Part shown: positions 1 to 64,000 of the stretch, piece after piece | Numbering within the stretch: the first letter of the stretch is position 1 | How the letters are laid out: every line of letters starts with the position of its first letter | IMG/VR virus record: IMGVR_UViG_3300044511_000013 | Coordinates: 8,438 to 72,437 of that record | DNA: 64,000 nt | Strand: one strand, 5' to 3' | Source of the DNA: a virus | Translations under genes and position numbers: made by a program | Notes under the pieces: generated by a model | Told to the model about the DNA's origin: nothing | Database searches by the model: none | What the model saw: only the letters and a program-made list of their open reading frames with translations

Positions 1-244
1 CGACCCGTGCGGTTGACACCGGTCCTGCCCACACGATGTCGGTGCCCCGGTCATCGGTGCGCTCCACCATGAAGACATGGCGGTTCGGTGCCGGGGACAT
101 CACCCGCTCCTCGTTGAGCGACATGGCTCCGCTGGCCTGGCCCTCGTCATTCATGCCCCGGCCGTAGGACACCCCGGCGAGCGGCAGCTCGTCAAGTGTG
201 TCGCCGGTCAGGATGTCCTGGACCAGGTAGCGGTAGGAGACCAT
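1..244 (-). CDS. Minor tail protein (tail hub/Tal-like), 5' part only, runs off the window
   Basis: Manual translation MVSYRYLVQDILTGDTLDELPLAGVSYGRGMNDEG...IVWAGP resembles actinophage minor tail N-termini; ATG at 244 follows the upstream stop. Confidence 0.65.
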   Translation of the reverse strand, partial: MVSYRYLVQDILTGDTLDELPLAGVSYGRGMNDEGQASGAMSLNEERVMSPAPNRHVFMVERTDDRGTDIVWAGPVSTARV

Positions 245-247
245 GGC

Positions 248-1303
248 TCAGGTCAGACCGAGGTAGACGCCTTGCATCCGAGCCGAGTTGTAGAACAGCG
301 ACGCACTGCTGTTCTGCCACACCGGCATCGAGATTCTCGGGAAGGATGCGCTGATCGAGACGATGACCGAGCCCGAGAGCGTGGTCTCGAAGTTGGCGAT
401 GCTGGCCACACGCTGGAGCACCCGGTCGGGGGTGCTGCCACCCCACGGCGTGCCGCTGGAGTCCAGTTCGATCCCGAGCGAGCGAGCCCCGGTGCTGTTC
501 GTGTCGAAGTCGACCGCCCCGGTGATGAGCCACAGCCCGTAGAGGTTCGATGGGACGGTGACGTACACACCTGACGCCCACATGTTGTCGGTGTCCCAGC
601 CCTCGGACCCCCAGTTGACCTGGGTCCAAATGGCGTTGGCCACCGTGGTCTGCACGCCACGGACGACCTCGAAGCTGGCCTGACGGCCCGCCGAGACGAG
701 TTGCCACGTCGTGCCGGTGTGGTAGTAGATGCGGTCGGTATCGGTCTCGTAGCGCAGGTCGGCCTCGGCCGGGCTCCCCGGCAGCGCCGACGAGGTTGTC
801 GAGGTGATCCCACCGGCCATCTGCCGTCGAGTACGACGCAGGTCCGTGATCGTCAAGGCTCCGGTGGAATAGCTCTGCGGCACAACCACCGTGGCCAGCG
901 GAATGGACAACGCAGGAGTGGCCGGGGTGCCGCCGCCGACCGATCCTTCGACTCGCACCATCTGCCACTCGTTGGTGGCCCCGCCTTGGTCGACATCGGC
1001 GATCTGGATGACGAACAGGTCAGTGCGTTGGCCCCCGGCGTCGCCCGTGATCGTGGTGGTGCGAGCTGATGCGTTGACCGCTGCGTAGCCACCCACCGCA
1101 TCGCTGCCCATGATGACGCAGCCCCCGGCAGCGATGCTGAGAGTCGATGATGTCGCTACTTGGGTGACCTTGAGCGAGGCTTCGTCGTCCACGAACCTGG
1201 TGTTGCCACACACCGCCCGGACCATCTGGCGCAGCGTGGCCGCCGTGTGTGAGTTGGCACCGAGGAACCACGCAGGTCCCGTCGTCACCGTGGTGTTGGG
1301 CAT
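248..1303 (-). CDS. Minor tail protein / tail fibre-like
   Basis: 351 aa; R.D.++ and P..P....PLA.V.V motif typical of actinophage minor tail proteins; YETDT linker; beta-rich C-terminus; tail tip position. Confidence 0.65.
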   Translation of the reverse strand: MPNTTVTTGPAWFLGANSHTAATLRQMVRAVCGNTRFVDDEASLKVTQVATSSTLSIAAGGCVIMGSDAVGGYAAVNASARTTTITGDAGGQRTDLFVIQIADVDQGGATNEWQMVRVEGSVGGGTPATPALSIPLATVVVPQSYSTGALTITDLRRTRRQMAGGITSTTSSALPGSPAEADLRYETDTDRIYYHTGTTWQLVSAGRQASFEVVRGVQTTVANAIWTQVNWGSEGWDTDNMWASGVYVTVPSNLYGLWLITGAVDFDTNSTGARSLGIELDSSGTPWGGSTPDRVLQRVASIANFETTLSGSVIVSISASFPRISMPVWQNSSASLFYNSARMQGVYLGLT

Positions 1304-1312
1304 GTCGTGCTC

Positions 1313-2224
1313 CTAGATGTAAGCGCTGCGGTAGGTCATGTACAGGCTGTTCGAGTCGGACGTGCCCGGCAGCCACAAGACGTTGGTCGTACCGGGAGGG
1401 AAGTCCCACCACTGGCTCGTGATCGTCAAGCGGCCGTAGGCCCCGTAGCGCCCATTGAACAGCACCTGCTTGGACTGCGAGCTGATGTAGAGGTAGCTGC
1501 CGGAAGGAACCTCCCCGGCGAACTCCAGGTACTGGCCCGTGCTCGTGTTGGCGATCTTCGGCGAGGACAGTGGGCCGGAAAGCAGCGCCCACCACGGCAT
1601 GTCAAAGTTGCCGTTGTTGGTCACTGCGAAGGTGGCGCTACTGCCCGAGCCACCGACCGGTGCTGATACCGGGGCCGGTCCCATCTGACCGGAGAAGGTG
1701 GGGGCACCACGCTGCACCACGGTCTGTGGGAGGGTGTAGGCGAGCGGGTCCGTGGCCACGAACTCGGCCGAGGCCATGACCACCTTGGCGGCAGCGGAGA
1801 GGTCTGCCTGGAAGCGCCGGGGCCTGCCGAAGTAGCAACGCTTGGTGCCGTCGGGCAGCATCCAGGCCAGGCACACCAACGAGGATGTTCTCGGCTTGAA
1901 CGCAGCGCTCAGCGTGTCGACCCGAGACTGGAAGTTGCTCAGGCTGGTGCGCATCGTGAAGCGCAGCCCGATCGAACGGGCAGCGAGGAAATCCGCACCG
2001 GGAACACTGCCGTGGTAGAAGGTCCGCTCGAAGTCGGCCGCCCGAGCCTGCCGGGAGCTGATGTCGGGAGGCAGCACTATGTAGTTGGTGCCGGGTCCGG
2101 TGAGCACACTCCCGATCTGCATTTGCCCCGACGTGGTGAGTAGGTCCCCGAGCCCGTCGTCGTTGCCGAACGTGCCCTCCGGTGTGGCCGTGATCGTCCC
2201 GAACGTGTTGCCGGTGAACGGCAT
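1313..2224 (-). CDS. Distal tail protein (Dit-like)
   Basis: Start reassigned to MPFTGNTF (ATG abuts upstream TGA); motifs GRPRRF, F.ATDP..Y, N.GN....P, WW.FPPG.T are typical of siphophage Dit. Confidence 0.7.
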   Translation of the reverse strand: MPFTGNTFGTITATPEGTFGNDDGLGDLLTTSGQMQIGSVLTGPGTNYIVLPPDISSRQARAADFERTFYHGSVPGADFLAARSIGLRFTMRTSLSNFQSRVDTLSAAFKPRTSSLVCLAWMLPDGTKRCYFGRPRRFQADLSAAAKVVMASAEFVATDPLAYTLPQTVVQRGAPTFSGQMGPAPVSAPVGGSGSSATFAVTNNGNFDMPWWALLSGPLSSPKIANTSTGQYLEFAGEVPSGSYLYISSQSKQVLFNGRYGAYGRLTITSQWWDFPPGTTNVLWLPGTSDSNSLYMTYRSAYI

Positions 2225-5200
2225 CAGGCACGCACCCAGGTCAGCCGTAGGTTCGTCATCGCCGTGCAGTCGAACAGGACGCCGCCACCGGCAGGCACCT
2301 TGAGCGACACGGTGGGCTTGATGTCGAGGGCGTTGAAGGTCGTGTTGACAGCGATCGGAGTGGTGTTGGTGTTGGTTGTCGAGGATGCTGCGATGAACCC
2401 GGAGGGAGTGGTCGTCTGCGTCGGGCAAGCCGCCTGGGGGATCACCGTCATGGTGTCCTCCAGGTCCTGTCTCGGGCTGATCTTCCCGCCCCGCACCTTG
2501 ATGCCGCCAGCGTTCCAGGTCACCGCTCCCACCGCCGACACGTAGCAGATGGCATCGGTGCCGTAGGGGTTGTAGGTGAGCTGGCCGTGGCGTGCGTACA
2601 TCTGCTGAAGGCCGGGCTCTTGGTTGGCCAAGGAAGCCAGGTCGTACTTGTGGTTGGCCAGCAAGTTGCCGTTCCTGGGGCCACACGAATCGCCCCAGCC
2701 AACCGACATGTCGTAGACCGTCTCGCCCGAACAGTCGAAGGCCAGCCCGAGGTCGCCCCATGAGCCTGCCGACACGGTGATGGCCTGACCCGAGGTGTGC
2801 GCCGTCGTCGTGCGGTCAACCGTGACACTGGTGCCGGACACGAACGTCTTGATGATGCCTCGGATTGAACCGGCGATGGTGAGCGAGCGGCCCACGTCGG
2901 CAGCGGTAAAGAAGTTGGCAGTGGCGGTTGTGACCGACACGTCGACGCCGTTCGACCCGGTGTTGTTCGTGGTGGCCCCGGACTTGGCAGAGCCACCCGA
3001 GCCGCTCTTGAAAAAGCTCGCACCCTTGCCGAACCAACCGCCACGCACCTTGATGAAGGTGCCGATCACGTGGCACGGGTCGTTGTTGGCCCCGCCATGG
3101 GCCTGTTCGGTCGTCACCGTGGTCCCCGAGGTGAAAGCCGAGATGCGCACGAGTGGACCCGTCCCGGCCTGCACGAACCGCCCGATGTCATCGGAAGTGA
3201 ACACGCTCGATGCGGCTATGAGCGTCGTACCGGTATTGCCAGCGCTGGCCAGTTGGAAGCTCGTGGTCACCTGCGAGTTGATGGCCACCTCGTAGCCGAC
3301 CGACGAACAGTTGTGCAGCTCGATCATCGGCAGGTCGCCGAGGTCACCACCGCCGACCCCTGGGCCGGAAGCTGCACCGCCCGAATGGAGGCACTGCCAC
3401 GCAAATGAGATGGACGAGGGTGACCCGAAGTCACCCGTAGTGCCGGTGAGCGCCGTGTACGTCCCGATCGTCGGCACACTGGACGCCACCCGCCATCCAG
3501 CGTGGCAGTCGGTGTAGCTGATGAGCCCGAAGTTGTGCTCGACGTTGAAGACCTTACGGGTCGAGTGGCCCCAGCAACCCACGTGGTAGATGCTGCTGGA
3601 CTGGTACGAGGTGAACACGGTGCCGTTCGACGCAGCACCGTTGTCGTGTGCCCGCATGTTCCAGCCACCGCAGTTGTTGTAGGTGACGAAGGTGCCGAAG
3701 TTGACCGAGTACCCGGCATTGGCAGCGCCGCCCGTCGGAGCGTTGTACGGCCCCGTGATGTAGCTCAGACAGTTCTCGTAGAAGACCCCGAGGCCGTGGT
3801 TGACCTCGAACTGGAACGCCTCGTAGTTCGGGTTGTCCCAGCACTCGTCGCCGATTGCCAGTGCGCTGGCCCCCGGCGTGCCCTTGTACGTCGCCGTCAG
3901 CGTGGTCGACCCACCACCCGAGGTGATGACGGCATGGCAGCGGACACCGCCTGCACGTACGAACGTGATGGTCTCGCCGTCGGCAGGCCCGGCAGCGGTC
4001 TGTGTCCATGTGATCGAACCGTTGGCTCCGGCCCCGGTGTTGGTCCCGACGTTGCTGATTGTGGTCGTCGTGCCTGGTTGGGCCGTCCCCGAGCCGTTCA
4101 TGCCGAAGCCATCGAAGACGTGCACGTCCTTGCAGATGACCCGCTCGGCCCGGTTGAACTCGACGCCCTTGAAGACCCCGACTTTGGCCCCCATATTCTG
4201 ACCGTTGCAGTTGTAGCGGACCCCGATCACGCCGCAGTCGGTTGTCGGAGTGCTGTTGGCACCGGCAGCATGGGTCGTCACGAAGCCGTGGCGGTTGTAC
4301 GAGTTGTTGGTGTAGGTGCCGGTGTTGCTGGTGCCGTCCAGGTTGTAGCCAGAGATCATGCGGTGCTCGGCGAAGGGGGCGTAGATGACCACACCGGACA
4401 TGATCACGTAGGCCCAGCGACCGTTGTTCCAGGTCCCGGATTCAACGATGGATTGGGAACCGCCGCCACCGCCTCGACCCGTGGTGAACATGTAGACCTG
4501 GTTGGGGTGGCCTGCGAGCACGAGCACTCTGGCCTGTGAGCCTTGGTTCGATGCGAGGGTGTTTGCAGCGGCGATTGCCTGCCGCATCGCATCGACATTC
4601 GCCGTGCCGTCGGTGCCGGTCCCTGCCACGAGCCCGTAGTCGTGGGCGTTGATGAAGCCGGTGTAGCCCCCGCCCGAGCCTGCCGGTGTGCCCCAAAAGC
4701 CGTCGCCCCGGTAGTAGGTCGTTGAGCTGGCGCTGCCGGGGTTGCTGGAGTTGAGCATGGCCGGGGTCACGGTGCTGGCCGGGATGACCGATGCGTTGCT
4801 GCCCGCTGCGATCGTGACGTTGCCGGTGATGGCTGCCCGGCGCAGGTTCCCGCCGCTGAACTCCAGGCTGGCATCGAGGGGGATGGCAGCGGGAGCCGCT
4901 GTGCTTCCCGTGGCGTTGCCAAGCAGGTTGTTGGCCGCCATCGTGGCCATCTTCCCGACGGTGACACCGTTGTTGGCCAGCGCAGTGGTACCCACAGCGC
5001 CCCCGGCGAGCTTGGCAGAGGTGATAGCCCCGTCGGCGATGTCCGCCGTGGCAATCGAGAGGTCAACGATGTGGGACGAGTTGACGCTGTTGGCGCTGAG
5101 CCCGCCTTGGACCCCGACGAGCACCCACACGATGGCCGTCGTGCCGAAGGTGATCGTGGCGTTCGTGTTCTGTTGCCAGGTGCCGTTGGCGTTCGCCGTC

Positions 5201-5664
5201 CCCGCCGTGACGAAGACACTCGACTTGTAGACAAGCTCGGTGTTCTGGTCGGCGTCCGTGGCCCGTGTCAGGACGAAGGGCGCTCCGGCGCTTCCTGTGG
5301 CCGTGACGGTGTAGACGCCGTTGTGGGCCTGGGTCGCCTGGTCCTTGACGAGGATGCGGTCACTCGTGGCCACTGCCACGCCGTCGACGGTGAGCGCAGC
5401 GTTGGCCGTGGCAGTGAGCGTGGCCCCGACGCCCGCTGATCCGTTGGCGTAGTTGCACGACGGCAGTGCCGCTGCCGTGGCGAGGCGCACCGCCGCCAAG
5501 GGGAACGTGCCGCCCGAGCCACCCCCGCCGACGTTCTCGGTCAGCCACACCTTGAGCTGATTGAGGAAGGAGTTGGCGTTGTTGTGCGCCCCGGCATGGA
5601 TCGTCTGCTTGAGCGTCTCGTCGGTGTAGCTGGTCGGCAGGTCGGCAGGCAGTGAGGTCGGCAT
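2224..5664 (-). CDS. Large tail fibre / tailspike-like receptor-binding protein
   Basis: 1146 aa, G/T/A/S-rich; N-terminal VRLAT..DRILVKDQ..NGVY..TRATDAD module; IADGAITSAKLA repeats; INAHDYG..GDG pectate-lyase/beta-helix-like entry motif. Confidence 0.65.
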   Translation of the reverse strand: MPTSLPADLPTSYTDETLKQTIHAGAHNNANSFLNQLKVWLTENVGGGGSGGTFPLAAVRLATAAALPSCNYANGSAGVGATLTATANAALTVDGVAVATSDRILVKDQATQAHNGVYTVTATGSAGAPFVLTRATDADQNTELVYKSSVFVTAGTANANGTWQQNTNATITFGTTAIVWVLVGVQGGLSANSVNSSHIVDLSIATADIADGAITSAKLAGGAVGTTALANNGVTVGKMATMAANNLLGNATGSTAAPAAIPLDASLEFSGGNLRRAAITGNVTIAAGSNASVIPASTVTPAMLNSSNPGSASSTTYYRGDGFWGTPAGSGGGYTGFINAHDYGLVAGTGTDGTANVDAMRQAIAAANTLASNQGSQARVLVLAGHPNQVYMFTTGRGGGGGSQSIVESGTWNNGRWAYVIMSGVVIYAPFAEHRMISGYNLDGTSNTGTYTNNSYNRHGFVTTHAAGANSTPTTDCGVIGVRYNCNGQNMGAKVGVFKGVEFNRAERVICKDVHVFDGFGMNGSGTAQPGTTTTISNVGTNTGAGANGSITWTQTAAGPADGETITFVRAGGVRCHAVITSGGGSTTLTATYKGTPGASALAIGDECWDNPNYEAFQFEVNHGLGVFYENCLSYITGPYNAPTGGAANAGYSVNFGTFVTYNNCGGWNMRAHDNGAASNGTVFTSYQSSSIYHVGCWGHSTRKVFNVEHNFGLISYTDCHAGWRVASSVPTIGTYTALTGTTGDFGSPSSISFAWQCLHSGGAASGPGVGGGDLGDLPMIELHNCSSVGYEVAINSQVTTSFQLASAGNTGTTLIAASSVFTSDDIGRFVQAGTGPLVRISAFTSGTTVTTEQAHGGANNDPCHVIGTFIKVRGGWFGKGASFFKSGSGGSAKSGATTNNTGSNGVDVSVTTATANFFTAADVGRSLTIAGSIRGIIKTFVSGTSVTVDRTTTAHTSGQAITVSAGSWGDLGLAFDCSGETVYDMSVGWGDSCGPRNGNLLANHKYDLASLANQEPGLQQMYARHGQLTYNPYGTDAICYVSAVGAVTWNAGGIKVRGGKISPRQDLEDTMTVIPQAACPTQTTTPSGFIAASSTTNTNTTPIAVNTTFNALDIKPTVSLKVPAGGGVLFDCTAMTNLRLTWVRA

Positions 5665-5667
5665 CGG

Positions 5668-8600
5668 TCATCCTTGTGAGTGCATGATCCAGCCAAGCTC
5701 ATCGAGCAGCTTGTTGAGGGTGGCTGTGTCGAGGAACCCGGCGATCTGGATGTTGTTGTTCTGGACCTTCCCGAGCATGGCCCGCTTGTCCCCGCCCCGC
5801 TTCGTGGCGTCGTACAGCGCCGGGTCCTCGTAGCGTTCGGGCTTCCACACGTCGGGCCGCATGGACGAGACCGACTCCGTGAACGCCTGCGAGCGGTTGC
5901 TGATCCGCTGCATCTGCTGGTTGACATCGGCGATCAGGTTGCGCTTCAGGATACGGCGGGCTGCACCGAGCGAGTCCGGCCCGGCCTCGATGAGCTGACG
6001 CAGCACGATCGGGGAGAGTCCCCGCTTGGCCAGCATCTCCAGCGTGTCGTACCACTCGTCGATGCGCTCGAAGCTGCGCCCGGAAGCCAGCCTGGTGACC
6101 CCGCCGCTGGTGACGTTGGCGAAGTCCCGGCCGCTCTGGCGGATCGTGTCGGCGAACTCCAGCGCAGCGTCCTTGATCTTGTCGAACTGTTCCCCGGTGA
6201 GGGTCCAGCCCTCGATCATCTGCGTCGTGCTCTCACCGACCGAGATGGTGAGTTGCCGGTGGATGTTGATGAGCGCACGGGCCTCAGCACGCTGTTCCTT
6301 CAGAGCGTCGGCCAGCTCCTGTTCGGCAGCGGTGAGCGCCTGGACGTGGCCCACCCGCTCCTGGAGAATCTTGAGCCGCTTCTCCTCGGCGTTGAGGTCC
6401 TTGTCGTCGTTGATGTCCTCCTTGACCCGTCGGTACTCCTCTTGCACGTCCTGGATTTGGCGTAGCGCTGCCCGAATCTCGGGGTCTTCCTTGCCGAGGC
6501 GGGCCATCGCACCCCAGTCGGTGCCCTTCGACTTGATGGCCTTGTTCAGGTCGGGGAGCTGTTCCTGGGCCTTCTTGAGTTCCCCGGCGAACGGCCGCTC
6601 CACCGCCTTCCACATCTCCTTGGCAGCGAAGGCAGCGTCTTCCATCGCCCGCTGCATGTCTCGGGTGGCCCGAGCCATCTGCTTGGCGATCTCGGCCGGG
6701 TCCATGTGGGTGGGTCCGCCACCACCGCCACCACCGCCTCCACCGCCGCCCCAGTTCGTATCGCCGGAGTCGAGACCCGGAGTGGCAGTCGGCAGGCCCT
6801 CGAACGGCGAGAGCATGTCGATGATCGGATTGAGCTGGTTGATCTGATCCTGCGCACCCTCGACACCACGGGCGGACATACCGCCCCCGCCAGCGTTGTT
6901 GATCGCATTCTGAAGCTCGCTACGGCGTGCAAGGAGCGCCTGGAGTGTCGGCCCGATCCCGGCGTCAACGATCATCCGGGCCACCCAGCCGTCGATGCTG
7001 TTCTTGACCGACCAGGTGTAGGCAGCCCCAGCGTCGACCCCGGTGGTGTCAGTCGTCAACTGGATGATGGCGTCAGCCTGGGCGATCGCAGCGATCTCGG
7101 TGAGCGACCCCTCGATGTCCTCCTTGTCCAACTCGACCGGGAGCCTGACCTTGCCCTTGTCGGAGTTGATGTACTTGTCCAGCGTGTCGACCATGAAGTC
7201 CTTGGTGTCGGCCGACTGAATGTCCAGTTCCCCGGTCTCCAGCTTCGGCATGGAGGAGTAGAGCTGGCCCACCACTTCCTGAAGGCCCTTCTTGCCGCCC
7301 GACTTCATCTCCTTCCTCATCGAGCTGATGAGGCTGTCCTCGATCTGCTTCGCCGTCCCGGAGAAGTCAGCGCCCTTGGCCCCCATCTCCATGAGCGTGG
7401 AGAGAGCCAGCCTGGCGTTGGCAGCGACAGGCCCTTCCTCGGGCAGGTCACGAAGCAGGCTGTTGAGGTTGCCGATGGCCTCCTCCCTGGCTGCGTTCCA
7501 CTCCTTGCTCCCGATCTCCAGCCCTTGCATCGCCGAGACGGACTCGAATGCCTTGTTGGCCCGAGGCGACTGGCCATCTTGGGTCTCGACGCTGACCGTC
7601 CCGGCCAGGTCCATCACGTTGCGGGTGTCGTCCTTGATCTCGGTCTGCAAGCGGTTCTGGCTCGCTGCCACCTTGGCCAGCTCGGCCGGTGATTGGGACA
7701 GGAAGGCGTCCTGGCTGTTCTGCATCATCGTGATGAACAGACGGCGTTGCTGCGTGATCGTGGCCTGCGAGATGGCGTCGTACTGCTTGTTGATGTCCTC
7801 GATCCACTTGCCTTGGAAGTCGGGGGCCTGGAGCAACTCGTGGAGCTGCTTGCCGACGGCCTCGGGACCGGCCTTGAGCAAGTCCTGGATCGCAGCGGGG
7901 TCCAGCCCCTTGGCAGCAAGCTGGTTGATGTCGTTGAAGAAGTCCCGGACCTTGCGACCTTGGTTGGTGATGTCCTCCACCATGTCGGCCGCCGTGATCT
8001 TGCGCTTCTCCTCCTCGGCGATCTTGCCGACCCGCTGGAGCGAGCCGCTCATCGACGTGAGCTGATCCGACCACGAGTTGACGGCATCGGCCGTCTCCCG
8101 CATGGCCTCGTTGACCCGTTCGAGCTGTATGGAGGTCAGGTCGGCGTACTGAACCTCGGAGGCACCGTGCTGGCCGAGCAACGAGTCCATCTCGGAGAAC
8201 AGTGCCTCCCGGTTGCGCACCTCGGACTGCCAGGCCCGGCTGGACTCCTCCAACGCCGCCTTCACGTCATTGACGTAGCTGGAGGTGAACTCCTTGGCTG
8301 CATTCTGAGCCACCTTGAGCCGGTCCTTGCCGTACTCGACATCGCCCATCAAGGTCTTCTCGAAGTCCTCGCCGACGCCGCCGCCACCACCGAGGTGCGG
8401 CGGGCTGATCTGAGTGCGGATGTCCTCCTGGGACCAACCGGTGTCCTTCGAGAAGGCAGCGATGCGCTCCTGAAGCTCCGTCTGCGCCGTCTCGTCAATG
8501 TCCTGGCCGTACAGCCCTTGGCGCATGTCCCGGTCGAGCTGGCGCATCGCCCGGAACTCGGTGAGCCGGGCTTGGTACCCTTCGAGCTGGTGCCGACGGC

Positions 8601-10533
8601 CCCGAATCTGTGATTGGGCCTGCTTCTGTGCCTTGCTGATCCCCTCCTCCCCGCCTTGCTCCCGGATCGACTGGAGCCGCCCCACCTCCTCGGAGACGGC
8701 CTCACGCTCCTTCTGTTGCTCCTTGGCCTTGCCCCAGGCCCACAGACCGGTACCGACCGCAGCCACGCCGACGACCGCTGTGGCGATCGGGTGTGCCTTC
8801 GCCAGGCCCATGAGGCCCCCGGAAGCAAGGCCGCCTACGCCGCTAGCGGCCTTGCCGCCAGAGAACGCAGCCTCGTACGCAGCCGCACCCGTTGCCATCG
8901 CCTTCGACGCCGCACCCGCCTTGAGGAAGGAGCTGGCCATGCCGAGGACGCCCGTGGTGACGTTGGCGACCCACCCCAGCAACGGCGACATGGTGATCGC
9001 CTTGATGATGAGGCTCAGCCCGGACATCTTCAGCGCCAGCCCGCCTCCGATGGCATAGGCGAGCACATCGGTGAGCGGACCCAGCTTGGTGAGCATGTCG
9101 ATGAGCGGGGTCACGACTTCCAGCAAGGCAGTGATGGCAGTGGCGAGCGTCATCATCACCTGGACCATCGCCTCGAACACGGTCGGCGAGACTCGGGCGA
9201 CAAGCTCACCCCATGCCTTCAGGTAGGTCTGAATCGAGTCAGCCAGCGCCGCCATGACGGTGCCGAACTTGCCCCCGGCCTTGGCGAAGGTGTCCTGGAG
9301 GGTCTTCGCCAGGCTCGCAGCGATCGGCTGAAGCCCCTTGAGGAAGTCGGCGAGCCGAGTAAGCCCGCTACTCACCACGCCAGCGCCGGTCTTGGCCATG
9401 GCCTTGCCGACCTCCAGGAACGGCTTGACCAGATCGAGCGCAGCACGGGTCACTTCGGTGATCCCGGCCCCGATGCGCTTGAAGACCTCCTCATTCTCGG
9501 GGCTCTCCAGCGCCTTGATCATGCCGGTGATCCCGCCAGTGCCGCCTTCCTGCCAGTCGAAGCCCTTGCGCATGGTGAAGACCAGCTCCCGGAAGGCCCC
9601 TTGGAACGGACCCCCGGCCAGGTGCATCAGGTTCTCCATGTCGGTCTTCATCGACCGCATGGCCTTCTCGGGCGATGTCATCGCCTCCTCGTAGGCACCC
9701 CGGAGCTTCTCGCCCTCCTCCAGCACCCCGTTGAGCGCTGCGAGGGTCTTCTCCTCCTCGGTCAGCGACCGCACGCTCTTGCCCGCAGCCTGAGCGAACT
9801 TGTTGTAGCTCTCCTCCATGCCGACGTTGAGGCCCGCTGTGCGCAGCATCTCGGTCTGCCGGGTCGTAATGGCCCACGTGATCTGGTCGAGCGTCTGAGA
9901 GCTGTTCTGGCCCCCGATGACGGCCACGTCCTGGGCGACACGGGCGAGCTTGGCGGCCTGTTCGGTGGGCAGCCGGTTCTGGAGGAACTTCGCCATCGTC
10001 TGTTGGGCGACACCGGTCTCGATGTTGAGCTTGCGGATGCCCTCGACTTGCTCCTGGATGCGGTCGAAGCCGATCCCGGCGTTGCGACCGAGCACCTGGA
10101 GCACGATGTTCATTTCCTCGGCCCGACCGGCGACGTGGATCATCTCCCGGCCGAACTCGTGCGCCTTGGCGGTCGCCCGCATGAACATCTCGGCGAGAAG
10201 GTTGCCCCCGGCGAAGTTCAGGATCATGCGGAGGTTGCCACCGGCCTCCTTGGCGGCAGCACCGAGCTGGGTCATCGAGTCACGGGAACGGTGGAGGTAG
10301 TTGAACAGGCCACCGCCCCCGAAGGCACCCCCGGCGAGGCCACGTCCTCCTCCACCGCTCCCGCCACCCCCGAAGGCCATGCCCATGGCCTGGCCTGCGG
10401 CCTTGGCGTCCCGCTCCATCGACTTGAGCGCCGACGCAACGTGCTGTGCTGATTGGACGGCCTGAGAGGCCCCAGCACGGGCCTGGGAAGCGTCGAAGCG
10501 GATGCGGGCGACAACCTCGCCGACGGTGCTCAC
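5668..10533 (-). CDS. Tape measure protein
   Basis: 1621 aa, helical and Ala-rich with a hydrophobic central segment; directly follows the frameshifted tail chaperone. Confidence 0.9.
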   Translation of the reverse strand: MSTVGEVVARIRFDASQARAGASQAVQSAQHVASALKSMERDAKAAGQAMGMAFGGGGSGGGGRGLAGGAFGGGGLFNYLHRSRDSMTQLGAAAKEAGGNLRMILNFAGGNLLAEMFMRATAKAHEFGREMIHVAGRAEEMNIVLQVLGRNAGIGFDRIQEQVEGIRKLNIETGVAQQTMAKFLQNRLPTEQAAKLARVAQDVAVIGGQNSSQTLDQITWAITTRQTEMLRTAGLNVGMEESYNKFAQAAGKSVRSLTEEEKTLAALNGVLEEGEKLRGAYEEAMTSPEKAMRSMKTDMENLMHLAGGPFQGAFRELVFTMRKGFDWQEGGTGGITGMIKALESPENEEVFKRIGAGITEVTRAALDLVKPFLEVGKAMAKTGAGVVSSGLTRLADFLKGLQPIAASLAKTLQDTFAKAGGKFGTVMAALADSIQTYLKAWGELVARVSPTVFEAMVQVMMTLATAITALLEVVTPLIDMLTKLGPLTDVLAYAIGGGLALKMSGLSLIIKAITMSPLLGWVANVTTGVLGMASSFLKAGAASKAMATGAAAYEAAFSGGKAASGVGGLASGGLMGLAKAHPIATAVVGVAAVGTGLWAWGKAKEQQKEREAVSEEVGRLQSIREQGGEEGISKAQKQAQSQIRGRRHQLEGYQARLTEFRAMRQLDRDMRQGLYGQDIDETAQTELQERIAAFSKDTGWSQEDIRTQISPPHLGGGGGVGEDFEKTLMGDVEYGKDRLKVAQNAAKEFTSSYVNDVKAALEESSRAWQSEVRNREALFSEMDSLLGQHGASEVQYADLTSIQLERVNEAMRETADAVNSWSDQLTSMSGSLQRVGKIAEEEKRKITAADMVEDITNQGRKVRDFFNDINQLAAKGLDPAAIQDLLKAGPEAVGKQLHELLQAPDFQGKWIEDINKQYDAISQATITQQRRLFITMMQNSQDAFLSQSPAELAKVAASQNRLQTEIKDDTRNVMDLAGTVSVETQDGQSPRANKAFESVSAMQGLEIGSKEWNAAREEAIGNLNSLLRDLPEEGPVAANARLALSTLMEMGAKGADFSGTAKQIEDSLISSMRKEMKSGGKKGLQEVVGQLYSSMPKLETGELDIQSADTKDFMVDTLDKYINSDKGKVRLPVELDKEDIEGSLTEIAAIAQADAIIQLTTDTTGVDAGAAYTWSVKNSIDGWVARMIVDAGIGPTLQALLARRSELQNAINNAGGGGMSARGVEGAQDQINQLNPIIDMLSPFEGLPTATPGLDSGDTNWGGGGGGGGGGGGPTHMDPAEIAKQMARATRDMQRAMEDAAFAAKEMWKAVERPFAGELKKAQEQLPDLNKAIKSKGTDWGAMARLGKEDPEIRAALRQIQDVQEEYRRVKEDINDDKDLNAEEKRLKILQERVGHVQALTAAEQELADALKEQRAEARALINIHRQLTISVGESTTQMIEGWTLTGEQFDKIKDAALEFADTIRQSGRDFANVTSGGVTRLASGRSFERIDEWYDTLEMLAKRGLSPIVLRQLIEAGPDSLGAARRILKRNLIADVNQQMQRISNRSQAFTESVSSMRPDVWKPERYEDPALYDATKRGGDKRAMLGKVQNNNIQIAGFLDTATLNKLLDELGWIMHSQG

Positions 10534-11164
10534 ATCGCCCCCGTGAAGCGCTCGCCGCCGCCCATGACCTCGGCGTACGGCTGTGAGCTACCGCCACGCC
10601 CGGATTCGAGCGCCTGCTCGGTGCTCTTGATGCGGAAGTAAATCCCCCACTCGGTCAGTTCTCGGGAGCTGATCTTGGCCAGCATCTCGGCAACTCCCAT
10701 GTGGAGGTGTTCGGCTAGAGCGAAGTAGAAGCGTCGTTCTCCGTCGAAGGCGAGGATTTTCCCAGCTCATTCTCCACCTGCCGACCGAGCCCGGAGAGGC
10801 GCATGGCCACCTGAGCGAGCTTCTCCAGCGTCGACCCGGACTTCGAGTTGAGCATCCCGGCGTCGGCAGCGGTGAAGGCCGGTTGACCCGTCTCGGGGTC
10901 GAACACGGTCGAGATGAGCAAGCTCGGGTACATGGCCTCGTAGTCCATGCCGCCATCGTCGGTGGCGAACGTGGCCATGAAGACCGCACGGGCCTGGCCG
11001 GTCATCCCTCGAACTTGCACGGTGACATCCCACGCTTCAACGTCGACCATTTCGGAGTCGATGTCGTCGGCGAGGGCGATGCGGTCCCGAAGCGAGAGCT
11101 TGGGCTCGGGCACCTCGACGGCAGGGAGGTCGATGAGGTCTGTCTGATCGGTCACTGTGGACAC
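10530..11164 (-). CDS. Tail assembly chaperone, long (G-T) form via -1 frameshift
   Basis: GGGAAAA at 10757-10763; the -1 frame reads ILAFDGERRFYFALAEHLHMGVAEMLAKISSRELTEWGIYF... and ends at a TGA overlapping the TMP start. Confidence 0.85.
10715..11164 (-). CDS. Tail assembly chaperone, short (G) form
   Basis: 149 aa ending ...ELGKSSP...; lies between tail tube genes and TMP. Confidence 0.85.
   Translation of the reverse strand: MSTVTDQTDLIDLPAVEVPEPKLSLRDRIALADDIDSEMVDVEAWDVTVQVRGMTGQARAVFMATFATDDGGMDYEAMYPSLLISTVFDPETGQPAFTAADAGMLNSKSGSTLEKLAQVAMRLSGLGRQVENELGKSSPSTENDASTSL
10757..10763 (-). promoter_or_regulatory. Programmed -1 ribosomal frameshift slippery site G GGA AAA
   Basis: Canonical slippery heptamer at the Gly-Lys codons; open -1 frame downstream. 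Confidence 0.85.
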
Positions 11165-11185
11165 TCCTTCAGGTTTGGATGTGGC

Positions 11186-11740
11186 TTATGCAGCGTGGGT
11201 GAAGCTCGCAGCGGCAGCGACGCCGAGCCCGGTCGTCGTGTTGTTCGTGAGGCTCGAAATGGTCGACCGGCGCAAGGCCAGGTCGGTGGCATCGCTGCTG
11301 CACGGGTTCCCGGAGAACACGAACTCGACGGTAGCTGCCACCAGCTCGGTGACTGCGCCTTGCACGCTGTAGTTCGAGATGAAGACCCGGCCGATGTAGA
11401 TGACCAGGCCCGTGGCCGTCACGCCCTCCGGCATGTACTTGATCGTGAACCCCTTGCCGGTGTTCTGAGCGAACGTGTCACCCGAAGTGGGGCCGTCGCT
11501 GGCAGCCAGCCTGGAGAGCATGTAGTCGGCAGCGGCATCAAAGAACCCCGAGCACGTGAAGCGCCCGTCAGGAATGCCTTGCACGTACGTCTTCGTGGTG
11601 TTCTGGAACGTGGTGCTCTCCGGGGTGTCCATCTGCCGGGGGAAGTTGACTTCCCGCAGGTAGGTGGACAGATCGAACATGGTTCCGTCCATCTGTTCGA
11701 TGTGGAGCCCGGTGCGCTTTCCGTGGCGGAACTGGGGCAT
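11186..11740 (-). CDS. Major tail (tube) protein paralog 2
   Basis: MPQFRHGK..DTPESTTF...KTYVQGIPDGRF..SGFFD...Y.PEG...NYSVQGAV; tail-tube-like; immediately upstream of the chaperone. Confidence 0.75.
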   Translation of the reverse strand: MPQFRHGKRTGLHIEQMDGTMFDLSTYLREVNFPRQMDTPESTTFQNTTKTYVQGIPDGRFTCSGFFDAAADYMLSRLAASDGPTSGDTFAQNTGKGFTIKYMPEGVTATGLVIYIGRVFISNYSVQGAVTELVAATVEFVFSGNPCSSDATDLALRRSTISSLTNNTTTGLGVAAAASFTHAA

Positions 11741-11758
11741 GAGGTTCTCCCTACTCGA

Positions 11759-12601
11759 TCAGAAGACGGTGGCAGTGATGGTGCCAGTGAGGGTCACGGT
11801 GCCGGTTGTCCCCGACGTGGCCATGGTGAGGCCGAGGTAACGGAGCACGGTCTGGCCGGTGAGCGACACGAACCCCGAGTACGTCCCTGAGGCGCTCATC
11901 TGCGGCAGCACCACGTGGGCGGAGGGGGTGCCGAGCGACGTGGTAGCGCTGGAGTTGATCGTGATGGTCGTGGCGGTCACTGTGCCCAGCGTGACGTTGA
12001 GGTGATATGCCACGTACATCGTCTGGCCAGAGCCGGTCGGTGCGCTCGTCCCACGGTCGGCCGTGTAGTTGGCCGGGGTGCCTGCGCCGTTGGCGTAGGC
12101 GCTCGAAGCGATCGTGAAAGCCTGGCCATTCGCCATCGTGCCGTCCATCACGATCTGGCCGGAGCGCAGACCGACGGTGGCGGCGTTCACGAAGTCAGCG
12201 CTGACGCCCACCAGGTCGCCGACAGCACCTTGAACCTGGTAGTTGGTCAGGTACCCGGACATGCTGTACGCACGCCGGGTGGCCGTACCCGCAGACAGGG
12301 CCGTGGCCGGTGCACCCTCAGGCAGGTAGCTGATCGTGCTCGGCGTGGTCGAGTTCATCATCGGAGCGAAGATCACGTCGACACCACCGGTCTGACCCGA
12401 GACCGCCGTGGCATCGAACATGCCCGCCAAGCTCAAACGACCGTCGGGCAGGCCGACGACGTAGGACTTGACCGGTGCCAGGAAGGCCGTCGAATCGGCC
12501 GTGTCCTGCTGCATGTTCATCTGCACCGACTTGAACTGGTTGCTCATGTCGTACTGGTCGACGTAGAACCGAGTCGACTTTCCGTGGCGGAATGTGGGCA
12601 T
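11759..12601 (-). CDS. Major tail (tube) protein paralog 1 with C-terminal extension
   Basis: MPTFRHGK..DTADSTAF...KSYVVGLPDGRL..GMFD...YLPEG...NYQVQGAV; aligns by eye with 11186-11740. Confidence 0.75.
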   Translation of the reverse strand: MPTFRHGKSTRFYVDQYDMSNQFKSVQMNMQQDTADSTAFLAPVKSYVVGLPDGRLSLAGMFDATAVSGQTGGVDVIFAPMMNSTTPSTISYLPEGAPATALSAGTATRRAYSMSGYLTNYQVQGAVGDLVGVSADFVNAATVGLRSGQIVMDGTMANGQAFTIASSAYANGAGTPANYTADRGTSAPTGSGQTMYVAYHLNVTLGTVTATTITINSSATTSLGTPSAHVVLPQMSASGTYSGFVSLTGQTVLRYLGLTMATSGTTGTVTLTGTITATVF

Positions 12602-12611
12602 CTGTGCTCCC

Positions 12612-12794
12612 CTACTCGATCACACCGTCTGCAAGCAGCGGTGCGGCTTCCTCGGCGCTGAGCGTGACGACGGTGCCGATGCCGATGCGGGCGAAGCCGC
12701 CCTCGACTTCGGTTACCCAGTCGCCGATGACGGTGTACGAGCCGGTCTTGGCTGGCTTGGTGGTCTCGGCGGGCACTTCCTGGTCCTCAGGCAT
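12612..12794 (-). CDS. Small acidic hypothetical protein
   Basis: MPEDQEVP... 60 aa with a GGGAG RBS; start reassigned from the ORF track. Confidence 0.55.
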   Translation of the reverse strand: MPEDQEVPAETTKPAKTGSYTVIGDWVTEVEGGFARIGIGTVVTLSAEEAAPLLADGVIE

Positions 12795-12883
12795 GTGGCT
12801 CCCTACGCACACGGCCTGACCAGGCAGCCTCAGCCGGTCACAGCGGACACTCTCGGGGATGCGATCCTCAGGCCACTCGGGCA

Positions 12884-13171
12884 CTACTCGGTTGTGCGAG
12901 TCACGGTACGAGGTCTGAGGGCCTGGGTGTTGTTCTTCCAACTGGTCGGCGGCCAGTCGGGTGGCGGGTGCTCCCCGATGTCCCGGTCGATGCGCTCAGC
13001 CAGCCACTTCGGCAGCCTGCCGTGCTGATTCCACGCCTTGCAGCGCTGGCACTTGATGGCCCACGGCCTCGACACGAAGGTGGCGAGCAAGTTCTGGCAG
13101 CGGGAGCACCTCGGCATCTCGTCGCACGTCAGTTCGACGGAGGTGGGGCCGTAGGCGTCACCCGTGCTCAC
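12884..13171 (-). CDS. Com-like zinc-ribbon protein
   Basis: RCSRCQNLLA...IKCQRCKAWN matches the Mu Com pattern (RC..C.KLL...I.C.RCK..N). Confidence 0.6.
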   Translation of the reverse strand: MSTGDAYGPTSVELTCDEMPRCSRCQNLLATFVSRPWAIKCQRCKAWNQHGRLPKWLAERIDRDIGEHPPPDWPPTSWKNNTQALRPRTVTRTTE

Positions 13172-13380
13172 GTGTGTCCCAGTCGCTCCTGCACCAGCCG
13201 AGCCAGGTCCTCCTCGCTGGTCTCGGGCTGACCCATCGTCTCCACCTGGTACTCGGGCTGCGTCTCGGGCATCGTGACGTACAGGTCCTCGATGAGCGCA
13301 TCCAGCATGGTCAGGTGAGCCCGCTGGGCATCACGAAGTGCGATCAAGCGCCTGCCGAACTGGTCAGCGGTGAGCGGCAT
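13168..13380 (-). CDS. Hypothetical protein
   Basis: MPLTADQFGRR... 70 aa, coupled to both neighbours. Confidence 0.5.
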   Translation of the reverse strand: MPLTADQFGRRLIALRDAQRAHLTMLDALIEDLYVTMPETQPEYQVETMGQPETSEEDLARLVQERLGHT

Positions 13381-13616
13381 CAGATTTCCTCCCAGCGGCC
13401 CTCGAACAGCCAGCCGTGCCACGAGTACTCAGGGTGGTTCGGGAAGGTACCCGGCATGACCAGGATGGCGGGGGAAATGCTGATCGAGCCGTTCGCCTCG
13501 ACGGTGACCTTGTGCTTGGACTCGTGGATCAGGATGGCCTTCGGACACCCCGGTGGACGCACGATCCAGCGGCCGTCGGCCCGCTGCCGCCAGAAGCCAC
13601 GGTCCTGTCCGGCCAT
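13380..13616 (-). CDS. Hypothetical protein, DUF6527-like
   Basis: NGSISISPAI......WHGWLFEGRW resembles the TLxPSI...HxxIxxGxW pattern; recognised by eye only. Confidence 0.4.
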   Translation of the reverse strand: MAGQDRGFWRQRADGRWIVRPPGCPKAILIHESKHKVTVEANGSISISPAILVMPGTFPNHPEYSWHGWLFEGRWEEI

Positions 13617-13617
13617 C

Positions 13618-14016
13618 TCACACTTCGGCTATGAAGTTGGCCGTGAACTCAGGCCGTTCGTTGGTATCCCTTCCCAGGTACATCGGCGAACTGACCGGCA
13701 CGATCACGTGGTAGACGGTGCTGTTGATCGTGCGGGAACTGACCAGGCCCAGGTCGCTCCAGATGTTCTCGATGAGGGTCCGGGCAGCCTGGGCACCCGT
13801 GATGGCCCCTCGGACCCGGACCTGAAGCCCGTAGCTGCGCAGCACCGGGGGCTGGCTCCCACCGAGTGAGTACTCGGGAGCTGATCCGCCCGTCTCGGTG
13901 AGCACCACGACGGCATCCGGGGTCTCCGGCATCCAGTTGATGAAGCAGTCGGTACCGAGCGCCGTGATGCGGCCGGTGGAGACCAAGTGGGAGGCAACGT
14001 CCTCGGGCATCCCCAT
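13618..14016 (-). CDS. Tail terminator (minor capsid-3-like)
   Basis: MP.TPD.VV.L.ETGG..P, QVRVRG, P.YLGRD.N.R.EF..NF motifs. Confidence 0.75.
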   Translation of the reverse strand: MGMPEDVASHLVSTGRITALGTDCFINWMPETPDAVVVLTETGGSAPEYSLGGSQPPVLRSYGLQVRVRGAITGAQAARTLIENIWSDLGLVSSRTINSTVYHVIVPVSSPMYLGRDTNERPEFTANFIAEV

Positions 14017-14020
14017 GGCG

Positions 14021-14521
14021 CTACTTCAGTGCTCGCTTGATGACGGCCTCGGCGATGGCCACGACGTTCTTGGTCTCCGCCTTGAGCGGGTCCTCCAGGA
14101 ACTTGGCCTTCGTCGGGTGCTTGTGCGCCATGTACAAGTCCTCGTGCACGTGCAGAGCGTAGGGAGTCGCCGGGCCACCGAAGCCCATCTCGACGCTGAG
14201 CTGGCCGTTGCTCCAGATGGGTGCCCGCACGAAACCGGAGCCACGTAGCGCCCCGGTGCGTACCGGCACCTGGAGCTTGGCCTTGGTCATCACGTGCTCG
14301 GCAGCCATTGCGATCCCGGACCCGGCAGCCGCCAGCGTGGATGCGGTGGCCTCGACCAGTGCCTTGGCCAGCTCCTGGGCTCCCGTCACGTCCATCGTGT
14401 CGGGGATGGCCGGGACCCTGACCCAGGCCCCGCCGCTGATCTGTTGCCTCAGGTCCTGGGCGTCGGGCCGTGCTCTGGGTGTGGCGAAGTAGGCCACACG
14501 TTTCGGCGGTGCGGTAGCCAT
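14021..14521 (-). CDS. HK97 gp10-like neck/tail completion protein
   Basis: AK..VPV.TG.LR.SG ... YA..VHE ... AKFLE.P motif. Confidence 0.8.
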   Translation of the reverse strand: MATAPPKRVAYFATPRARPDAQDLRQQISGGAWVRVPAIPDTMDVTGAQELAKALVEATASTLAAAGSGIAMAAEHVMTKAKLQVPVRTGALRGSGFVRAPIWSNGQLSVEMGFGGPATPYALHVHEDLYMAHKHPTKAKFLEDPLKAETKNVVAIAEAVIKRALK

Positions 14522-14522
14522 C

Positions 14523-14852
14523 TCACGATCCCGGTGCGATCACGAGTTCCTGGTGGTGTACCCCCGCCTCGTCGTACTCGGTGCGCAGGTCCTCGATGAC
14601 GTAGTTGGCCCCGCCGTAGACGATCCGGTCCAGGATCGTGATGGTGGTCGCCTCGGTGATGATCCGGTGGCGCTGGACCGACTCCCGGCCACTGTCACTC
14701 ACCTGGCGTCTCGTGTCGGGTTCGATCCGGGCCTTGTAGGTGCCCCGTGCCGTCGAGGAGTAGCCCGACTGGCCGTAAGCGTCGACCGCCGACCTCGGAT
14801 AGGCGGTGATCGTCACCGGCATCAGGTCGAGCCAAGCCTGGTCCAGTGTCAT
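14523..14852 (-). CDS. Head closure / stopper protein
   Basis: 109 aa; D.YG, ARIE, DRI motifs; neck position. Confidence 0.65.
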   Translation of the reverse strand: MTLDQAWLDLMPVTITAYPRSAVDAYGQSGYSSTARGTYKARIEPDTRRQVSDSGRESVQRHRIITEATTITILDRIVYGGANYVIEDLRTEYDEAGVHHQELVIAPGS

Positions 14853-15115
14853 GGAGCCAGAGCCGGGGCGATGAGGAGTTGGCTGGTACCCGTGCCTGTG
14901 GAGACGATGCCGTACAGGTCGCTGTTGACCTGGATACGAATGCTGGCCGCCGCCGCCACGCTGTACCCGGTCCCGAACGTGACCGTCGAGGGTCCCAACT
15001 CGATCGCCACGCCCGAGGTGTTCGAGAACAGCACGTCTGCGCCGTACCTGGCGTCCACAGCGGCGTCATACAGCTTGGTGGCAGTGGCATTGACGGTGAT
15101 CCGCTTGGCAAGCAT
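14849..15115 (-). CDS. Hypothetical virion-associated protein
   Basis: 88 aa, beta-rich, within the neck module. Confidence 0.45.
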   Translation of the reverse strand: MLAKRITVNATATKLYDAAVDARYGADVLFSNTSGVAIELGPSTVTFGTGYSVAAAASIRIQVNSDLYGIVSTGTGTSQLLIAPALAP

Positions 15116-15124
15116 GTGGGGCTC

Positions 15125-15574
15125 CTACGGGCCTGTGAGAGCGCCTGTGCCCGTGGGGGCTGCGCTGGACTGGCGGGGGTTGCGGTGCAAGTCGATCTCG
15201 ATGCCACGGTTGACCGAGTACAGGTCGTCGTCGCCGCCGTCCTTCTCGGACTTGGTGACCCCGAAGGTGAGCACGGTGCCGGGAGCCATACGGTCGGCCT
15301 GGCGTTGCAGCTCATCGGCCAGTTGGGCGTAGTTCCTCGCCCTCGTGGCGTAGTCGAGGTGCAGCGACCCGACAGTGCGGGAGAGCTGATTCGAGTACCG
15401 GGCAGAGAGCTGGCGTGCCGCCTGGGCCGCCGCTCGCAGCGCCGTGCCGTGCTCAACGATCAGGTAGTTGATCTCGGCGTCGCTGAACTGCCATGGGCTC
15501 GCCGTGTCGCCGATACGGAACCTGACGGCATCCTTGTCGCTCGCCATCGGGTCGTTGGCGTACGTCGCCGACAT
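15125..15574 (-). CDS. Head-to-tail adaptor
   Basis: D.VRF.IGDT....FSD.EI.YL motif typical of adaptors. Confidence 0.75.
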   Translation of the reverse strand: MSATYANDPMASDKDAVRFRIGDTASPWQFSDAEINYLIVEHGTALRAAAQAARQLSARYSNQLSRTVGSLHLDYATRARNYAQLADELQRQADRMAPGTVLTFGVTKSEKDGGDDDLYSVNRGIEIDLHRNPRQSSAAPTGTGALTGP

Positions 15575-15579
15575 GGGAG

Positions 15580-16161
15580 CTAGCCGTCGTCAGAAGCGAG
15601 TCGAGCCTCGATGGCCTCGGTGACCGTGACTCTGGCCTTGCCGTTCGTCTCGGCCTCAAGCGCATCGAGTAGCTCGGCCTCGGTGCGGTCCTCGGACTCC
15701 GCCCACTCGATTGCCTCGCTGGCCTTCAGGCTGGTGATCGAGAACGGTTCGACGCCTTCTGCCTCGGCGGCTGCTTCGGCCTCTGCCGCTGCTTCTGCCT
15801 CAGCGGCCTCAGCGGCATCCTTGGCTGCCAGCGCCTCCAGCGCTTCCTCTTGGTTGTGCTCGTCGGCGAACTCGACCTCGGGTTCGACGGGCTCCTCGGC
15901 AGCTGCCTCGAAGACTTCGTGGTAGCGACCACGCTCCAGGCCCCGGATGACCTCGATCGACTGCGCCCTCATCCAATTCGGCGCACCACCGAAGGCACGG
16001 AGCGCCTGCTGAAGCTCGCCGGGCTCAAACGACACGACGATGTGGCCTTGATCGACCCACGCCGTCAGGTTCGACCAGTCTCCGGCCTCGGGGATTTCGT
16101 CGCCGGGCTGGCAGACCTGATCGCCAACCTGCATTGCTCGGCCTGCGAAGTAGCGGGGCAT
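15580..16161 (-). CDS. Hypothetical head-associated protein
   Basis: 193 aa, acidic EAAAE linker, C-terminal E..GK.R.TV..AI..RL motif. Confidence 0.5.
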   Translation of the reverse strand: MPRYFAGRAMQVGDQVCQPGDEIPEAGDWSNLTAWVDQGHIVVSFEPGELQQALRAFGGAPNWMRAQSIEVIRGLERGRYHEVFEAAAEEPVEPEVEFADEHNQEEALEALAAKDAAEAAEAEAAAEAEAAAEAEGVEPFSITSLKASEAIEWAESEDRTEAELLDALEAETNGKARVTVTEAIEARLASDDG

Positions 16162-16162
16162 G

Positions 16163-16705
16163 TCAACCTCGGGACATCATCGTGGTGAGCAAGTCGGTGT
16201 TGACGGGAGTATCCCGGACCCCGAGCTGCGCCATCGGGTTGCGGTCCACCACCGGGGCCGTGGTGGTCGAAGGCGTCAGCGTAGGGGCAGTGCCGCCCAA
16301 GCTGTTGCCAATCGTCACCTGCGGCACGTTGCCCCGGTTGACGAAGGTGAGCGTGATGTTCGCATGACCGGCCCCGCCCCCGGTGACGGTGATGTCACCG
16401 ACACCGACCTTCCCGAGCGCCTCCAACGCCGTCGTGATGGTTGCCGCCGTGGCGTCGTGGTCGATCGCCCCCGTCGTCTCGCCGTCGAAGGTGATCGTGT
16501 AGGACCCGGCGTTGACCGTGCCACCCCACGTGAGCGTCTGCACCTCGGTCACGTCGCCATGCGTGACGATCACGTGCCCGGCCTGGATGAGCGCCGGGAG
16601 CGCCCGACCAAGGAAGGTGATGTCGCTGCCGATGAGCGTGTAACCCACAGCACGGGTCGTCCCGTCGATCGGGCCTGGCCGGTTGAGGGTGTAGACGAGC
16701 GCCAC
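16163..16705 (-). CDS. Putative capsid decoration / Ig-like virion protein
   Basis: EVQTLT..G...G.YTITF.G.TT..I...AT...+..ALEAL module; follows the major capsid gene. Confidence 0.5.
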   Translation of the reverse strand: MALVYTLNRPGPIDGTTRAVGYTLIGSDITFLGRALPALIQAGHVIVTHGDVTEVQTLTWGGTVNAGSYTITFDGETTGAIDHDATAATITTALEALGKVGVGDITVTGGGAGHANITLTFVNRGNVPQVTIGNSLGGTAPTLTPSTTTAPVVDRNPMAQLGVRDTPVNTDLLTTMMSRG

Positions 16706-16717
16706 GAGGGTCGCCCC

Positions 16718-17716
16718 CTACTGCACGATCGTGTTGAAAAAGATTCCGCAGTCGGCTGCCACAACCTTGTGGTCGTACGCCATCTCCATCTCGATCCGGT
16801 CGGACTCCAGGTGCTCCATGCGCATCCGCTTCGTGCGGGTGCCCATCGCCCCGGCACCGTAGAGCCCGCTCCACGAGAACGTGTACCCGGCGCTCGGCAT
16901 CATGATGCTCGGAGTCGGGTTGACGTAGAGGAGCAACGCCCCCTTGGTGGAGGCGACGTAGCTCATGGTCGCCGTGGCCGCTTCCTGAGCTGTGTTCTGT
17001 GTGGCACGGGCAACGAGCACCCGCTCCACGTTGAACAGCTGCGCCAGGAGCTGAAGCGTCGGGATGGCAGGACCTTGGGTGTACTTGATGCGGTCGAGGA
17101 TGACCGGGTGCACCAGGAGCTTTTGCTCCACGTACGGCGTGATGACGAGCGTGTTCGGCCGGAAGCCGGTCTGCTCATCCATCCGCATGGCGTAGGTCGT
17201 GACATCGTTGATCGGGTCAGACCCGGCACGGTCCCACTGGATGACCTGGTTGGCAGCCGCCGTGGCAGCACCGGTCACGTCGAGCGGAGCGCCCGTGATC
17301 CCGGCCCAAATGCCGGTGGTGAAGTACTTCGTCACCCACAGTTGGTCCTTCCTGAGGAGCATCTGCTGGGTGCAGAAGATCGTGGCGTCCCGGTCCATGT
17401 CGAGCGGGGTGTCCGTGTTGGCTCGGGTCTGGTCGTCCACGTCCTTGTGGACTGCGAACACCCGACAGAAGTACGTCGGGGTCGAGTCCACAGCCCAGCC
17501 GGAACCTGCCGACTCGGTGCTCGGGGCTCGCTCCTGAGCCTGGGTACGGAACCAATACGACTTGTCGTACGTGAAGTACCGGTTCGACTGCTTGTCGCTC
17601 GGGACAACCGGGAACACCTTGTCGGCGATGAACCGGTCTTCTCGCTGGATGTAAGCCACCGAGATGTTCGTGAGCGGCACGTTGACGTGAACGTCGCTCC
17701 GTGTGGGCTGCGGCAT
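16718..17716 (-). CDS. Major capsid protein
   Basis: 332 aa; PLTNISVAY, FIADKVFP.VP..KQS..Y, G.RPNTLV, PSAGYTF motifs of lambda-E-like/XkdG-like capsids. Confidence 0.9.
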   Translation of the reverse strand: MPQPTRSDVHVNVPLTNISVAYIQREDRFIADKVFPVVPSDKQSNRYFTYDKSYWFRTQAQERAPSTESAGSGWAVDSTPTYFCRVFAVHKDVDDQTRANTDTPLDMDRDATIFCTQQMLLRKDQLWVTKYFTTGIWAGITGAPLDVTGAATAAANQVIQWDRAGSDPINDVTTYAMRMDEQTGFRPNTLVITPYVEQKLLVHPVILDRIKYTQGPAIPTLQLLAQLFNVERVLVARATQNTAQEAATATMSYVASTKGALLLYVNPTPSIMMPSAGYTFSWSGLYGAGAMGTRTKRMRMEHLESDRIEMEMAYDHKVVAADCGIFFNTIVQ

Positions 17717-17743
17717 CGTGTGCTCCTACTCCGGTGATCCGGC

Positions 17744-18169
17744 TTAGACCTGGATTTGGTTGCGACGGGGGTTCATGCAGTCGATCATCACCGTGATGAG
17801 TTCATTCACGGCTCCACCGACGATGCAGGTGCCGATGACCCACAGGAAGTCAGTGGCGGCTCCACGCTCCACAACCTTGCCTGCGGTGTCGACACCGACC
17901 GACTTCCCGGTGGTCACCGTGCCGCCAGCTACGGCCTTGGTGATCCCCGAGACCATGATCTCGACTGCGCCGAACGTGCCGTCTGCCAGCGCCGATGCCG
18001 GGGTCTTCTCCTGAAGCACCCCGACCGGACGCAGCGTGTCGTTGTTGGCCCCGGTCACGTCCATCAACTCGCAGCGACCGTCCGATCGCAGCGTGACCAC
18101 GACGAACGGCGTGGTGAGCGCCTCATTGGCAACAAGGGTCATCTTGTAGCCAGGAACTTCGTACGCCAT
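17744..18169 (-). CDS. Capsid cement / decoration protein (DUF2190-like)
   Basis: 141 aa, GVLQ...V.+M.SGI....AGG.V..G..V..D..GK.V; between scaffold and capsid. Confidence 0.65.
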   Translation of the reverse strand: MAYEVPGYKMTLVANEALTTPFVVVTLRSDGRCELMDVTGANNDTLRPVGVLQEKTPASALADGTFGAVEIMVSGITKAVAGGTVTTGKSVGVDTAGKVVERGAATDFLWVIGTCIVGGAVNELITVMIDCMNPRRNQIQV

Positions 18170-18173
18170 CTCG

Positions 18174-18770
18174 TCACGCTCCCTGCTGGCTGTTGATGTA
18201 CTGCTCGTACGACTCCGGCGTCAGCGCTTGCACGTACGCCTCCTCGCTGGTGAGCAACGGGTTCTGGTCCCGGAGGCTCTTGGCGATGGTGTCGATCTGC
18301 TGGGTGATCTCGCCGCCCGGCATGGCCGAGCCGATCTCCTCGAACAGCCTCGACTCCTTGACCGCCGTCGACGCCTTGGTGAGCGCCTCGACGGTCTTGT
18401 CGTAGGCCCCGGTGCCGTGCACCGCCTTGAGGGTCTCGACAATCTCGGCCTCGGGCATCGCCAGCCCGGAGAGGCCCTTGGCGATGTCGGTGATCTCCCG
18501 GTCGATCCGGGCCTGGCGCTCGGCCTTGGCAACCTCGGTGGCCTGTTCGGCTACCGCACGGGCCTGGGCCAGCTCGCCGTAGAGGCTCTTGACGATCGTC
18601 TGTGCTGCCGGGTCGAGCGACTTGAAGACGGTCTCCAGGTCGCTGTCATCGAACTTGGTCACGGGCTCGGGGTCCTCCTCGTGCTTGAGAATCTCGTCCT
18701 CCAGCTTGGTGATGTACTCCTGGACCCAATCGTCGAGGGCCTCGAAGTCGCCCTTTGCGGTTCCGGTCAT
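18174..18770 (-). CDS. Capsid scaffolding protein
   Basis: Start reassigned to MTGTAKGDFE (GAGAGGA RBS); acidic coiled coil with repeated xxKS/KA; FEEIGS motif. Confidence 0.7.
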   Translation of the reverse strand: MTGTAKGDFEALDDWVQEYITKLEDEILKHEEDPEPVTKFDDSDLETVFKSLDPAAQTIVKSLYGELAQARAVAEQATEVAKAERQARIDREITDIAKGLSGLAMPEAEIVETLKAVHGTGAYDKTVEALTKASTAVKESRLFEEIGSAMPGGEITQQIDTIAKSLRDQNPLLTSEEAYVQALTPESYEQYINSQQGA

Positions 18771-18832
18771 CGTGATTCCTCTCGATGCGTGTTGGTCTGC
18801 ACGGTACAGAGGCCGTCGGGCCAAGTGTTGTT

Positions 18833-19840
18833 CTACGAGCCCCTGTAGCCCTCTTGCCACCATGCGGGGTTGTCCCGTACCCCGAGGGTGCCCCAGTTGA
18901 TGTTGCTGTTGGTGCTGTTGCGCCACCACTCGGAGTCGTTGAGGTCCGTTGCCTTCTCGCCCAGCAACCGGTCCAACAGGCTCTTGCGCTTGGGCTTGGC
19001 GGGCTTCGGTGGCTCGGCCATCTTGCGGTCCCTCAGCGCCTTGCGCTTGGCCGCCGACGATGCTGCCGTGAGGGCGATCGCCGTCTTGTCGGTGTCCCAG
19101 TTGGCGTCCGCTGCCTCGACGGTGTTGCCGGTCAGCTTGCGCCAAGCGTCCTGCGAGAAGCCGTACTGGTTGCGCACACCGTCGCCAGTGTCCTCGGCCA
19201 ACGCCTTGAACCAATCGGCCGGGGTCTTGTTGTAGCGCTTCGCCTGGTCCCGCCAGTCCGAACCCGGCATCCCCTCGTCCGGTGCGTTGTCCCCGCCCAA
19301 CCCCTTGACGTGCTGATTGCCCCGGAAGGGGTGGCCCGCCTCGCCGCTTGGGCCTGATCCACCGCCGCCCACCTTGACGTACTGGTTCCCACGGAACGGG
19401 TGTCCGGGGAAGTCACCCTTGGTGATCTTGGGCTTGGTGGGGTTCGGGTCGTCCTTCTTGGGAGGCTCCTCGCCGTCGACCATGAGCTTCTGGCGCAGCT
19501 TGGACCGCTTGTCGGTCGGCTTCTTGCGCTCAGGTATCTCCGGCTTCTCGTCCTCGGGCTCCTCGGCCTCACGGTCCTCGTCGAGTTCGTCCTTCTCGTC
19601 CTCGTCGAGGTCGGCTTCCTCGGTCCTGGGCTCGGGCTCGTCCTTCCCTGCAAACGGCTTCTTTTTGCCCTTGGGCTTCTCCGAACCGAGCGGCCGGTCG
19701 ACATGGGTGTCGCCCCCGTCGGGTTCGGCCTTGGACACATCCCGCTTGAAGATCATCACTTCGGCACCGGGCTCAGCGGGTCGGTCGACCAGCGACACCC
19801 GACGCAAGCGGACCTTGCGGAGACGAGACACCCGAGCCAT
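18833..19840 (-). CDS. Protein with prohead-protease terminal strand (VSLVDRPA), charged linker and two GHPFRGNQ tags
   Basis: N-terminal LRRVSLVDRPAEPGAEVMIFKR; tags at 19379-19420 and 19310-19345. Confidence 0.65.
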   Translation of the reverse strand: MARVSRLRKVRLRRVSLVDRPAEPGAEVMIFKRDVSKAEPDGGDTHVDRPLGSEKPKGKKKPFAGKDEPEPRTEEADLDEDEKDELDEDREAEEPEDEKPEIPERKKPTDKRSKLRQKLMVDGEEPPKKDDPNPTKPKITKGDFPGHPFRGNQYVKVGGGGSGPSGEAGHPFRGNQHVKGLGGDNAPDEGMPGSDWRDQAKRYNKTPADWFKALAEDTGDGVRNQYGFSQDAWRKLTGNTVEAADANWDTDKTAIALTAASSAAKRKALRDRKMAEPPKPAKPKRKSLLDRLLGEKATDLNDSEWWRNSTNSNINWGTLGVRDNPAWWQEGYRGS

Positions 19841-19879
19841 CCCGGCCAGCGTACGAGTGTGCGCCGTGCAGGTGTTGCT

Positions 19880-21136
19880 CTAGCCGAGCAAGCGGAACCG
19901 GAGCTGATCCCGAGCCTCGTCGTTGCAACCGAGGCACGGTGTGCGCTTCTTCAGGTCCGCCCCGATGCCCACTCCGGGGATGCCCCAGTCCTCGGTGAAC
20001 TGGTTGGCCTCCACGAGCACGTCGAGGATGCTGGCGTTCACCCGGCGTATCGGCAACTTGATGTCGCCTTCCTTGTTGTCCTCAAGGTCCACCGCCACGG
20101 CAGCCGCCCAACGGTGGTGGCCGTCGATCACGTAGTTGTCGGCCGACACGAAGATGGAGCCCGAGCCCAGGTCCATCGAGCCGTCCTTGATGCTCGCCAC
20201 CATCCCGGCGACGTTGGCACCGTCCAGCTCATTCTGCGTGGCCTTCAGGTAGCTCGCCAGCTCGGACCCCTCGGACACGTCGATGCCCTTTGACTCCATG
20301 TGCTGGACGAACTGTTCGGCGAGGTTGACCCGGCCCTTGTTGTCCCGAGGCTGCTTGTCGGCCTCAGACCCCTCGACCGGCGTCTTGGTGGTGAACTGCG
20401 GCATCTTGAGCCTGGGGATGCCCTTCGATTCGGTGCAGAACAAGTTGGTCCCCGGCACCGACACCTTGCACAGGTCGTAGGTGGGGGCCTTCTCGCCCTT
20501 GGCCACGGCGTCGTCCACTATCTCCTTGAGCTTGCTCAGCAACGTGCTGACTTCCCGCTTCGAGGAGAGTTCGACGTGGTACCCCTCGGCCAGCGCCTTG
20601 ACGGCCTCGTCGACCGTCTTGGCCCGCACGGTCTCGCCCTTCTTGGGCTTGCGGCCTCCGTACGCCTCCAGCTCGGCCTTGGCCTCCGCCTTGCCCGGAG
20701 ACTGGCCTTGCTCCGCCCACCTCGCTGCATCGAGCGTGTCGAGCCGAGGCCGGGAGAGACGGCTGCGCAACCGGTCCCGGAGGGTGGAGCGCTGCTTCGT
20801 CTTCTTCGGGCCGCCGCCACCGATGCCCCCGGTGTGCTGATTGCCCCGGAACTTGTGGCCTACGGCCTCGCCCTTGGCCAACTTCTGCTTGCGGTACTCA
20901 TCGAGCACCTCGTAGTACTGCTCTCGGGTGAAGGCACCCCGGTCGTTGGCAGCGTCCACGGCAAACCACGTGTGTGACCGATCAACCTCAAAGGCGTAGC
21001 CGTCCCAGCCGTTCTGCCAGTTCCGGCGCACCGAGTAGGGCACTTCCTCGTGCCGCACAAAGGGGTACGAGAGGATGAGCGCCTTCTGCGCTGGCCAGTC
21101 GCCCTTCAGATCGAGCAGGTCGGTTTCGAGGCTCAT
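19880..21136 (-). CDS. Tagged ParB/Srx-like domain protein
   Basis: Start MSLETDL (ATGA overlap); KGEAVGHKFRGNQH tag; LKATQ.EL and IFVS.DNYVIDGHHRWAA. Confidence 0.7.
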   Translation of the reverse strand: MSLETDLLDLKGDWPAQKALILSYPFVRHEEVPYSVRRNWQNGWDGYAFEVDRSHTWFAVDAANDRGAFTREQYYEVLDEYRKQKLAKGEAVGHKFRGNQHTGGIGGGGPKKTKQRSTLRDRLRSRLSRPRLDTLDAARWAEQGQSPGKAEAKAELEAYGGRKPKKGETVRAKTVDEAVKALAEGYHVELSSKREVSTLLSKLKEIVDDAVAKGEKAPTYDLCKVSVPGTNLFCTESKGIPRLKMPQFTTKTPVEGSEADKQPRDNKGRVNLAEQFVQHMESKGIDVSEGSELASYLKATQNELDGANVAGMVASIKDGSMDLGSGSIFVSADNYVIDGHHRWAAAVAVDLEDNKEGDIKLPIRRVNASILDVLVEANQFTEDWGIPGVGIGADLKKRTPCLGCNDEARDQLRFRLLG

Positions 21137-22572
21137 CCCGCCGCCACCAGTCGACCACCTTGCGTGCCATCCCACACCTGCCAGCCTCGATCGGCGAGGT
21201 GCTTGACCTCCTCGAAGGCACGCCGGTTCACGCTCGAATACACCGGGTCCCGTGACTCCTCGACCACGCTCTCGGGCACATAGCGCCCGCCAAGGGGCGT
21301 CAACAGCGAGTCCATGTAGCGCTTCCTGATCCGCTGCTTCGACACCTCCACCGGCACGTCCATGAACAACAACCGGAGCTTGTACTTCGGGCCGTTGTCA
21401 TCGAGGAGCGGCTTGAGCCGCTTGTGAACCTGGCCGGGGTTGCTCATGGTGATGTCCCAGATGAAGTTCACACCAACCTCGCTGGCTGCGTCAGCGAGCC
21501 TCTTGGACAAGTCGGCAGCCTCCTCGTGGTACAGCTCGGCCAGCTCCATGGGCTTGAAGTAGTCAAGCTCCTCGAACTCATCGGGCAGCCCCGCTCGCTC
21601 CGCCAAGATGACCTTGAGGTCGTCGTTGCTGATGTTGAGGTACAGCTCCTTGGGCAGCCCCGCCCTCGGGTCCTTGAGCATCGTTGACTTCCCGGCACCA
21701 GGCAGGCCACCGGTCATGGCCACCTCGGCCTGGCGAGGCACGTTGGCGGCTTCCGCCATGATCTCGTCGATGATCTCGTCGTGGAGCTTGCGGCGCTCAG
21801 CGATGTAGCCACCGGTCTCGGGGTCGGTGTAGTACCCCTTCGTGTCGAGTCCGGCGTCCATGTAGCGCTTGTTGGTTGCGGTCACGAGTTCGAGGTGATC
21901 CAGGACCGCCTCGGTCAGCTCGCCAGTGGCGTCGTAGTGCGCCACGGCCTCCTTCACCCACGGCTCATCGTTGGTCCACGGTTCGACGGGCCTGCCGGGC
22001 TTCGAGGTAACCCGGCTGAGTGCGTGGGATGCGGTCGGTGGGGTCTTCCCCCGTGACGGCACCTTGACGTACTGATTCCCACGGAAGGGATGACCCTCGA
22101 AGTCACCCTTGGCCAGGTCGTCGGCGTCGAGGTACTCACGGTGCCCCGAACCGCCGACCGAGAAGCCCTTGTAGCGCCCCGACTTGACCTCTTGCCACAC
22201 CCGGTCGTCCCGGACCTTGAAGCCGACCCACCAGGCCATCGGCAGCGTGCCGTCGGGCACGCCCATCTTGGCCAACTTCTCCGGTGTGAAGGCCATGGAC
22301 TCCACCAGGTCGGCCACCGGCACGTCGTAGTGCATCTCGTCGCCGAGGCGTGACTCCAGAGCGAAGTGGTACGCCATGTCCTCCAGCTCGGCCGGGTCGT
22401 CGATGAAGTCGCCTTGCTTGTCGATGCGCAGCGAGCCGTCCGGGTTGGTCGCTCGGTAGGCCCAGCCGAACACGAGCCTGCGGTCCTCATCGAGCTTGAG
22501 CACGTCGTCAGTGGCGTCGGCGAACTCGGTCTCACCGAGCAACCGTTGACGGAGCATGGCCCGAGATGTCAT
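21133..22572 (-). CDS. XkdF-type prohead protease fused to a zeta-toxin-like P-loop kinase
   Basis: RLVFGWA..D.QGD..EMH..WWVGFKV.DD.VW..VKSG.YKGFSVGG; then tag; then GGLPGAGKS, ISNDDLK, WDITM, DVPVEVS..R..R..GGRYVPE. Confidence 0.8.
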   Translation of the reverse strand: MTSRAMLRQRLLGETEFADATDDVLKLDEDRRLVFGWAYRATNPDGSLRIDKQGDFIDDPAELEDMAYHFALESRLGDEMHYDVPVADLVESMAFTPEKLAKMGVPDGTLPMAWWVGFKVRDDRVWQEVKSGRYKGFSVGGSGHREYLDADDLAKGDFEGHPFRGNQYVKVPSRGKTPPTASHALSRVTSKPGRPVEPWTNDEPWVKEAVAHYDATGELTEAVLDHLELVTATNKRYMDAGLDTKGYYTDPETGGYIAERRKLHDEIIDEIMAEAANVPRQAEVAMTGGLPGAGKSTMLKDPRAGLPKELYLNISNDDLKVILAERAGLPDEFEELDYFKPMELAELYHEEAADLSKRLADAASEVGVNFIWDITMSNPGQVHKRLKPLLDDNGPKYKLRLLFMDVPVEVSKQRIRKRYMDSLLTPLGGRYVPESVVEESRDPVYSSVNRRAFEEVKHLADRGWQVWDGTQGGRLVAAG

Positions 22573-23516
22573 TGGTCCAGTATCGCCTTGCGGAGCCGGT
22601 CACGGGCGCTCTTGGGGCCGATGTGAAACACCCGGCCGAGCGACGCATGGTGCGAGCCGGTCACGTCGTAGGCGTTGTCTGCGTCCGAGCTGGCCTGGGC
22701 CATGGCAGGTCGCTGCCGCCGTGCCTTGAGCAGTCGGACGAGCGCAGCCAGCCGCTTGCGCAGCTCCTCGGGCAGTAGCAGCACCTTCTGTGGGCCGAAG
22801 TAGCCCCGCTGGATCAGGAAGGCGTTCTGGCCCCGCAGCTCGGTGGCCGCAGCCTTGGCGGCCTCGGTGCTGAACATCGACAAGTGAGCCTGGTAGGCGG
22901 CCTCCTCACCGTGCCGGTCGAACGCACGGCCGGTCCCGAGGTGGCCGAAGGCATCGTGCACCGCCCGGAACTTGTCATTCTGTTCGTTGGTGAGGTACGG
23001 GTGACCCCCGGTGGCCTCCGTCTTCAGAATCTTGAGCCGGTTGTGGCTAAGGAAGTCATCGAGCATCTCGGCGTAGTTCGCATACGGGTCGTCGTCGGTG
23101 TACTCGATCTTGATGCCGAGCTGATCGGTCAGGATCGAATACTGCTTGTCCAGCTCGCCGATCAGTGCCTCGTAGGCCCGCCGAACCTCTGCATCCGGCA
23201 CGGCGTCCTCGGGGGCCTCCTCGTAGAACTTGGCGATGGCCTCCCGCCGCTCCGGCGTGATCGCCCGTGTAGCGCTCCAGTCACGCTGATCGCCGTGGAA
23301 CTTCTTGAGGGCCTTGACCGGCGTGGCCATGACCATCTCGACGCCATCGTGCGACGTGATGGATCGGACCTGGCCCGAGACCTTGACGTACTGATTCCCC
23401 CGGAAGGGATGACCCTCGTAGTCGCCCTTCTTGATCCGTGCGAGTTGCCGCTCGTCGTCGTCCTCACTCGTGTCGAACGGCCACACGCTGATCTCGTCCA
23501 GCCCGAGGTACTTCAT
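22569..23516 (-). CDS. Tagged protein with NDxFRAVHDxFGH domain (possible zincin-like)
   Basis: Start MKYLG (ATGA overlap); KGDYEGHPFRGNQY; NDKFRAVHDAFGH..GEEAAY..H..MFS..TE.RGQN. Confidence 0.6.
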   Translation of the reverse strand: MKYLGLDEISVWPFDTSEDDDERQLARIKKGDYEGHPFRGNQYVKVSGQVRSITSHDGVEMVMATPVKALKKFHGDQRDWSATRAITPERREAIAKFYEEAPEDAVPDAEVRRAYEALIGELDKQYSILTDQLGIKIEYTDDDPYANYAEMLDDFLSHNRLKILKTEATGGHPYLTNEQNDKFRAVHDAFGHLGTGRAFDRHGEEAAYQAHLSMFSTEAAKAAATELRGQNAFLIQRGYFGPQKVLLLPEELRKRLAALVRLLKARRQRPAMAQASSDADNAYDVTGSHHASLGRVFHIGPKSARDRLRKAILDQ

Positions 23517-26500
23517 GCGCTGCCTCCCGGTGCGAGTGTGGCGTCCAGGTCGGTCTCCAGCTCCTTCTCCAGGTACCAATGCCAGGAGTTCAGGCCGGTA
23601 CTGACATGCCGCCACTTCCAGCCCTCCGGTGGAGGCGTCTTGGGGTGGAAGCCAGCAACCTTCTCGCTGGTGCTAGTGACGATCATCTCGTGCACCAGGC
23701 TCTTGTACGCCATCTTGAGCTTGTGGGCCACATTGAGCGGGCCTTGGAACACCGCCTTGTCGTACTCGTTTAGCGCATACCCCATCGTGATGGCCGCCTG
23801 GGCTTCTACGGAATCGGAGGACCAGCCGCCCGTCTCGGTGAAGTGCTCCGAGGCTACCAAGGCCGGGGGCAGCAGAGCTTTCGTGGCAGGGATGCGCTCC
23901 AGGTACCACTGGTTCTGGACTATGCCGCTGCCGAGGTACCGCCACCTCCAGCCCTTCGGTGTCGCCACCTTGGTCAGATCGGGTCCGGCTGTGGTCCAGG
24001 AGGCGTGAAGTTCGTTGTAGGCATTCCACGCCGCCGCCAGCGTCATGCCCCAGTTGTCGTAGAGGTAGTTGGGGTCGACGGACCAGGCATCCGATGCCGT
24101 GTCCCATGAGCTGTAGCCGAACGTGGCCGCCGCTTTCGCCTTGGCCCCCCCGACCTTCCATCCTGACTGGGTGAGCTGACCGGTCAATGTGAGGTAGTGC
24201 GGAAGTTCGTGGGGCTTCGCAGCGCTCGGACCACTGGGATCGGGCTTCTCGGCAACCGGCCCGTCGGGGTCGTAGTCGAGGAACCACTGCCTCGCCACCA
24301 GGCCCGTACCGATGTGACGCCACGCCCAGCCTTTCGGCGTGACGAGCTGGGCAACGGCGTCTTGCTTGATCCAGCCGCCCGGCGAGTCCTCCGAGAGGTT
24401 CGTCATGGCGGTGTAGGCATCTGCAATCTCATTCGGGCTCACGTTTCCGCTCCCGTCCAGCGGTGCGTTGGGCGTGAACACCTCACTCCAGTCGGCCCAG
24501 CCGAGCGTGATCGCAGCCTTGTCCTCGTCCTCGATGGTGTGAAGCCAACCGATCTCGTCCGGGTAATCCACGTCGTCTGCCACCCACTGCCAGGCACCCG
24601 ATTCGGTGATCCACTTGGGCACCTTGTCGGCAGGACCTGGCAGAAGCTGAGGATGGTCGGGTTGATCGGGTTGATCTATCGGAACCGGGTTCTCGGTGGC
24701 GATCTTGAGCCCGTAGTTATACGCCATGGCTCTGTGGGCATCTCCCGCCATGACCGACCAAGCAAACCCCGGTGGGGCGATCGGCAAGGGGTTCCCGGCC
24801 ACGACGGCAACGGGGTGCACGAACTCCCCCTCCACTGTGCTGCCGTCGCCCCAGGTGATCCAGCTCCCGGCAACCGGTTGGCTCAGAGTGCTGCCGTAGC
24901 CCTCCTGGTAGTAGCTACTCACGAAGTCTTTGTGGACTTCGGAGAACTGGTTGGCGAACTCGGCGATGCTCTTGGGCGGCGAGTACGTCTTCCCGTTCCA
25001 CTCGATCCCCAGCTCCTGAGCCAGCGGCTTCTCCGGGGCCTCCGGGGTCTCGGTCGAAGCCGCCAGCGCCGCTCCCATCACCGTGTCGGGGTCGGCCAAC
25101 CGCTCGGGTATCTTCTGCGCCAGCCACTTGCTGTGGGAGATGTAGGGCTTGCTGGAGGTGGGCAAGGCCACGAACTCAGGACTGGTGGTCTGGACCGTGC
25201 GCCCAGGACCGGTCGAGAGGTTCGTGGGCACCAGCACCCAGTCTTGCGGCATCGCCCGGTAGTCGTCCAATGAGGCCCATTCGGTCCTGGCCCACTTGTA
25301 CCCCTCGGGCGGATCGAAGTCGTACGGGTGGCCCAAGGTGTCCAGCTCGGTCGGGTGGATCACAAAGTCGGTCCCCGGATAGGTCAAGGTGGACGCAGGC
25401 AGGTCGACTCCGGGCTTCAGGTCGGGCTTCTGAATCCACATCTTGGTACCCAACTCGTAGGTCTTGGGGACCTTGAGCTGCCATCGCATTCCTTGCACCG
25501 GCAGCAGGTTCGGTATGTCACTGCTGCACTGCTGCCACCTGTTGTCGGCGACCAGCTCGGGGTTGCGAGCCACGCCCTTCTCGGCCTGGGACCACGCTGG
25601 CGCACGGATACCCGAGGAGAGAAGGGGCCTGCTGGCCAAGCGGCTGGCCTGCGCCTCCACCGCCGACGATTGGGTCACGCCCTTGAAGGGGTCGATCACA
25701 CCGACCTGGCGGATGTCGACAACCCACGCACCTGAGAACTCGCTGTTCGAGTCGTGCCTCGGCGTGATCGCAGTGACCTCGTAGCGACCGCCCGTGGCCC
25801 ACTCGTGTTCGGAGACGAATGCGGGGGACTGGCCGACATCCTTCCAGTGCTGATTGAACTTGAACGCCTTGGCTCCCGGAGCCAGCCGGAAGATGATCGA
25901 GTGCGGGTTGTTGCCCGCATAGCTACGAGCCATGGACTTCGATGTCGTGAAGCCCCAGGCAGGCACGTCGATGACCGCACCGGGAAACAGGTTGGCCTTC
26001 TCCCGGAGCGTGTCGAGGTCGGTCACGTCCCCGATCTTCAGCTTGGCCTTGCCCCGGTACAACGGCTGCGTCGTCGGAGCGCTCACCTTGATCCGCTCCA
26101 GCATGGCCAAGGCCGGGGCCAGGTCAACCTGGTCGTACCTGAACTGGCGTACGACCGGCTTGTAGCCGGTGACCGCCTCGATGGCCTTGCGGATGGCGGT
26201 CGGGCTGCCTTGCCAACTGTGGATGGCGTAGTCGAGTGCCTTCCCTTCCGACCCGCCCCACTGCGTCTCTTGCAGCAACGCCCGGTACTGCCCCAGGCTG
26301 AGCGGCATCCCGGTCTTGTGGCTGGGGCCGTAGACCTTGAGCTTCTTAGCGGCCGCCTTCTTGGCTGCCTTCTTGGCAGTGGCCGCCCACTGGGTGAGCA
26401 TGTTGCCGTCATCGAGCTGATCCCGGCCACCTCGTGAAGGCACCTTGACGTACTGATTGCCCCGGAACGGGTGTCCTTCGTAGTCGCCCTTCTCGAACTC

Positions 26501-26521
26501 GACGACCTCGGTCAGTTCCAC
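23513..26521 (-). CDS. Tagged ADP-ribosyltransferase-like protein with Trp-rich C-terminal repeats
   Basis: N-terminal tag; LYRG, GFTTS..MA..YA, IIFRL..GAK, EHEW follow the R-S-ExE ART pattern. Confidence 0.7.
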   Translation of the reverse strand: MELTEVVEFEKGDYEGHPFRGNQYVKVPSRGGRDQLDDGNMLTQWAATAKKAAKKAAAKKLKVYGPSHKTGMPLSLGQYRALLQETQWGGSEGKALDYAIHSWQGSPTAIRKAIEAVTGYKPVVRQFRYDQVDLAPALAMLERIKVSAPTTQPLYRGKAKLKIGDVTDLDTLREKANLFPGAVIDVPAWGFTTSKSMARSYAGNNPHSIIFRLAPGAKAFKFNQHWKDVGQSPAFVSEHEWATGGRYEVTAITPRHDSNSEFSGAWVVDIRQVGVIDPFKGVTQSSAVEAQASRLASRPLLSSGIRAPAWSQAEKGVARNPELVADNRWQQCSSDIPNLLPVQGMRWQLKVPKTYELGTKMWIQKPDLKPGVDLPASTLTYPGTDFVIHPTELDTLGHPYDFDPPEGYKWARTEWASLDDYRAMPQDWVLVPTNLSTGPGRTVQTTSPEFVALPTSSKPYISHSKWLAQKIPERLADPDTVMGAALAASTETPEAPEKPLAQELGIEWNGKTYSPPKSIAEFANQFSEVHKDFVSSYYQEGYGSTLSQPVAGSWITWGDGSTVEGEFVHPVAVVAGNPLPIAPPGFAWSVMAGDAHRAMAYNYGLKIATENPVPIDQPDQPDHPQLLPGPADKVPKWITESGAWQWVADDVDYPDEIGWLHTIEDEDKAAITLGWADWSEVFTPNAPLDGSGNVSPNEIADAYTAMTNLSEDSPGGWIKQDAVAQLVTPKGWAWRHIGTGLVARQWFLDYDPDGPVAEKPDPSGPSAAKPHELPHYLTLTGQLTQSGWKVGGAKAKAAATFGYSSWDTASDAWSVDPNYLYDNWGMTLAAAWNAYNELHASWTTAGPDLTKVATPKGWRWRYLGSGIVQNQWYLERIPATKALLPPALVASEHFTETGGWSSDSVEAQAAITMGYALNEYDKAVFQGPLNVAHKLKMAYKSLVHEMIVTSTSEKVAGFHPKTPPPEGWKWRHVSTGLNSWHWYLEKELETDLDATLAPGGSA

Positions 26522-26525
26522 CAGG

Positions 26526-28535
26526 TCATTCTGGCAGGAGCCGGTCCCGAAGTGACGCTCTGCGCTCGGCGTCCTCGACGGTCTCGTCGTCCAGTGCAGG
26601 GTCGTGCGGATACCCGGAACAGGACTGCTCGAACTCGACGATGGCGATGATCTTCGGCTTCTCAGCCTTGGTCACGGGGGCATCGTGCTCGGCCATGGCC
26701 ACCACCTTCGTCACCATGTTCATCATGTACGGGTTGAGCTTGCGTTCCTTGCCCTTGGTGACCTTGTACTTGTCGGCGTACATGTAGGCGAAGGTCTCGG
26801 CGAAGTGCTCCGCCCCGGAATCCTTGGCGTACTCGCTTGGGGTCGGGGCTGAATGAGCACCGGGGAACCCCAGCGACTGGTCGAGGCCCTCGTGCAGCAC
26901 CGTGCCGTTGAACTGCCACAGCTCTCCGGCCTCGGGCAGCTTGAGGTTCTCGGTCAGCCACCGCTGCCTGGCTCGGTTGTAGATGGCGTGCCCCATCTCA
27001 TGCAAGAGGATGCCCGACAACCCCGAGTCGGTGGCCAGCCAACCCGTCTTCATGCTCTGGTCGCTGGAGGCCGGGGAGTGCTGTGAATTGAGCCCGATCC
27101 CGTGCACAAAGCGGTACTTGGAGTCGGCTTGCTGAGCTATGCCCATCGTGGTCGCCCCGCCACATTCTGCGCCGAGAGTGGCGTTGTACTCCCCGAGCCG
27201 GAAGGCATCGAGGCCCCGGAGCGTCTCGGGGAAGTCCTGAGCGACCTTGCGCAGTGTCTTGGCCATCGCCTCGATGTCGGCTTCAGTGACCCCTTCGGTG
27301 GCCCCGGTCACTTGCCACCCAGGAGGCCATTTGGAGGGATCGGATTTGAGCTGAACCTTGGCGTTGGGCATGTAGCGCTGGAACTCCTGCGTCAGGCGTT
27401 TCGTCGTCGGTGAGTCGCCGCCGCTCACGTGATCAAAGAACAACTGGTTGACGTACTTCGGGTGCTTGGCCGTCTGGTGGAAGCCATGGACCCCCGGCAT
27501 CGGGTTGTTCCCGGCGCTCGGCACCTTGATGTACTGGTTGCCTCTGAAGGGGTGACCGGGGTAGTCGCCCTTGATGAGCCACTCGGACGGCTTGGTCTTG
27601 CGTGCCCGCCGCCGTGCCCGCTCTGCGATGAAGTTCTCCCGCCAGGCATCGAGCGACTCTCGGGCTCGGTCCTCGGCCTCCCGCCGTTGTTCCTGGTAGG
27701 TCTTCTGGCGTGGCTTCCGCCGTCTGCCGAACAACGGGTCGATGTCCCAGTTGGGTCCCAAGCCCATCGACGGCACCTTGAGCTGCCGTGACTCCAGCAC
27801 CATGCGCCAGCGTGATGCGTTCGATGGGCTGATCCCGGCCTTGAGCCAAGCCCGCTCCACCTCGTCCACGTCGACATCGAGTATCCGCCTCAGCGAACTG
27901 AGTGCCTGATCGTCGGTCATCCGGCCGTACATGAGCTTGCCTTGATTGGACGTGCGCATCGTCTCGGGCTCAACCCACGGCCCGATGCTGAAGCTGTCCT
28001 TGGTACCGCCCATCGCCCGGAAGGCCATCGCCCCACCGGACTCGATGCGCACCGGCATCCCGGCCTCGTCCACGAGCGTGTTGTCTTGCTCCAGCCCGTG
28101 CACGTCCCAGTGCGAGAGCCAAGCGTCGATCCCGAAGTCCCGAGCGGCCCGCTCCTGGAGCGTGGCGTTGCTGGCCCACTCGGAGGCGCTCGCCTGGCGG
28201 AGTCCCTCGATCTTCTTGCTGATGATGACCGGACGGCCCGAGTCGTCGTGGTCGAACCTCGTCAGAGGGAAGTGCACCCCCGCCATGCGGTAGACGATGC
28301 CCCCGGCGATCTCATTCTGCACGTGGTCTTCGCTCTTGCCCGGCTTGACCAGGTAGCGCTGGCCCTCGGCGTCCTCGTACCACTGGCCGCCTTGGCTGCC
28401 GAGCGGACCCTTGACCTTTTTCATCCGCTTGATCGTGTCGTAGCCGGGAATGCCGCCCGTGTGCTGATTGCCACGGAACGGGTGCCCCTCGGCTTCGCCC
28501 TTGAGCAACCGGTAGCGCAGGCCAACCCTTGTCAT
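26526..28535 (-). CDS. Two-tag protein: HipA/PI3K-like kinase + HExxH metallopeptidase
   Basis: Start MTRVG (ATGA overlap); GSQGG..YLVK..NE..DAWL.HWD...DN..VRIESG; second tag; LLHEMGH..SEYA....EHFAE. Confidence 0.7.
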   Translation of the reverse strand: MTRVGLRYRLLKGEAEGHPFRGNQHTGGIPGYDTIKRMKKVKGPLGSQGGQWYEDAEGQRYLVKPGKSEDHVQNEIAGGIVYRMAGVHFPLTRFDHDDSGRPVIISKKIEGLRQASASEWASNATLQERAARDFGIDAWLSHWDVHGLEQDNTLVDEAGMPVRIESGGAMAFRAMGGTKDSFSIGPWVEPETMRTSNQGKLMYGRMTDDQALSSLRRILDVDVDEVERAWLKAGISPSNASRWRMVLESRQLKVPSMGLGPNWDIDPLFGRRRKPRQKTYQEQRREAEDRARESLDAWRENFIAERARRRARKTKPSEWLIKGDYPGHPFRGNQYIKVPSAGNNPMPGVHGFHQTAKHPKYVNQLFFDHVSGGDSPTTKRLTQEFQRYMPNAKVQLKSDPSKWPPGWQVTGATEGVTEADIEAMAKTLRKVAQDFPETLRGLDAFRLGEYNATLGAECGGATTMGIAQQADSKYRFVHGIGLNSQHSPASSDQSMKTGWLATDSGLSGILLHEMGHAIYNRARQRWLTENLKLPEAGELWQFNGTVLHEGLDQSLGFPGAHSAPTPSEYAKDSGAEHFAETFAYMYADKYKVTKGKERKLNPYMMNMVTKVVAMAEHDAPVTKAEKPKIIAIVEFEQSCSGYPHDPALDDETVEDAERRASLRDRLLPE

Positions 28536-31183
28536 GTGCCGACCTCCAGCAAGCGGCTGCGCAGGTCCGTTCGGGCCTTGGCAACCCACCACTCGCCCGG
28601 CTTGTCCAACTCCACCACGGCATCGACAAGCTCGAATGGGATGGGCTGCCGGTTCTTGGCGTACTCGTCGGTGGCGAAGTACCACTCGGCGTTGGGATCG
28701 ACTTTGATGCGCACGATCACAGCATCGGTCGCCTTCGTCTTCTCCATCGGGAAGTAGAAGGCCCCGGTGCTCCGGGTCGAAGCCACCGTACCCTCGTTGC
28801 CGATGTTCTCCTCGCCCTTGGTCTGAATGAAGCCACGGGCCTGGGCCTCGTCGTACTCCCGCCGATCCATCACTCTGAACACGTGCTGAAGCTGCCGGGG
28901 AGGCCCGACCTTGACGAACGGCCTTAGGCCGTAACCCGGTCGCATCTCGCTCTGGTCGTAATCGGCGACGGTCTTGTCCATGGGCATCGGTGTCCAGTAC
29001 TGGTACTCCAAGCCCATGCGGCCGACGATGTGGCCCTCGTCATCCCAGGCCACGACCATCCTGGCCTCGATCTCACCTTCCTTGAGGTGAACGCCGCCGC
29101 CCACCTTGTTGGGTGCGTACCGCTCCGGGTAGAACCGCTTGGGGTCTTGGAGCAACTTGGCCTCGTCGGTGAGGATGGCGTCCCAGGCCGCCGAGGTATT
29201 GCCTCCCGGCACGCTGATCTTTTTCGGCTGGTGGACGGCCGTCGGTTGGCTCCGGCTGCCCACCTTGACGTACTGGTTGCCCCGGAAGGGGTGGCCCTCG
29301 AAGTCGCCCTTCTCGATGAGCGCAGGATCGGCCGGGTACCCGGAACAAGACTGCTGAACCTCGATGATGGCCCCGATCTCCAGCTCGCTCTTGACAACCT
29401 TGTCGTACCGGAGAGGTGCGTCGTGCTCGGCCAAGGCGACCACCTCGGTCACGAAGCTCACCATGTCCGGGTTGAGCTGACGGTCCTTGCCCTTCCTGAC
29501 GCCGTACTTGTCGGCGAACATGTACGCAAACGTCTCGGCGAAGTGCTCATCGAAGTGCTCTTTGGCGTACCGACTCGGGTAGACGGGCGACCAGAGGTTG
29601 TCGACTCCCATCACCCACCGGAACGTGGTGTTGGTAACGAGACCCTCGAACTGGAAGCGGTCCCCCGGTTCCCTCGGCTTCGTGAACCCGTTGGTGAGCC
29701 AGCCGTGCTTGGCCCGGTTGTACACAGCGTGCCCCATCTCGTGCAGGAACGTGCCCGAGAGCCCCGAGTCGGTGGTGAGGTAACCCGAGTCCACGCTCGC
29801 ATCGTGAAGGCTGGGCTTGGACGCTGCATTGAACCCGATCCCGTGGATGAAACGGACCTTGGTGGAGTTGGCAAGTTGAGCGATGGCGAACGTCGTAGCC
29901 CCACCAGCCGTCTCGCCAAGCTCGCCGCCGTAGTACCCGAAACGAAATGCGTCGAGTCCCCGCAATGTCTCGGGAAAGTCCTGAGCAACCTTGCGCACCG
30001 TCTTGGCCAGCGCCTCGATGTCTGCCTCGGAGACTCCTCGGCCGGGGTCCCCCGGCATGAGCGAGACCTTGGCATTCGGCATGTAGCGCCGGAACTCCTT
30101 CTCCAGACGGTCCATCGTCGGCGTGATAGGGGGGATCGGGTCGCTGATGAACACGTGCGATAGGTACGCCGAAACCGGATGGTCCTGATAGCCCAACTGC
30201 CTTGCCGGGTCCGGTGTCCCGGCACTGGGCACCTTGACGTATTGGTTCCCACGGAAGGGATGACCTGGGTAGTCGCCCTTCTGTAGCTCCTCGATGAAGC
30301 TGGCGGCTGCCGGTGCGAACACGAGCCCCATCGTGCAGCGGCACTGGGGGTGCGCAGCCGGTCGCTCGAACACGCCGTACTTGCCCTCGAAGCTCTTGCC
30401 GATCGCCGCCAGCCTGCCGTGCAGGTCGGCGCATATCTCGCAGCGCTTCTCGTCCTTGGCGGTGATCCACACCCGCTTCGTGAACTCGGGGTCGGGGTCG
30501 ATCATCCCGGCGTCCACTCCCGCTACCCAAGCGTCATCGAGACCGAGGTTCTGAGCGTGCATGATCTCGGTCCTGGCGATGTTCCACGCCCGGTAGGTGC
30601 GGAGCCGTGTCGAGTAGGCCGCCACCTGAGCCCGGCGTGCCGCAGTGTTGACGCCCCGCTTGCGCAGCCCGGCATCGAAGTTGGCGACCGCCTGAGCGTG
30701 CTGGGGGAGCAACCCCACGAGACGCCGGATGAGCGGCACGGCGTCGTCGATGGCCCCGCCGCCCCGGACGATCGTGTCGAGGACCTGGCGAATAGACTCC
30801 TGGGTCGGCGATGTCGTCGCCACCAACCGGTGCGAAAGCTGCGACATGGACTCAACCGCCCACGGGTTCGTGGCGTTGAAGGTCAACTTGGCCGGAACCA
30901 TCGCCGAGACAGCCGCAGAGCCCGCCTGAGCGGCGTGGAGGTACGCCTGGGCCACCAGAGCCCGGATTTGCTCCAGGTCCAGCCACAGGCCCTCTAGCGC
31001 TGAGGCACTGGGATAGACGCCCCGCTCCATCTCGGTGAGGACCTTGCGCAGCGCATCGGAGCGATTGAGCCGCCCCACTGAGCGCAGGAAGGCACGGGCG
31101 ATCTGAGGCTCAAGCTGATTCGAGACGAGCCGCAGCACCCCCGCCAGCCTGGCCCCGTCGATCTGGACGTTGGCACCGGCCAC
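28532..31183 (-). CDS. MuF-like minor head protein fused to a tagged HExxH peptidase and a tagged C-terminal domain
   Basis: RA.NIARTE, W.TA.D...C.IC..LHG, HPQCRC (MuF); two tags; FLHEMGH..SRYA...EHFAE. Confidence 0.85.
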   Translation of the reverse strand: MAGANVQIDGARLAGVLRLVSNQLEPQIARAFLRSVGRLNRSDALRKVLTEMERGVYPSASALEGLWLDLEQIRALVAQAYLHAAQAGSAAVSAMVPAKLTFNATNPWAVESMSQLSHRLVATTSPTQESIRQVLDTIVRGGGAIDDAVPLIRRLVGLLPQHAQAVANFDAGLRKRGVNTAARRAQVAAYSTRLRTYRAWNIARTEIMHAQNLGLDDAWVAGVDAGMIDPDPEFTKRVWITAKDEKRCEICADLHGRLAAIGKSFEGKYGVFERPAAHPQCRCTMGLVFAPAAASFIEELQKGDYPGHPFRGNQYVKVPSAGTPDPARQLGYQDHPVSAYLSHVFISDPIPPITPTMDRLEKEFRRYMPNAKVSLMPGDPGRGVSEADIEALAKTVRKVAQDFPETLRGLDAFRFGYYGGELGETAGGATTFAIAQLANSTKVRFIHGIGFNAASKPSLHDASVDSGYLTTDSGLSGTFLHEMGHAVYNRAKHGWLTNGFTKPREPGDRFQFEGLVTNTTFRWVMGVDNLWSPVYPSRYAKEHFDEHFAETFAYMFADKYGVRKGKDRQLNPDMVSFVTEVVALAEHDAPLRYDKVVKSELEIGAIIEVQQSCSGYPADPALIEKGDFEGHPFRGNQYVKVGSRSQPTAVHQPKKISVPGGNTSAAWDAILTDEAKLLQDPKRFYPERYAPNKVGGGVHLKEGEIEARMVVAWDDEGHIVGRMGLEYQYWTPMPMDKTVADYDQSEMRPGYGLRPFVKVGPPRQLQHVFRVMDRREYDEAQARGFIQTKGEENIGNEGTVASTRSTGAFYFPMEKTKATDAVIVRIKVDPNAEWYFATDEYAKNRQPIPFELVDAVVELDKPGEWWVAKARTDLRSRLLEVGT

Positions 31184-31186
31184 GGG

Positions 31187-32860
31187 TCACCGCTGCTTCT
31201 TGGCAGGCACCGGACGCCTGCCCGGAGGGGTAGGCGGAGGCGTCGGTGGAGGCATGGGCGGAGGTGCGTTGCCCATCGGCCCCGGAGGTGGCTGCTGCTT
31301 GTCCTTCTCGTCGTCGTCCTTCTTGCCCTTCTCGTCCTCGTCCTCGTCGTCGGGCAACTGGTACCCGGCACCGGCCAGCATCCCGGCCCCGGTCTCCATG
31401 CCGCCCTCCGCCATGAGCATCTGCTGATCCCGCATCTGCGATTCCAGCTCGGCCGACTCGATCTCGTTCTGGCGGGCCAGCTCGGCCATCTCCTCTCGGT
31501 GGGCCAGGTCCTCGTCGGTCATCTCCGGGAGCTTGGCCGCTGCCCGCAGGTACTTCTCCAGCTCGGGGTCCGGGAAGAACGGCACGCCCGCTGCACTGAG
31601 CTTGCTGATGAAGTCGGAGAGCTGGGTCAGGTCCGGCTGCTCGATGTCGCCAGGCACGATCTCAGGGTGGTCCTCCAGCTCCATGCCGTTGACTTCGAGC
31701 AAGCGTGGGATGGCGTGGCGGTTGATGACCCCGGCGATCGTCTTGAGCAAGCTGCCGAGGCTCAAGCTGAAGATGTTGGTCTTGTCGGAACTGAGGGCGT
31801 AGCTGCCCACGTCCTTGTGCCCGAGAAGCACGAAGTCGGCCAGCACGGTCATGGCGATGTGCTCGGCGTAGCGCCGGATGATCGGGTCGGTCGGAAACTG
31901 GCGGGTCCCCGCACTGGCGAGCAACTGGAACTCGTACACCAGGTTGTTGTTCTGGTCGTAGACCCGAGGGAAGACCACGCCCTCCTGCTGATCCCGGCGC
32001 ACGTTCTTGACCAGCTTCTCGATCGACGTGCGCATGGCCACGTCGCCCGCCGCTGCATCGGGACTCAAGATGGCCGGGTCCACGTAGGCGATCGGCAGAC
32101 CGGCCAGGTCCCGCTCGACGCCGATGGCCTCGATCTCCTCGATGCGCTTCTTGAAGTACCACGGCCGGTAGGCGTTGCGCAGGATCGACCGGCCCTCGGG
32201 ACTGTTCTTGTACGTCGTGGTGCGGAACAGGAGTGCCTTCTCGATGGGGATGTAGACCAGGTTGTTCCTGGGGATGGCGTACTGCCAGAAGCCCCGGATG
32301 CCGCCGTGGTCATCGAAGACCCACTTGGCGAGCGTGTCCTGTGCCCGCAGTGCGAACTTGCGCCATGCGATCCGGTCGTCGTCGTAGCGAGACCGAAGTT
32401 GGGGCGTCTCGGCCTGCGGACCCCTGCGCAGCTTGTAGACGATCTCGAAGAAGCTCCAGCCGTACGGCAGCATCGACATGACCTCGGAGATGAAGTCCTC
32501 CCAGGTGTGGCTCATGTCGTCGATGCACTGCTGGAGGAACTCGACCCGGCCGTCGTCCTCCTTGCCGGGGGACTCGACCCGCCACTCGACCTGGCGCACG
32601 AGCGTGTCGATCGCCTGGAGGATGGCCCCGATGATCGGGTCGTTGTCCCGCATCTCCCGGTAGACCTGGACCCCACGGGTCCCTTGGAGGTGCTGAAGGA
32701 ACTCCTCGTTGACGTACCCGGACCATCTGCGCAGGCCCGACTGGCCCAGTTCGAGGTAGCCGAGGCCGTCGATCTCGACAACAACCCCGTCGGGAATCTC
32801 CGGTGCAGCGAAGGGGTGCTGGCCGTTGGGGCCGTTGGGGAGGTTGTCGACGAAGGTCAT
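31187..32860 (-). CDS. Portal protein (Mu gp29/DUF935-like)
   Basis: E+G.SG, Y.EM..ND..+, YGWS.FE.VY, GRS.LR.AY..W.FK, G.ERDLAG.P, GS.AL motifs. Confidence 0.9.
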   Translation of the reverse strand: MTFVDNLPNGPNGQHPFAAPEIPDGVVVEIDGLGYLELGQSGLRRWSGYVNEEFLQHLQGTRGVQVYREMRDNDPIIGAILQAIDTLVRQVEWRVESPGKEDDGRVEFLQQCIDDMSHTWEDFISEVMSMLPYGWSFFEIVYKLRRGPQAETPQLRSRYDDDRIAWRKFALRAQDTLAKWVFDDHGGIRGFWQYAIPRNNLVYIPIEKALLFRTTTYKNSPEGRSILRNAYRPWYFKKRIEEIEAIGVERDLAGLPIAYVDPAILSPDAAAGDVAMRTSIEKLVKNVRRDQQEGVVFPRVYDQNNNLVYEFQLLASAGTRQFPTDPIIRRYAEHIAMTVLADFVLLGHKDVGSYALSSDKTNIFSLSLGSLLKTIAGVINRHAIPRLLEVNGMELEDHPEIVPGDIEQPDLTQLSDFISKLSAAGVPFFPDPELEKYLRAAAKLPEMTDEDLAHREEMAELARQNEIESAELESQMRDQQMLMAEGGMETGAGMLAGAGYQLPDDEDEDEKGKKDDDEKDKQQPPPGPMGNAPPPMPPPTPPPTPPGRRPVPAKKQR

Positions 32861-33189
32861 GCCAACGCCGCCATGATCTGGATGACGTTGTGGCCGTCAT
32901 TCGGGAAGGTCGCCGTCTTGGTGTCGGGGAAGGTCACTTCCCACTCGGCGTAGTAGTGCCCGGCTGTGTCGACATCGTTGGCCGCCCAGTCGTAGCGCAC
33001 CGTGTGCAGCGTGGCGTCCACGATGGCAGCAACCTGCCGGTTGACCTTGATGACGTTGGTAAGCACGTTGGTCATGGTGAACCGCACCGTGCTACCGGTG
33101 AGAGACCACGTGACCCCCGAGCTATCGCTCAGAGTGGCGTAGATGCTCGGGGACCGATCCCCGACCTTGAGCGAGAAGTCGGCCATCAA
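32857..33189 (-). CDS. BppU-N-like virion protein
   Basis: K.GD..P.+...L.D...LTG.TV.F...V.Y.W...D....G.Y.AE.EV.F.D....TFP. Confidence 0.6.
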   Translation of the reverse strand: MMADFSLKVGDRSPSIYATLSDSSGVTWSLTGSTVRFTMTNVLTNVIKVNRQVAAIVDATLHTVRYDWAANDVDTAGHYYAEWEVTFPDTKTATFPNDGHNVIQIMAALA

Positions 33190-34508
33190 CCAATTGTGGC
33201 ACGGGTACCACCGCTGACGGTGGCCTTGCCCGCACCGACCACGGCTGCACCAGTGTGGCCGCCGTTGACAGTGGCGTAGGTCGGGTACTTGATGGCGAAG
33301 TTGACCGTGGCAAGGAACCCGGCGATGGCGAGCGCCGTGTCGTGCTCGACCGACACCGTGATGGCCTTGGCCTTGACCCCGGTGAGCGCCAGGCCCAGGT
33401 CGTGCTCGATGGCCACCGTGAGCGTCTTCGCCTTGCTGTGCCCCAGCCCCAGCGCAGTATCGGCCTCGGTGCTGATCCCGAGGCTCTTGGCCTTGAGCTT
33501 GCCGAGGCCCAGCGCCGTGTCACGTTCGCTGCCGATGCCGAGTGCGTTCGACCCCGTGATGCCAAGCCCCAGGTCCCGTTCGGCTGCGAGCGTGGACCCC
33601 TTCGCCTTGGACTTGCTGATAGCCAAGCCAAGGTCGACCTCGGAAGCCAGCGTGAAGGTCTTGGACTTGGCCTTGCCGAGACCCAACGCAGTATCGGCCT
33701 CACTGGCCAGCGTGAATGCCTTCGCCTTGGCCTTGCCTACACCGAGCGCCGTATCGGCTTCGCTGGCCAGCGTGAAGCCCTTGGCCTTCGCCGTGGTCTC
33801 TGCCAGGCCCAGGTCGATCTCAGTGGCGAGCGTGAACGCCTTGGCCTTCGCCTTGGTCAGGCCGAGCGCCGTGTCGGCCTCGGTGGCAACCGTGAACGCC
33901 TTGGACTTGGCCTTGGTCGGAGCCAACGCCGTGTCGTGCTCCGTGGCAGTGCCGATGATGCCGCCAGCGGAGATGGCCAAAGCAAGATCACGCTCGGAGG
34001 CGAGGGTGAAGCTCTTGGCCTTGGACTGGCCCACCGCCAGGCCCAGGTCCACTTCGCTGGCGAGCGTTTCCGACTTCGCCTTGGCCTTGCCGATGGCCAG
34101 GCCCAGGTCCACTTCGCTGGCAAGCGTGAACGCCTTCGCCTTCGCCTTGCCGACCGCCAGCGCCAGGTCGTGCTCGGTGGCCGTGACCGGTGCAACGCCG
34201 AATGAGAGCGCCAGGTCCCGTTCGGAGCCGAGTGTGAACGCCTTGGCCTTCGCCTTGCCAATAGCCAGCGCCAGATCGACCTCGGTAGCGATCCCGAACG
34301 CCTTGGCCTTGGCCTTCCCGGTGGCCAGTGCCAGGTCGACTTCGGTGGCGAGCGTGGGGGTAGCGGCCTTCGCCTTGCCCGTGGCAATCGCCAGGTCGAC
34401 CTCGGTGGCGATCCCGATGTTCGATGAGAGACCGCCCGCCGCCTGTCCACGCAGCGTGTCCCCACCCCGAAGGGTGGAGGCAGCTTTGCGTAGGACAAGC
34501 GTGGCCAT
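33186..34508 (-). CDS. Tandem-repeat fibre-like protein (~19 x 20-aa units)
   Basis: Unit A(T/S)ExD(L/T)ALxxGKAKAKAFTL; 60-nt periodicity. Confidence 0.75.
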   Translation of the reverse strand: MATLVLRKAASTLRGGDTLRGQAAGGLSSNIGIATEVDLAIATGKAKAATPTLATEVDLALATGKAKAKAFGIATEVDLALAIGKAKAKAFTLGSERDLALSFGVAPVTATEHDLALAVGKAKAKAFTLASEVDLGLAIGKAKAKSETLASEVDLGLAVGQSKAKSFTLASERDLALAISAGGIIGTATEHDTALAPTKAKSKAFTVATEADTALGLTKAKAKAFTLATEIDLGLAETTAKAKGFTLASEADTALGVGKAKAKAFTLASEADTALGLGKAKSKTFTLASEVDLGLAISKSKAKGSTLAAERDLGLGITGSNALGIGSERDTALGLGKLKAKSLGISTEADTALGLGHSKAKTLTVAIEHDLGLALTGVKAKAITVSVEHDTALAIAGFLATVNFAIKYPTYATVNGGHTGAAVVGAGKATVSGGTRATIG

Positions 34509-34517
34509 GCTGATCCC

Positions 34518-35195
34518 CTAGTTCGGGAGCACCGTGTCGAGTGTGGACTTGATCAAGTCGGCGTAACCGGCGTAGCCACTGGGGCTGTAGTGAATGCCGT
34601 CAGGATCGAACCAGGCCGGGTAGTTCGCCTCGGCCACATTGCGCCACTGCACGAAGACCAGGTTCGGCCAGCGAGCCCGAGCGTTCCAGAGCGATTGGTT
34701 GATCGTCAGGCAGCCTTGCGTACGGTCGGCAGGGACATGGGTGCAGGTCAGGTTGCTCCACAAGACCGGCTTGCCGCCGAGTTGCGCCATGAGCCAGTCG
34801 ATCTTCTGGCTCCACCATGCGTATCCGTGCGTCGTCGCCGTCCCGGCCGTCTTGCTGTCGACCACGCCGAGGTTGACCACGTAGGCATCGGCGAGGGGAA
34901 GGTCCCGCAACCGCTGCGCCCAGTAGTCGGTCGCCGCTGGGTTCGGGCACGCCTGGCCGGGGTCACAGCCGTTCCAGTAGAGGCCCGCACCGTGCCGCAC
35001 TGCGAACGTGCCGACATAGCCGACCTGACTCGGCGAGAGCACCGTGATGAGCTGGGAGGCCCCGTTGCTGATGTTCGAGTCGCCCAGGAACGTGACCTTG
35101 GCCTTGACATCCCCGGCAGGTGCGCCCGTGAACCCGAGCGCCACCGTCGCCGAGAGAAAGGCCAGCACGGCCCCGCAAAGGACCGCTCGCCTCAC
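34518..35195 (-). CDS. Secreted SGNH/GDSL hydrolase
   Basis: Signal-peptide-like N-terminus; FLGDSN block I; DGIHYS..GY block V. Confidence 0.8.
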   Translation of the reverse strand: MRRAVLCGAVLAFLSATVALGFTGAPAGDVKAKVTFLGDSNISNGASQLITVLSPSQVGYVGTFAVRHGAGLYWNGCDPGQACPNPAATDYWAQRLRDLPLADAYVVNLGVVDSKTAGTATTHGYAWWSQKIDWLMAQLGGKPVLWSNLTCTHVPADRTQGCLTINQSLWNARARWPNLVFVQWRNVAEANYPAWFDPDGIHYSPSGYAGYADLIKSTLDTVLPN

Positions 35196-36397
35196 AGGTA
35201 CGTCCAGATGATCGCCCGGCCTCGACGGCCGGTGCCGCCAGCACCCGAGTTGCCAACCGAGTTGGTAGCTGCGCCACCACCGCCACCACCGGACCCGTAG
35301 AGGCCGCCGAGAGCGCCCGCACCGCCGTTGCCCGAGGTTGCCGTCGAACCTGCGCCACCACCGCCGCCACCGGAGCCACCTTGCACAGACGTAGTGTCGG
35401 ATGGCTGTGAACCTGCGGTACCCGCTACCCCGGCACCTGTCGAGGCTACGCCTGGTGCGCCGCCACCGCCTTCGGTGATCGAGACCGCTACACCGCCATA
35501 TTCGCCGTCGTACTTGACATCGGCGGCGTCGATCGAACCGCCAGCGCCCCCGCCAGCGGGACCGAACCCGGTTGCCTTGCCACCGACAATCGTGCCTGGA
35601 GCACTGAGAACGGCGGTCCCGCCGTAGCCCAGGCCAGCAGCAGTTGTCCCGACGGCAGCAGACGGAAAGGCGTAGGCAACCCCGGCGTCCCCGCCCGTCC
35701 CGGTCGAGGCACCGCCAGGACCGCCGCTCCCGCCCGCTGCGCTGTAGTTCCAGAACGTCGTCGCCGTGCCTGAGTTGCCTGCGTTGCCGTTCGTGCTGTT
35801 CCCCGAGACTGCGGCACCTCCGGTGCCACCGTTGCCGATCGTTACAGTCATCTCGGCACTGAGCTGCAACCGGTCGAGGATGGCATAGACAAGCCCGCCA
35901 GGACCGCCTCCCCCGCCGCCTTTGCGGTCAGTGCCGTTCGCCCCCTTGCGACCGCTGGCACCGCCGCCGCCGCCACCGATCAGGAGGATCGTGATGAACC
36001 GTGTCTCCGGGTGCATGTACCACGTGTAGTTGCCTGCGGCCCCGGTGTAGTCGTTGACGGTCGTCGGCGTCTGCGCCGTGACCATCCACTTGGTCCCGCC
36101 GTCGGAGCGCAACCGGATCGTGGCGTACGGACGAATCAACGGCCAGTAGGTCGTGCTCGCCACGCCGTTGATCGCATCGCCGGTCTGACACCAGACCTTG
36201 AGCGGGTACGACAGGTTGAAGTAGCCGCCTGCGTCGAGAATGGTGATCTCGTCGCCGGGGTTCATGCTGCTTGCGAGCGGCAGCGTCCAGTTCCTGATGG
36301 CTGTCCAGGCCACTGAGGTGACCACCGTCCGGTCGACGTTGAGAATCTGGTAGTCCTCGTCACCGACCGTGGCCAGATCGCCGTTCCATGTGGGCAT
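35192..36397 (-). CDS. Glycine-rich virion fibre-like protein
   Basis: TLP.A....G..+.+.D..G module followed by GGGGGG.SG...GGGGG..G Gly-rich domain ending G.G..G.++I. Confidence 0.65.
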   Translation of the reverse strand: MPTWNGDLATVGDEDYQILNVDRTVVTSVAWTAIRNWTLPLASSMNPGDEITILDAGGYFNLSYPLKVWCQTGDAINGVASTTYWPLIRPYATIRLRSDGGTKWMVTAQTPTTVNDYTGAAGNYTWYMHPETRFITILLIGGGGGGASGRKGANGTDRKGGGGGGPGGLVYAILDRLQLSAEMTVTIGNGGTGGAAVSGNSTNGNAGNSGTATTFWNYSAAGGSGGPGGASTGTGGDAGVAYAFPSAAVGTTAAGLGYGGTAVLSAPGTIVGGKATGFGPAGGGAGGSIDAADVKYDGEYGGVAVSITEGGGGAPGVASTGAGVAGTAGSQPSDTTSVQGGSGGGGGGAGSTATSGNGGAGALGGLYGSGGGGGGAATNSVGNSGAGGTGRRGRAIIWTYL

Positions 36398-36412
36398 GAG
36401 CTGATCCTTCCG

Positions 36413-37360
36413 CTACCAACAAACAAAGACTGCGTAGCCGGGTCCGCCCCTGCCGCCTGCCCCGCCTGCCGAGGTACCTGCGCCGCCCCCACCGCCCCCG
36501 CAACCGGGAGCCCCTATCCCACCGGCGAACCCGGTGCCCGTAGTGCTGCCCCCGCCGATCCCGCCGTAGCCGATCCAACCGCCGTACGACGATCCAGGCT
36601 CGAACCACAACCCGTCCGAGCCCTTGGCCGCTGCCACGCCGTTGAGCGACGGCAGTGGCCCCGCCCCGGTGATGCTGCCGCCCGCCTGGTTCGCTGTGTC
36701 ACGGCCGCCGCCGCCAGTGCCGCCGCACGTCCACGAGGTCGCCAGGATGCTGACACTGGTACCGGGGTTGTCTCTGCCGCCACCTTTCGTGCCTGCGCCA
36801 CCGGCCACTCCGATTTGGGCTCCGTCGACAAGACCTGGGCACACCAGGCCGCCGAGCCAACCCGACAATTGGGCGTTCGCCACCACGAGGCTGCCTACCC
36901 CGCCGTCCCCACCGGAGGTGGTGTTTCCCCCGGTCTGCCCGCCTTGCCCACCTGCCGCCTGAGTGGCCGTGCTGACCACGAAGCTGTACCCCAGCGTGCT
37001 GTTGGGCTCGAACCCGACAACCCTCGTGGCGATCCCGCCACCACCGTTCGTCCCGGCTGCGCTCGACCCGCCCGCACCACCGGTACCGCCGATCCCGGCC
37101 GTCACGTAGCACTGGGCTGGCACCGCCACACCCGGAAACAGTTTCGAGTGCACCGCTCCAGCGCCGCCCCCACCGCCGCCTGCGGGCCGAGACGCTTGGC
37201 CGTTGCCGCCCCCACCGCCTGCGCCAGCGCCAACCGCCACCATGTAGACCCAACGTGCCCAGCTCGGCTTGGACCACGGTTGTTGCTCAGTCGTGGTGTT
37301 CGTGACGCCGATGATCGTGGAGACGCTCGTGGCGTTGTCGAGAGTGAGAAAGGTGGTCAT
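36413..37360 (-). CDS. Glycine-rich domain protein
   Basis: W.KP..A.WV...+GAG.GGGGG; ends GGAGG.GG.G. Confidence 0.65.
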   Translation of the reverse strand: MTTFLTLDNATSVSTIIGVTNTTTEQQPWSKPSWARWVYMVAVGAGAGGGGGNGQASRPAGGGGGGAGAVHSKLFPGVAVPAQCYVTAGIGGTGGAGGSSAAGTNGGGGIATRVVGFEPNSTLGYSFVVSTATQAAGGQGGQTGGNTTSGGDGGVGSLVVANAQLSGWLGGLVCPGLVDGAQIGVAGGAGTKGGGRDNPGTSVSILATSWTCGGTGGGGRDTANQAGGSITGAGPLPSLNGVAAAKGSDGLWFEPGSSYGGWIGYGGIGGGSTTGTGFAGGIGAPGCGGGGGGAGTSAGGAGGRGGPGYAVFVCW

Positions 37361-37363
37361 CGC

Positions 37364-38557
37364 TCACATCGCACCGATGAGAATGAGACCTGCCCCGCCT
37401 CGGCCACCGTCCCCGCCTGTGTGCGCCGTCACGGCTGCGTTGGTCCCGCCCAGTGTCACCGCCGTACCGTTCGGCGTCAGGCTCACCTGGAACGTGTTCG
37501 TCTGCACGTTGACCACGTAGTACTCCAGGCCCGTACCGGGAGGCACGGCAGTCGTCGTGAGCCCCGTGACCGTGCCGACTGCGCTGAACGTGATCGGCGT
37601 GTTGAGGGTCAGACCATGCGCCGTGAGCGAGAAGTCGCTGGTGGACACCTGGCCCGTCGGTGCGATCTGGAGCCCGGCCCCACCGCCACCGCCGCCACAG
37701 CCGTAGGCACCGTTGCCGCCACGCCCCGCAAAGGCCGTGTTGGCGCTCCCGCCACCGGTCCCGCCGTAGTTGACCAGTGGGAGCTGCCACGCCCCCGTGA
37801 ACATGTGGCCGTCGGGTCCGTTCGCCGCCGCTACCCCGCCCGAAGTCGAGGGGAACGGCCCGGCCCCGGTGATCCCACCGCCTGCCGATGTGCCGTTGCC
37901 GCTCGTCAGGCCACCGCCGCCGCCCCCACCACAGCACCACTGGCCGCCCGACCCGAACAGTCCCGCTGCGATCCCGGCCCCGGTCGCCCCACCGTTGCCG
38001 CCAGTGCCACCAGGAACGCCGCCCCACAGACCGAGCAAACCGAGCGTTGCCTGCGATGACAACGGGGCGGATGCACCGCTCCCGGCAGTGCCGCCGAGAG
38101 TGGCCGAACCGGTCCCACCGCCCAGCCCGCCCGCTGATCCCGACGCCAGCACGGTCGCCGCCGCTGCACTCGATGACGGATCGGTCACAATCTTCGCTGC
38201 CCCGCCCGTGTAGCCACTGCGCCTCGCCGTGCCGCCCGTGCCACCGTAAGGCACCACGAGATAGAGCACTCGTGGCAGAGCGTCTGCGGGCATGATCCGC
38301 CACGAAAGCGAGGCCCCGCCGCCTGCGCCCCCGCCGCCACGTGCAGCACCCGCCCCCGACTGGAAACCGCCTGCGCCTCCACCACCGCTGCCCACAGCGA
38401 GCATCCACAAGCAAGCCGTCCCTCGGGGCATCGGCCACTCGTAGACAACCGTTTCGGGTACCGAGGCCGCCGACGCTGAAACCTTGGGTGCGCTGGAACC
38501 CTCACCGCCGACCGTGAAGGTCTGAAGGCGCTCGGGGTCGCCAGGGAACCAGAACAT
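37364..38557 (-). CDS. Glycine-rich domain protein with inserted AHGL..YYV..F.+S module
   Basis: Paralog of 36413-37360; insertion TAHGLT..ITF...YYVVN...TFQVS.T. Confidence 0.65.
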   Translation of the reverse strand: MFWFPGDPERLQTFTVGGEGSSAPKVSASAASVPETVVYEWPMPRGTACLWMLAVGSGGGGAGGFQSGAGAARGGGGAGGGASLSWRIMPADALPRVLYLVVPYGGTGGTARRSGYTGGAAKIVTDPSSSAAAATVLASGSAGGLGGGTGSATLGGTAGSGASAPLSSQATLGLLGLWGGVPGGTGGNGGATGAGIAAGLFGSGGQWCCGGGGGGGLTSGNGTSAGGGITGAGPFPSTSGGVAAANGPDGHMFTGAWQLPLVNYGGTGGGSANTAFAGRGGNGAYGCGGGGGGAGLQIAPTGQVSTSDFSLTAHGLTLNTPITFSAVGTVTGLTTTAVPPGTGLEYYVVNVQTNTFQVSLTPNGTAVTLGGTNAAVTAHTGGDGGRGGAGLILIGAM

Positions 38558-38566
38558 GTGGTCCCC

Positions 38567-39073
38567 CTAGTACTGGCCGCCGAAGCCCGTCAGGTGATAG
38601 CCGCCGTTCGTCGTAGTGCCGATGACGGCCCCGAACGTGACGTAGACCCGGTAGTTGGCCTTGATCGGCTTGTTGATGGGGAAGTCCTGCCACGGCGTGG
38701 CCAAGGTCGTACTGAACGTCATCGCCGGAACGTTGTACTCGGCGAAGATGCTCGTGTTGGCCGACGTTGTGACCGCACTGCCGTTGTTGAGCCACACACG
38801 CATGACCGCCGCCGAGCTGCTGACCGTGGAAGCCAACGTGACCCGGATGCTGCCCAGCAAGCTGCCGTTCGCACCCGAAGTCCACACCAGGAACGCCGTC
38901 GGAGCCGTGTTCACGCCGTCGCCGACCAGGAAGGCAGGGCTGGAACCCGCAGAGTGGAAGTGGGTGTAGGCAGTCGTCCCGGCCCTCGACACGTTGGCGG
39001 TGCCGCCGCCCTCGGTGACGTTGGCGATCTGAGAGTCCGGCGTGGGCCAAACAGGCAACGTATTGGCAGGCAC
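38567..39073 (-). CDS. Hypothetical virion protein
   Basis: 168 aa, beta-rich, MPANT.P start and GG.Y end. Confidence 0.5.
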   Translation of the reverse strand: MPANTLPVWPTPDSQIANVTEGGGTANVSRAGTTAYTHFHSAGSSPAFLVGDGVNTAPTAFLVWTSGANGSLLGSIRVTLASTVSSSAAVMRVWLNNGSAVTTSANTSIFAEYNVPAMTFSTTLATPWQDFPINKPIKANYRVYVTFGAVIGTTTNGGYHLTGFGGQY

Positions 39074-39985
39074 CTAGCTCACCCCCGTGAAGTAGCGGCC
39101 CGACCCCGACCCGAGCATCGGGCTGAGCCATTGGCTGATGAGAATGCGCCGGTCGGCGATCATCCCGTCGTTGGCCCCCGGCGAGGCCGTCGGGTTGACG
39201 ATGGCCGTGTCGTTGTTGCCGATGAACACGGCTGCGAGCACGCACACGGTGAGGTTGCCGTCGGCATCCACAGGAAGCGCAGGGTAAGCCGGGCTGGCCG
39301 CCGCCGTCCCCGGAAGCACCCACACTGCGCCACTCTCGGTGTGCTGCCGCCACGTCATCGTCGTGGTGCCGATCGTGATGGTGCCGACATTGGTCAACCA
39401 GAACTTGAGGCCCTTGTTCGTGGTCCCGGCGATCACAGGCACACTGTCCCCGGTGAGCAACTCGCCGGTCGCATCGGCATCGGTGGCCCTCGTCGGCGCA
39501 CCCGAGCTGTTCACGGTGTAGATGCCGTTGTCGGAATTCCCTTGGTCCTTGATGAGGATGCGGTCCCCCGTGATGAGCGTGACGCCATCGACCACAGAGT
39601 TGTTGGCGAAAGACGAGTTCATCGTGCCTGAAGTGGTTGTCGCCACTCTGACCGCCATGAGCGCACGGGTCGGAGCCGCCACCACGAGGTCGAGCCGGTG
39701 CAGCGAGGCGTGAGAACCGCCGATGACCAAGGCCGTCGAGCTGTTGGCGATCGCATCGAGGCCCGCCGACTGGCCTTGGACCATGAACTGGCCCGTGTCC
39801 AGGTCGAGCGTCATGTTGGCCCCCGCCGCACGGGCCTTGACCTTGCACCCGGAGATGACCCCGGTGAGCGCAAAGGGCGCTGAAAGGATCAGGAAGTCGC
39901 CCGAGTCCAGCCCGGAGAGCGCTACGAAGCCCGATGGCGCTGGGTCAACGGCAGCGCCTGCGTCGTTGAGCAGGTCGAAGGCCAT
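39074..39985 (-). CDS. Fibre/decoration protein sharing a module with 2224-5664
   Basis: VRVATT...VDGV....DRILIKDQ...NGIY.V....TRATDAD. Confidence 0.6.
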   Translation of the reverse strand: MAFDLLNDAGAAVDPAPSGFVALSGLDSGDFLILSAPFALTGVISGCKVKARAAGANMTLDLDTGQFMVQGQSAGLDAIANSSTALVIGGSHASLHRLDLVVAAPTRALMAVRVATTTSGTMNSSFANNSVVDGVTLITGDRILIKDQGNSDNGIYTVNSSGAPTRATDADATGELLTGDSVPVIAGTTNKGLKFWLTNVGTITIGTTTMTWRQHTESGAVWVLPGTAAASPAYPALPVDADGNLTVCVLAAVFIGNNDTAIVNPTASPGANDGMIADRRILISQWLSPMLGSGSGRYFTGVS

Positions 39986-39988
39986 GCA

Positions 39989-40225
39989 TCAGTCCTGCAC
40001 CGAGTCGTTGCGGGCCGTGTCGAGCAACGTGGCTGCGATCAGGTCGTATGCATCGGCCTTGGCCAGCGTGGCCGCCACTGCGAGCATCGCCGCCTGGGCC
40101 GTGCCCTCAGGATCATCCGACAGGTCCGCCATGAGCTTGCCGAAGTCGGCTTCGAGCTTGGCAGCCTCCCGAAGGTGCGCCGCCAGGCCGTGCCAATCGA
40201 ACGCCGCAAGTGTCTGCTGATCCAT
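39989..40225 (-). CDS. Hypothetical protein
   Basis: 78 aa helical ORF with AAGGGGA RBS. Confidence 0.5.
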   Translation of the reverse strand: MDQQTLAAFDWHGLAAHLREAAKLEADFGKLMADLSDDPEGTAQAAMLAVAATLAKADAYDLIAATLLDTARNDSVQD

Positions 40226-40233
40226 CGGTCCCC

Positions 40234-40710
40234 TTAGTCCGTGGCCCGGAAGAACACACCGGAGTTGGCCGTCACGTCGGAGCCGTCCGGCGTGATCGCA
40301 AAGTCGTTGAACGTGAGCGGCGTGATGTTGGCATCGGTGCCCGCCCCCGTGTCGGCGTCGTAACAGACCACCAGGTGCGTGCTCGCCCCGCCGCCCGAAG
40401 CCACTGCGCTCCAGGTCATGGCCGGAAGGCTCACGTCGTAGCGGTTGTTCGTGTCATCCGGCGCTGGCAGGTTCGCCAACTCGACATCGGTAAGCGTCTT
40501 GCGTGCCCAGTTGTTCGTGTTGCGCTCCACCACGCCCGAAATGGCCAGGAGGGCCGTGAGCGTGTCGGCGTCCTTCATCGAGTCGTCGGTGGCGGCCCCT
40601 TGCGTGATGACCACAACGATCAGTGCGCTCGCACTCGGGTCGTTGTTCTCAACCCGGTTGTAGTACTCGACAACCCGGCCCTTGGCGATGTTGGCGACAA
40701 ACGATGCCAC
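40234..40710 (-). CDS. Hypothetical virion structural protein
   Basis: 158 aa; D.NNR.D...TW...+++.YD.DT..PL...DF..TPDGSD.T. Confidence 0.5.
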   Translation of the reverse strand: MASFVANIAKGRVVEYYNRVENNDPSASALIVVVITQGAATDDSMKDADTLTALLAISGVVERNTNNWARKTLTDVELANLPAPDDTNNRYDVSLPAMTWSAVASGGGASTHLVVCYDADTGAGTDANITPLTFNDFAITPDGSDVTANSGVFFRATD

Positions 40711-40777
40711 GGAGGTCTCCTCGGCTTGGTTCTAGGGCCGAGGGTAACGGGGCCGCTGGGCCAGGTGGTGCTCTTGC

Positions 40778-42232
40778 TCACTGGATGATCCACGGGGAGT
40801 CTCTGGTGAACTGGTCGACCATGGGCAGTGCAAAGGGCCTGATCCCGGTGCGTACCCGCCATGCGAGCGCATCCGCCACCACGCTGTCAGGAGGATGGCC
40901 CCGGCCCGACCTTGATCCCGAGCCGTAGCCGCCAAACAGGTCGATCTGCCGGGTGTACAGATGCTCCTTGTACACGAACTCGATCATCGGGCTGCGCAAC
41001 TCGTCGGCCTCGATCGCAGCGACGTACTCGGCGAAGATGGCCTCCCGCTCCCGGCCGACCATCACAACGTCGTGCACAGGGTGCCGTAGCCGCACCCCGA
41101 GGTCCGTGAGCATGTCGCCGACCACGTTGCCGATCCCGGTCGCATCATGGGCGAGCGGTCCTGGGTAGCGGTCCAGCCGGTCGACCACTTTGCGCACCAT
41201 GACCGGCCACGGGAGCTTGTTGGTGCGCTCCCATGCGACCCGCTGCCATGGCCGCTGGGTTGTGTCCCAGGTGCTGATGACGGTCCAGTCCTGTTCCTTG
41301 GCCCAGTCGACCCCGGTGGCGTACTTGCGGCCCGCCCTCGGCTGCCTGATGATGAGCTGCTTGTCGGGCAGGCCCGCCCAGGACCCCTCCTCGGCATCGA
41401 ACATGCGGGCCAGCGCATCCCCGTCGATCGCCCGGTCGCCGATGCTGGGTTCCTGAAGGTCGTACTCCACCCGCCACATGGCCTCGGAAACCTCGGCCCG
41501 CTTCAGGTCCATCATCTCCTGGGTGAGCCACCCGTCGATCGGGTTCGAGGTCTCCCGGTAGCACCACTCCCGCACCGGCCAGCCCTTCTGCACCGCTCTG
41601 CGCAGCATCTCGGCCATCGTGGCGTCCGGGTACTGGTGGGTACTCGACATGCACGTCATCTGACGGATGCCCCGCTTCGACATCGGCTGGCCTTGCGCCG
41701 CCTCCAGGATCGGCAGGTCCATCTCGTCGATCTCGTCCAGGAGCAACCATTGGGGGTGCGGGCCACGAACGCTGCGCTGGCTGGCCATGAGCGCCCGGAT
41801 CGAACCCCGGTTGATGAGCTTGGTCTCCATGACCGTGGGTTCCTGCTTCAGGAGGAACCTCGGAGCCCGGCTGCTGAACCACGCCTCGGTCATGATGTTG
41901 TGCACACTCTGGCTCTGCGCAGCACTGCCGCCGAGCAACGTGATGCCGCACCCGAAGACGGCCGCCCCCGTGATGCCCAGAAGGGCGAGGGTCTGGCTCT
42001 TGCCCCCGAAGCCCCGGCTGGCCTTCCACAAGATGACCGGGTAGCGCATGAAAAAGGCATCGGCGAACGCCTGGAACGGGGTGCAATGGTCAGGGCAGAC
42101 CGGGGTCCTCGGGATGTTGACGCCCCAGAGAAGCTGCACCGCTGCGTGCAACTCGTCGTCGTCCTGCGGCAACGGAATCTGGTAGTGCTGATTCTGCTGC
42201 CAGTCGGCCCGGTCAACGGTAGGCGTAGACAT
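40778..42232 (-). CDS. terL: Terminase large subunit
   Basis: Start MSTPT; ASRGFGGKS (Walker A), RGPHP..LLLDEID (Walker B), GVDWA..D.TV, DATGIG and HPPDS..ALA nuclease motifs. Confidence 0.9.
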   Translation of the reverse strand: MSTPTVDRADWQQNQHYQIPLPQDDDELHAAVQLLWGVNIPRTPVCPDHCTPFQAFADAFFMRYPVILWKASRGFGGKSQTLALLGITGAAVFGCGITLLGGSAAQSQSVHNIMTEAWFSSRAPRFLLKQEPTVMETKLINRGSIRALMASQRSVRGPHPQWLLLDEIDEMDLPILEAAQGQPMSKRGIRQMTCMSSTHQYPDATMAEMLRRAVQKGWPVREWCYRETSNPIDGWLTQEMMDLKRAEVSEAMWRVEYDLQEPSIGDRAIDGDALARMFDAEEGSWAGLPDKQLIIRQPRAGRKYATGVDWAKEQDWTVISTWDTTQRPWQRVAWERTNKLPWPVMVRKVVDRLDRYPGPLAHDATGIGNVVGDMLTDLGVRLRHPVHDVVMVGREREAIFAEYVAAIEADELRSPMIEFVYKEHLYTRQIDLFGGYGSGSRSGRGHPPDSVVADALAWRVRTGIRPFALPMVDQFTRDSPWIIQ

Positions 42233-43379
42233 GCACTTCCCCTCGGCCTCCTGCGCCGCCTGCGCCACTGTTGGTCCCGTTCGCACTGGCACCCCCGCCG
42301 CCACCGCTGCCGCCTCGTGCACCGCCTGCCCCACCGGCATAGCCGCCCCCACCGCCTCCAGCGCCCCCACAGCCGCCTCCGGTCGTACCTGCGGCCCCAG
42401 CGCCTCCTGCGCCGCCACTCCCGCCTGCGGGGCCGGTAAGAGCCGTTCCTGCGCCCCCAGCGCCCCCGTCGAGGTTCGTATCGCCCGTGGTGATGCTGCC
42501 CCCAGCGCCTCCGGCCGCCCCAGTGGTCCAGGAAAGCGCATTGCGGCCCACAATGCCGCCCAATGCGGTCGCCCCCGAAGGGCTCGCCCCAGGAATCACG
42601 TTCGGCCAGGCTGTGATGTCGCTCCCGGCCCCACCAAGGCCCCCGCCTGCGGCTTGGCCGCCTTTGCCCCCGAGACCGCCCGCCACGCTCAAGTGGGTGC
42701 CGAAACTCGTGGTGCCGCCGTTGCCCCCGTCGCTGCCGTTCGTGTCATTGGACGTGACCGCTGCGCCTGCGGTCCCGCCTGCGCCGATCGTGATGGCCAC
42801 CGTGGTCCCTAAGGACCCTGCCGGTATCCGTATCCAGCCGCCTCCACCGGCCCCACCAGAACCTCCGCCTCTGCGATCGGTCCCCGCAGCGCCACGCCTG
42901 CCAGATGCGCCCCCTCCCGCAGCGCCCCATACGAACACGTCCACGTACCTCGTGCTGGGGTGCTTGATCCAGGTACCCGTCGCCGTGAACTGCTGAAGGT
43001 CCGCCTGGTCCTGCGCCACGATGGTCCAGGTCGTAGCCCCGTCAGTGCGCAGCCGCAGATAGGACCTCGGGTTCAGGAGCGGAAACGCAGTCGTGTTGCT
43101 GAAGCCCCCGATCTGGTCCCCGGCATAGGGGTCGTCAGGATCGCCGGTAAGCCCTTCTGCAACGACCTGCACATAGGTCCCGGCCACGGCATTGCAGGCC
43201 CCGTACTCGTCCACGAGCATCATCTCGAAGCCCTCGGGCAACATGCCCGCCCGAGGCAGCTTCCACGTGCGCACGGCCGTCAGGCTGGCCGCAGTGCGCA
43301 CCACGCAAAAGTTGTCGCCGTAAGGCGCTTCTGGCGCTACGTGCCGGTCGTAGTCCCCAACGGACAGTGTGGCGCTCAT
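42213..43379 (-). CDS. Glycine-rich fibre-like protein (paralog of 35192-36397)
   Basis: Shares RTWKLP, PLL.P...+RLR.DG.T.W.+.AQ, HP.TR and ASGR.GA.GTDR.GGG motifs. Confidence 0.65.
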   Translation of the reverse strand: MSATLSVGDYDRHVAPEAPYGDNFCVVRTAASLTAVRTWKLPRAGMLPEGFEMMLVDEYGACNAVAGTYVQVVAEGLTGDPDDPYAGDQIGGFSNTTAFPLLNPRSYLRLRTDGATTWTIVAQDQADLQQFTATGTWIKHPSTRYVDVFVWGAAGGGASGRRGAAGTDRRGGGSGGAGGGGWIRIPAGSLGTTVAITIGAGGTAGAAVTSNDTNGSDGGNGGTTSFGTHLSVAGGLGGKGGQAAGGGLGGAGSDITAWPNVIPGASPSGATALGGIVGRNALSWTTGAAGGAGGSITTGDTNLDGGAGGAGTALTGPAGGSGGAGGAGAAGTTGGGCGGAGGGGGGYAGGAGGARGGSGGGGGASANGTNSGAGGAGGRGEVHVYAYR

Positions 43380-43591
43380 CCCCGGAACTTGACCCCGAAC
43401 TGTTCCCACGCCACCAACACGAGCGCCTCGTTGCGCTCGAAGCCCGCCGCCACCAGTGCGTTGAACTGCAACCGCAGCCACTCGGCCCGCATCGTGTAGG
43501 TCTCCACCGGCATATCGTCGAGGAGCCGCTTGATGGCCTCCGCCTCCGGCTTGCTGATGGGCTCGAAATCGTCCATGTCGTCGTCCGTCAC
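43376..43591 (-). CDS. Hypothetical protein
   Basis: VTDDDMDDF...LVAAGF...EAL.LV; GTGA/ATGA coupling. Confidence 0.5.
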   Translation of the reverse strand: MTDDDMDDFEPISKPEAEAIKRLLDDMPVETYTMRAEWLRLQFNALVAAGFERNEALVLVAWEQFGVKFRG

Positions 43592-43740
43592 TGGTCCCCC
43601 TCCGTCATCTCCCGTAGGTCCCGCATACGGCGCTCCCATTGGCCGATCGAGTCCCCAGGAAGGCCCCGATGGCGAGCCCGGCCTATGGCCAGGATGAAAA
43701 AGGCCGCCCGTGCCGCCACAAGCGCTGCGAGCACGATCAT
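43588..43740 (-). CDS. Small membrane protein
   Basis: MIVLAALVAARAAFFILAIG hydrophobic N-terminus; ATGA overlap. Confidence 0.4.
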   Translation of the reverse strand: MIVLAALVAARAAFFILAIGRARHRGLPGDSIGQWERRMRDLREMTEGDQ

Positions 43741-43961
43741 GCATACCCTGCCTGTGCCTGCTGTTGCTGCTGCCTGAGCACTGCCAGCCGCTGCTGCGAG
43801 TAGCGCCTCGACTTCTCGTCGGCCGCCTGCGCTGCGTGCAGCTCCCATTCGATGGTCTCGCACGTCTCGACATGGCGCACCCGCTCACGGCGATGTAGCC
43901 AAGCCCCGCAGTAGGGGCACGAGCCTCGCACCGGCACCACCAATTGGTCCATCCCGGCCAT
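43737..43961 (-). CDS. Small zinc-finger protein
   Basis: CPYC..........H...C. Confidence 0.45.
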   Translation of the reverse strand: MAGMDQLVVPVRGSCPYCGAWLHRRERVRHVETCETIEWELHAAQAADEKSRRYSQQRLAVLRQQQQQAQAGYA

Positions 43962-44038
43962 CGAAGCAGATTGGCCCGGTGCGGGGTGGCTCCTGCCTGC
44001 GAGCGGGAAGCAATCGGGTCCCCGCACCGGACGCCCTT

Positions 44039-44281
44039 CTATGCACGAGCCAGGTTCGACCTGCGTACATCGACGATCTCCGCCTGGCTCATCACGATGT
44101 CCCGGATGAGCTGTGCGCCCGCCTCCTTGGATTCGACCTCCATGACCTTGCGCTCATTGCCCCCCGTCCTGAGCAAGACCCATAGCTCGCCCTCCGTCCT
44201 CATGCCGACCTCCAGCAACGTGACCATGCCGAGGTTGGCCGCAGTGCCGTCGTAACAGATCAACCACTTCCACGGACGCAT
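44039..44281 (-). CDS. Hypothetical protein
   Basis: MRPWKWL... with GGAAGGGAG RBS. Confidence 0.5.
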   Translation of the reverse strand: MRPWKWLICYDGTAANLGMVTLLEVGMRTEGELWVLLRTGGNERKVMEVESKEAGAQLIRDIVMSQAEIVDVRRSNLARA

Positions 44282-44294
44282 GTCGCTCCCTTCC

Positions 44295-44675
44295 TCACGG
44301 GCCTTGGTGACCGTTGCCCCGGATGAAGTCGAACACGTTGGGCACGGTGGGCTGCCGGACCCCTTGCAGAAGCTTGCTCTGGCGCACCTGGGGGATGACA
44401 TCGAGCAACATACGGGCCACAAGGGTCTCGTATTCGACCTCCCATCGCTCCCGCAGTGTCATCCCGACCTCGTACTCGACATCGAGGGGTGCATCGAGCA
44501 CGTTCACGAGCGCCTCGATCCTGAGGTTCACGATGCTTGCCCCGTCGATCTGAGCCCCACTCGCTTGGAGCACGGTGGCGTAGTGGCCGTTGTGGGCAAT
44601 CAGGGCGGCATGGCGCTCCCGCCTGTCAGGTATGCCCACGATGGCGTCGATGTCGGGCTGGTACTGGTCGGCCAT
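44295..44675 (-). CDS. Hypothetical protein
   Basis: MADQYQP... with AGGAGG RBS. Confidence 0.55.
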   Translation of the reverse strand: MADQYQPDIDAIVGIPDRRERHAALIAHNGHYATVLQASGAQIDGASIVNLRIEALVNVLDAPLDVEYEVGMTLRERWEVEYETLVARMLLDVIPQVRQSKLLQGVRQPTVPNVFDFIRGNGHQGP

Positions 44676-44683
44676 GTCCCCTC

Positions 44684-44995
44684 CTACAACTCCACGAACT
44701 CGGTGACGCTTGTCCCGCACTCCCGGCACGTTGTGAGCACGTCCATTCTGGCGACCCCTTCGCCCGCCACGAGCCCATGGCCCCCGGTGCTGATCCCTCT
44801 CGCTGCAAGACCTCGGTCGTACTGCCCGTTGGGGCACCCGTACGCATGGCCTGCGTGCAACCCGAACCTGCGCAGCTTCACGTTCTCGGTCCAGCCCAGT
44901 AGGTCGGCCTCGGTGTAGGTCAGGTTGACCAGGTGCAGGTCCCCCGTGAGCTTCAACGGCACCTTGCGCCTCGTGGTCCCTGGTATGCCCATCAC
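44684..44995 (-). CDS. Hypothetical protein, possible Zn-binding
   Basis: H..H...C and C..C motifs. Confidence 0.45.
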   Translation of the reverse strand: MMGIPGTTRRKVPLKLTGDLHLVNLTYTEADLLGWTENVKLRRFGLHAGHAYGCPNGQYDRGLAARGISTGGHGLVAGEGVARMDVLTTCRECGTSVTEFVEL

Positions 44996-45615
44996 ACGCT
45001 CCCGTTCTTGTGGCCGTTCTGGTGTCCGTTCCTGTGGCCGTTGGTCGGTGGAGGTGGCATCTCGATGGTCCCGCTGCCTACCTCGATGACATCCCGGCTG
45101 CGGTCCTGGCGCTCCACCAGTGCCTTGACCTGTTCGACAAAGCTGGCCTCATCGTCCCCGCCGATCACAAGGGTCCCAGTGACTGCCTCGTCTGCGAGCT
45201 TGGTGACGTGCTCTGCGATCGCACCCGCCAGGAGGTTCTCCTGGCGCTGCATGATGTTGAGGAAGCGGTCCATGAAGGGCAACGCATCGTTGGCGAGCAT
45301 CATGAGGGGGTTCCCGTCCCGGTCGGTGATCGGGTTCCCTTGGGAGTCGGTGAGTGCCTCCCGGCGTGTCGCTCTGGTCCAGAGGAGCGCCTGAAAGGTC
45401 GAGTACTGCTGCATGTGGATGGCGAGGACCATCTTGGCCGAGTCCCCGTGCAGTGCCGTCAACGCCTCGTAGACCGAAGTCTGTGCTGATCCCTCACTGG
45501 CGTACCCGAGCATCTCGGCGATCTGCCGGTACGTGAGTCCCGCCTTGCGTAGCTCCACGGCCTCACGTTGCCGTTGGCGATGGTTGATCGTGGCGGTCGT
45601 ACTGCGCTTGGCCAT
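44992..45615 (-). CDS. Terminase small subunit (HTH)
   Basis: R..A+ELRKAG.TY.QIA..LGY.S...A HTH; upstream of terL; AGGAGG RBS. Confidence 0.65.
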   Translation of the reverse strand: MAKRSTTATINHRQRQREAVELRKAGLTYRQIAEMLGYASEGSAQTSVYEALTALHGDSAKMVLAIHMQQYSTFQALLWTRATRREALTDSQGNPITDRDGNPLMMLANDALPFMDRFLNIMQRQENLLAGAIAEHVTKLADEAVTGTLVIGGDDEASFVEQVKALVERQDRSRDVIEVGSGTIEMPPPPTNGHRNGHQNGHKNGSV

Positions 45616-45739
45616 TTCCCGGCCTCCTAGTGGTCCCGGCTTCGCAGCCATGTCCCACCCGAGCGTAGCCTTGGCCGGTTGGTCGAGCGGGGTCTCTAGG
45701 CCGGGAGTCCCCGCTCCCAACACATTGGTTGGCCAATAT

Positions 45740-45790
45740 GAAACGCCCCCCGCACCAGCGGATGGGGTCGCTGATCACGAGGGGCGTTTC
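45740..45790 (-). terminator. Intergenic hairpin, possible terminator before the packaging genes
   Basis: Perfect 10-bp inverted repeat GAAACGCCCC/GGGGCGTTTC with inner CAGCG/CGCTG stem. Confidence 0.45.
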
Positions 45791-45829
45791 TTGCTCTCTT
45801 GGAGATGAGCACCGGAAGGGTAAGGGCCT

Positions 45830-46018
45830 CTACTCCGCCACGTCCGGTGTGCTGATACTAGGACTATTGGTACTGGTTGGCAAGTCGGGAGGTTGGTTGG
45901 CCTGTTGGGCCCGCTCCCACTCGTGGAGTGCACCACGTAGGGCCAGTGTCTCCCGCTGATAGTCCCGCCGTGCTGCCATCGCCCGGTCCCATGCCTCGAT
46001 CACGTAGTCGGGGATCAC
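45830..46018 (-). CDS. Hypothetical protein
   Basis: VIPDYVIEAWD...; start uncertain. Confidence 0.4.
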   Translation of the reverse strand: MIPDYVIEAWDRAMAARRDYQRETLALRGALHEWERAQQANQPPDLPTSTNSPSISTPDVAE

Positions 46019-46098
46019 AATGTCACCCCCGCCACGTACCACAACGCCAGGAACACGATGGCACCCGCCAGCCACTGGATGATCCGCTTACCACGCAT
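46015..46098 (-). CDS. Possible 27-aa membrane peptide
   Basis: MRGKRIIQWLAGAIVFLALWYVAGVTL fills the gap, with GTGA coupling to the next gene. Confidence 0.3.
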   Translation of the reverse strand: MRGKRIIQWLAGAIVFLALWYVAGVTL

Positions 46099-46597
46099 CG
46101 TGGGCACCTACCTGTGTGTTGTCAAAGTGGACGGCCATCCCGACCTTGGTGAACACCTGTTGAGTGCACCCGATCCGGGCAAGACATCTACCAAAGATGC
46201 CATAGGCCAGGTACCTGTACCCGCCGTAGGGACGCTGCCAGTGGTAGTAGCCCCGCACGGTTGGTTGGTGTCTCCCGTCGAAGGTCCAGCCGAGTGCTGC
46301 ACCGATGGCGGTGACATCCGGCCGTTCACTGGTCGACTGGTGGTACACCCGTGATCCCGTGCACCAGTGCATGGTGACGCTGTGGGACCACATCGTGCCC
46401 AGTAGTGCCCGGCCCTTGACTCGCTGTGTCCACACCCAACACGGCGTACCTGTGGCTGTGGTTGCTTGCATGACTGGACGTGTGCTGATGACCTCGATGG
46501 CCACGAGTGCCCCGCCGTCGTCGGCCGCATGGGCCTGCGTAGGCACTGCGTTGAAGCCCCCGAGCGCCAGTAGCGCCACGAGGATGACTCTGCGCAT
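46088..46597 (-). CDS. Secreted protein
   Basis: Signal peptide MRRVILVALLALGG...AHA; Cys/Trp-containing beta domain. Confidence 0.6.
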   Translation of the reverse strand: MRRVILVALLALGGFNAVPTQAHAADDGGALVAIEVISTRPVMQATTATGTPCWVWTQRVKGRALLGTMWSHSVTMHWCTGSRVYHQSTSERPDVTAIGAALGWTFDGRHQPTVRGYYHWQRPYGGYRYLAYGIFGRCLARIGCTQQVFTKVGMAVHFDNTQVGAHDAW

Positions 46598-46663
46598 CCT
46601 GCTCTCCTTCCTGTCCTGTTGCCACCTACATCGGCAGCTTGGACAGAAACTTGAGCTGATTCG

Positions 46664-47032
46664 CTACTTCTTCTTGGCCTTCTGTGCCCCGACCTTGGCG
46701 GCCTTGGCTGCCTGCTGCGCCGCTGCCTTGGCTGCGATCCCGGCGTTGGCCAGTGCGGTCTTCTTGGTGGCCTTGAACGCCTTGGCGGGCTTGGCGATGT
46801 TGGTGATCGCTCCCGCTGGCTTCGGTCCCCCGGTCGACTTGAGCGCCACCCCGGCCTTCTTGGCCGGTGCTGCCGTGCTGCCTGTCTTGTTACGTGCCGG
46901 TGCGTACTTGCCCGGCTGTGCGTTCCTCGGGTTCCTCGACGCTGGCCTCGGTGGCGTGAAGGGCGGCTTCTTGTTGCCGCCCGCCCCCATCGCAGCGGAG
47001 ATGGCCCGTCGTTTCTGTCCAGCAGGCTTCAT
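46664..47032 (-). CDS. Lys/Ala-rich histone-H1-like basic protein
   Basis: MKPAGQKRR...AKPAKAFKATKK..AAKAAK; no acidic residues. Confidence 0.55.
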   Translation of the reverse strand: MKPAGQKRRAISAAMGAGGNKKPPFTPPRPASRNPRNAQPGKYAPARNKTGSTAAPAKKAGVALKSTGGPKPAGAITNIAKPAKAFKATKKTALANAGIAAKAAAQQAAKAAKVGAQKAKKK

Positions 47033-47058
47033 GGCACCAGTCTCCCACCTCGATGGGG

Positions 47059-48345
47059 CTACTTGGTGATCTTCCACTCCCGCTTCAGGTGGCTCCACCG
47101 TGTCGTGCGGTTCTCGACGTACACGGTCTCGATCCCGAGCTTGGCGTCCACCACGATGCGGTCGTAGGTCTCCGGCGTGCCGTACACGAGCAACGTGCCG
47201 ATGTCGTGCTGCCTCGCTACGTGCTTGAGCCACCGATGGTGTCGAGCCCGAGCTGCCCTCTCCCTGGCCTCGCCGCTGTGCGTCTGCACCTGCGTGGCGC
47301 ACACGGGAATCTCTTTCGGCCATCCCGACAGCGCCCACTCGGCGTGTGCCGTGTCCGTGAACCACGGCAGGTTGGGGATCACGCTGATCCCCGCCTCCTG
47401 AGCGAACCTCGCCAGCCACCTCGTGCGGTACATGTTCCACAGCCACACGGCCTGCGGATGCCCGTCGTAGGGACTGAAGTCGTGCTCCACCATGGCCATG
47501 ATCCCGGCGTCCACCAACCGCATCACGTACCTGGCCGGGTCCTGCCACCAGCTCTCGAACCGCTCATCGTTGATGTAGAAGCACAGCGCCGTACGGTCCC
47601 ACGGCATCTCCCGTGTCGAGTCGGTGCTGTAGACGTACATGTAGCTGCCGTTGTGTTGCTCGCTGCCCGATGGTCCGACCCACGTGGTGATCGGTCTCGG
47701 CAGGTCGTCGAGCAACAGGTCGCTGCGCAGCTCGGGCATGTTCCACTGCCCGGCACCTGGCATGAAGTGCACGTCGGCGTTGAGCATGACCACTCGGTGC
47801 TGATCGTCCTCGAAGACCTGTTGGGCATCGTGCTCATCCGCCAGCACGTCCTCGTCGGCGTTGAGCACCCTCGCCGTGGTGATGTCCTCCTCGGGTCCCG
47901 CCTGCCTCGTGATGTCGTCGGCCTGGTGGGCCAGCATCGTGCTGATCGCTCGCTCACGTTCGGTGGCCTCGTCGAGGAGCGCCTGCGCCTCCCGGTCGGT
48001 GTACCCGGTGCCTGCGTAGTCACCGTCGAATGAGACGATGAGCTGGGTCAGTGCCTCGGGGTCGTAGCCACCGTGGTCGGTTGCCTTGTTGTCGACCGCC
48101 AGTATCTCCTTGGCCTGCCTGTCGTCCACGTCGATCAGGTCGACCACTGCCTCGGTCCAGCCGAGGTAGCGCATCGCTTCGAGCGTGCCATTGCCCGCCA
48201 GCACGTGCTTGGTGCGCTTCTGCACCACGAGTGGCCGGTACTGGCCATGGCGCTCCAGGCTCTCCACGAGGAGCCCGATGTCGTGGGTCCGTGCGTTGTC
48301 AGGATGGAAGTGCAGCGTGCTGATCCTGAGCGTCTTGCGGTCCAT
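47059..48345 (-). CDS. ParB-N domain + DUF4417-like protein
   Basis: HPDNAR.HD..L..SL..GQYRP+VV..VLAGNG..ADN; C-terminal FY+.D.RFE..W, DFS.Y..P..WN.YR.RW..G+.VIP. Confidence 0.7.
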   Translation of the reverse strand: MDRKTLRISTLHFHPDNARTHDIGLLVESLERHGQYRPLVVQKRTKHVLAGNGTLEAMRYLGWTEAVVDLIDVDDRQAKEILAVDNKATDHGGYDPEALTQLIVSFDGDYAGTGYTDREAQALLDEATERERAISTMLAHQADDITRQAGPEEDITTARVLNADEDVLADEHDAQQVFEDDQHRVVMLNADVHFMPGAGQWNMPELRSDLLLDDLPRPITTWVGPSGSEQHNGSYMYVYSTDSTREMPWDRTALCFYINDERFESWWQDPARYVMRLVDAGIMAMVEHDFSPYDGHPQAVWLWNMYRTRWLARFAQEAGISVIPNLPWFTDTAHAEWALSGWPKEIPVCATQVQTHSGEARERAARARHHRWLKHVARQHDIGTLLVYGTPETYDRIVVDAKLGIETVYVENRTTRWSHLKREWKITK

Positions 48346-48686
48346 CACGATGTCAGCGGCGTCACCTTGAACCACCCCTTTGCCCGCCGCTCGGTTGCGG
48401 TCAGACCGGCGAGTATCCCGTGGGCCAGCCTTGAGTCTTTCGCCCATTGCTCACACTCCTCGAAGACAGCGCAGCTTGCGCACACGGCCTTGGCCTTGGC
48501 GATGCGCTCCCGCCGCCCCGGTTCGAGCTTGGGGAAGTCATCCCACTCCTGAGGTGAAAAGAACAGGTGCCCGAGGCCCTTGCACTCGGCGTCATCCTGC
48601 CATGCGAGCGCTTCGGGCGAGAATGGCTGCCCCGTAGAGGGCAAGGCAGGCAGCGTCGGTGAGGTCTTGGCTTCGCCCACAAGCAT
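48345..48686 (-). CDS. whiB: WhiB-family transcription factor
   Basis: WQ..A.C...FF...AK.VC..C.V..EC..WA...G+.AGLT..ER; start uncertain. Confidence 0.85.
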   Translation of the reverse strand: MLVGEAKTSPTLPALPSTGQPFSPEALAWQDDAECKGLGHLFFSPQEWDDFPKLEPGRRERIAKAKAVCASCAVFEECEQWAKDSRLAHGILAGLTATERRAKGWFKVTPLTS

Positions 48687-49107
48687 CTGCAAGTCGGGGG
48701 TGTTTGGACCTGAGCCAAGAGGCGACGGTTGGCTTGTCGACATTGCCACGGCCGATGGTCTCCTTTTTCCACGTGGCAGGGGCCACCAGGAGCATCTCGT
48801 ACCCGCCCATCCCGACGGCGGCCTGCACGGCCCCGTTGCAGAAGCTCTGGAGGATGGTCGACCGAGGTGAAACTCCCATGGCTGGGGCCTCAATGGCGAC
48901 AAGGCGCACTCGCTGAGGATCGGGCAACTTCTCGGTGGTGGCCACGGCTGCACGTAGCGCTTGGACCGGACCTTGCGGTCCACGGTCGAGGGGCACGTGC
49001 CAGGTGGCGACGGCTTCGAGGGAGCCCGTGTCAATGGCCACAGCGGCATAGAGGCGTGACGACACATCGACACCGACGGTCACCTCGTGACTCTGACGCC
49101 TGACCAT
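48592..49107 (-). CDS. RuvC-like Holliday junction resolvase
   Basis: VGVD.S, VAIE.P, V.PATWKK...G.GN..K, D..DA..+A. Confidence 0.8.
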   Translation of the reverse strand: MVRRQSHEVTVGVDVSSRLYAAVAIDTGSLEAVATWHVPLDRGPQGPVQALRAAVATTEKLPDPQRVRLVAIEAPAMGVSPRSTILQSFCNGAVQAAVGMGGYEMLLVAPATWKKETIGRGNVDKPTVASWLRSKHPRLADACGRSQDLTDAACLALYGAAILARSARMAG

Positions 49108-49155
49108 TGGCGGTTCACGGTACACGGACAGGACAGCCAACAGGGTGACCCCGCA

Positions 49156-49192
49156 CAAAGAGAAACCCCGGAGGGCGGCTCCGGGGTCTCTC
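49156..49192 (-). terminator. Rho-independent terminator
   Basis: GAGAGACCCCGGAG-ccgcc-CTCCGGGGTTTCTC followed by TTT on the minus strand, downstream of the Rpf-like gene. Confidence 0.65.
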
Positions 49193-49271
49193 GGGAGGTT
49201 GTTGCTGCCAGCGGCTAGTGGGTCCGGCCGTGGGGGGGCCGTGTGGGAAGCCGCTGTGGTGATCGTACTCG

Positions 49272-49838
49272 CTAGCCACCCCAATGCGAAGCACCACGGC
49301 CGTGGTCCCACAACCACAACGCCACCGCATCCTGGATGTACTCGGGTGCCATCCCCGCCGTGGTGTCCGCCCAACGTGGGTGCCCGGCTCCTCGTGCTGC
49401 CACACGCCAGGTACGGGTCTCGAACTGGTACTTGCCCTCGGCAGTGCCGTGAGGGTTGCGCACGTCGATGAGCCACGCCTCCCGGTTGCAGATGTACACC
49501 GGCAGTGCGCATGGTCTGCGTGGCTTGATCCCGCCACGCACACACACGTAGCCCGAGGGGCATCCCGTCGGTGGGTTGTCCACGTGGCCACCGAGCCAGT
49601 TGATCAAGCGTTGGCACTGCTGATCGCACTGAATCTCGGGTGCCGGTGGAGGTGCGTGCGAAGGACGGGCCGAGAGCTGGGTCGACACGAGCACGGCTTC
49701 CACCGCCCGGTCTTCGGCCCGTGGTGATCCACTGGTCACGAGCGACCACGCTCCCATACCGAGGGCGAGTGTCGCCACAAGGGCTGCGTATTGGTGTCTC
49801 CGGGCAGTACGAAACTCCCGGCGTTCACGTCGATTCAT
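49272..49838 (-). CDS. Membrane-anchored Rpf-like / lysozyme-fold transglycosylase
   Basis: TM segment; IC.RE....N...A.GKYQF...TW...A..AP...QD.+A..L...G.SHW. Confidence 0.7.
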   Translation of the reverse strand: MNRRERREFRTARRHQYAALVATLALGMGAWSLVTSGSPRAEDRAVEAVLVSTQLSARPSHAPPPAPEIQCDQQCQRLINWLGGHVDNPPTGCPSGYVCVRGGIKPRRPCALPVYICNREAWLIDVRNPHGTAEGKYQFETRTWRVAARGAGHPRWADTTAGMAPEYIQDAVALWLWDHGRGASHWGG

Positions 49839-49885
49839 GGAGAGGCCCTTTCTGATAGCCACGTCCATCGTGGCTGGCCAATAGG

Positions 49886-50083
49886 CTACTTGGCTACGAT
49901 GCGATCGCAAGTCATGCAGTACCACCGGGTGTGATCCCAGCGCACCAGCTCTTGCTGATCGCAGAGCGGACACGTGCTCAAGGCCACCGTGCCCACGTGG
50001 CAATCCTGGCGCTTGTGCTGCCCTCGGCAGATGTTGCAGTAGGCCGTCCTGTGCTGCTTGTCAGAACGCCATCCCGATGTCAC
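49886..50083 (-). CDS. Small zinc-binding protein
   Basis: C..C...H....C, CP.C and C..C motifs. Confidence 0.45.
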   Translation of the reverse strand: MTSGWRSDKQHRTAYCNICRGQHKRQDCHVGTVALSTCPLCDQQELVRWDHTRWYCMTCDRIVAK

Positions 50084-50520
50084 CGCCGCCCAGCTAGATC
50101 GAACTCAAGCTGGATGGCGCTGATGCGCCGACTGCCCAGCTCGGTTGCCGCCTTGGCCAACTCGGTGAACGTCCGTAGCTCGCCCGTACGAAACTTGTAG
50201 TGCGCACTCGTCTTGGTGATCACTGCGCCCGTCGCCTCCAACCGCTGAATGATGCCGGTGATCTCAAGCGCCCTTGTGTAGTAGGCGCTCGCCACTTCCA
50301 TCAGTGTGGCAGTTCCGACATCGGTAGGTGGTGGGGTCCGGCCCATGAGCACGTCGGTCATCTCGTCAAGCTCGGCACGCAACTCGGTCAGGTCCGGTGC
50401 GCCCTCACCGACCTTGAAAAACCTCGTGCCGACTCTCGCCTGCGTGGCGTAGCGCCGAGCGATGTCGTCGTCAGCGCCGTCGAATGCGGCTGACTCGCTC
50501 GGTGGCACCGGCTTGGTCAT
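50080..50520 (-). CDS. Hypothetical helical protein
   Basis: MTKPVPP...; start uncertain. Confidence 0.5.
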   Translation of the reverse strand: MTKPVPPSESAAFDGADDDIARRYATQARVGTRFFKVGEGAPDLTELRAELDEMTDVLMGRTPPPTDVGTATLMEVASAYYTRALEITGIIQRLEATGAVITKTSAHYKFRTGELRTFTELAKAATELGSRRISAIQLEFDLAGRR

Positions 50521-51274
50521 AGCTCTCGTAGCCGAGGCAGATGCCCGAGTAGGCGCACCTGCGGAAGGTCGGGGAGGCACCTTGCTCACACTCCTTGAGG
50601 ATCGGCGGTAGCTCCCGCCTGATTCGGTAGCCGTCGAGGGTCTCCAGGTCTTCGAGCGCCTCTGCGATCGGGGCCTCGTCCCGCTCAACGACAAACTCTC
50701 GGTACTCCTGCGAGCCCTTCTCGTCGTAGACGATGCTGAACCGCTCCAGCGTGGGCATCGCTGCGAAATAGACCGCCACTTGGCGTTGGTGTGGCGGCAG
50801 TGGCCCCTCATCGACCCAGGAGAGGCTCCTGATGCCCTTCAGCTCGAAGCCGAAGGCCATCGGGTCATTCACCCCGTCGAGGGTGCCACGGGCCACCAGA
50901 AGGCCGTCAGAGGGCCTGTGCAGCTTGGTCGGCACCTCGATCCTGGTGAGGAACCCGGACTCCAGGCCCGCCGCCTGCCACGCCAGGTGACGCCACTGGC
51001 CGTCGATGAAGATGCGGGTCAGCGTGGTGTCGACCAACGGCTTGGCGGGTGCGCCGAGCACACCGAACACCTGCGCTCGGTGACACGTGGTCTGAGCGCT
51101 GGCGCTGAAGCTGCCCGAGCGCACCCTCGGTGGCTTCATCATCTCGATGTTGAGGCGGTCGACCGTCTCCTGGCTGAACACGGGGTTGCCGTTCGAGCGC
51201 AGCAACCACTCCTCGTACACCGGGGTCACGAGCCCCGGCCTACGGAGCTTGCGCACCAGTCCGGTCAGGCTCAC
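50471..51274 (-). CDS. Cas4-like PD-(D/E)xK exonuclease
   Basis: SAS...C.R, G...H, GTLDG, ELK, Q...Y, C-terminal C......C.Y...C. Confidence 0.75.
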   Translation of the reverse strand: MSLTGLVRKLRRPGLVTPVYEEWLLRSNGNPVFSQETVDRLNIEMMKPPRVRSGSFSASAQTTCHRAQVFGVLGAPAKPLVDTTLTRIFIDGQWRHLAWQAAGLESGFLTRIEVPTKLHRPSDGLLVARGTLDGVNDPMAFGFELKGIRSLSWVDEGPLPPHQRQVAVYFAAMPTLERFSIVYDEKGSQEYREFVVERDEAPIAEALEDLETLDGYRIRRELPPILKECEQGASPTFRRCAYSGICLGYESYDQAGATERVSRIRRR

Positions 51275-51459
51275 CCCCACATCTCCGGGAACCACCAACT
51301 GCGATCGACGTGGGTGAGACGCCGCCCACCGAGAGCGTCCAGCACCTCGTCAAGGTGCGCACGCATCCAGTCGGCGAGGTGATCGTCGTGGTGTTCGGGT
51401 TCGCACTCCAGGTCGTGCTGCGCACGGTCGAGCAAGTCGGCGAGCGGGTCGTCACTCAT
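51271..51459 (-). CDS. Hypothetical protein
   Basis: MSDDPLADL...; coupled to neighbours. Confidence 0.45.
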   Translation of the reverse strand: MSDDPLADLLDRAQHDLECEPEHHDDHLADWMRAHLDEVLDALGGRRLTHVDRSWWFPEMWG

Positions 51460-51668
51460 CGGGGGCTCCTTTCGACCGGAAACGACCACGCCATCTCAGG
51501 AATAACGGTCAGCCCGAACACCAAGCTGAACGTCTTCTCCATTTCGGGGTTCACCTCACGGACGTGCTGCATCGCATTCTCTAGCGTGTCGGCGACGACG
51601 AGCGCCTCGTGTTCCTCTGTGCCAGCGGTCCAGCGGACCACCCAAGTCTTGCGTTGGCCGTCACTCAT
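51456..51668 (-). CDS. Hypothetical protein
   Basis: MSDGQRKTWVVRW...; GGAGG RBS. Confidence 0.45.
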   Translation of the reverse strand: MSDGQRKTWVVRWTAGTEEHEALVVADTLENAMQHVREVNPEMEKTFSLVFGLTVIPEMAWSFPVERSPR

Positions 51669-51894
51669 CTCCCGCCCCCTCCATCGGGAACGCCCAGGTG
51701 CGCCCGGAGTTGAGCGAACGTCGGCACCAGTCGTAGCCGCAGTCACCCGGCGCTCGCTCGCTGTCCCAACTCGACGTGCAGTCGTGGAACCAGCCATAGG
51801 GTTCGCCACCGAGCGCTGCCAGCACCTCGTCACGGCGCTCCCGCAGATGGTCGGCGATGATCTTGGCCACCACGGATGCGTCGTTGTCACTCAT
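51661..51894 (-). CDS. Hypothetical protein
   Basis: 77 aa; shares the LR...DEVL.ALGG..W.FP motif with 51271-51459. Confidence 0.5.
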   Translation of the reverse strand: MSDNDASVVAKIIADHLRERRDEVLAALGGEPYGWFHDCTSSWDSERAPGDCGYDWCRRSLNSGRTWAFPMEGAGDE

Positions 51895-52137
51895 CGTCGT
51901 CCTCCCTCTCCACGAGCCCGATCGAAAGCAGCTCGGCCCACACTGCCCCGGCGATTATCTCCCGTTCAGGCCCGAGGTGCTTGTACACGGCGTCCAGCGG
52001 GTAGGTGCCCCGACTCGTAGACCCGACGGGTCTCGGCATCCTTGATGGAACTTCGCAGCCTCCCGGTCCAGGAGCGCCCCAGCCGCCCGCACGTCCTTGC
52101 CGAGACGGCCGATTGGATCGAATGGTGTTGTGGTCAT
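51887..52137 (-). pseudogene. Small gene apparently broken by two +1 indels (or sequencing errors)
   Basis: Removing one C (TTC C ATC) and one G (TCG G GGC) gives an 82-aa ORF ending at a stop coupled to the next ATG. Confidence 0.4.
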
Positions 52138-52138
52138 G

Positions 52139-52465
52139 TCATGCCCTCCCTTTTTTCCCACGGCCCGGCAGCACTTCGCCTTCGAGTCTCAGCCCGAGGC
52201 TGTCAAAGAACACGATCAGCCGAGCCCGCTTGTTGGTCCTGGAGGCAGCCAACCACAACTGTTGGATGTCTATTCCCTTCAGCACCACCGTCGAGTTGAC
52301 CGTCTTGATCTGGATGATCTCCTCGTCGGTGCTGCCGTCCTCCTTGATCTGACCGCTGCCCGAGCCGGGGTGCTGCCTCGCCCCGTGCAGCTTCAGGATG
52401 ATGGCTTCCTCTTGGAGCCCGACTTCTTGGCGGGTAGGGGTGCGCCACGGCAACTCGATTGCCAT
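52139..52465 (-). CDS. Hjc-like PD-(D/E)xK nuclease
   Basis: E......GA...PGSGSG..K.D......Q+K. Confidence 0.55.
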   Translation of the reverse strand: MAIELPWRTPTRQEVGLQEEAIILKLHGARQHPGSGSGQIKEDGSTDEEIIQIKTVNSTVVLKGIDIQQLWLAASRTNKRARLIVFFDSLGLRLEGEVLPGRGKKGRA

Positions 52466-53463
52466 ACCTGGTCGATCGCCTTCGTCTTCAGCTTCGGGTC
52501 CGACCGGATCGTCGCCTCCAGGCCCTTGCGGCCTCTGCCGCTTGCCACGCTTGGCCATTCCCAGGTTCCTCTCCCGGCATCGAGCACCACACCGTTGACG
52601 AGTGCCCACCCCACGGCGTACCCCACCTCATCGACCTCGGCGTGCTCCAGGTCGAAGGTGAAGTGTTGCTCGGTGTGCGGTGCGGTGAGCTTGGACTTCT
52701 CCAGCGTGGCCTTGATGTTCTGGCCCACCACCGACTTGACCGCTTGGCGCTTGTAGCCGTCACTCGTGCGCACCGTGGTCGGGTCGGCGTCGCTGTAGAG
52801 CTTGCCGGTCTTGCGCAAGCTGATCCGGTGGCTGGCGTAGAAGGGGAGGGCCTTGCCTCCCGGCACGGCCTCGGGTGAGCCGAAGGTGATCCCGACGTTG
52901 GTGCGCACCTGGTTGATGAACAGCAACGCCGTGGCGTGGTTCGCCGTGTTGAGCTTGCGCAGGCTGCGTGACATGAACTCGGCGAGTCGGGCCGGTTGCA
53001 CCGTGTCGCTCGCCATCTTCCCGTGCTCGGTCTTGGGCAGTGTCGCCGCCACGCTGTCCCACACGATCAGGTCGACCTCGTAGGACCGCAGGAACGTCTC
53101 GGTGACATCGACCGCTGCCTCGCCGTGCTCCGGGTGCCACACGATCAGGTCGTCGGTGTTCACGCCCAGCGTCCTCGCCCACTCGGCATCGAAGGCGTGC
53201 TCGGTGTCCACGAGCACAGCGATGCCACCGGCCCGCTGGGTCTCGGCTGCGCAGCGCAGAGCGATGTAGGACTTGAGGGAGCTGAAGTTGCCGTACATCT
53301 CGGTGATGCGCCCCTTGGGGATGCCCCCACCGAGCAACACGTCGATCGGCAGCACCCCGGTCGGCAGAAGCACCGGCTGGAACTCGGGGTCGCTGGCCAG
53401 CTTCACGGCGTCGGTCTTGAGCGTGCTGTTGACCATCGCCGCCAGCTCTCTGGCACGGGTCAC
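52393..53463 (-). CDS. recA: RecA-like recombinase
   Basis: PTG...D..LGGG+P.GRI.E.YG, VD.EHA.D, DSVAA, FINQ.R, PGG.AL.FYAS.R. Confidence 0.92.
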   Translation of the reverse strand: MTRARELAAMVNSTLKTDAVKLASDPEFQPVLLPTGVLPIDVLLGGGIPKGRITEMYGNFSSLKSYIALRCAAETQRAGGIAVLVDTEHAFDAEWARTLGVNTDDLIVWHPEHGEAAVDVTETFLRSYEVDLIVWDSVAATLPKTEHGKMASDTVQPARLAEFMSRSLRKLNTANHATALLFINQVRTNVGITFGSPEAVPGGKALPFYASHRISLRKTGKLYSDADPTTVRTSDGYKRQAVKSVVGQNIKATLEKSKLTAPHTEQHFTFDLEHAEVDEVGYAVGWALVNGVVLDAGRGTWEWPSVASGRGRKGLEATIRSDPKLKTKAIDQVWQSSCRGAPLPAKKSGSKRKPSS

Positions 53464-53651
53464 CGTGTCGGCCTCCGCAGTCGATGGCGCAGCCCGGTCA
53501 GGACGACCACGCCGACCATCAGGACAGTGAACCCGACCCATGCCGTGCCAAGGTCCGATCCCGTGTCAGGGTGCCGGGGAGGGTCGGTCGGGTCAGGAAG
53601 CGTCGTGCTGGGCGGGTCGGGGTCGCCGTACACAACCGGTGTCGATGCCAT
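53460..53651 (-). CDS. Small membrane protein
   Basis: Pro-rich segment, HPDTG, TM helix, basic tail (resembles a sortase-type sorting signal). Confidence 0.45.
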   Translation of the reverse strand: MASTPVVYGDPDPPSTTLPDPTDPPRHPDTGSDLGTAWVGFTVLMVGVVVLTGLRHRLRRPTR

Positions 53652-53654
53652 GTG

Positions 53655-54341
53655 TCACGCTCTCTTTCGTTTGGTGATCTTGGTGCCCGGCACCTGGCGG
53701 ATGACGAGCTGATCGGGTTCAGGTTCGGGTTCAGGTTCGGGCTCGGGTGGCTGTAGCGGTCCAGGAGAGGCCGGGCCTCCCGACCACCCAGGACACGTCT
53801 GAAGGACCCAGTTCGTGATGGGGATGACGAGGCAGTCCTTGTGGTGCGGGTCGTACATCGCCCCCAGCGCATGACGCACGAGCGTCTCGCACTGATCGGC
53901 GATCATCGCATTGGACTGAGGGCGAAACGAGGCGCTCCTGTTCTGCCCGTTCGTGCTGCACCAACTCGCAGTGATCTGAGGATGCAGACCACCGAGGAAG
54001 GACACTGAAACGGTGCCCACGCTGCCATCGGTGAGGTGGCCGCAATGGAACACGGCATGTTGCTGAATCGGCCCCGTTGTCGTGGACACGAAGCCACCGG
54101 CTCCTCCGGTCATCACGAAGCCACCGGCTGATCCTCCGGTCCCGCCCGAGCTGAATGCTCTAGCGCTGCCGCCGCCTCCATGCCCAACCGTCATCACCGT
54201 CACAGTTGATCCGCCGCCGCTTCCTCCCCAGGTGGTGGTGGGGTCGACGTGCTGATCGTTGCCGGTCAGGTCGAGAACCCGCACGCCCGGAGGCAAGTCC
54301 TTGGCTTCCTCGTCCTCGTCCCGCTGCTTACGCCATCTCAT
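53655..54341 (-). CDS. Hypothetical protein with Gly-rich and PE-repeat segments
   Basis: 228 aa; GG-rich N-half; EPEPEPEP near the C-terminus. Confidence 0.5.
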   Translation of the reverse strand: MRWRKQRDEDEEAKDLPPGVRVLDLTGNDQHVDPTTTWGGSGGGSTVTVMTVGHGGGGSARAFSSGGTGGSAGGFVMTGGAGGFVSTTTGPIQQHAVFHCGHLTDGSVGTVSVSFLGGLHPQITASWCSTNGQNRSASFRPQSNAMIADQCETLVRHALGAMYDPHHKDCLVIPITNWVLQTCPGWSGGPASPGPLQPPEPEPEPEPEPDQLVIRQVPGTKITKRKRA

Positions 54342-54666
54342 CGTGCTGTTGCTTTCTGGCCTCGATGAAGTCCATCAGGATGGCGTTCACCCGGTCGGTG
54401 TTGTCGGCGGTCATCCGAGCCATGCGGGCCGTGGTGCGGAACTGCTTCAACTCGTGCAGCGCCTCACCGCTCCACTCCACCTCGTCGCCGAGGTCCTGGA
54501 GGAATGCATCGAGCACGTTCTCGACACCATTGCAGAAGGTCCGCAACAGCTCAAGGTGATCCGACATGCTGCCCAGCAAGTCGATCACAGCGGTCTGCTG
54601 GGTGCTCAGAGTCCCGTAGAACTCCTCCCATGCCTCCATGAACTCCTCCCACGTCGGCGTTTCCAT
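54328..54666 (-). CDS. Hypothetical helical protein
   Basis: METPTWEEF... with GGAGG RBS. Confidence 0.55.
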   Translation of the reverse strand: METPTWEEFMEAWEEFYGTLSTQQTAVIDLLGSMSDHLELLRTFCNGVENVLDAFLQDLGDEVEWSGEALHELKQFRTTARMARMTADNTDRVNAILMDFIEARKQQHDEMA

Positions 54667-54679
54667 AGCCCCTCCCTTC

Positions 54680-57340
54680 CTAGTGCAGCGATCCCAGTGC
54701 ACCACCGCTGCGCAGCTTCTCGATCCTCGATGCGTTCACGATGCGCTTGGCCGTCCTGGATTGTAGGTCAGCCAGGTCGGTGTAGGGAGCGTGCTGCGCC
54801 ACCTCCTCGGCCACCGCTCGGCCGATGCCGTCGATCGTGGTCAGGCCCTTGCGGATGGCCCGCCGCTGCCGGTCGATGGTCCACACCGGCCCCGACACGT
54901 TCACGTCGGCCTTGAGCAACCTGATGCCCGCCGCCCGTGCCGCCCGCATGTAGGCCACCTCCTTCTTGCTCCCCGCCGTGGTCGCCAACGCTGCCGTCCA
55001 GAACTCCAGCGGATGGTGAAAGCGGAACCAGGCCATCCGGTAGGCAAGCAACCCGTAGGCCGTGGCGTGGGCTCGGTTGAAGCCGTAGGCAGCGAACCCC
55101 TCGACACTGGCCCAGCCCAGCTCCCTCGACTCGGCGCTCATGCCGTAGGGCTGGCAGAGCTGATCGAACTCGGCCCGTGCCTGGCGGAACATGCACTCAC
55201 TGGTTGCGTTGCGGCCATGCTTGGAGTGCTTGACCTTGACGGCCTTGAGGATGCTGTTCAGCGTCTCGATGTCCATGCCCATGTCGGACATCGTGCTGAT
55301 GACTTGCTCCTGGAACACCGCCACCCCGTAGGTGCGGCGCATGTGCTTCTTGAACACCTCGTTGGGGTACACCACCGGCACCTTGCGGCCTCGCCGGGCC
55401 AGGAACAGGTCCTTGTACCCGGAGTCGATCGTCGCCGTCCGGTACAGCGCCATCACCAGGATGATGTCGTGGATGCTCTTGACCGCCAGCTCCTTGGCCC
55501 CGTTCCTCGCCGTGAAGCCTTCGAGCTGAAACACCCCCGTCGTGTCACCCGACCGCAGGCTCTTGAACACGTCCGGGTCATCGAGCGGAATCCAGTCGAG
55601 GTCGACGGCCTCGGTCTCAGGGACCCCCGGCGACCCCTTCGTCAGTTCGAGCACGAGCTTGAGGGTGCTCAGGCTGCGCAGGCCGAGCAAGTCGACCTTG
55701 ATGATCCCGGCGTCCTCCAGGTCGTCCATCGGTATCTGCGTCACGGTGCTGCCGCTGCTTGGGATGAGCATGGTCGGCACGTAATCCCGGTGCCGCAGTG
55801 TCGGTGCCCCGATCACGAACCCGGCAGCGTGCGCCCCGGCGCTCTTGCGCACCCGCATGGCGCTCAGCTTTTCGAGCAAGCGGGCCACGTCCGGGTCGAC
55901 CTGGCGCAGCTTGTGGATGTCGGTGGCCTTGCCGTAGTGCGACACGAAGTTCGGGTCGTTGCGCCTCGCCCAGCCGAGGAACTGCTGCAACACGCTGCCC
56001 TTGCCGTCGTCGTCGATCCCCAGCGTGGTGAACGTGCCGATCTGGTCGACCTCGTGGCGGTTGCTCAGCCAGGCCACGACATCGGCCCGACGCTCTTGCT
56101 CGATGTCCAGGTCGATGTCCGGTGGCTTCGAGCGGTCTCGGGTCAGGAAGCGCTCGAACAACAGCCCCCAGCGCAGCGGGTCCGCCTGGGTGATCCCCAG
56201 GCACCAGCACACCAGACTGCCGTTGGCGCTACCTCGGGCCATCACCAGGATGTTCTGCGCCCTCGCCCAGGTGACCATCTCGCCCACCAACAGGAAGTAG
56301 CTGGCGAACCCGGTGTCCTCGATGACGCTCAGCTCGCTCCTGAGCCGCTCCAGGTACCCGTCGGTGTCCCAGTGCCCCGAGGCCCGTAAGCCCGCCTCAG
56401 CGGCCTCTGTGAGGCTCTGGTGGGGCGTCTCGACCACCGCTGGCATGTGGAACTGGTAGCGGTCCAGGAACGGCAGGTCGAGTTGCCAGCACTCCAGCAC
56501 GAGCCGGTTGCCCTCCAGGCTCCGCTCGAACACGTCCTCGTCGTAGTGCTGCGCCACCCAGGCCGTGTCGGCGAGGTGATAGCTGTCCCCCGGAAACCCC
56601 ACGTCACCGGGGTCCGCCCCGTGGATCGCCAGCAGCTTCATCATGTCGTGGAGCGGCTTGTGTTGCTGATCGCAGTAGTGGGCGTCCTGGGTGATGACGA
56701 ACGGCCAGCCGTGCAGCTCGGCCAGGTGCACCAGCGCCTCGTTGACGAGCTGATCGGTCCAGCCGTCGCCGTGGTCGGTGCCGTGGTGCTGAAGCTCCAC
56801 CAGGAAGGTGTCGCCGAACCAGCTGGCGAGCATCGTCAGCGCCTGTTCGCAGGCCCGCTCACCGAGCGTGACGAGCTGTTGGATCGGGTAGCCGAAGTAG
56901 CAGCCCGAGGTGCACACGAGGTGATCGGTCAGCCCGGCCTCGTGCAGCTCCGCCAGGTCGCCGAAGTCCAGCCTCGGCTTGCGGTGGAAGCGGTCCCTCT
57001 TGTGGGCCAGGCTCGACAAGCGGACCAGTGTGCGGTAGCCGGTCTCGTCGAGGGCGAGGAGACCGAGGTGATACCGGCCGGTCTTGTTCTGCAAGTCGGG
57101 GACGACGTAGAACTCCTGGCCGGGGATCGGCATGATCCCGGCCTTGAGGCAGGCTCGGTAGAGCTGAAACGTGCCCGACAACACGCCGTGGTCGGTGAGC
57201 GCCAGCGCCGGTTGACCGTTCTTGGCCACCCGCTGGACCATCTCGTGGACCTTCGGCATCCCGTCGAGGACGCTGTATTCGCTATGGGCGTGGAGGTGGA
57301 ACCACTCCCCGGCCTTCAAGCCAGTGCTGCGTCCAGTCAT
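54680..57340 (-). CDS. dnaE: DNA polymerase III alpha subunit (DnaE-like, C-terminally short)
   Basis: HLHAHSEYS.LDG, TDHG, RGSA.GSLV, FERFL, PDIDLD, HAAG, K.D.LGL, G.FQLE, Y.FN.AHA.AY; ends after the HhH motif. Confidence 0.95.
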   Translation of the reverse strand: MTGRSTGLKAGEWFHLHAHSEYSVLDGMPKVHEMVQRVAKNGQPALALTDHGVLSGTFQLYRACLKAGIMPIPGQEFYVVPDLQNKTGRYHLGLLALDETGYRTLVRLSSLAHKRDRFHRKPRLDFGDLAELHEAGLTDHLVCTSGCYFGYPIQQLVTLGERACEQALTMLASWFGDTFLVELQHHGTDHGDGWTDQLVNEALVHLAELHGWPFVITQDAHYCDQQHKPLHDMMKLLAIHGADPGDVGFPGDSYHLADTAWVAQHYDEDVFERSLEGNRLVLECWQLDLPFLDRYQFHMPAVVETPHQSLTEAAEAGLRASGHWDTDGYLERLRSELSVIEDTGFASYFLLVGEMVTWARAQNILVMARGSANGSLVCWCLGITQADPLRWGLLFERFLTRDRSKPPDIDLDIEQERRADVVAWLSNRHEVDQIGTFTTLGIDDDGKGSVLQQFLGWARRNDPNFVSHYGKATDIHKLRQVDPDVARLLEKLSAMRVRKSAGAHAAGFVIGAPTLRHRDYVPTMLIPSSGSTVTQIPMDDLEDAGIIKVDLLGLRSLSTLKLVLELTKGSPGVPETEAVDLDWIPLDDPDVFKSLRSGDTTGVFQLEGFTARNGAKELAVKSIHDIILVMALYRTATIDSGYKDLFLARRGRKVPVVYPNEVFKKHMRRTYGVAVFQEQVISTMSDMGMDIETLNSILKAVKVKHSKHGRNATSECMFRQARAEFDQLCQPYGMSAESRELGWASVEGFAAYGFNRAHATAYGLLAYRMAWFRFHHPLEFWTAALATTAGSKKEVAYMRAARAAGIRLLKADVNVSGPVWTIDRQRRAIRKGLTTIDGIGRAVAEEVAQHAPYTDLADLQSRTAKRIVNASRIEKLRSGGALGSLH

Positions 57341-57761
57341 CGGTGCTGTTCTCCAAGAGTGCGTCCGCCAGCTCCGGTCGGAGCGGGAACGGTGCGAGCC
57401 AGTCGTAGGTCATCGTCTCCCGGCGCTCGGCGTCACGCAACTGCGCCGCCTCCATCCAGCGCCACAAGCCCTTGCGCCCGACGGCGTGCAGCGCCGACTT
57501 CGACAAGTGCTGAGGGCAGCGCACGATGATCTCGGCGTTGCGCCAGTTGATGACGGTCGGAGCCACGAGCCAGTCGTCAGCGTCCGGTTGTCCACCGGGG
57601 TAGGCGGGGTCGGACCCCACGATGGCGTAGAGGATGCGTGGGCAGCCCGAGATGCCGCAGATGTAAGCCGGTACCTCACCCCAGTCCTTCACGAGAATCC
57701 CCGGCCCCGGTGGGGAGACAAGCACCTTCTTGTCCACCCCACCTCGGCCAAGGAACTTCAT
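57282..57761 (-). CDS. Hypothetical protein
   Basis: 159 aa; C....C and C..H motifs. Confidence 0.5.
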   Translation of the reverse strand: MKFLGRGGVDKKVLVSPPGPGILVKDWGEVPAYICGISGCPRILYAIVGSDPAYPGGQPDADDWLVAPTVINWRNAEIIVRCPQHLSKSALHAVGRKGLWRWMEAAQLRDAERRETMTYDWLAPFPLRPELADALLENSTDDWTQHWLEGRGVVPPPRP

Positions 57762-57762
57762 C

Positions 57763-58749
57763 TCACTCGACGCCGAGGAGCGCCGTCACCAGTGCAGGCT
57801 TGCTGGCTCCCGCCACGCTGACACCGTTCTGCTTGGCCAGCACCCGCAACTCGTTGATGGGCATAGCCTTCAGCTCGGCCTCGGTGTAGAACTCGCTCAC
57901 CGCCTCGCCATCGGCGTCAGCCTTCGGCGGGAAGCCCTCGATGGCCTGAGCCAGCTCTGCCCACGTCCTGTAGCGGTCGGGGTCGATCCCCGCCGCCTCA
58001 GCCCGCTCGGTCAGGTAGTCCATGCTGGCCTCGTCGCCACCGTCACCGGCAGCGCCGTGCATCGTCAAGCTGATCTCGGCGTCGACATCGGACGGGGGCG
58101 CAGGTTCGTCGTCCTCGTCATCGTCGGCGTAGTCGTCGTCATCGTCGTCGCCGGGGTCGTCAGCCGGAAGCTCGAAGTCGGCCTCGACTTGCGCCGTTGC
58201 CTTCCTGACGCCAGCCGCCCGGCGAGCGCTCGGTGTCGTCACCGGACCAGGCTCCCGGTCCTCGGTCGCCGCCTCGACCAGCACGGCCAGCAAGTCGGGT
58301 ACCTCGTACTTGGCGAGGTTGCGCTGCATCGGCTTGAGCCCTTGAACCTCGTACTCGGTCTGAATGCCCTCGCCGAACCGGCTCAACTCGTAGTCCCGGT
58401 CGCAGACGGTGCCGAACCGCTCGAAGCGAGCGTCCAGCCGCTTGACGGCCGAGACGGGGAGGCGCAGGCAGATCACCCGGTCCTCCTCGATGTCGAGAGC
58501 CGCCGCCAGGAACCGGTTGCTCGTGCGCAGCTCCTTCGGTGCCACCTCGCCTTCGAGGAGCGGCCTCGGGAATGTGTTCGGCCCGCTGATCTCCTTGTAG
58601 GACACCCAGTCGTCCAACTCGGTCAGGAACCGGACGGTGATCCCTTCCTTGGGGATCGACCGGATGAAGTTGCCCGAGCTACGGGCCAACAGCCTCTGGA
58701 GTGCGGCTCGGGAGCCGACACGTCCACCTTGGATCGTCGGTGTGGTCAT
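57763..58749 (-). CDS. Putative ssDNA-binding protein (gp32-like) with acidic tail and Rho-N-like end
   Basis: VRFL.E...W; DRDY.+.R.G.G..T.Y; poly-Asp tract; L..M.+.EL+.LAK..G+....K..L+..L. Confidence 0.6.
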   Translation of the reverse strand: MTTPTIQGGRVGSRAALQRLLARSSGNFIRSIPKEGITVRFLTELDDWVSYKEISGPNTFPRPLLEGEVAPKELRTSNRFLAAALDIEEDRVICLRLPVSAVKRLDARFERFGTVCDRDYELSRFGEGIQTEYEVQGLKPMQRNLAKYEVPDLLAVLVEAATEDREPGPVTTPSARRAAGVRKATAQVEADFELPADDPGDDDDDDYADDDEDDEPAPPSDVDAEISLTMHGAAGDGGDEASMDYLTERAEAAGIDPDRYRTWAELAQAIEGFPPKADADGEAVSEFYTEAELKAMPINELRVLAKQNGVSVAGASKPALVTALLGVE

Positions 58750-58774
58750 GGTGATCCTTCCCCTTCCTTCGTGT

Positions 58775-58981
58775 TCACTCGCTCGACCAGTCGGCGACCA
58801 GTGCCTCCAGGCCAGCGTCCACGAGACCGCACAGTCTCGCCGTGGCCTGGTCGCCGGTCTCACCTTGTCGGACGCTGATCTTCGCCCCGTACCGAACCCA
58901 CTTGCCGGGTAGCTCGACGCTCACCGAGTACTCGATCTCGTCGCCCACCTGGAACTGCGGCTTGGGCTGCCTACTCGGCAT
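58775..58981 (-). CDS. Hypothetical protein
   Basis: 68-aa ORF in the gene-dense operon. Confidence 0.5.
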   Translation of the reverse strand: MPSRQPKPQFQVGDEIEYSVSVELPGKWVRYGAKISVRQGETGDQATARLCGLVDAGLEALVADWSSE

Positions 58982-59216
58982 CGACCGGCTCCTTCCTTCG
59001 CAGCGAGGCCAAGGGCACGAGCTTGAGGTGTTCAGCCCAGCTCCCCCACGGTCCCCGTTCGTAGTCCCAAGGCGTGAGCACGTAGGCCGACTGTCCGCTG
59101 ACCGTCAGCGCCACGAACCGCATCGCCTTCCGGCCCTTGTTGATGTAGACCTCATCGCCCCGCTGAAGACCCACCGCCTCTCTGAGTTGCATCGTCACTC
59201 GCTCCGCTTCCGCCAT
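58971..59216 (-). CDS. Hypothetical protein
   Basis: MAEAERVTMQL...; start uncertain. Confidence 0.4.
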   Translation of the reverse strand: MAEAERVTMQLREAVGLQRGDEVYINKGRKAMRFVALTVSGQSAYVLTPWDYERGPWGSWAEHLKLVPLASLRRKEPVDAE

Positions 59217-59536
59217 TGCTTCAGCGCCCTCACGTCGGCGAGCGTGTAGAAGTACACGACGACATCGCCCCGTGTGACTGCGAAGGTCGGTTGGGGTGCG
59301 GCGTCGTTGCGCCGCCAGTTTTTCATCGTGTTCCGGCACACGCCGACGAGCTGCGCTGCCTCCAGCGTGGTGAACACCTTGCCTCGGGTCGGCACGCTCT
59401 TGCGCATGGTCTCGGTGAAGCTGCCACCAGCGGGGAGCTTCACTGCCACCTTGGCCTCCACGTGCTCGGCTGTCTCGAACGCCTTCGTCGCCTGCACCGT
59501 CTTGGCGAGCTGCTTCAGCTCCTTGGTCGCCTTCAT
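59195..59536 (-). CDS. MerR/excisionase-like HTH DNA-binding protein
   Basis: FTT.EAA.LVGV..NT+K.W....P.P......Y+Y...DV. Confidence 0.65.
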   Translation of the reverse strand: MKATKELKQLAKTVQATKAFETAEHVEAKVAVKLPAGGSFTETMRKSVPTRGKVFTTLEAAQLVGVCRNTMKNWRRNDAAPQPTFAVTRGDVVVYFYTLADVRALKQWRKRSE

Positions 59537-59961
59537 GGTCCCTTCCTCTCTGAGGCCCCGCTGATCGTCGCCTTGACGTACGGGGCCTTGCTGATCTCAT
59601 CGGAGCACGCCGCTACGACGGTCGGTGCTACCTCGCCCATCGCCAGCGCCGCCTCCAGCTTGGCCGGATCGAATTGGAGCGAACACAGCTTGGCGTAGGC
59701 CGGTCCACCGATCGCCTTTTTCAGCTTGGCCGGGTCCACCTTGACGGTCGACCCCCGCACGATCGTGGCCCGCACCGTCATGCCGTCGACATCCAGCTCC
59801 AGCGTCTTGCGCTCGGGCTCGGCATCCCACTGCGCCAGCATGACCGACTTGGCCGGGGCTTCGAGGTCCTTGGCCTTGTCGAGTGCCCACTTCGTATGCA
59901 GCCAGGCCCTCGTCTTCTCAACGAGGGCCTCACTGTCGTTGTTCGCTCGCCTAGGAGGCAT
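59533..59961 (-). CDS. Hypothetical phage protein
   Basis: MPPRRANND...D..KL..A+..GE+; start reassigned. Confidence 0.55.
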   Translation of the reverse strand: MPPRRANNDSEALVEKTRAWLHTKWALDKAKDLEAPAKSVMLAQWDAEPERKTLELDVDGMTVRATIVRGSTVKVDPAKLKKAIGGPAYAKLCSLQFDPAKLEAALAMGEVAPTVVAACSDEISKAPYVKATISGASERKGP

Positions 59962-60124
59962 CTCGGGCCTCCCGTTCGGCCTCGGCCATGGCAGCCATCC
60001 GACGCCTGACATCAGCGTGCCAAGCCTCGACCAGTCTCGGCCACCACAGCCAGAGCAACGTGAGCCAACACACGACGGTGCCGATGATCGGCACCGTCAC
60101 GGTCAGCCCAGTGTGTCCGTCCAT
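59951..60124 (-). CDS. Small membrane protein (57 aa, not in ORF track)
   Basis: MDGHTGLTVTVPIIGTVVCWLTLLWLWWPR...; AAGGGGA RBS. Confidence 0.45.
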   Translation of the reverse strand: MDGHTGLTVTVPIIGTVVCWLTLLWLWWPRLVEAWHADVRRRMAAMAEAEREARDAS

Positions 60125-60136
60125 CCGGTCCCCTTC

Positions 60137-61993
60137 CTATTTGCCCTTGCCACGGATTTCGCTGCGCAGTGCCTTCGACACCAGGTCGGGCAGGTCGCTG
60201 ACCCGATCCAGGTCCAGCGCCCACGTGCAGTTGTGGGTGCCAAAGAAGTGCACTGCCTTGTCCAAGCCTACCAGGAGCACAACCACTCCGGCGTGCCGCA
60301 GCATTCCGATCAGAGCCTCGGACTCCCCGGCACCGTCCCAGCACCCGTCGGTCAGGATCACGACGAGCTTGATCCCGGCGTCGGACTTGGCCAACACCTG
60401 GTGCGTCTGCCGCAGTGCCAGGAGCGGGTTCGTCCCGCCACCCGGAGACGGCAGCTTCGCCATCCGGGGGTCAGCCCGCTCGGTGCGCTTGAACACCGAG
60501 CTGAAGACCCCGTGCTGGAACTGGAGCACGGTGCACGGTGCACCGACCAGATCGTGAGCACGCTTGATGGCCCACAGCGCCTCGCCAGTCGGCTTGCACG
60601 CTCGGTACATGGAGCTGCTGTAGTCGGCCAGCACGACGGTCTCGATCGACGTGGCGTCGTCGGCACCGTCATTCCAGCGGTCCCACAGGTCCCGGCCCGA
60701 ACCTTCCTGAGCGACGTAGCGGCGGACGTTGAGCTTGCCGCTTGAGGTGCGGCGCTTCCAGCCGGACTCGACCTGGCGACGTTCGTGCTCGATGACCCGG
60801 CGAATCCGGTTCGCCACTGCCACCAAGTGCGAGCCCACCGGCTGATCCTGGCGCTTGGCGTAGCCGACATCACCTCGGCCGACGCCACGCTCCTTGATGG
60901 CCTTGACCGCCTGACGCATCTCGCTGATCTCGTCGGCCTTGGCCTCGACCGCCTCGGCAACGTTGTTCTCGACCGCTGCCTTCAGGTCGTCCAGCGTGGG
61001 CGGGTCGGCACCGTCACCGTCACCGGCACCAGCACCGGCATCACCGTCCTTGGCCTCGCCATCGGCGGTCTCCCCGCCAGCACCCTCGCCCTCACCGTCG
61101 CCCTCGTCCTCCTGACGATCCTGGGCCAGCGCCTTGCCGACGCCCTTGGCTGCTTCGTCCTGTTCCTTTTCGGGAACCTGGTTCCCGGCCGGGCCGGTCA
61201 GGTCGTTGTGACCCCCGGCGTCCATCGGGTCGTCAACCTCGCCGATCAACTCGGCGTAGGTCGTGACCAGAGCCAGCGCCCGATCAACGTCCCGAGGAAG
61301 CACCAAGGTGACGTACTCGTCGCTGATGGCCTTGACCGCATCGGTCCACGGCCCGAACGCCTTGCCCGAGAGCCCGCCGTGGCGTGCTGCCCGCTCAACC
61401 AGGTCACGAACCTCGTGGCTGGCGGTGAGGCGGGAGCTGACCAGCGGCCAGGCCCGGCGCAACTGTCCCGAGCCAAGGTCGGGGTCGAGGCGACCGATGA
61501 TGCCCCGCTCGATGAGGACACGCAGGCCGTGCAGCATCGTGGGCCAGCGCTGGATGAGCAAGTTCTCGATGCGCTGATCTTCGAGCATGTTGAAGGCGGT
61601 GCGGTGGCTCGGGTTCGCCGCCAGCGCCTCACGGAGCTTCTTGGCCTTGGCGGACTGGCCGGTCGGCGTGAAGACGCAGTGACCGATCTCGTGGTCGACC
61701 AGCGCCTTGAGCACCAGAGTCGCCGCCGCACGGTCCTCCGGGTTGAACACCGCCTCGATGGCATCGTTGTCGATGTAGATGCCGATGCCGTTGGTCGCAG
61801 CCGGGGCTCCGCTCAGGTCGGCAGGCACCACCTCAATCGCCTTGGCGTAGCGCTTGTTCGACACGAGCAAGCGGGCCAGCACCGTCAAGTGCTGCGCCCA
61901 GGCACGGAACACTTGCTCCCGCTCGAACTTCGCCGCCTCGGCGAGCGCCAGAGCGGCGTCACCCTTCTCAATCGGGTGGGGCATGAGCTGCAT
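60137..61993 (-). CDS. vWA-domain protein with N-terminal HExxH domain (CobT-like)
   Basis: DHEIGH..FN.LED.RIE; acidic linker; SGKL; D.SSSM (MIDAS), GGT.P, ILTDG. Confidence 0.85.
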   Translation of the reverse strand: MQLMPHPIEKGDAALALAEAAKFEREQVFRAWAQHLTVLARLLVSNKRYAKAIEVVPADLSGAPAATNGIGIYIDNDAIEAVFNPEDRAAATLVLKALVDHEIGHCVFTPTGQSAKAKKLREALAANPSHRTAFNMLEDQRIENLLIQRWPTMLHGLRVLIERGIIGRLDPDLGSGQLRRAWPLVSSRLTASHEVRDLVERAARHGGLSGKAFGPWTDAVKAISDEYVTLVLPRDVDRALALVTTYAELIGEVDDPMDAGGHNDLTGPAGNQVPEKEQDEAAKGVGKALAQDRQEDEGDGEGEGAGGETADGEAKDGDAGAGAGDGDGADPPTLDDLKAAVENNVAEAVEAKADEISEMRQAVKAIKERGVGRGDVGYAKRQDQPVGSHLVAVANRIRRVIEHERRQVESGWKRRTSSGKLNVRRYVAQEGSGRDLWDRWNDGADDATSIETVVLADYSSSMYRACKPTGEALWAIKRAHDLVGAPCTVLQFQHGVFSSVFKRTERADPRMAKLPSPGGGTNPLLALRQTHQVLAKSDAGIKLVVILTDGCWDGAGESEALIGMLRHAGVVVLLVGLDKAVHFFGTHNCTWALDLDRVSDLPDLVSKALRSEIRGKGK

Positions 61994-62013
61994 GTCGGAA
62001 ACCTCCCTTCCAC

Positions 62014-62047
62014 AATGTACAACACCCCACCGAGGGTGTCTATTCCC
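62014..62047 (-). promoter_or_regulatory. Sigma70/SigA-like early promoter
   Basis: GGGAA-TAGACA-17 nt-TACATT upstream of the vWA gene. Confidence 0.65.
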
Positions 62048-62064
62048 TCGGCGGGGCGTCGGGG

Positions 62065-62988
62065 CTAGATGGTGGCGACCACCTCAAGACCGAACTCGGT
62101 CAGGATGCGGGTCTGTTCCTTGTTCAGGTACTCCCGGACCTTCGGGCGCTCATCGGCGTGGAACTGGTTCACGAAGTTGGTCACTGCGAACTTGTAACCG
62201 AAGTCGATGACGTTCTCCACGAACCGCTGGAGCTTGCGGGTGCTGACTGGGGTGATCAGGTCGCCCTCCCGGTAGGCCATGCGCAGCTTGTCAGCCACGT
62301 CCAGCAGAGCGTGCGCCGTGCGCCACTCGGCCTCGGCACCCTCGACCGCCACGAAGTCGAACCCGACGAGGCTCTCCTCGACCGAGCGGAGGTAGGGCCA
62401 GTCGACCGTGATCCCGCCGAGGCGGTCCTTGGTCGCCTCGTTGAGGGGCTGCGTCCCGGCGTAGTCCTCGTTCCAGGAGGCCGAGATGAGCGTCTCGGGG
62501 TGGCGGGGGATGATCTTGGTGCCACCGGCCACACCGTTGAGGATCAGGACCCCGTGGTCATCGAGGAGGCCGTGGAAGACGGCCATCATCTTGGGCGGGG
62601 CGAAGTTCACCTCGTCGAAGTCGATGAGCGCCCGGCCGTGTTCGATGGCCAGCGGGAGGAGGCCCGGCGTCCAGATGGTCTCGCCGTCGATAATCTCGGT
62701 GGTCCCGAACACGGTGTCCGGGTCGAAGCCGCCGTTGCACGGGATACGCACGTACGCCCAGCCTCGGGCTGCGCACCAGGCACGCTTGGCCATGGTCTTG
62801 CCAGCGCCGGTGTCGCCCACCGTGCTGATGTTGACCTGGTTGGCTGCGCAGTAGTCCAGCAAGTCGTAGAAGGCAACGCCCTCGATCGCTCGGTCGACAT
62901 AAGCCTGGTGGACCGCCACGCCGGGAATCTGCGCCGCCAGCGGGGCCGGGTAGTCGCCCGGCAACGTCACATCGGTCTTGCGCACCAT
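62065..62988 (-). CDS. MoxR/CbbQ/CobS-family AAA+ ATPase
   Basis: GDTGAGKT, DFDEVN, N..Y.GT..LN.A..DR, STR.L. Confidence 0.88.
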   Translation of the reverse strand: MVRKTDVTLPGDYPAPLAAQIPGVAVHQAYVDRAIEGVAFYDLLDYCAANQVNISTVGDTGAGKTMAKRAWCAARGWAYVRIPCNGGFDPDTVFGTTEIIDGETIWTPGLLPLAIEHGRALIDFDEVNFAPPKMMAVFHGLLDDHGVLILNGVAGGTKIIPRHPETLISASWNEDYAGTQPLNEATKDRLGGITVDWPYLRSVEESLVGFDFVAVEGAEAEWRTAHALLDVADKLRMAYREGDLITPVSTRKLQRFVENVIDFGYKFAVTNFVNQFHADERPKVREYLNKEQTRILTEFGLEVVATI

Positions 62989-63026
62989 GGTGATCCCCCA
63001 TTCCCCGAGGGCATTTCCCCCGGCAT

Positions 63027-63060
63027 CGTGTACAACACCCTAGCATGGCTGTCTATTCCC
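63027..63060 (-). promoter_or_regulatory. Sigma70/SigA-like early promoter (second copy)
   Basis: GGGAA-TAGACA-17 nt-TACACG; shares GGGTGTTGTACA with the 62014 copy. Confidence 0.65.
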
Positions 63061-63095
63061 AGCCTGTCTAACCTCGCTCGGTGCTTGTACACTAC

Positions 63096-63716
63096 CTAAC
63101 CGGTTGGGGTCCACGGTTGTTCCCGCCACTTGGGCCGTATGCCGGTGCCGTTAGGACGGATGACGTACTCGGTCGGCTCGATCGGCCCGTAGCCGAGCCG
63201 GTTGGCCAGCCACTCGACGGCCGGTTCGAGAGCGCTGTCCTCGCCCCGCTCCGAGTACCAGATGCGGTAGAGGTCCAGCCACAAGGGCAGCGGCATCAGC
63301 CGCATCTCCCTCACCCCGGCCAGGATCGGCACCCGCCTGCCGTGGGGTGACCACATGAGGGTGTTGAACACGCCACGGGCCTGGGGAATGGTCAGAGGCT
63401 CAGACGTTTGGTGAATGCGCTCTGCGATGTCCACCAGCCACGGGAGGTTCGCCTGGGTGTCCTCTGGCATCCCCGGAGCTTGGTACACCACTTGATGAGC
63501 GAGCTCCTCGGCGAACTTCACCACACGCTCTTGGTAAGGCGAGGCGTCGAGGGCGCTGTCCCGCATCAGCTTGGGAGGCTTCAACGGCCACCCGTCGGTC
63601 ATGATCGACCGGACAATGGCCAGGTCCATGATGAAGTACGGGAAGCTCACGCCGCCGACCCACATCGGCGTTTGCATCTCCTCCAGGAACCGGTTGGGCC
63701 ACTGCTGTATCGCCAT
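63096..63716 (-). CDS. Hypothetical early protein
   Basis: MAIQQWPNRF... ~206 aa; start uncertain. Confidence 0.55.
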   Translation of the reverse strand: MAIQQWPNRFLEEMQTPMWVGGVSFPYFIMDLAIVRSIMTDGWPLKPPKLMRDSALDASPYQERVVKFAEELAHQVVYQAPGMPEDTQANLPWLVDIAERIHQTSEPLTIPQARGVFNTLMWSPHGRRVPILAGVREMRLMPLPLWLDLYRIWYSERGEDSALEPAVEWLANRLGYGPIEPTEYVIRPNGTGIRPKWREQPWTPTG

Positions 63717-64000
63717 CTCGGCCACCCCCCTTTGCAATCCCCCCATATACAACTACATGAGTCAGGTATACAAGTAACACCGAGAATTCGGAAACATTCC
63801 TCCCGCTGCCCTTGGGCTAGAGGTAACCGGCCGGAGCGGATAGCGCAGGCCGGAACCTTAAGTGATCTGTGTAGGGGGGGTTGCAAGGGGGGGATCGGAG
63901 CGATCGGGGAGCCTAATCACACCCTCCAAATCGAGTGCAAGCCCAGGTCAACATACGAAGCGCAATTCCTGTATTGCCTGGTCCTTGTGGTGATCGCTCA

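Follow-up and report, generated by a model that had tools for sequence, protein, structure and literature searches.

Between the portal gene and a scaffold-like gene of an uncultivated phage (IMG/VR record IMGVR_UViG_3300044511_000013), seven consecutive genes repeat one short peptide, and the locus raises the question of what such a peptide does in a head module. The window is the whole stretch of 64,000 nucleotides that was analyzed, positions 8,438 to 72,437 of the record. Six-frame translation placed nine GHPFRGNQ and one GHKFRGNQ copies on the minus strand throughout, inside the ORFs at 18833-31183, in seven co-directional genes (Table 1). The consensus reads h-x-K-G-[DE]-x-x-G-H-[PK]-F-R-G-N-Q-[YH]. 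The earlier note had counted ten copies of a K-G-(D/E) peptide; nine are full, whereas the second copy in g1 reads P-S-G-E-A-G-H-P-F and is devoid of the K-G-D front. The back-translated DNA pattern, with up to two mismatches allowed, gave 10 matches versus a mean of 0.01 in 100 shuffled sequences, none of which reached ten. The claimed absence of the tag from the rest of the window extends to the full 72,437-b record, which contains nine exact GHPFRGNQ copies only, the same as those in the cassette, and no tag outside the seven genes.

At the DNA level, the 45 pairs of copies shared 60-94% of bases (mean 76%) over 16 codons (48 nt), and codons for the same residue were identical in only 66%. 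These synonymous differences, also noted earlier, indicate that selection acts on the peptide. All nine full tags in the window carry Lys at P1, ahead of G-[DE], and a hydrophobic residue two positions earlier (P3). In the otherwise confident AF2 model of g4, the tag region is a coil with pLDDT of about 50-68, as would be expected of a linear motif.

Table 1. Tagged cassette and flanking head genes, in window coordinates
Feature	Position	Strand	Description
Portal gene (Mu-type), upstream cassette boundary	31187..32860	(-)	PF06074 Portal_Mu 124.8 bits (cut-off 23.9); phrog_113 E 2e-85
g7, 883 aa	28532..31183	(-)	MuF 1-301, tag, HEMGH peptidase 302-624, tag, C-terminal domain 625-883
Tag 1 (g7a)	30239..30280	(-)	KGDYPGHPFRGNQY
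Tag 2 (g7b)	29270..29311	(-)	KGDFEGHPFRGNQY
g6, 669 aa	26526..28535	(-)	ATG 28535 (ATGA overlap with g7 stop); LRYRLL, tag, protein-kinase-like domain (12-321), tag, HEMGH peptidase (322-669), terminal LRDRLL
Tag 3 (g6a)	28461..28502	(-)	KGEAEGHPFRGNQH; LRYRLL immediately precedes
Tag 4 (g6b)	27531..27572	(-)	KGDYPGHPFRGNQY
g5, 1002 aa	23513..26521	(-)	10-residue leader, tag, ADP-ribosyltransferase candidate, ~700 aa of Trp-rich repeats
Tag 5 (g5)	26450..26491	(-)	KGDYEGHPFRGNQY
g4, 315 aa	22569..23516	(-)	ATG 23516 (ATGA overlap); phrog_3170 E 6.5e-45; 29-residue leader, tag, conserved H-D-x-x-G-H...E...H domain, LRxRL-like C-terminal helix
Tag 6 (g4)	23388..23429	(-)	KGDYEGHPFRGNQY
g3, 479 aa	21133..22572	(-)	LRQRLL, XkdF-type prohead protease (1-154), tag, zeta-toxin-like P-loop kinase (155-479)
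Tag 7 (g3)	22069..22110	(-)	KGDFEGHPFRGNQY; protease on one side, zeta module on the other
g2, 418 aa	19880..21136	(-)	ATG 21136 (ATGA overlap); N-domain, tag variant GHKFRGNQH, LRDRLRSRL, ParB/Srx-like module with D-G-H-H-R, terminal LRFRLLG
Tag 8 (g2)	20834..20875	(-)	KGEAVGHKFRGNQH; Lys in place of Pro; found with 2 mismatches
g1, 335 aa	18833..19840	(-)	N-terminal VSLVDRPAEPGA element, acidic stretch, two tags, Trp-rich tail
Tag 9 (g1a)	19379..19420	(-)	KGDFPGHPFRGNQY
Tag 10 (g1b)	19310..19351	(-)	PSGEAGHPFRGNQH; without K-G-D front half
Scaffold-like gene, 198 aa	18174..18770	(-)	GAGAGGA upstream of start; only PHROGs of unknown function matched
Major capsid protein, downstream head-module boundary	16718..17716	(-)	phrog_1005 major head protein E 3e-83

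The cassette occupies 12.3 kb and is tightly packed. Four gene pairs share ATGA start/stop overlaps (g7/g6, g5/g4, g4/g3, g3/g2), the upstream stop lies 3 nt from the next start at portal/g7 and 4 nt at g6/g5, and a 39-nt gap precedes g1, leaving no room for small same-strand ORFs. Both the stop/start coupling of most genes and the lack of interleaved small immunity ORFs, as described before, were thus confirmed. The scaffold-like gene owes its name to its position between the cassette and the capsid gene; the N-terminus of its product, MTGTAKGDFEA, contains the front half of the tag (residues 6-10). The phrog_1005 alignment spans capsid residues 1-331, so that a long propeptide is absent. Portal_Mu, Peptidase_S78_2 (XkdF) and Zeta_toxin all scored above their Pfam cut-offs.

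Most of the domains listed in the earlier note were recovered, with some fused to MuF or the prohead protease and others standing alone, as it had described. The MuF part of g7 matched phrog_3517 (head morphogenesis, E 3e-25), with PF04233 at 28.2 bits, just below the 29.6 cut-off. Both HExxH peptidases are present as HEMGH modules of g7 (motif at residue 481) and g6, 55% identical to each other, though their Pfam matches are weak (E 0.002-0.008). The AF2 model of the g6 kinase domain (pLDDT 78.4, pTM 0.79) supports the kinase fold predicted as HipA/PI3K-like: Foldseek returned 20 PDB matches at E<=1e-3, the best being CtkA (3akl_C, E 1.2e-4, TM 0.55) and others including actin-fragmin kinase, HipT and aminoglycoside phosphotransferases, while PI4K-II-alpha (E 1.3-1.4e-3) fell just above that line. 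In g3, the protease (PF14550, 67.5 bits) and the zeta module (PF06414, 60.5 bits) both exceeded their cut-offs. The HDxxGH domain of g4 proved to be a real conserved family, with H187, D188, H192, E204 and H211 invariant in a 61-row alignment. Its model (pLDDT 77) had no PDB match; 22 matches at E<=1e-3 were found in BFVD, within MuF or polyvalent-type phage proteins, including ones named ART-PolyVal-like and 'large polyvalent protein associated domain'.

Two assignments stood at the level of leads. Residues about 30-300 of g5 are a probable R-S-E ADP-ribosyltransferase (ART): PF03496 occurred in 16 of the 30 nearest clusters by Atlas features (score 0.94) and the R/STS/ExE residues were read by eye in the translation, but no Pfam or PDB sequence match was obtained. 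The ParB/Srx-like module of g2, in which D251, G252, H253 and H254 are invariant in 8 homologues, is suggested by phrog_1033 (ParB-like, E 9e-4), but matches to PDB profiles were insignificant; the protein also matched phrog_2859 (E 1.6e-18), and its N-domain holds a half-tag, L-K-G-D-W, at residues 10-14. No family was matched by g1 apart from a weak phrog_21715; its tags lie 23 residues apart and its Trp-rich tail includes SLLDRLL. A lineage-specific LRxRLL helix is the second recurring element, seen also as the LRSRLL C-terminus of g7, and it is an equally good candidate for a loading signal as the tag.

The tag is widespread in phages and could not be found described: it was absent from the Pfam models, solved structures and papers searched. 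The profile search proposed by the earlier note matched 1579 protein clusters among 1.84 billion, and a motif scan of 2.9 million viral contigs returned at least 114 stretches. In bacterial genomes (one per species, 185,579 species), 17 true in-frame copies were present in 16 of 50 matching stretches. The 150 best profile hits carried 3.3 copies on average, spaced 225 aa apart in the median; 76 had their first copy no more than 60 residues from the N-terminus, and only one had 30 residues or fewer after its last tag. A MuF, portal, capsid, terminase or XkdF gene was present or fused in 70 of 108 tag-bearing IMG/VR loci, the remaining 38 being shorter stretches (median 5.9 kb versus 9.0 kb). 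Pfam families in 88 tag-bearing ORFs comprised MuF (8), S78_2 (4), S78 (2) and three portal families (4), as well as ART-PolyVal, Zeta, ADPrib_exo_Tox, NUDIX, 2H and others. Typically the tag heads domain-sized modules, variable in kind, both in giant proteins of the head module and in fusions to MuF, portal or protease. Eight of its residues are invariant across 143 diverse copies, and are kept in phages with differing portals, capsids and proteases. The only cultured example found was the 'internal head protein' of Xanthomonas phage Rb1 (XPA09464), encoded in a gene block that also includes a metallopeptidase, a DarA-N-like gene and a helicase-like gene of 2238 aa. These data support the view that the tag is selected as protein and serves as a portable header for the cargo modules encoded in head modules.

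The modules shuffle as tag-delimited units. Such segments were found to hold the g4 domain (14), the ParB-like domain (18), zeta (7) and the protease (16). MuF, ART, kinase and zeta, encoded by four genes in our phage, form one 1216-aa protein adjoining the portal in a relative (P0015/L334), in the order MuF-tag-ART-tag-X-tag-kinase-tag-zeta, its kinase being 60% identical to that of g6 and its zeta 40% identical to that of g3. The cargo domains also occur without the tag or behind another tag. Homologues of the g4 domain lacked a GHPFRGNQ tag in 69 of 80 loci, and many of these homologues are stand-alone proteins some 250-300 aa long; that domain as such therefore does not require the tag. 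Two kinds of tag can be found at the same junctions and together within a single protein (L014, L067).

The residue before G-D varies with the prohead protease. An S78_2 protease was detected in seven of nine contigs with Lys at this position (the other two being 87% and 69% complete) versus none of nine with Leu, Phe, Asp or Met; this co-variation could reflect shared ancestry instead of specificity, as the contigs are not independent lineages. Among 23 loci with an XkdF homologue, the dominant residue was K in 21, R in one and S in one, and K preceded 17 of 18 GHPFRGNQ copies in XkdF loci. An unrelated second tag, FNPxHDxxGRF, was preceded by K, with L/I/V at P3, in 53 of 53 copies, though these were sampled from XkdF loci only and Lys may belong to this tag everywhere. 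The motif [IVL]-[EDGQ]-K followed the XkdF protease domain by 9-32 aa in 24 of 31 extended homologues versus 22 of 164 control windows. Five ORFs in three loci begin at ATG-G-D (M-G-D) with no earlier in-frame start, which suggests that the functional unit begins at Gly. Half-tags in other loci were near an N-terminus in none of eight cases, unlike those of the scaffold-like protein and g2. The suggestion that Lys marks the prohead-protease cut site gained indirect support from the co-variation, the conserved [IVL]-[EDGQ]-K, the second tag and the M-G-D starts. A cut-plus-header signal, combining a protease cut site with a shared new N-terminus of head cargo modules, is the explanation that we favor, and we would give it an even chance of being correct.

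A three-residue cut site leaves the invariance of eight downstream residues across phages unexplained, and this is where an alternative without cleavage fits better. The tag could be a linear motif that binds a conserved partner, either within the virion (packaged DNA, capsid interior or portal channel) or in the host once injected (a conserved factor), with Lys as a lineage-specific part of it and the repeats holding or delivering each domain of an intact beads-on-a-string protein; a conserved ligand would account for the constancy across portal, capsid and protease families. The tag is predicted to be disordered alone, it rarely lies at the extreme C-terminus with no module behind it (P0122, L010), and plasmid polyvalent proteins are thought to be transferred whole (PMC5512222). 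Binding would, however, be redundant for a module that a fusion already ties to MuF, portal or protease, and MuF, present in 9 of 19 contigs, is not a universal companion of the tag. Nor does it explain the hydrophobic-x-[lineage-specific residue] prefix of two unrelated tags, the link to the protease family, or why the same modules are separate here and fused in the relative. We consider pure binding unlikely.

The shuffling itself invites another view. Conserved peptides (VENN and similar) stand ahead of variable toxin domains in polymorphic toxins, and the tag might likewise be a passive linker or hairpin at recombination points, with no role in loading or cutting. Module exchange falls exactly at the tags, the peptidase was duplicated together with its tag, and two tag kinds can fill the same junctions. 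Yet copies differing synonymously down to 60% nucleotide identity are poor substrates for homologous exchange, invariance at eight positions goes far beyond the needs of a linker, and nothing in this view explains why the preceding residue goes with the protease family; a passive joint is rather improbable.

MuF polymorphic toxins of temperate phages, described by Jamet et al. 2017 (PMC5576092), also join a MuF N-terminal domain to variable C-terminal toxic domains next to the portal gene, and some modules here (zeta, ART) are toxin-like. A locus for inter-bacterial competition, with the tag as a pre-toxin boundary, is nevertheless very improbable: immunity genes are absent from the packed cassette, proteins hold several modules, most tagged modules lack a MuF fusion, the exact motif is rare in bacterial genomes, and the main text of PMC5576092 never uses 'linker', 'cleav-', 'junction' or 'boundary'. 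Self-cleavage (e.g., Asn cyclization at G-N-Q, His-aided) or ribosomal separation of modules has in its favor only that H, R, N and Q are extremely conserved irrespective of lineage and that each giant-ORF junction has a tag, and we give it hardly any credence, as no fold is predicted, no known self-cleaving family matches, separation is pointless for tags 6-8 residues from N-termini, at the N-terminus or at C-termini, and the lineage-specific prefix is not explained.

The favored cut-plus-header signal has partial precedents. In T4, the capsid targeting sequence (CTS) of IPI-III and Alt is removed by gp21 and the conserved leader binds the scaffold core; in giant phages, prohead protease sites read x-x-E and propeptides are removed. 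The specificity reported for gp21 is I/L-x-E (PMC12991175). By analogy, cargo proteins and enzymes in the head would bear a short N-terminal signal ending in hydrophobic-x-[specific residue], with a probable ADP-ribosyltransferase among the cargo as in Alt (Alt and MuF context from PMC5512222). Unlike in T4, the conserved part follows the presumed cleavage point and would thus remain attached to the cargo, leaders may have 6-10 residues or be absent, the protease is XkdF-type with Lys at P1 and not Glu, and the tag is common to phages of very different head types and also punctuates polyproteins.

Polyvalent proteins of phages and conjugative elements are strings of 2-15 effector domains (Iyer, Burroughs, Anand, de Souza, Aravind 2017, PMC5512222), adjoining portal or terminase genes or fused to MuF or portal; their packaging and injection were proposed, and autoproteolytic or in-head processing was discussed. 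ART, metallopeptidase, ParB-like and kinase domains near the portal or fused to MuF are shared with our cassette; unlike there, part of the repertoire here is distributed over separate coupled genes that all retain the tag. Main-text passages of PMC5512222 mention no junction peptide, and its main text uses 'linker' and 'conserved motif' 0 times. According to titles and abstracts, several packaged head proteins of phages P1 (the Dar antirestriction system), phiKZ and SPN3US are loaded during assembly and some are proteolytically processed, those of the giant phages phiKZ and SPN3US by the prohead protease. The Rb1 tag protein lies, similarly, beside a DarA-N-like gene; no shared peptide header of Dar proteins was found in the titles and abstracts searched.

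From the observed anatomy, distribution, shuffling and protease co-variation we infer a pathway of cutting, packaging and ejection with a role for the tag core. The seven translationally coupled late genes would yield at least twelve modules, of which MuF and the XkdF-type prohead protease would be ordinary internal head parts and the remainder enzyme-like cargo, namely a pair of zinc peptidases, one HipA/PI4K-like and one zeta-like kinase, a probable ADP-ribosyltransferase, a ParB/Srx-like domain, a metal-site domain and others. A roughly 17-residue unstructured tag followed by a flexible linker would stand ahead of each cargo module, its h-x-K front serving as the cleavage site for the phage's own XkdF-type protease. 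Cleavage inside the prohead would separate fused modules and trim off short leaders, so that each released module would start with the G-D-x-x-G-H-P-F-R-G-N-Q-aromatic core as a common new N-terminus. This core would perform a conserved job regardless of phage lineage, which may be, at a guess, to keep the module in the DNA-filled head or to let it leave with the DNA.

Nine copies of GHPFRGNQ and one of GHKFRGNQ, the core of the peptide h-x-K-G-[DE]-x-x-G-H-[PK]-F-R-G-N-Q-[YH] (tag A), were found by translation, all within g7–g1, the seven tag-bearing genes, numbered downward from the portal side toward the scaffold-like and capsid genes. No copy was present elsewhere in the whole 72,437-b record. 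A degenerate DNA pattern allowing up to two mismatches gave 10 sites, compared with a mean of 0.01 in 100 shuffles, none of which (0/100) reached 10. The ten sites claimed in the earlier note and their confinement to g7–g1 were thus recovered with one reservation: all nine full copies (9/9) begin with [L/I/F]-x-K-G-[D/E], and the second copy in g1 lacks such a K-G-D front half. The ten copies have 60–94% of bases in common over 48 nt, and codons for the same residue are identical in only 66%. Since the copies differ in bases to this extent, the conserved entity is the peptide, and the codon comparison bore out the earlier claim that synonymous variation reflects selection on the peptide.

The pattern K-G-[DE]-[FYWA] occurred 12 times in the six frames of the window: in nine tags, in K-G-D-A at 61966 and in two half-tags without the core, K-G-D-F-E in the scaffold-like protein and K-G-D-W-P in g2. 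The half-tag is kept in the g2-like N-domain of a near relative (contig L334). N-terminal half-tags as a general feature were ruled out, as none of eight half-tags in 111 loci lay near the N-terminus. Residues 11–31 of g1 begin R-V-S-L-V-D-R-P-A-E-P-G-A-E-V-M-I-F-K; a g1-like element, V-S-L-V-D-x-P-A-N-P, was seen inside tagged proteins of two other loci (L009 and L011), approximately 50 and 120 residues ahead of the tag.

Coordinates of the head-module genes, half-tags, repeats and LRxRLL-type motifs
Feature	Position in window	Strand	Remark
440-aa repeat ORF	33186-34508	minus	directly upstream of portal
Portal, Mu-type	31187-32860	minus	PF06074, 124.8 bits
g7 to g1	31183 down to 18833	minus	seven genes between portal and scaffold-like gene
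LRxRLL-type motif, C-terminus of g7	28547-28564	minus	
LRxRLL-type motif, N-terminus of g6	28503-28520	minus	
LRxRLL-type motif, C-terminus of g6	26535-26552	minus	
Trp-rich repeats, g5 residues ~300-1002	23516-25621	minus	
LRxRLL-type motif, N-terminus of g3	22537-22554	minus	
Half-tag K-G-D-W-P, g2 residues 11-15	21089-21106	minus	
LRxRLL-type motif, internal, g2	20765-20782	minus	
LRxRLL-type motif, C-terminus of g2	19886-19903	minus	
g1 residues 11-31	19750-19810	minus	
LRxRLL-type motif, internal, g1	18962-18979	minus	
Half-tag K-G-D-F-E, scaffold-like protein residues 6-10	18738-18755	minus	
Scaffold-like gene, 198 aa	18770-18174	minus	named from position only
Major capsid gene	17716-16718	minus	phrog_1005, E 3e-83

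The window covers bases 8438-72437 of a virus record that is complete according to CheckV, and G+C is ~65%; a DNA polymerase and a ParB-nuclease belong to a separate module far upstream of the head genes. The repeat ORF next to the portal gene consists of ~20 tandem units of ~20 residues each (…ATEVDLALA-GKAKAKAF-TL…), and its sole match was a PHROG without assigned function (E 8.5e-23). With the likely starts of g7–g1, four junctions overlap by ATGA, two have the start 3 and 4 nt past the upstream stop, and one has a 39-nt gap. This spacing indicates that the genes are translationally coupled and leaves no space for small interleaved genes, in agreement with the earlier note. No cognate immunity gene was present directly downstream of a toxin domain, the downstream genes being all large, tagged and either overlapping (ATGA) or starting 4–39 nt later, whereas MuF polymorphic toxin systems place an immunity gene downstream of the toxin. 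As in phage polyvalent proteins (Iyer et al. 2017), three proteins (g7, g6 and g3) combine at least two unrelated effector-type domains in one polypeptide, and the cassette lies among virion and packaging genes, between Portal_Mu and the major capsid gene. As far as the genes tell, the cassette is of a known kind, that of head-packaged polyvalent or MuF-linked effectors.

In 2.9 million viral contigs, the eight-residue core in its exact form matched at least 114 stretches with at least 173 in-frame copies, up to 9 per ORF among the matches listed. The extended consensus reads x-[K]-G-D-x-x-G-H-P-F-R-G-N-Q-[W/Y/H]-x-x-G, and most copies have a Gly-rich stretch behind it; G, H, F, R, G, N and Q were invariant in an alignment of 143 diverse copies; variants such as G-H-x-F-H-G-N-Q-W also exist. 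Run against 1.84 billion cluster representatives, the profile built from these 143 copies matched 1579 proteins at E ≤ 1e-3 (292 at 1e-10, 48 at 1e-30), a lower bound because single weak copies miss the threshold. Among 185,579 prokaryote species, each represented by one genome, the core pattern occurred in 50 stretches, with 26 in-frame matches. Seventeen of these 26 (16 loci) were true tags, having both G-D at the front and an aromatic residue next to Q; the others, chance frames without either, served as an internal control.

No Pfam family covers the tag, the most frequent family reaching 8 of 88 tag-bearing ORFs, and the tag profile matched no PDB chain at E ≤ 10. Within the text covered, literature searches by tag string and by concept returned no description of such a peptide. 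A term search of the main text of PMC5576092 (MuF polymorphic toxins) gave no match for a junction peptide. When 50,697 phage records were searched by tblastn with a 32-aa window holding the tag, Xanthomonas phage Rb1 was the one true match and the one cultured example; BLAST has too little sensitivity at this motif length for the result to bear on cultured phages in general. The Rb1 record (PQ569993) encodes, at 51801-55466, a 1221-aa 'internal head protein' that bears a single D-type tag (…ALDGDFSGHPFRGNQH…); a 201-aa piece of this protein matched itself only. It sits in a Dar-like block with a DarA-N-like gene on one side and a metallopeptidase and a 2238-aa helicase-like gene on the other. 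The subfamily of Rb1 (locus L123), in which the tag is followed by RK-x-SR-x-SG-x-AV, also occurs in the Proteobacteria proviruses L134, L141, L144, L165, L169 and L172.

Tag placement was analyzed in the best 150 of the 1579 profile matches. Among these, the median copy spacing was 225 aa; 76 had their first copy in the initial 60 residues, and 1 had 30 residues or fewer behind its last copy. Because the first copy is often near the start and residues nearly always follow the last one, the tag heads modules rather than ends them. Of 88 tag-bearing ORFs, 8 had MuF, 6 an XkdF or S78 protease and 4 a domain from one of three portal families; domains typical of polyvalent proteins were present as well. 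A recognisable head gene was fused or adjacent in 70 of 108 loci. The matches precede modules, as the earlier note had proposed; its description of tagged modules fused to MuF or the protease, with others standing alone, was supported as well. MuF as a universal tag partner was ruled out, PF04233 being detected, within the limited sensitivity of Pfam, in 9 of the 19 large tag-bearing contigs used for the contig-level MuF and protease tests and in 2 of the 4 that were at least 90% complete.

Module sharing was searched with the tag removed from query and database. Tag-to-tag alignments identified 14 segments with the g4 domain, 18 with the ParB-like module, 7 with zeta, 16 with the protease and 12 with MuF. 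A 1216-aa protein encoded next to the portal gene of the near relative (P0015, contig L334) carries four tags and joins MuF, ART-like, small, kinase and zeta domains in one chain; its kinase is 60% identical to that of g6 and its zeta 40% identical to that of g3, and genes resembling g2-N/peptidase and g5 follow downstream. No related loci for P0015 were found among the viral contigs. In the peptidase gene of this contig (~6097-6789) the HExxH region is in frame 1 and the conserved …LRDELLAD end in frame 0, a change that may stem from an error in sequencing, disruption of the gene or frameshifting. Other phages have the XkdF protease joined via the tag to a ParB-like module in place of zeta. 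The g4 domain occurs without tag A in 69 of 80 loci and, in two loci, after a second peptide of the type (K/E)-F-N-x-x-H-D-x-x-G-R-F (tag B); both tags are present together in two proteins (L014 and L067). Modules move as tag-bounded units, and the tag is the unit of cassette exchange.

The g3 protein carries an XkdF-type protease domain (PF14550, 67.5 bits, cut-off 24, profile positions 5–123 of 126, ~50% identity to homologues) and a zeta-like kinase (PF06414, 60.5 bits, cut-off 22.3, with a GLPGAGKST P-loop in the translation). The probable MuF domain of g7 scored below the family cut-offs (PF04233, 28.2 bits against 29.6; TIGR01641, 21.5 against 39.65), matched the head morphogenesis family phrog_3517 at E 3e-25 and was 31–55% identical to MuF segments of 16 tagged proteins. 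Two HEMGH peptidase modules (g7 and g6) are 55% identical to each other and match Pfam weakly. The AF2 model of the g6 kinase module (pLDDT 78.4, pTM 0.79) gave 20 Foldseek matches in the PDB at E ≤ 1e-3, the best being CtkA (3akl_C, E 1.2e-4, TM 0.55), with actin-fragmin kinase, HipT and aminoglycoside phosphotransferases also at E ≤ 1e-3 and PI4KII-alpha at E 1.3–1.4e-3. With its conserved GSQGG and HWDVHG..DN motifs, in line with a Gly-rich loop and a D-x-H-x-x-x-x-N catalytic loop, the module is firmly predicted to have a bilobal protein-kinase-like fold of the HipA / PI3K-PI4K / CtkA group.

Domain-only Pfam searches at E ≤ 10 gave no match for the kinase, ART or g7 C-terminal modules; PDB searches by sequence at E ≤ 1 gave 0 matches for g6 and g5, and the kinase profile gave one chance match only. 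No locus relatives of the kinase module were found, nor relatives of the g7 C-terminal domain outside its own cluster. For g5, PF03496 appeared in 16 of the 30 nearest Atlas clusters (score 0.94; 168 shared features, tool guide 170), and visual inspection suggested an R / S-T-S / E-x-E triad, so that an R-S-E ADP-ribosyltransferase is a lead. The probable ART of g5 is followed by ~700 residues of Trp-rich repeats, each ending P-x-G-W-x-W-R-x-x-G-x-G-x-x-x-x-W-[YF]-L and without family match; the g1 tail is Trp-rich like this region. The ParB-like domain of g2 matched phrog_1033 (E 9e-4) with D-G-H-H-R invariant in 8 homologues, and its profile gave insignificant PDB matches (E 1.7–3, over 13 residues); a ParB/Srx fold is likewise kept as a lead. 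The HDxxGH domain of g4 is a well-conserved family (phrog_3170, E 6.5e-45) with invariant H, D, H, E and H. Its model (pLDDT >90 for residues 60–255) had no match in the PDB (best Foldseek E 0.13, best VIA-align Z 3.3) and 22 BFVD matches at E ≤ 1e-3, within MuF-type and polyvalent-type phage proteins. Hence, of the domains named in the earlier note, zeta, the prohead protease, the two HEMGH peptidases, the kinase-like fold and the HDxxGH family stood, and the ART and ParB/Srx remain leads.

A basic amphipathic LRxRLL-type motif was present in six of the seven cassette proteins, mostly at their ends, and a slightly wider pattern gave 8 sites; the C-terminal end of g4 is a variant of it, predicted to be helical, and the motif is kept in L334 (…ALRDELLAD stop). 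As a general second motif it was ruled out (other tagged proteins had 16 matches per 228 k residues searched, the cassette module segments 6 in 4 k). In this phage the LRxRLL-type helix could nevertheless be the actual loading signal, and it is a candidate capsid- or scaffold-binding helix.

Within an otherwise good model the tag was predicted as a low-confidence coil, in keeping with a linear motif. Among 210 copies, P1, the position before G-D, was K in 147, L in 22, F in 11, D in 8 and others in the rest, and P3, two places ahead of P1, was hydrophobic or Ala in 193. The XkdF-type protease family (Peptidase_S78_2, PF14550) was detected in 7 of 9 contigs with Lys-type tags vs. 0 of 9 with Leu, Phe, Asp or Met at P1; two Lys-type contigs had no detectable S78_2. 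Of 23 loci with an XkdF homologue, 21 had K as the dominant P1, one had R and one had S. The motif [IVL]-[EDGQ]-K lay 9–32 residues past the protease domain in 24 of 31 extended XkdF homologues vs. 22 of 164 control windows. S78 and DUF2213 searches in the 19 contigs gave three weak S78 matches and one DUF2213. Tag B ([LIV]-x-K-[FY]-N-P-x-H-D-x-x-G-R-F-[TAS], then a Gly-rich stretch; loci including L208, L220, L289, L297, L301, L308, L316 and L333) occupies the same junctions, after XkdF proteases and before g4-like domains, and in XkdF loci [L/I/V]-x-K precedes all 53 of 53 copies; a cut after Lys would leave it with Phe or Tyr at the N-terminus.

In three loci, five ORFs open with ATG-G-D and have no earlier start. 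Because they start exactly there, the functional unit begins at Gly, and a cut after P1 elsewhere would give the same N-terminus. The prohead protease would cut directly before the tag Gly, with Lys at P1 for the XkdF type. A site of this kind is what these correlations suggest, although the contigs behind them are not independent as lineages. When the XkdF protease domain was modelled together with the tag peptide, without controls, the score was 0.01 and the mark 0.32, values that weigh neither for nor against binding. The invariant core would lie after the cut and stay on the cargo; because it does not depend on the type of portal, capsid or protease, it may have a partner found in every head, for example DNA.

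In T4, I/L-x-E is cut by gp21 (PMC12991175). The logic here would be alike, a hydrophobic-x-[specific residue] site whose Lys-ending prefix is tied to XkdF proteases. In contrast, the conserved capsid-targeting signal of T4 is the leader before the cut, whereas here conservation lies after the presumed cut, and the leaders of tagged proteins are unconserved and measure 6–30 residues, or are missing altogether (M-G-D starts). In the literature searched, no description was found of the repeated header, its spread, the coupling of its prefix to protease type or its role as an exchange unit.

To our knowledge, head-carried phage proteins co-injected with DNA are known for few model phages only, and we know of no general head-loading signal outside T4-like phages. 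We tentatively raise the possibility, which we hold to be less probable than not, that many tailed-phage lineages place a few universal cargo headers, G-D-x-x-G-H-P-F-R-G-N-Q-W/Y (tag A) and F-N-P-x-H-D-x-x-G-R-F (tag B), after lineage-specific prohead-protease sites as a cut-and-carry code, the released cargo being kept and leaving with the DNA. If so, any domain behind a header would be released in the capsid with a common N-terminus, injected effectors could be read from thousands of phage genomes, and foreign proteins could be loaded into heads by design. The tag is also an obvious handle for experiments on capsid loading. Several of the enzyme families in the cassette are unstudied, among them a widespread metal-site domain without a structural match. 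Found in at least 1579 protein clusters beside a protease-type-specific prefix, the tag would mark candidate injected anti-defence or takeover enzymes in metagenomes, and it would account for the swapping of enzymes between phages as ready-made cassettes and for the same enzyme set forming one giant protein in one phage and several genes in another.
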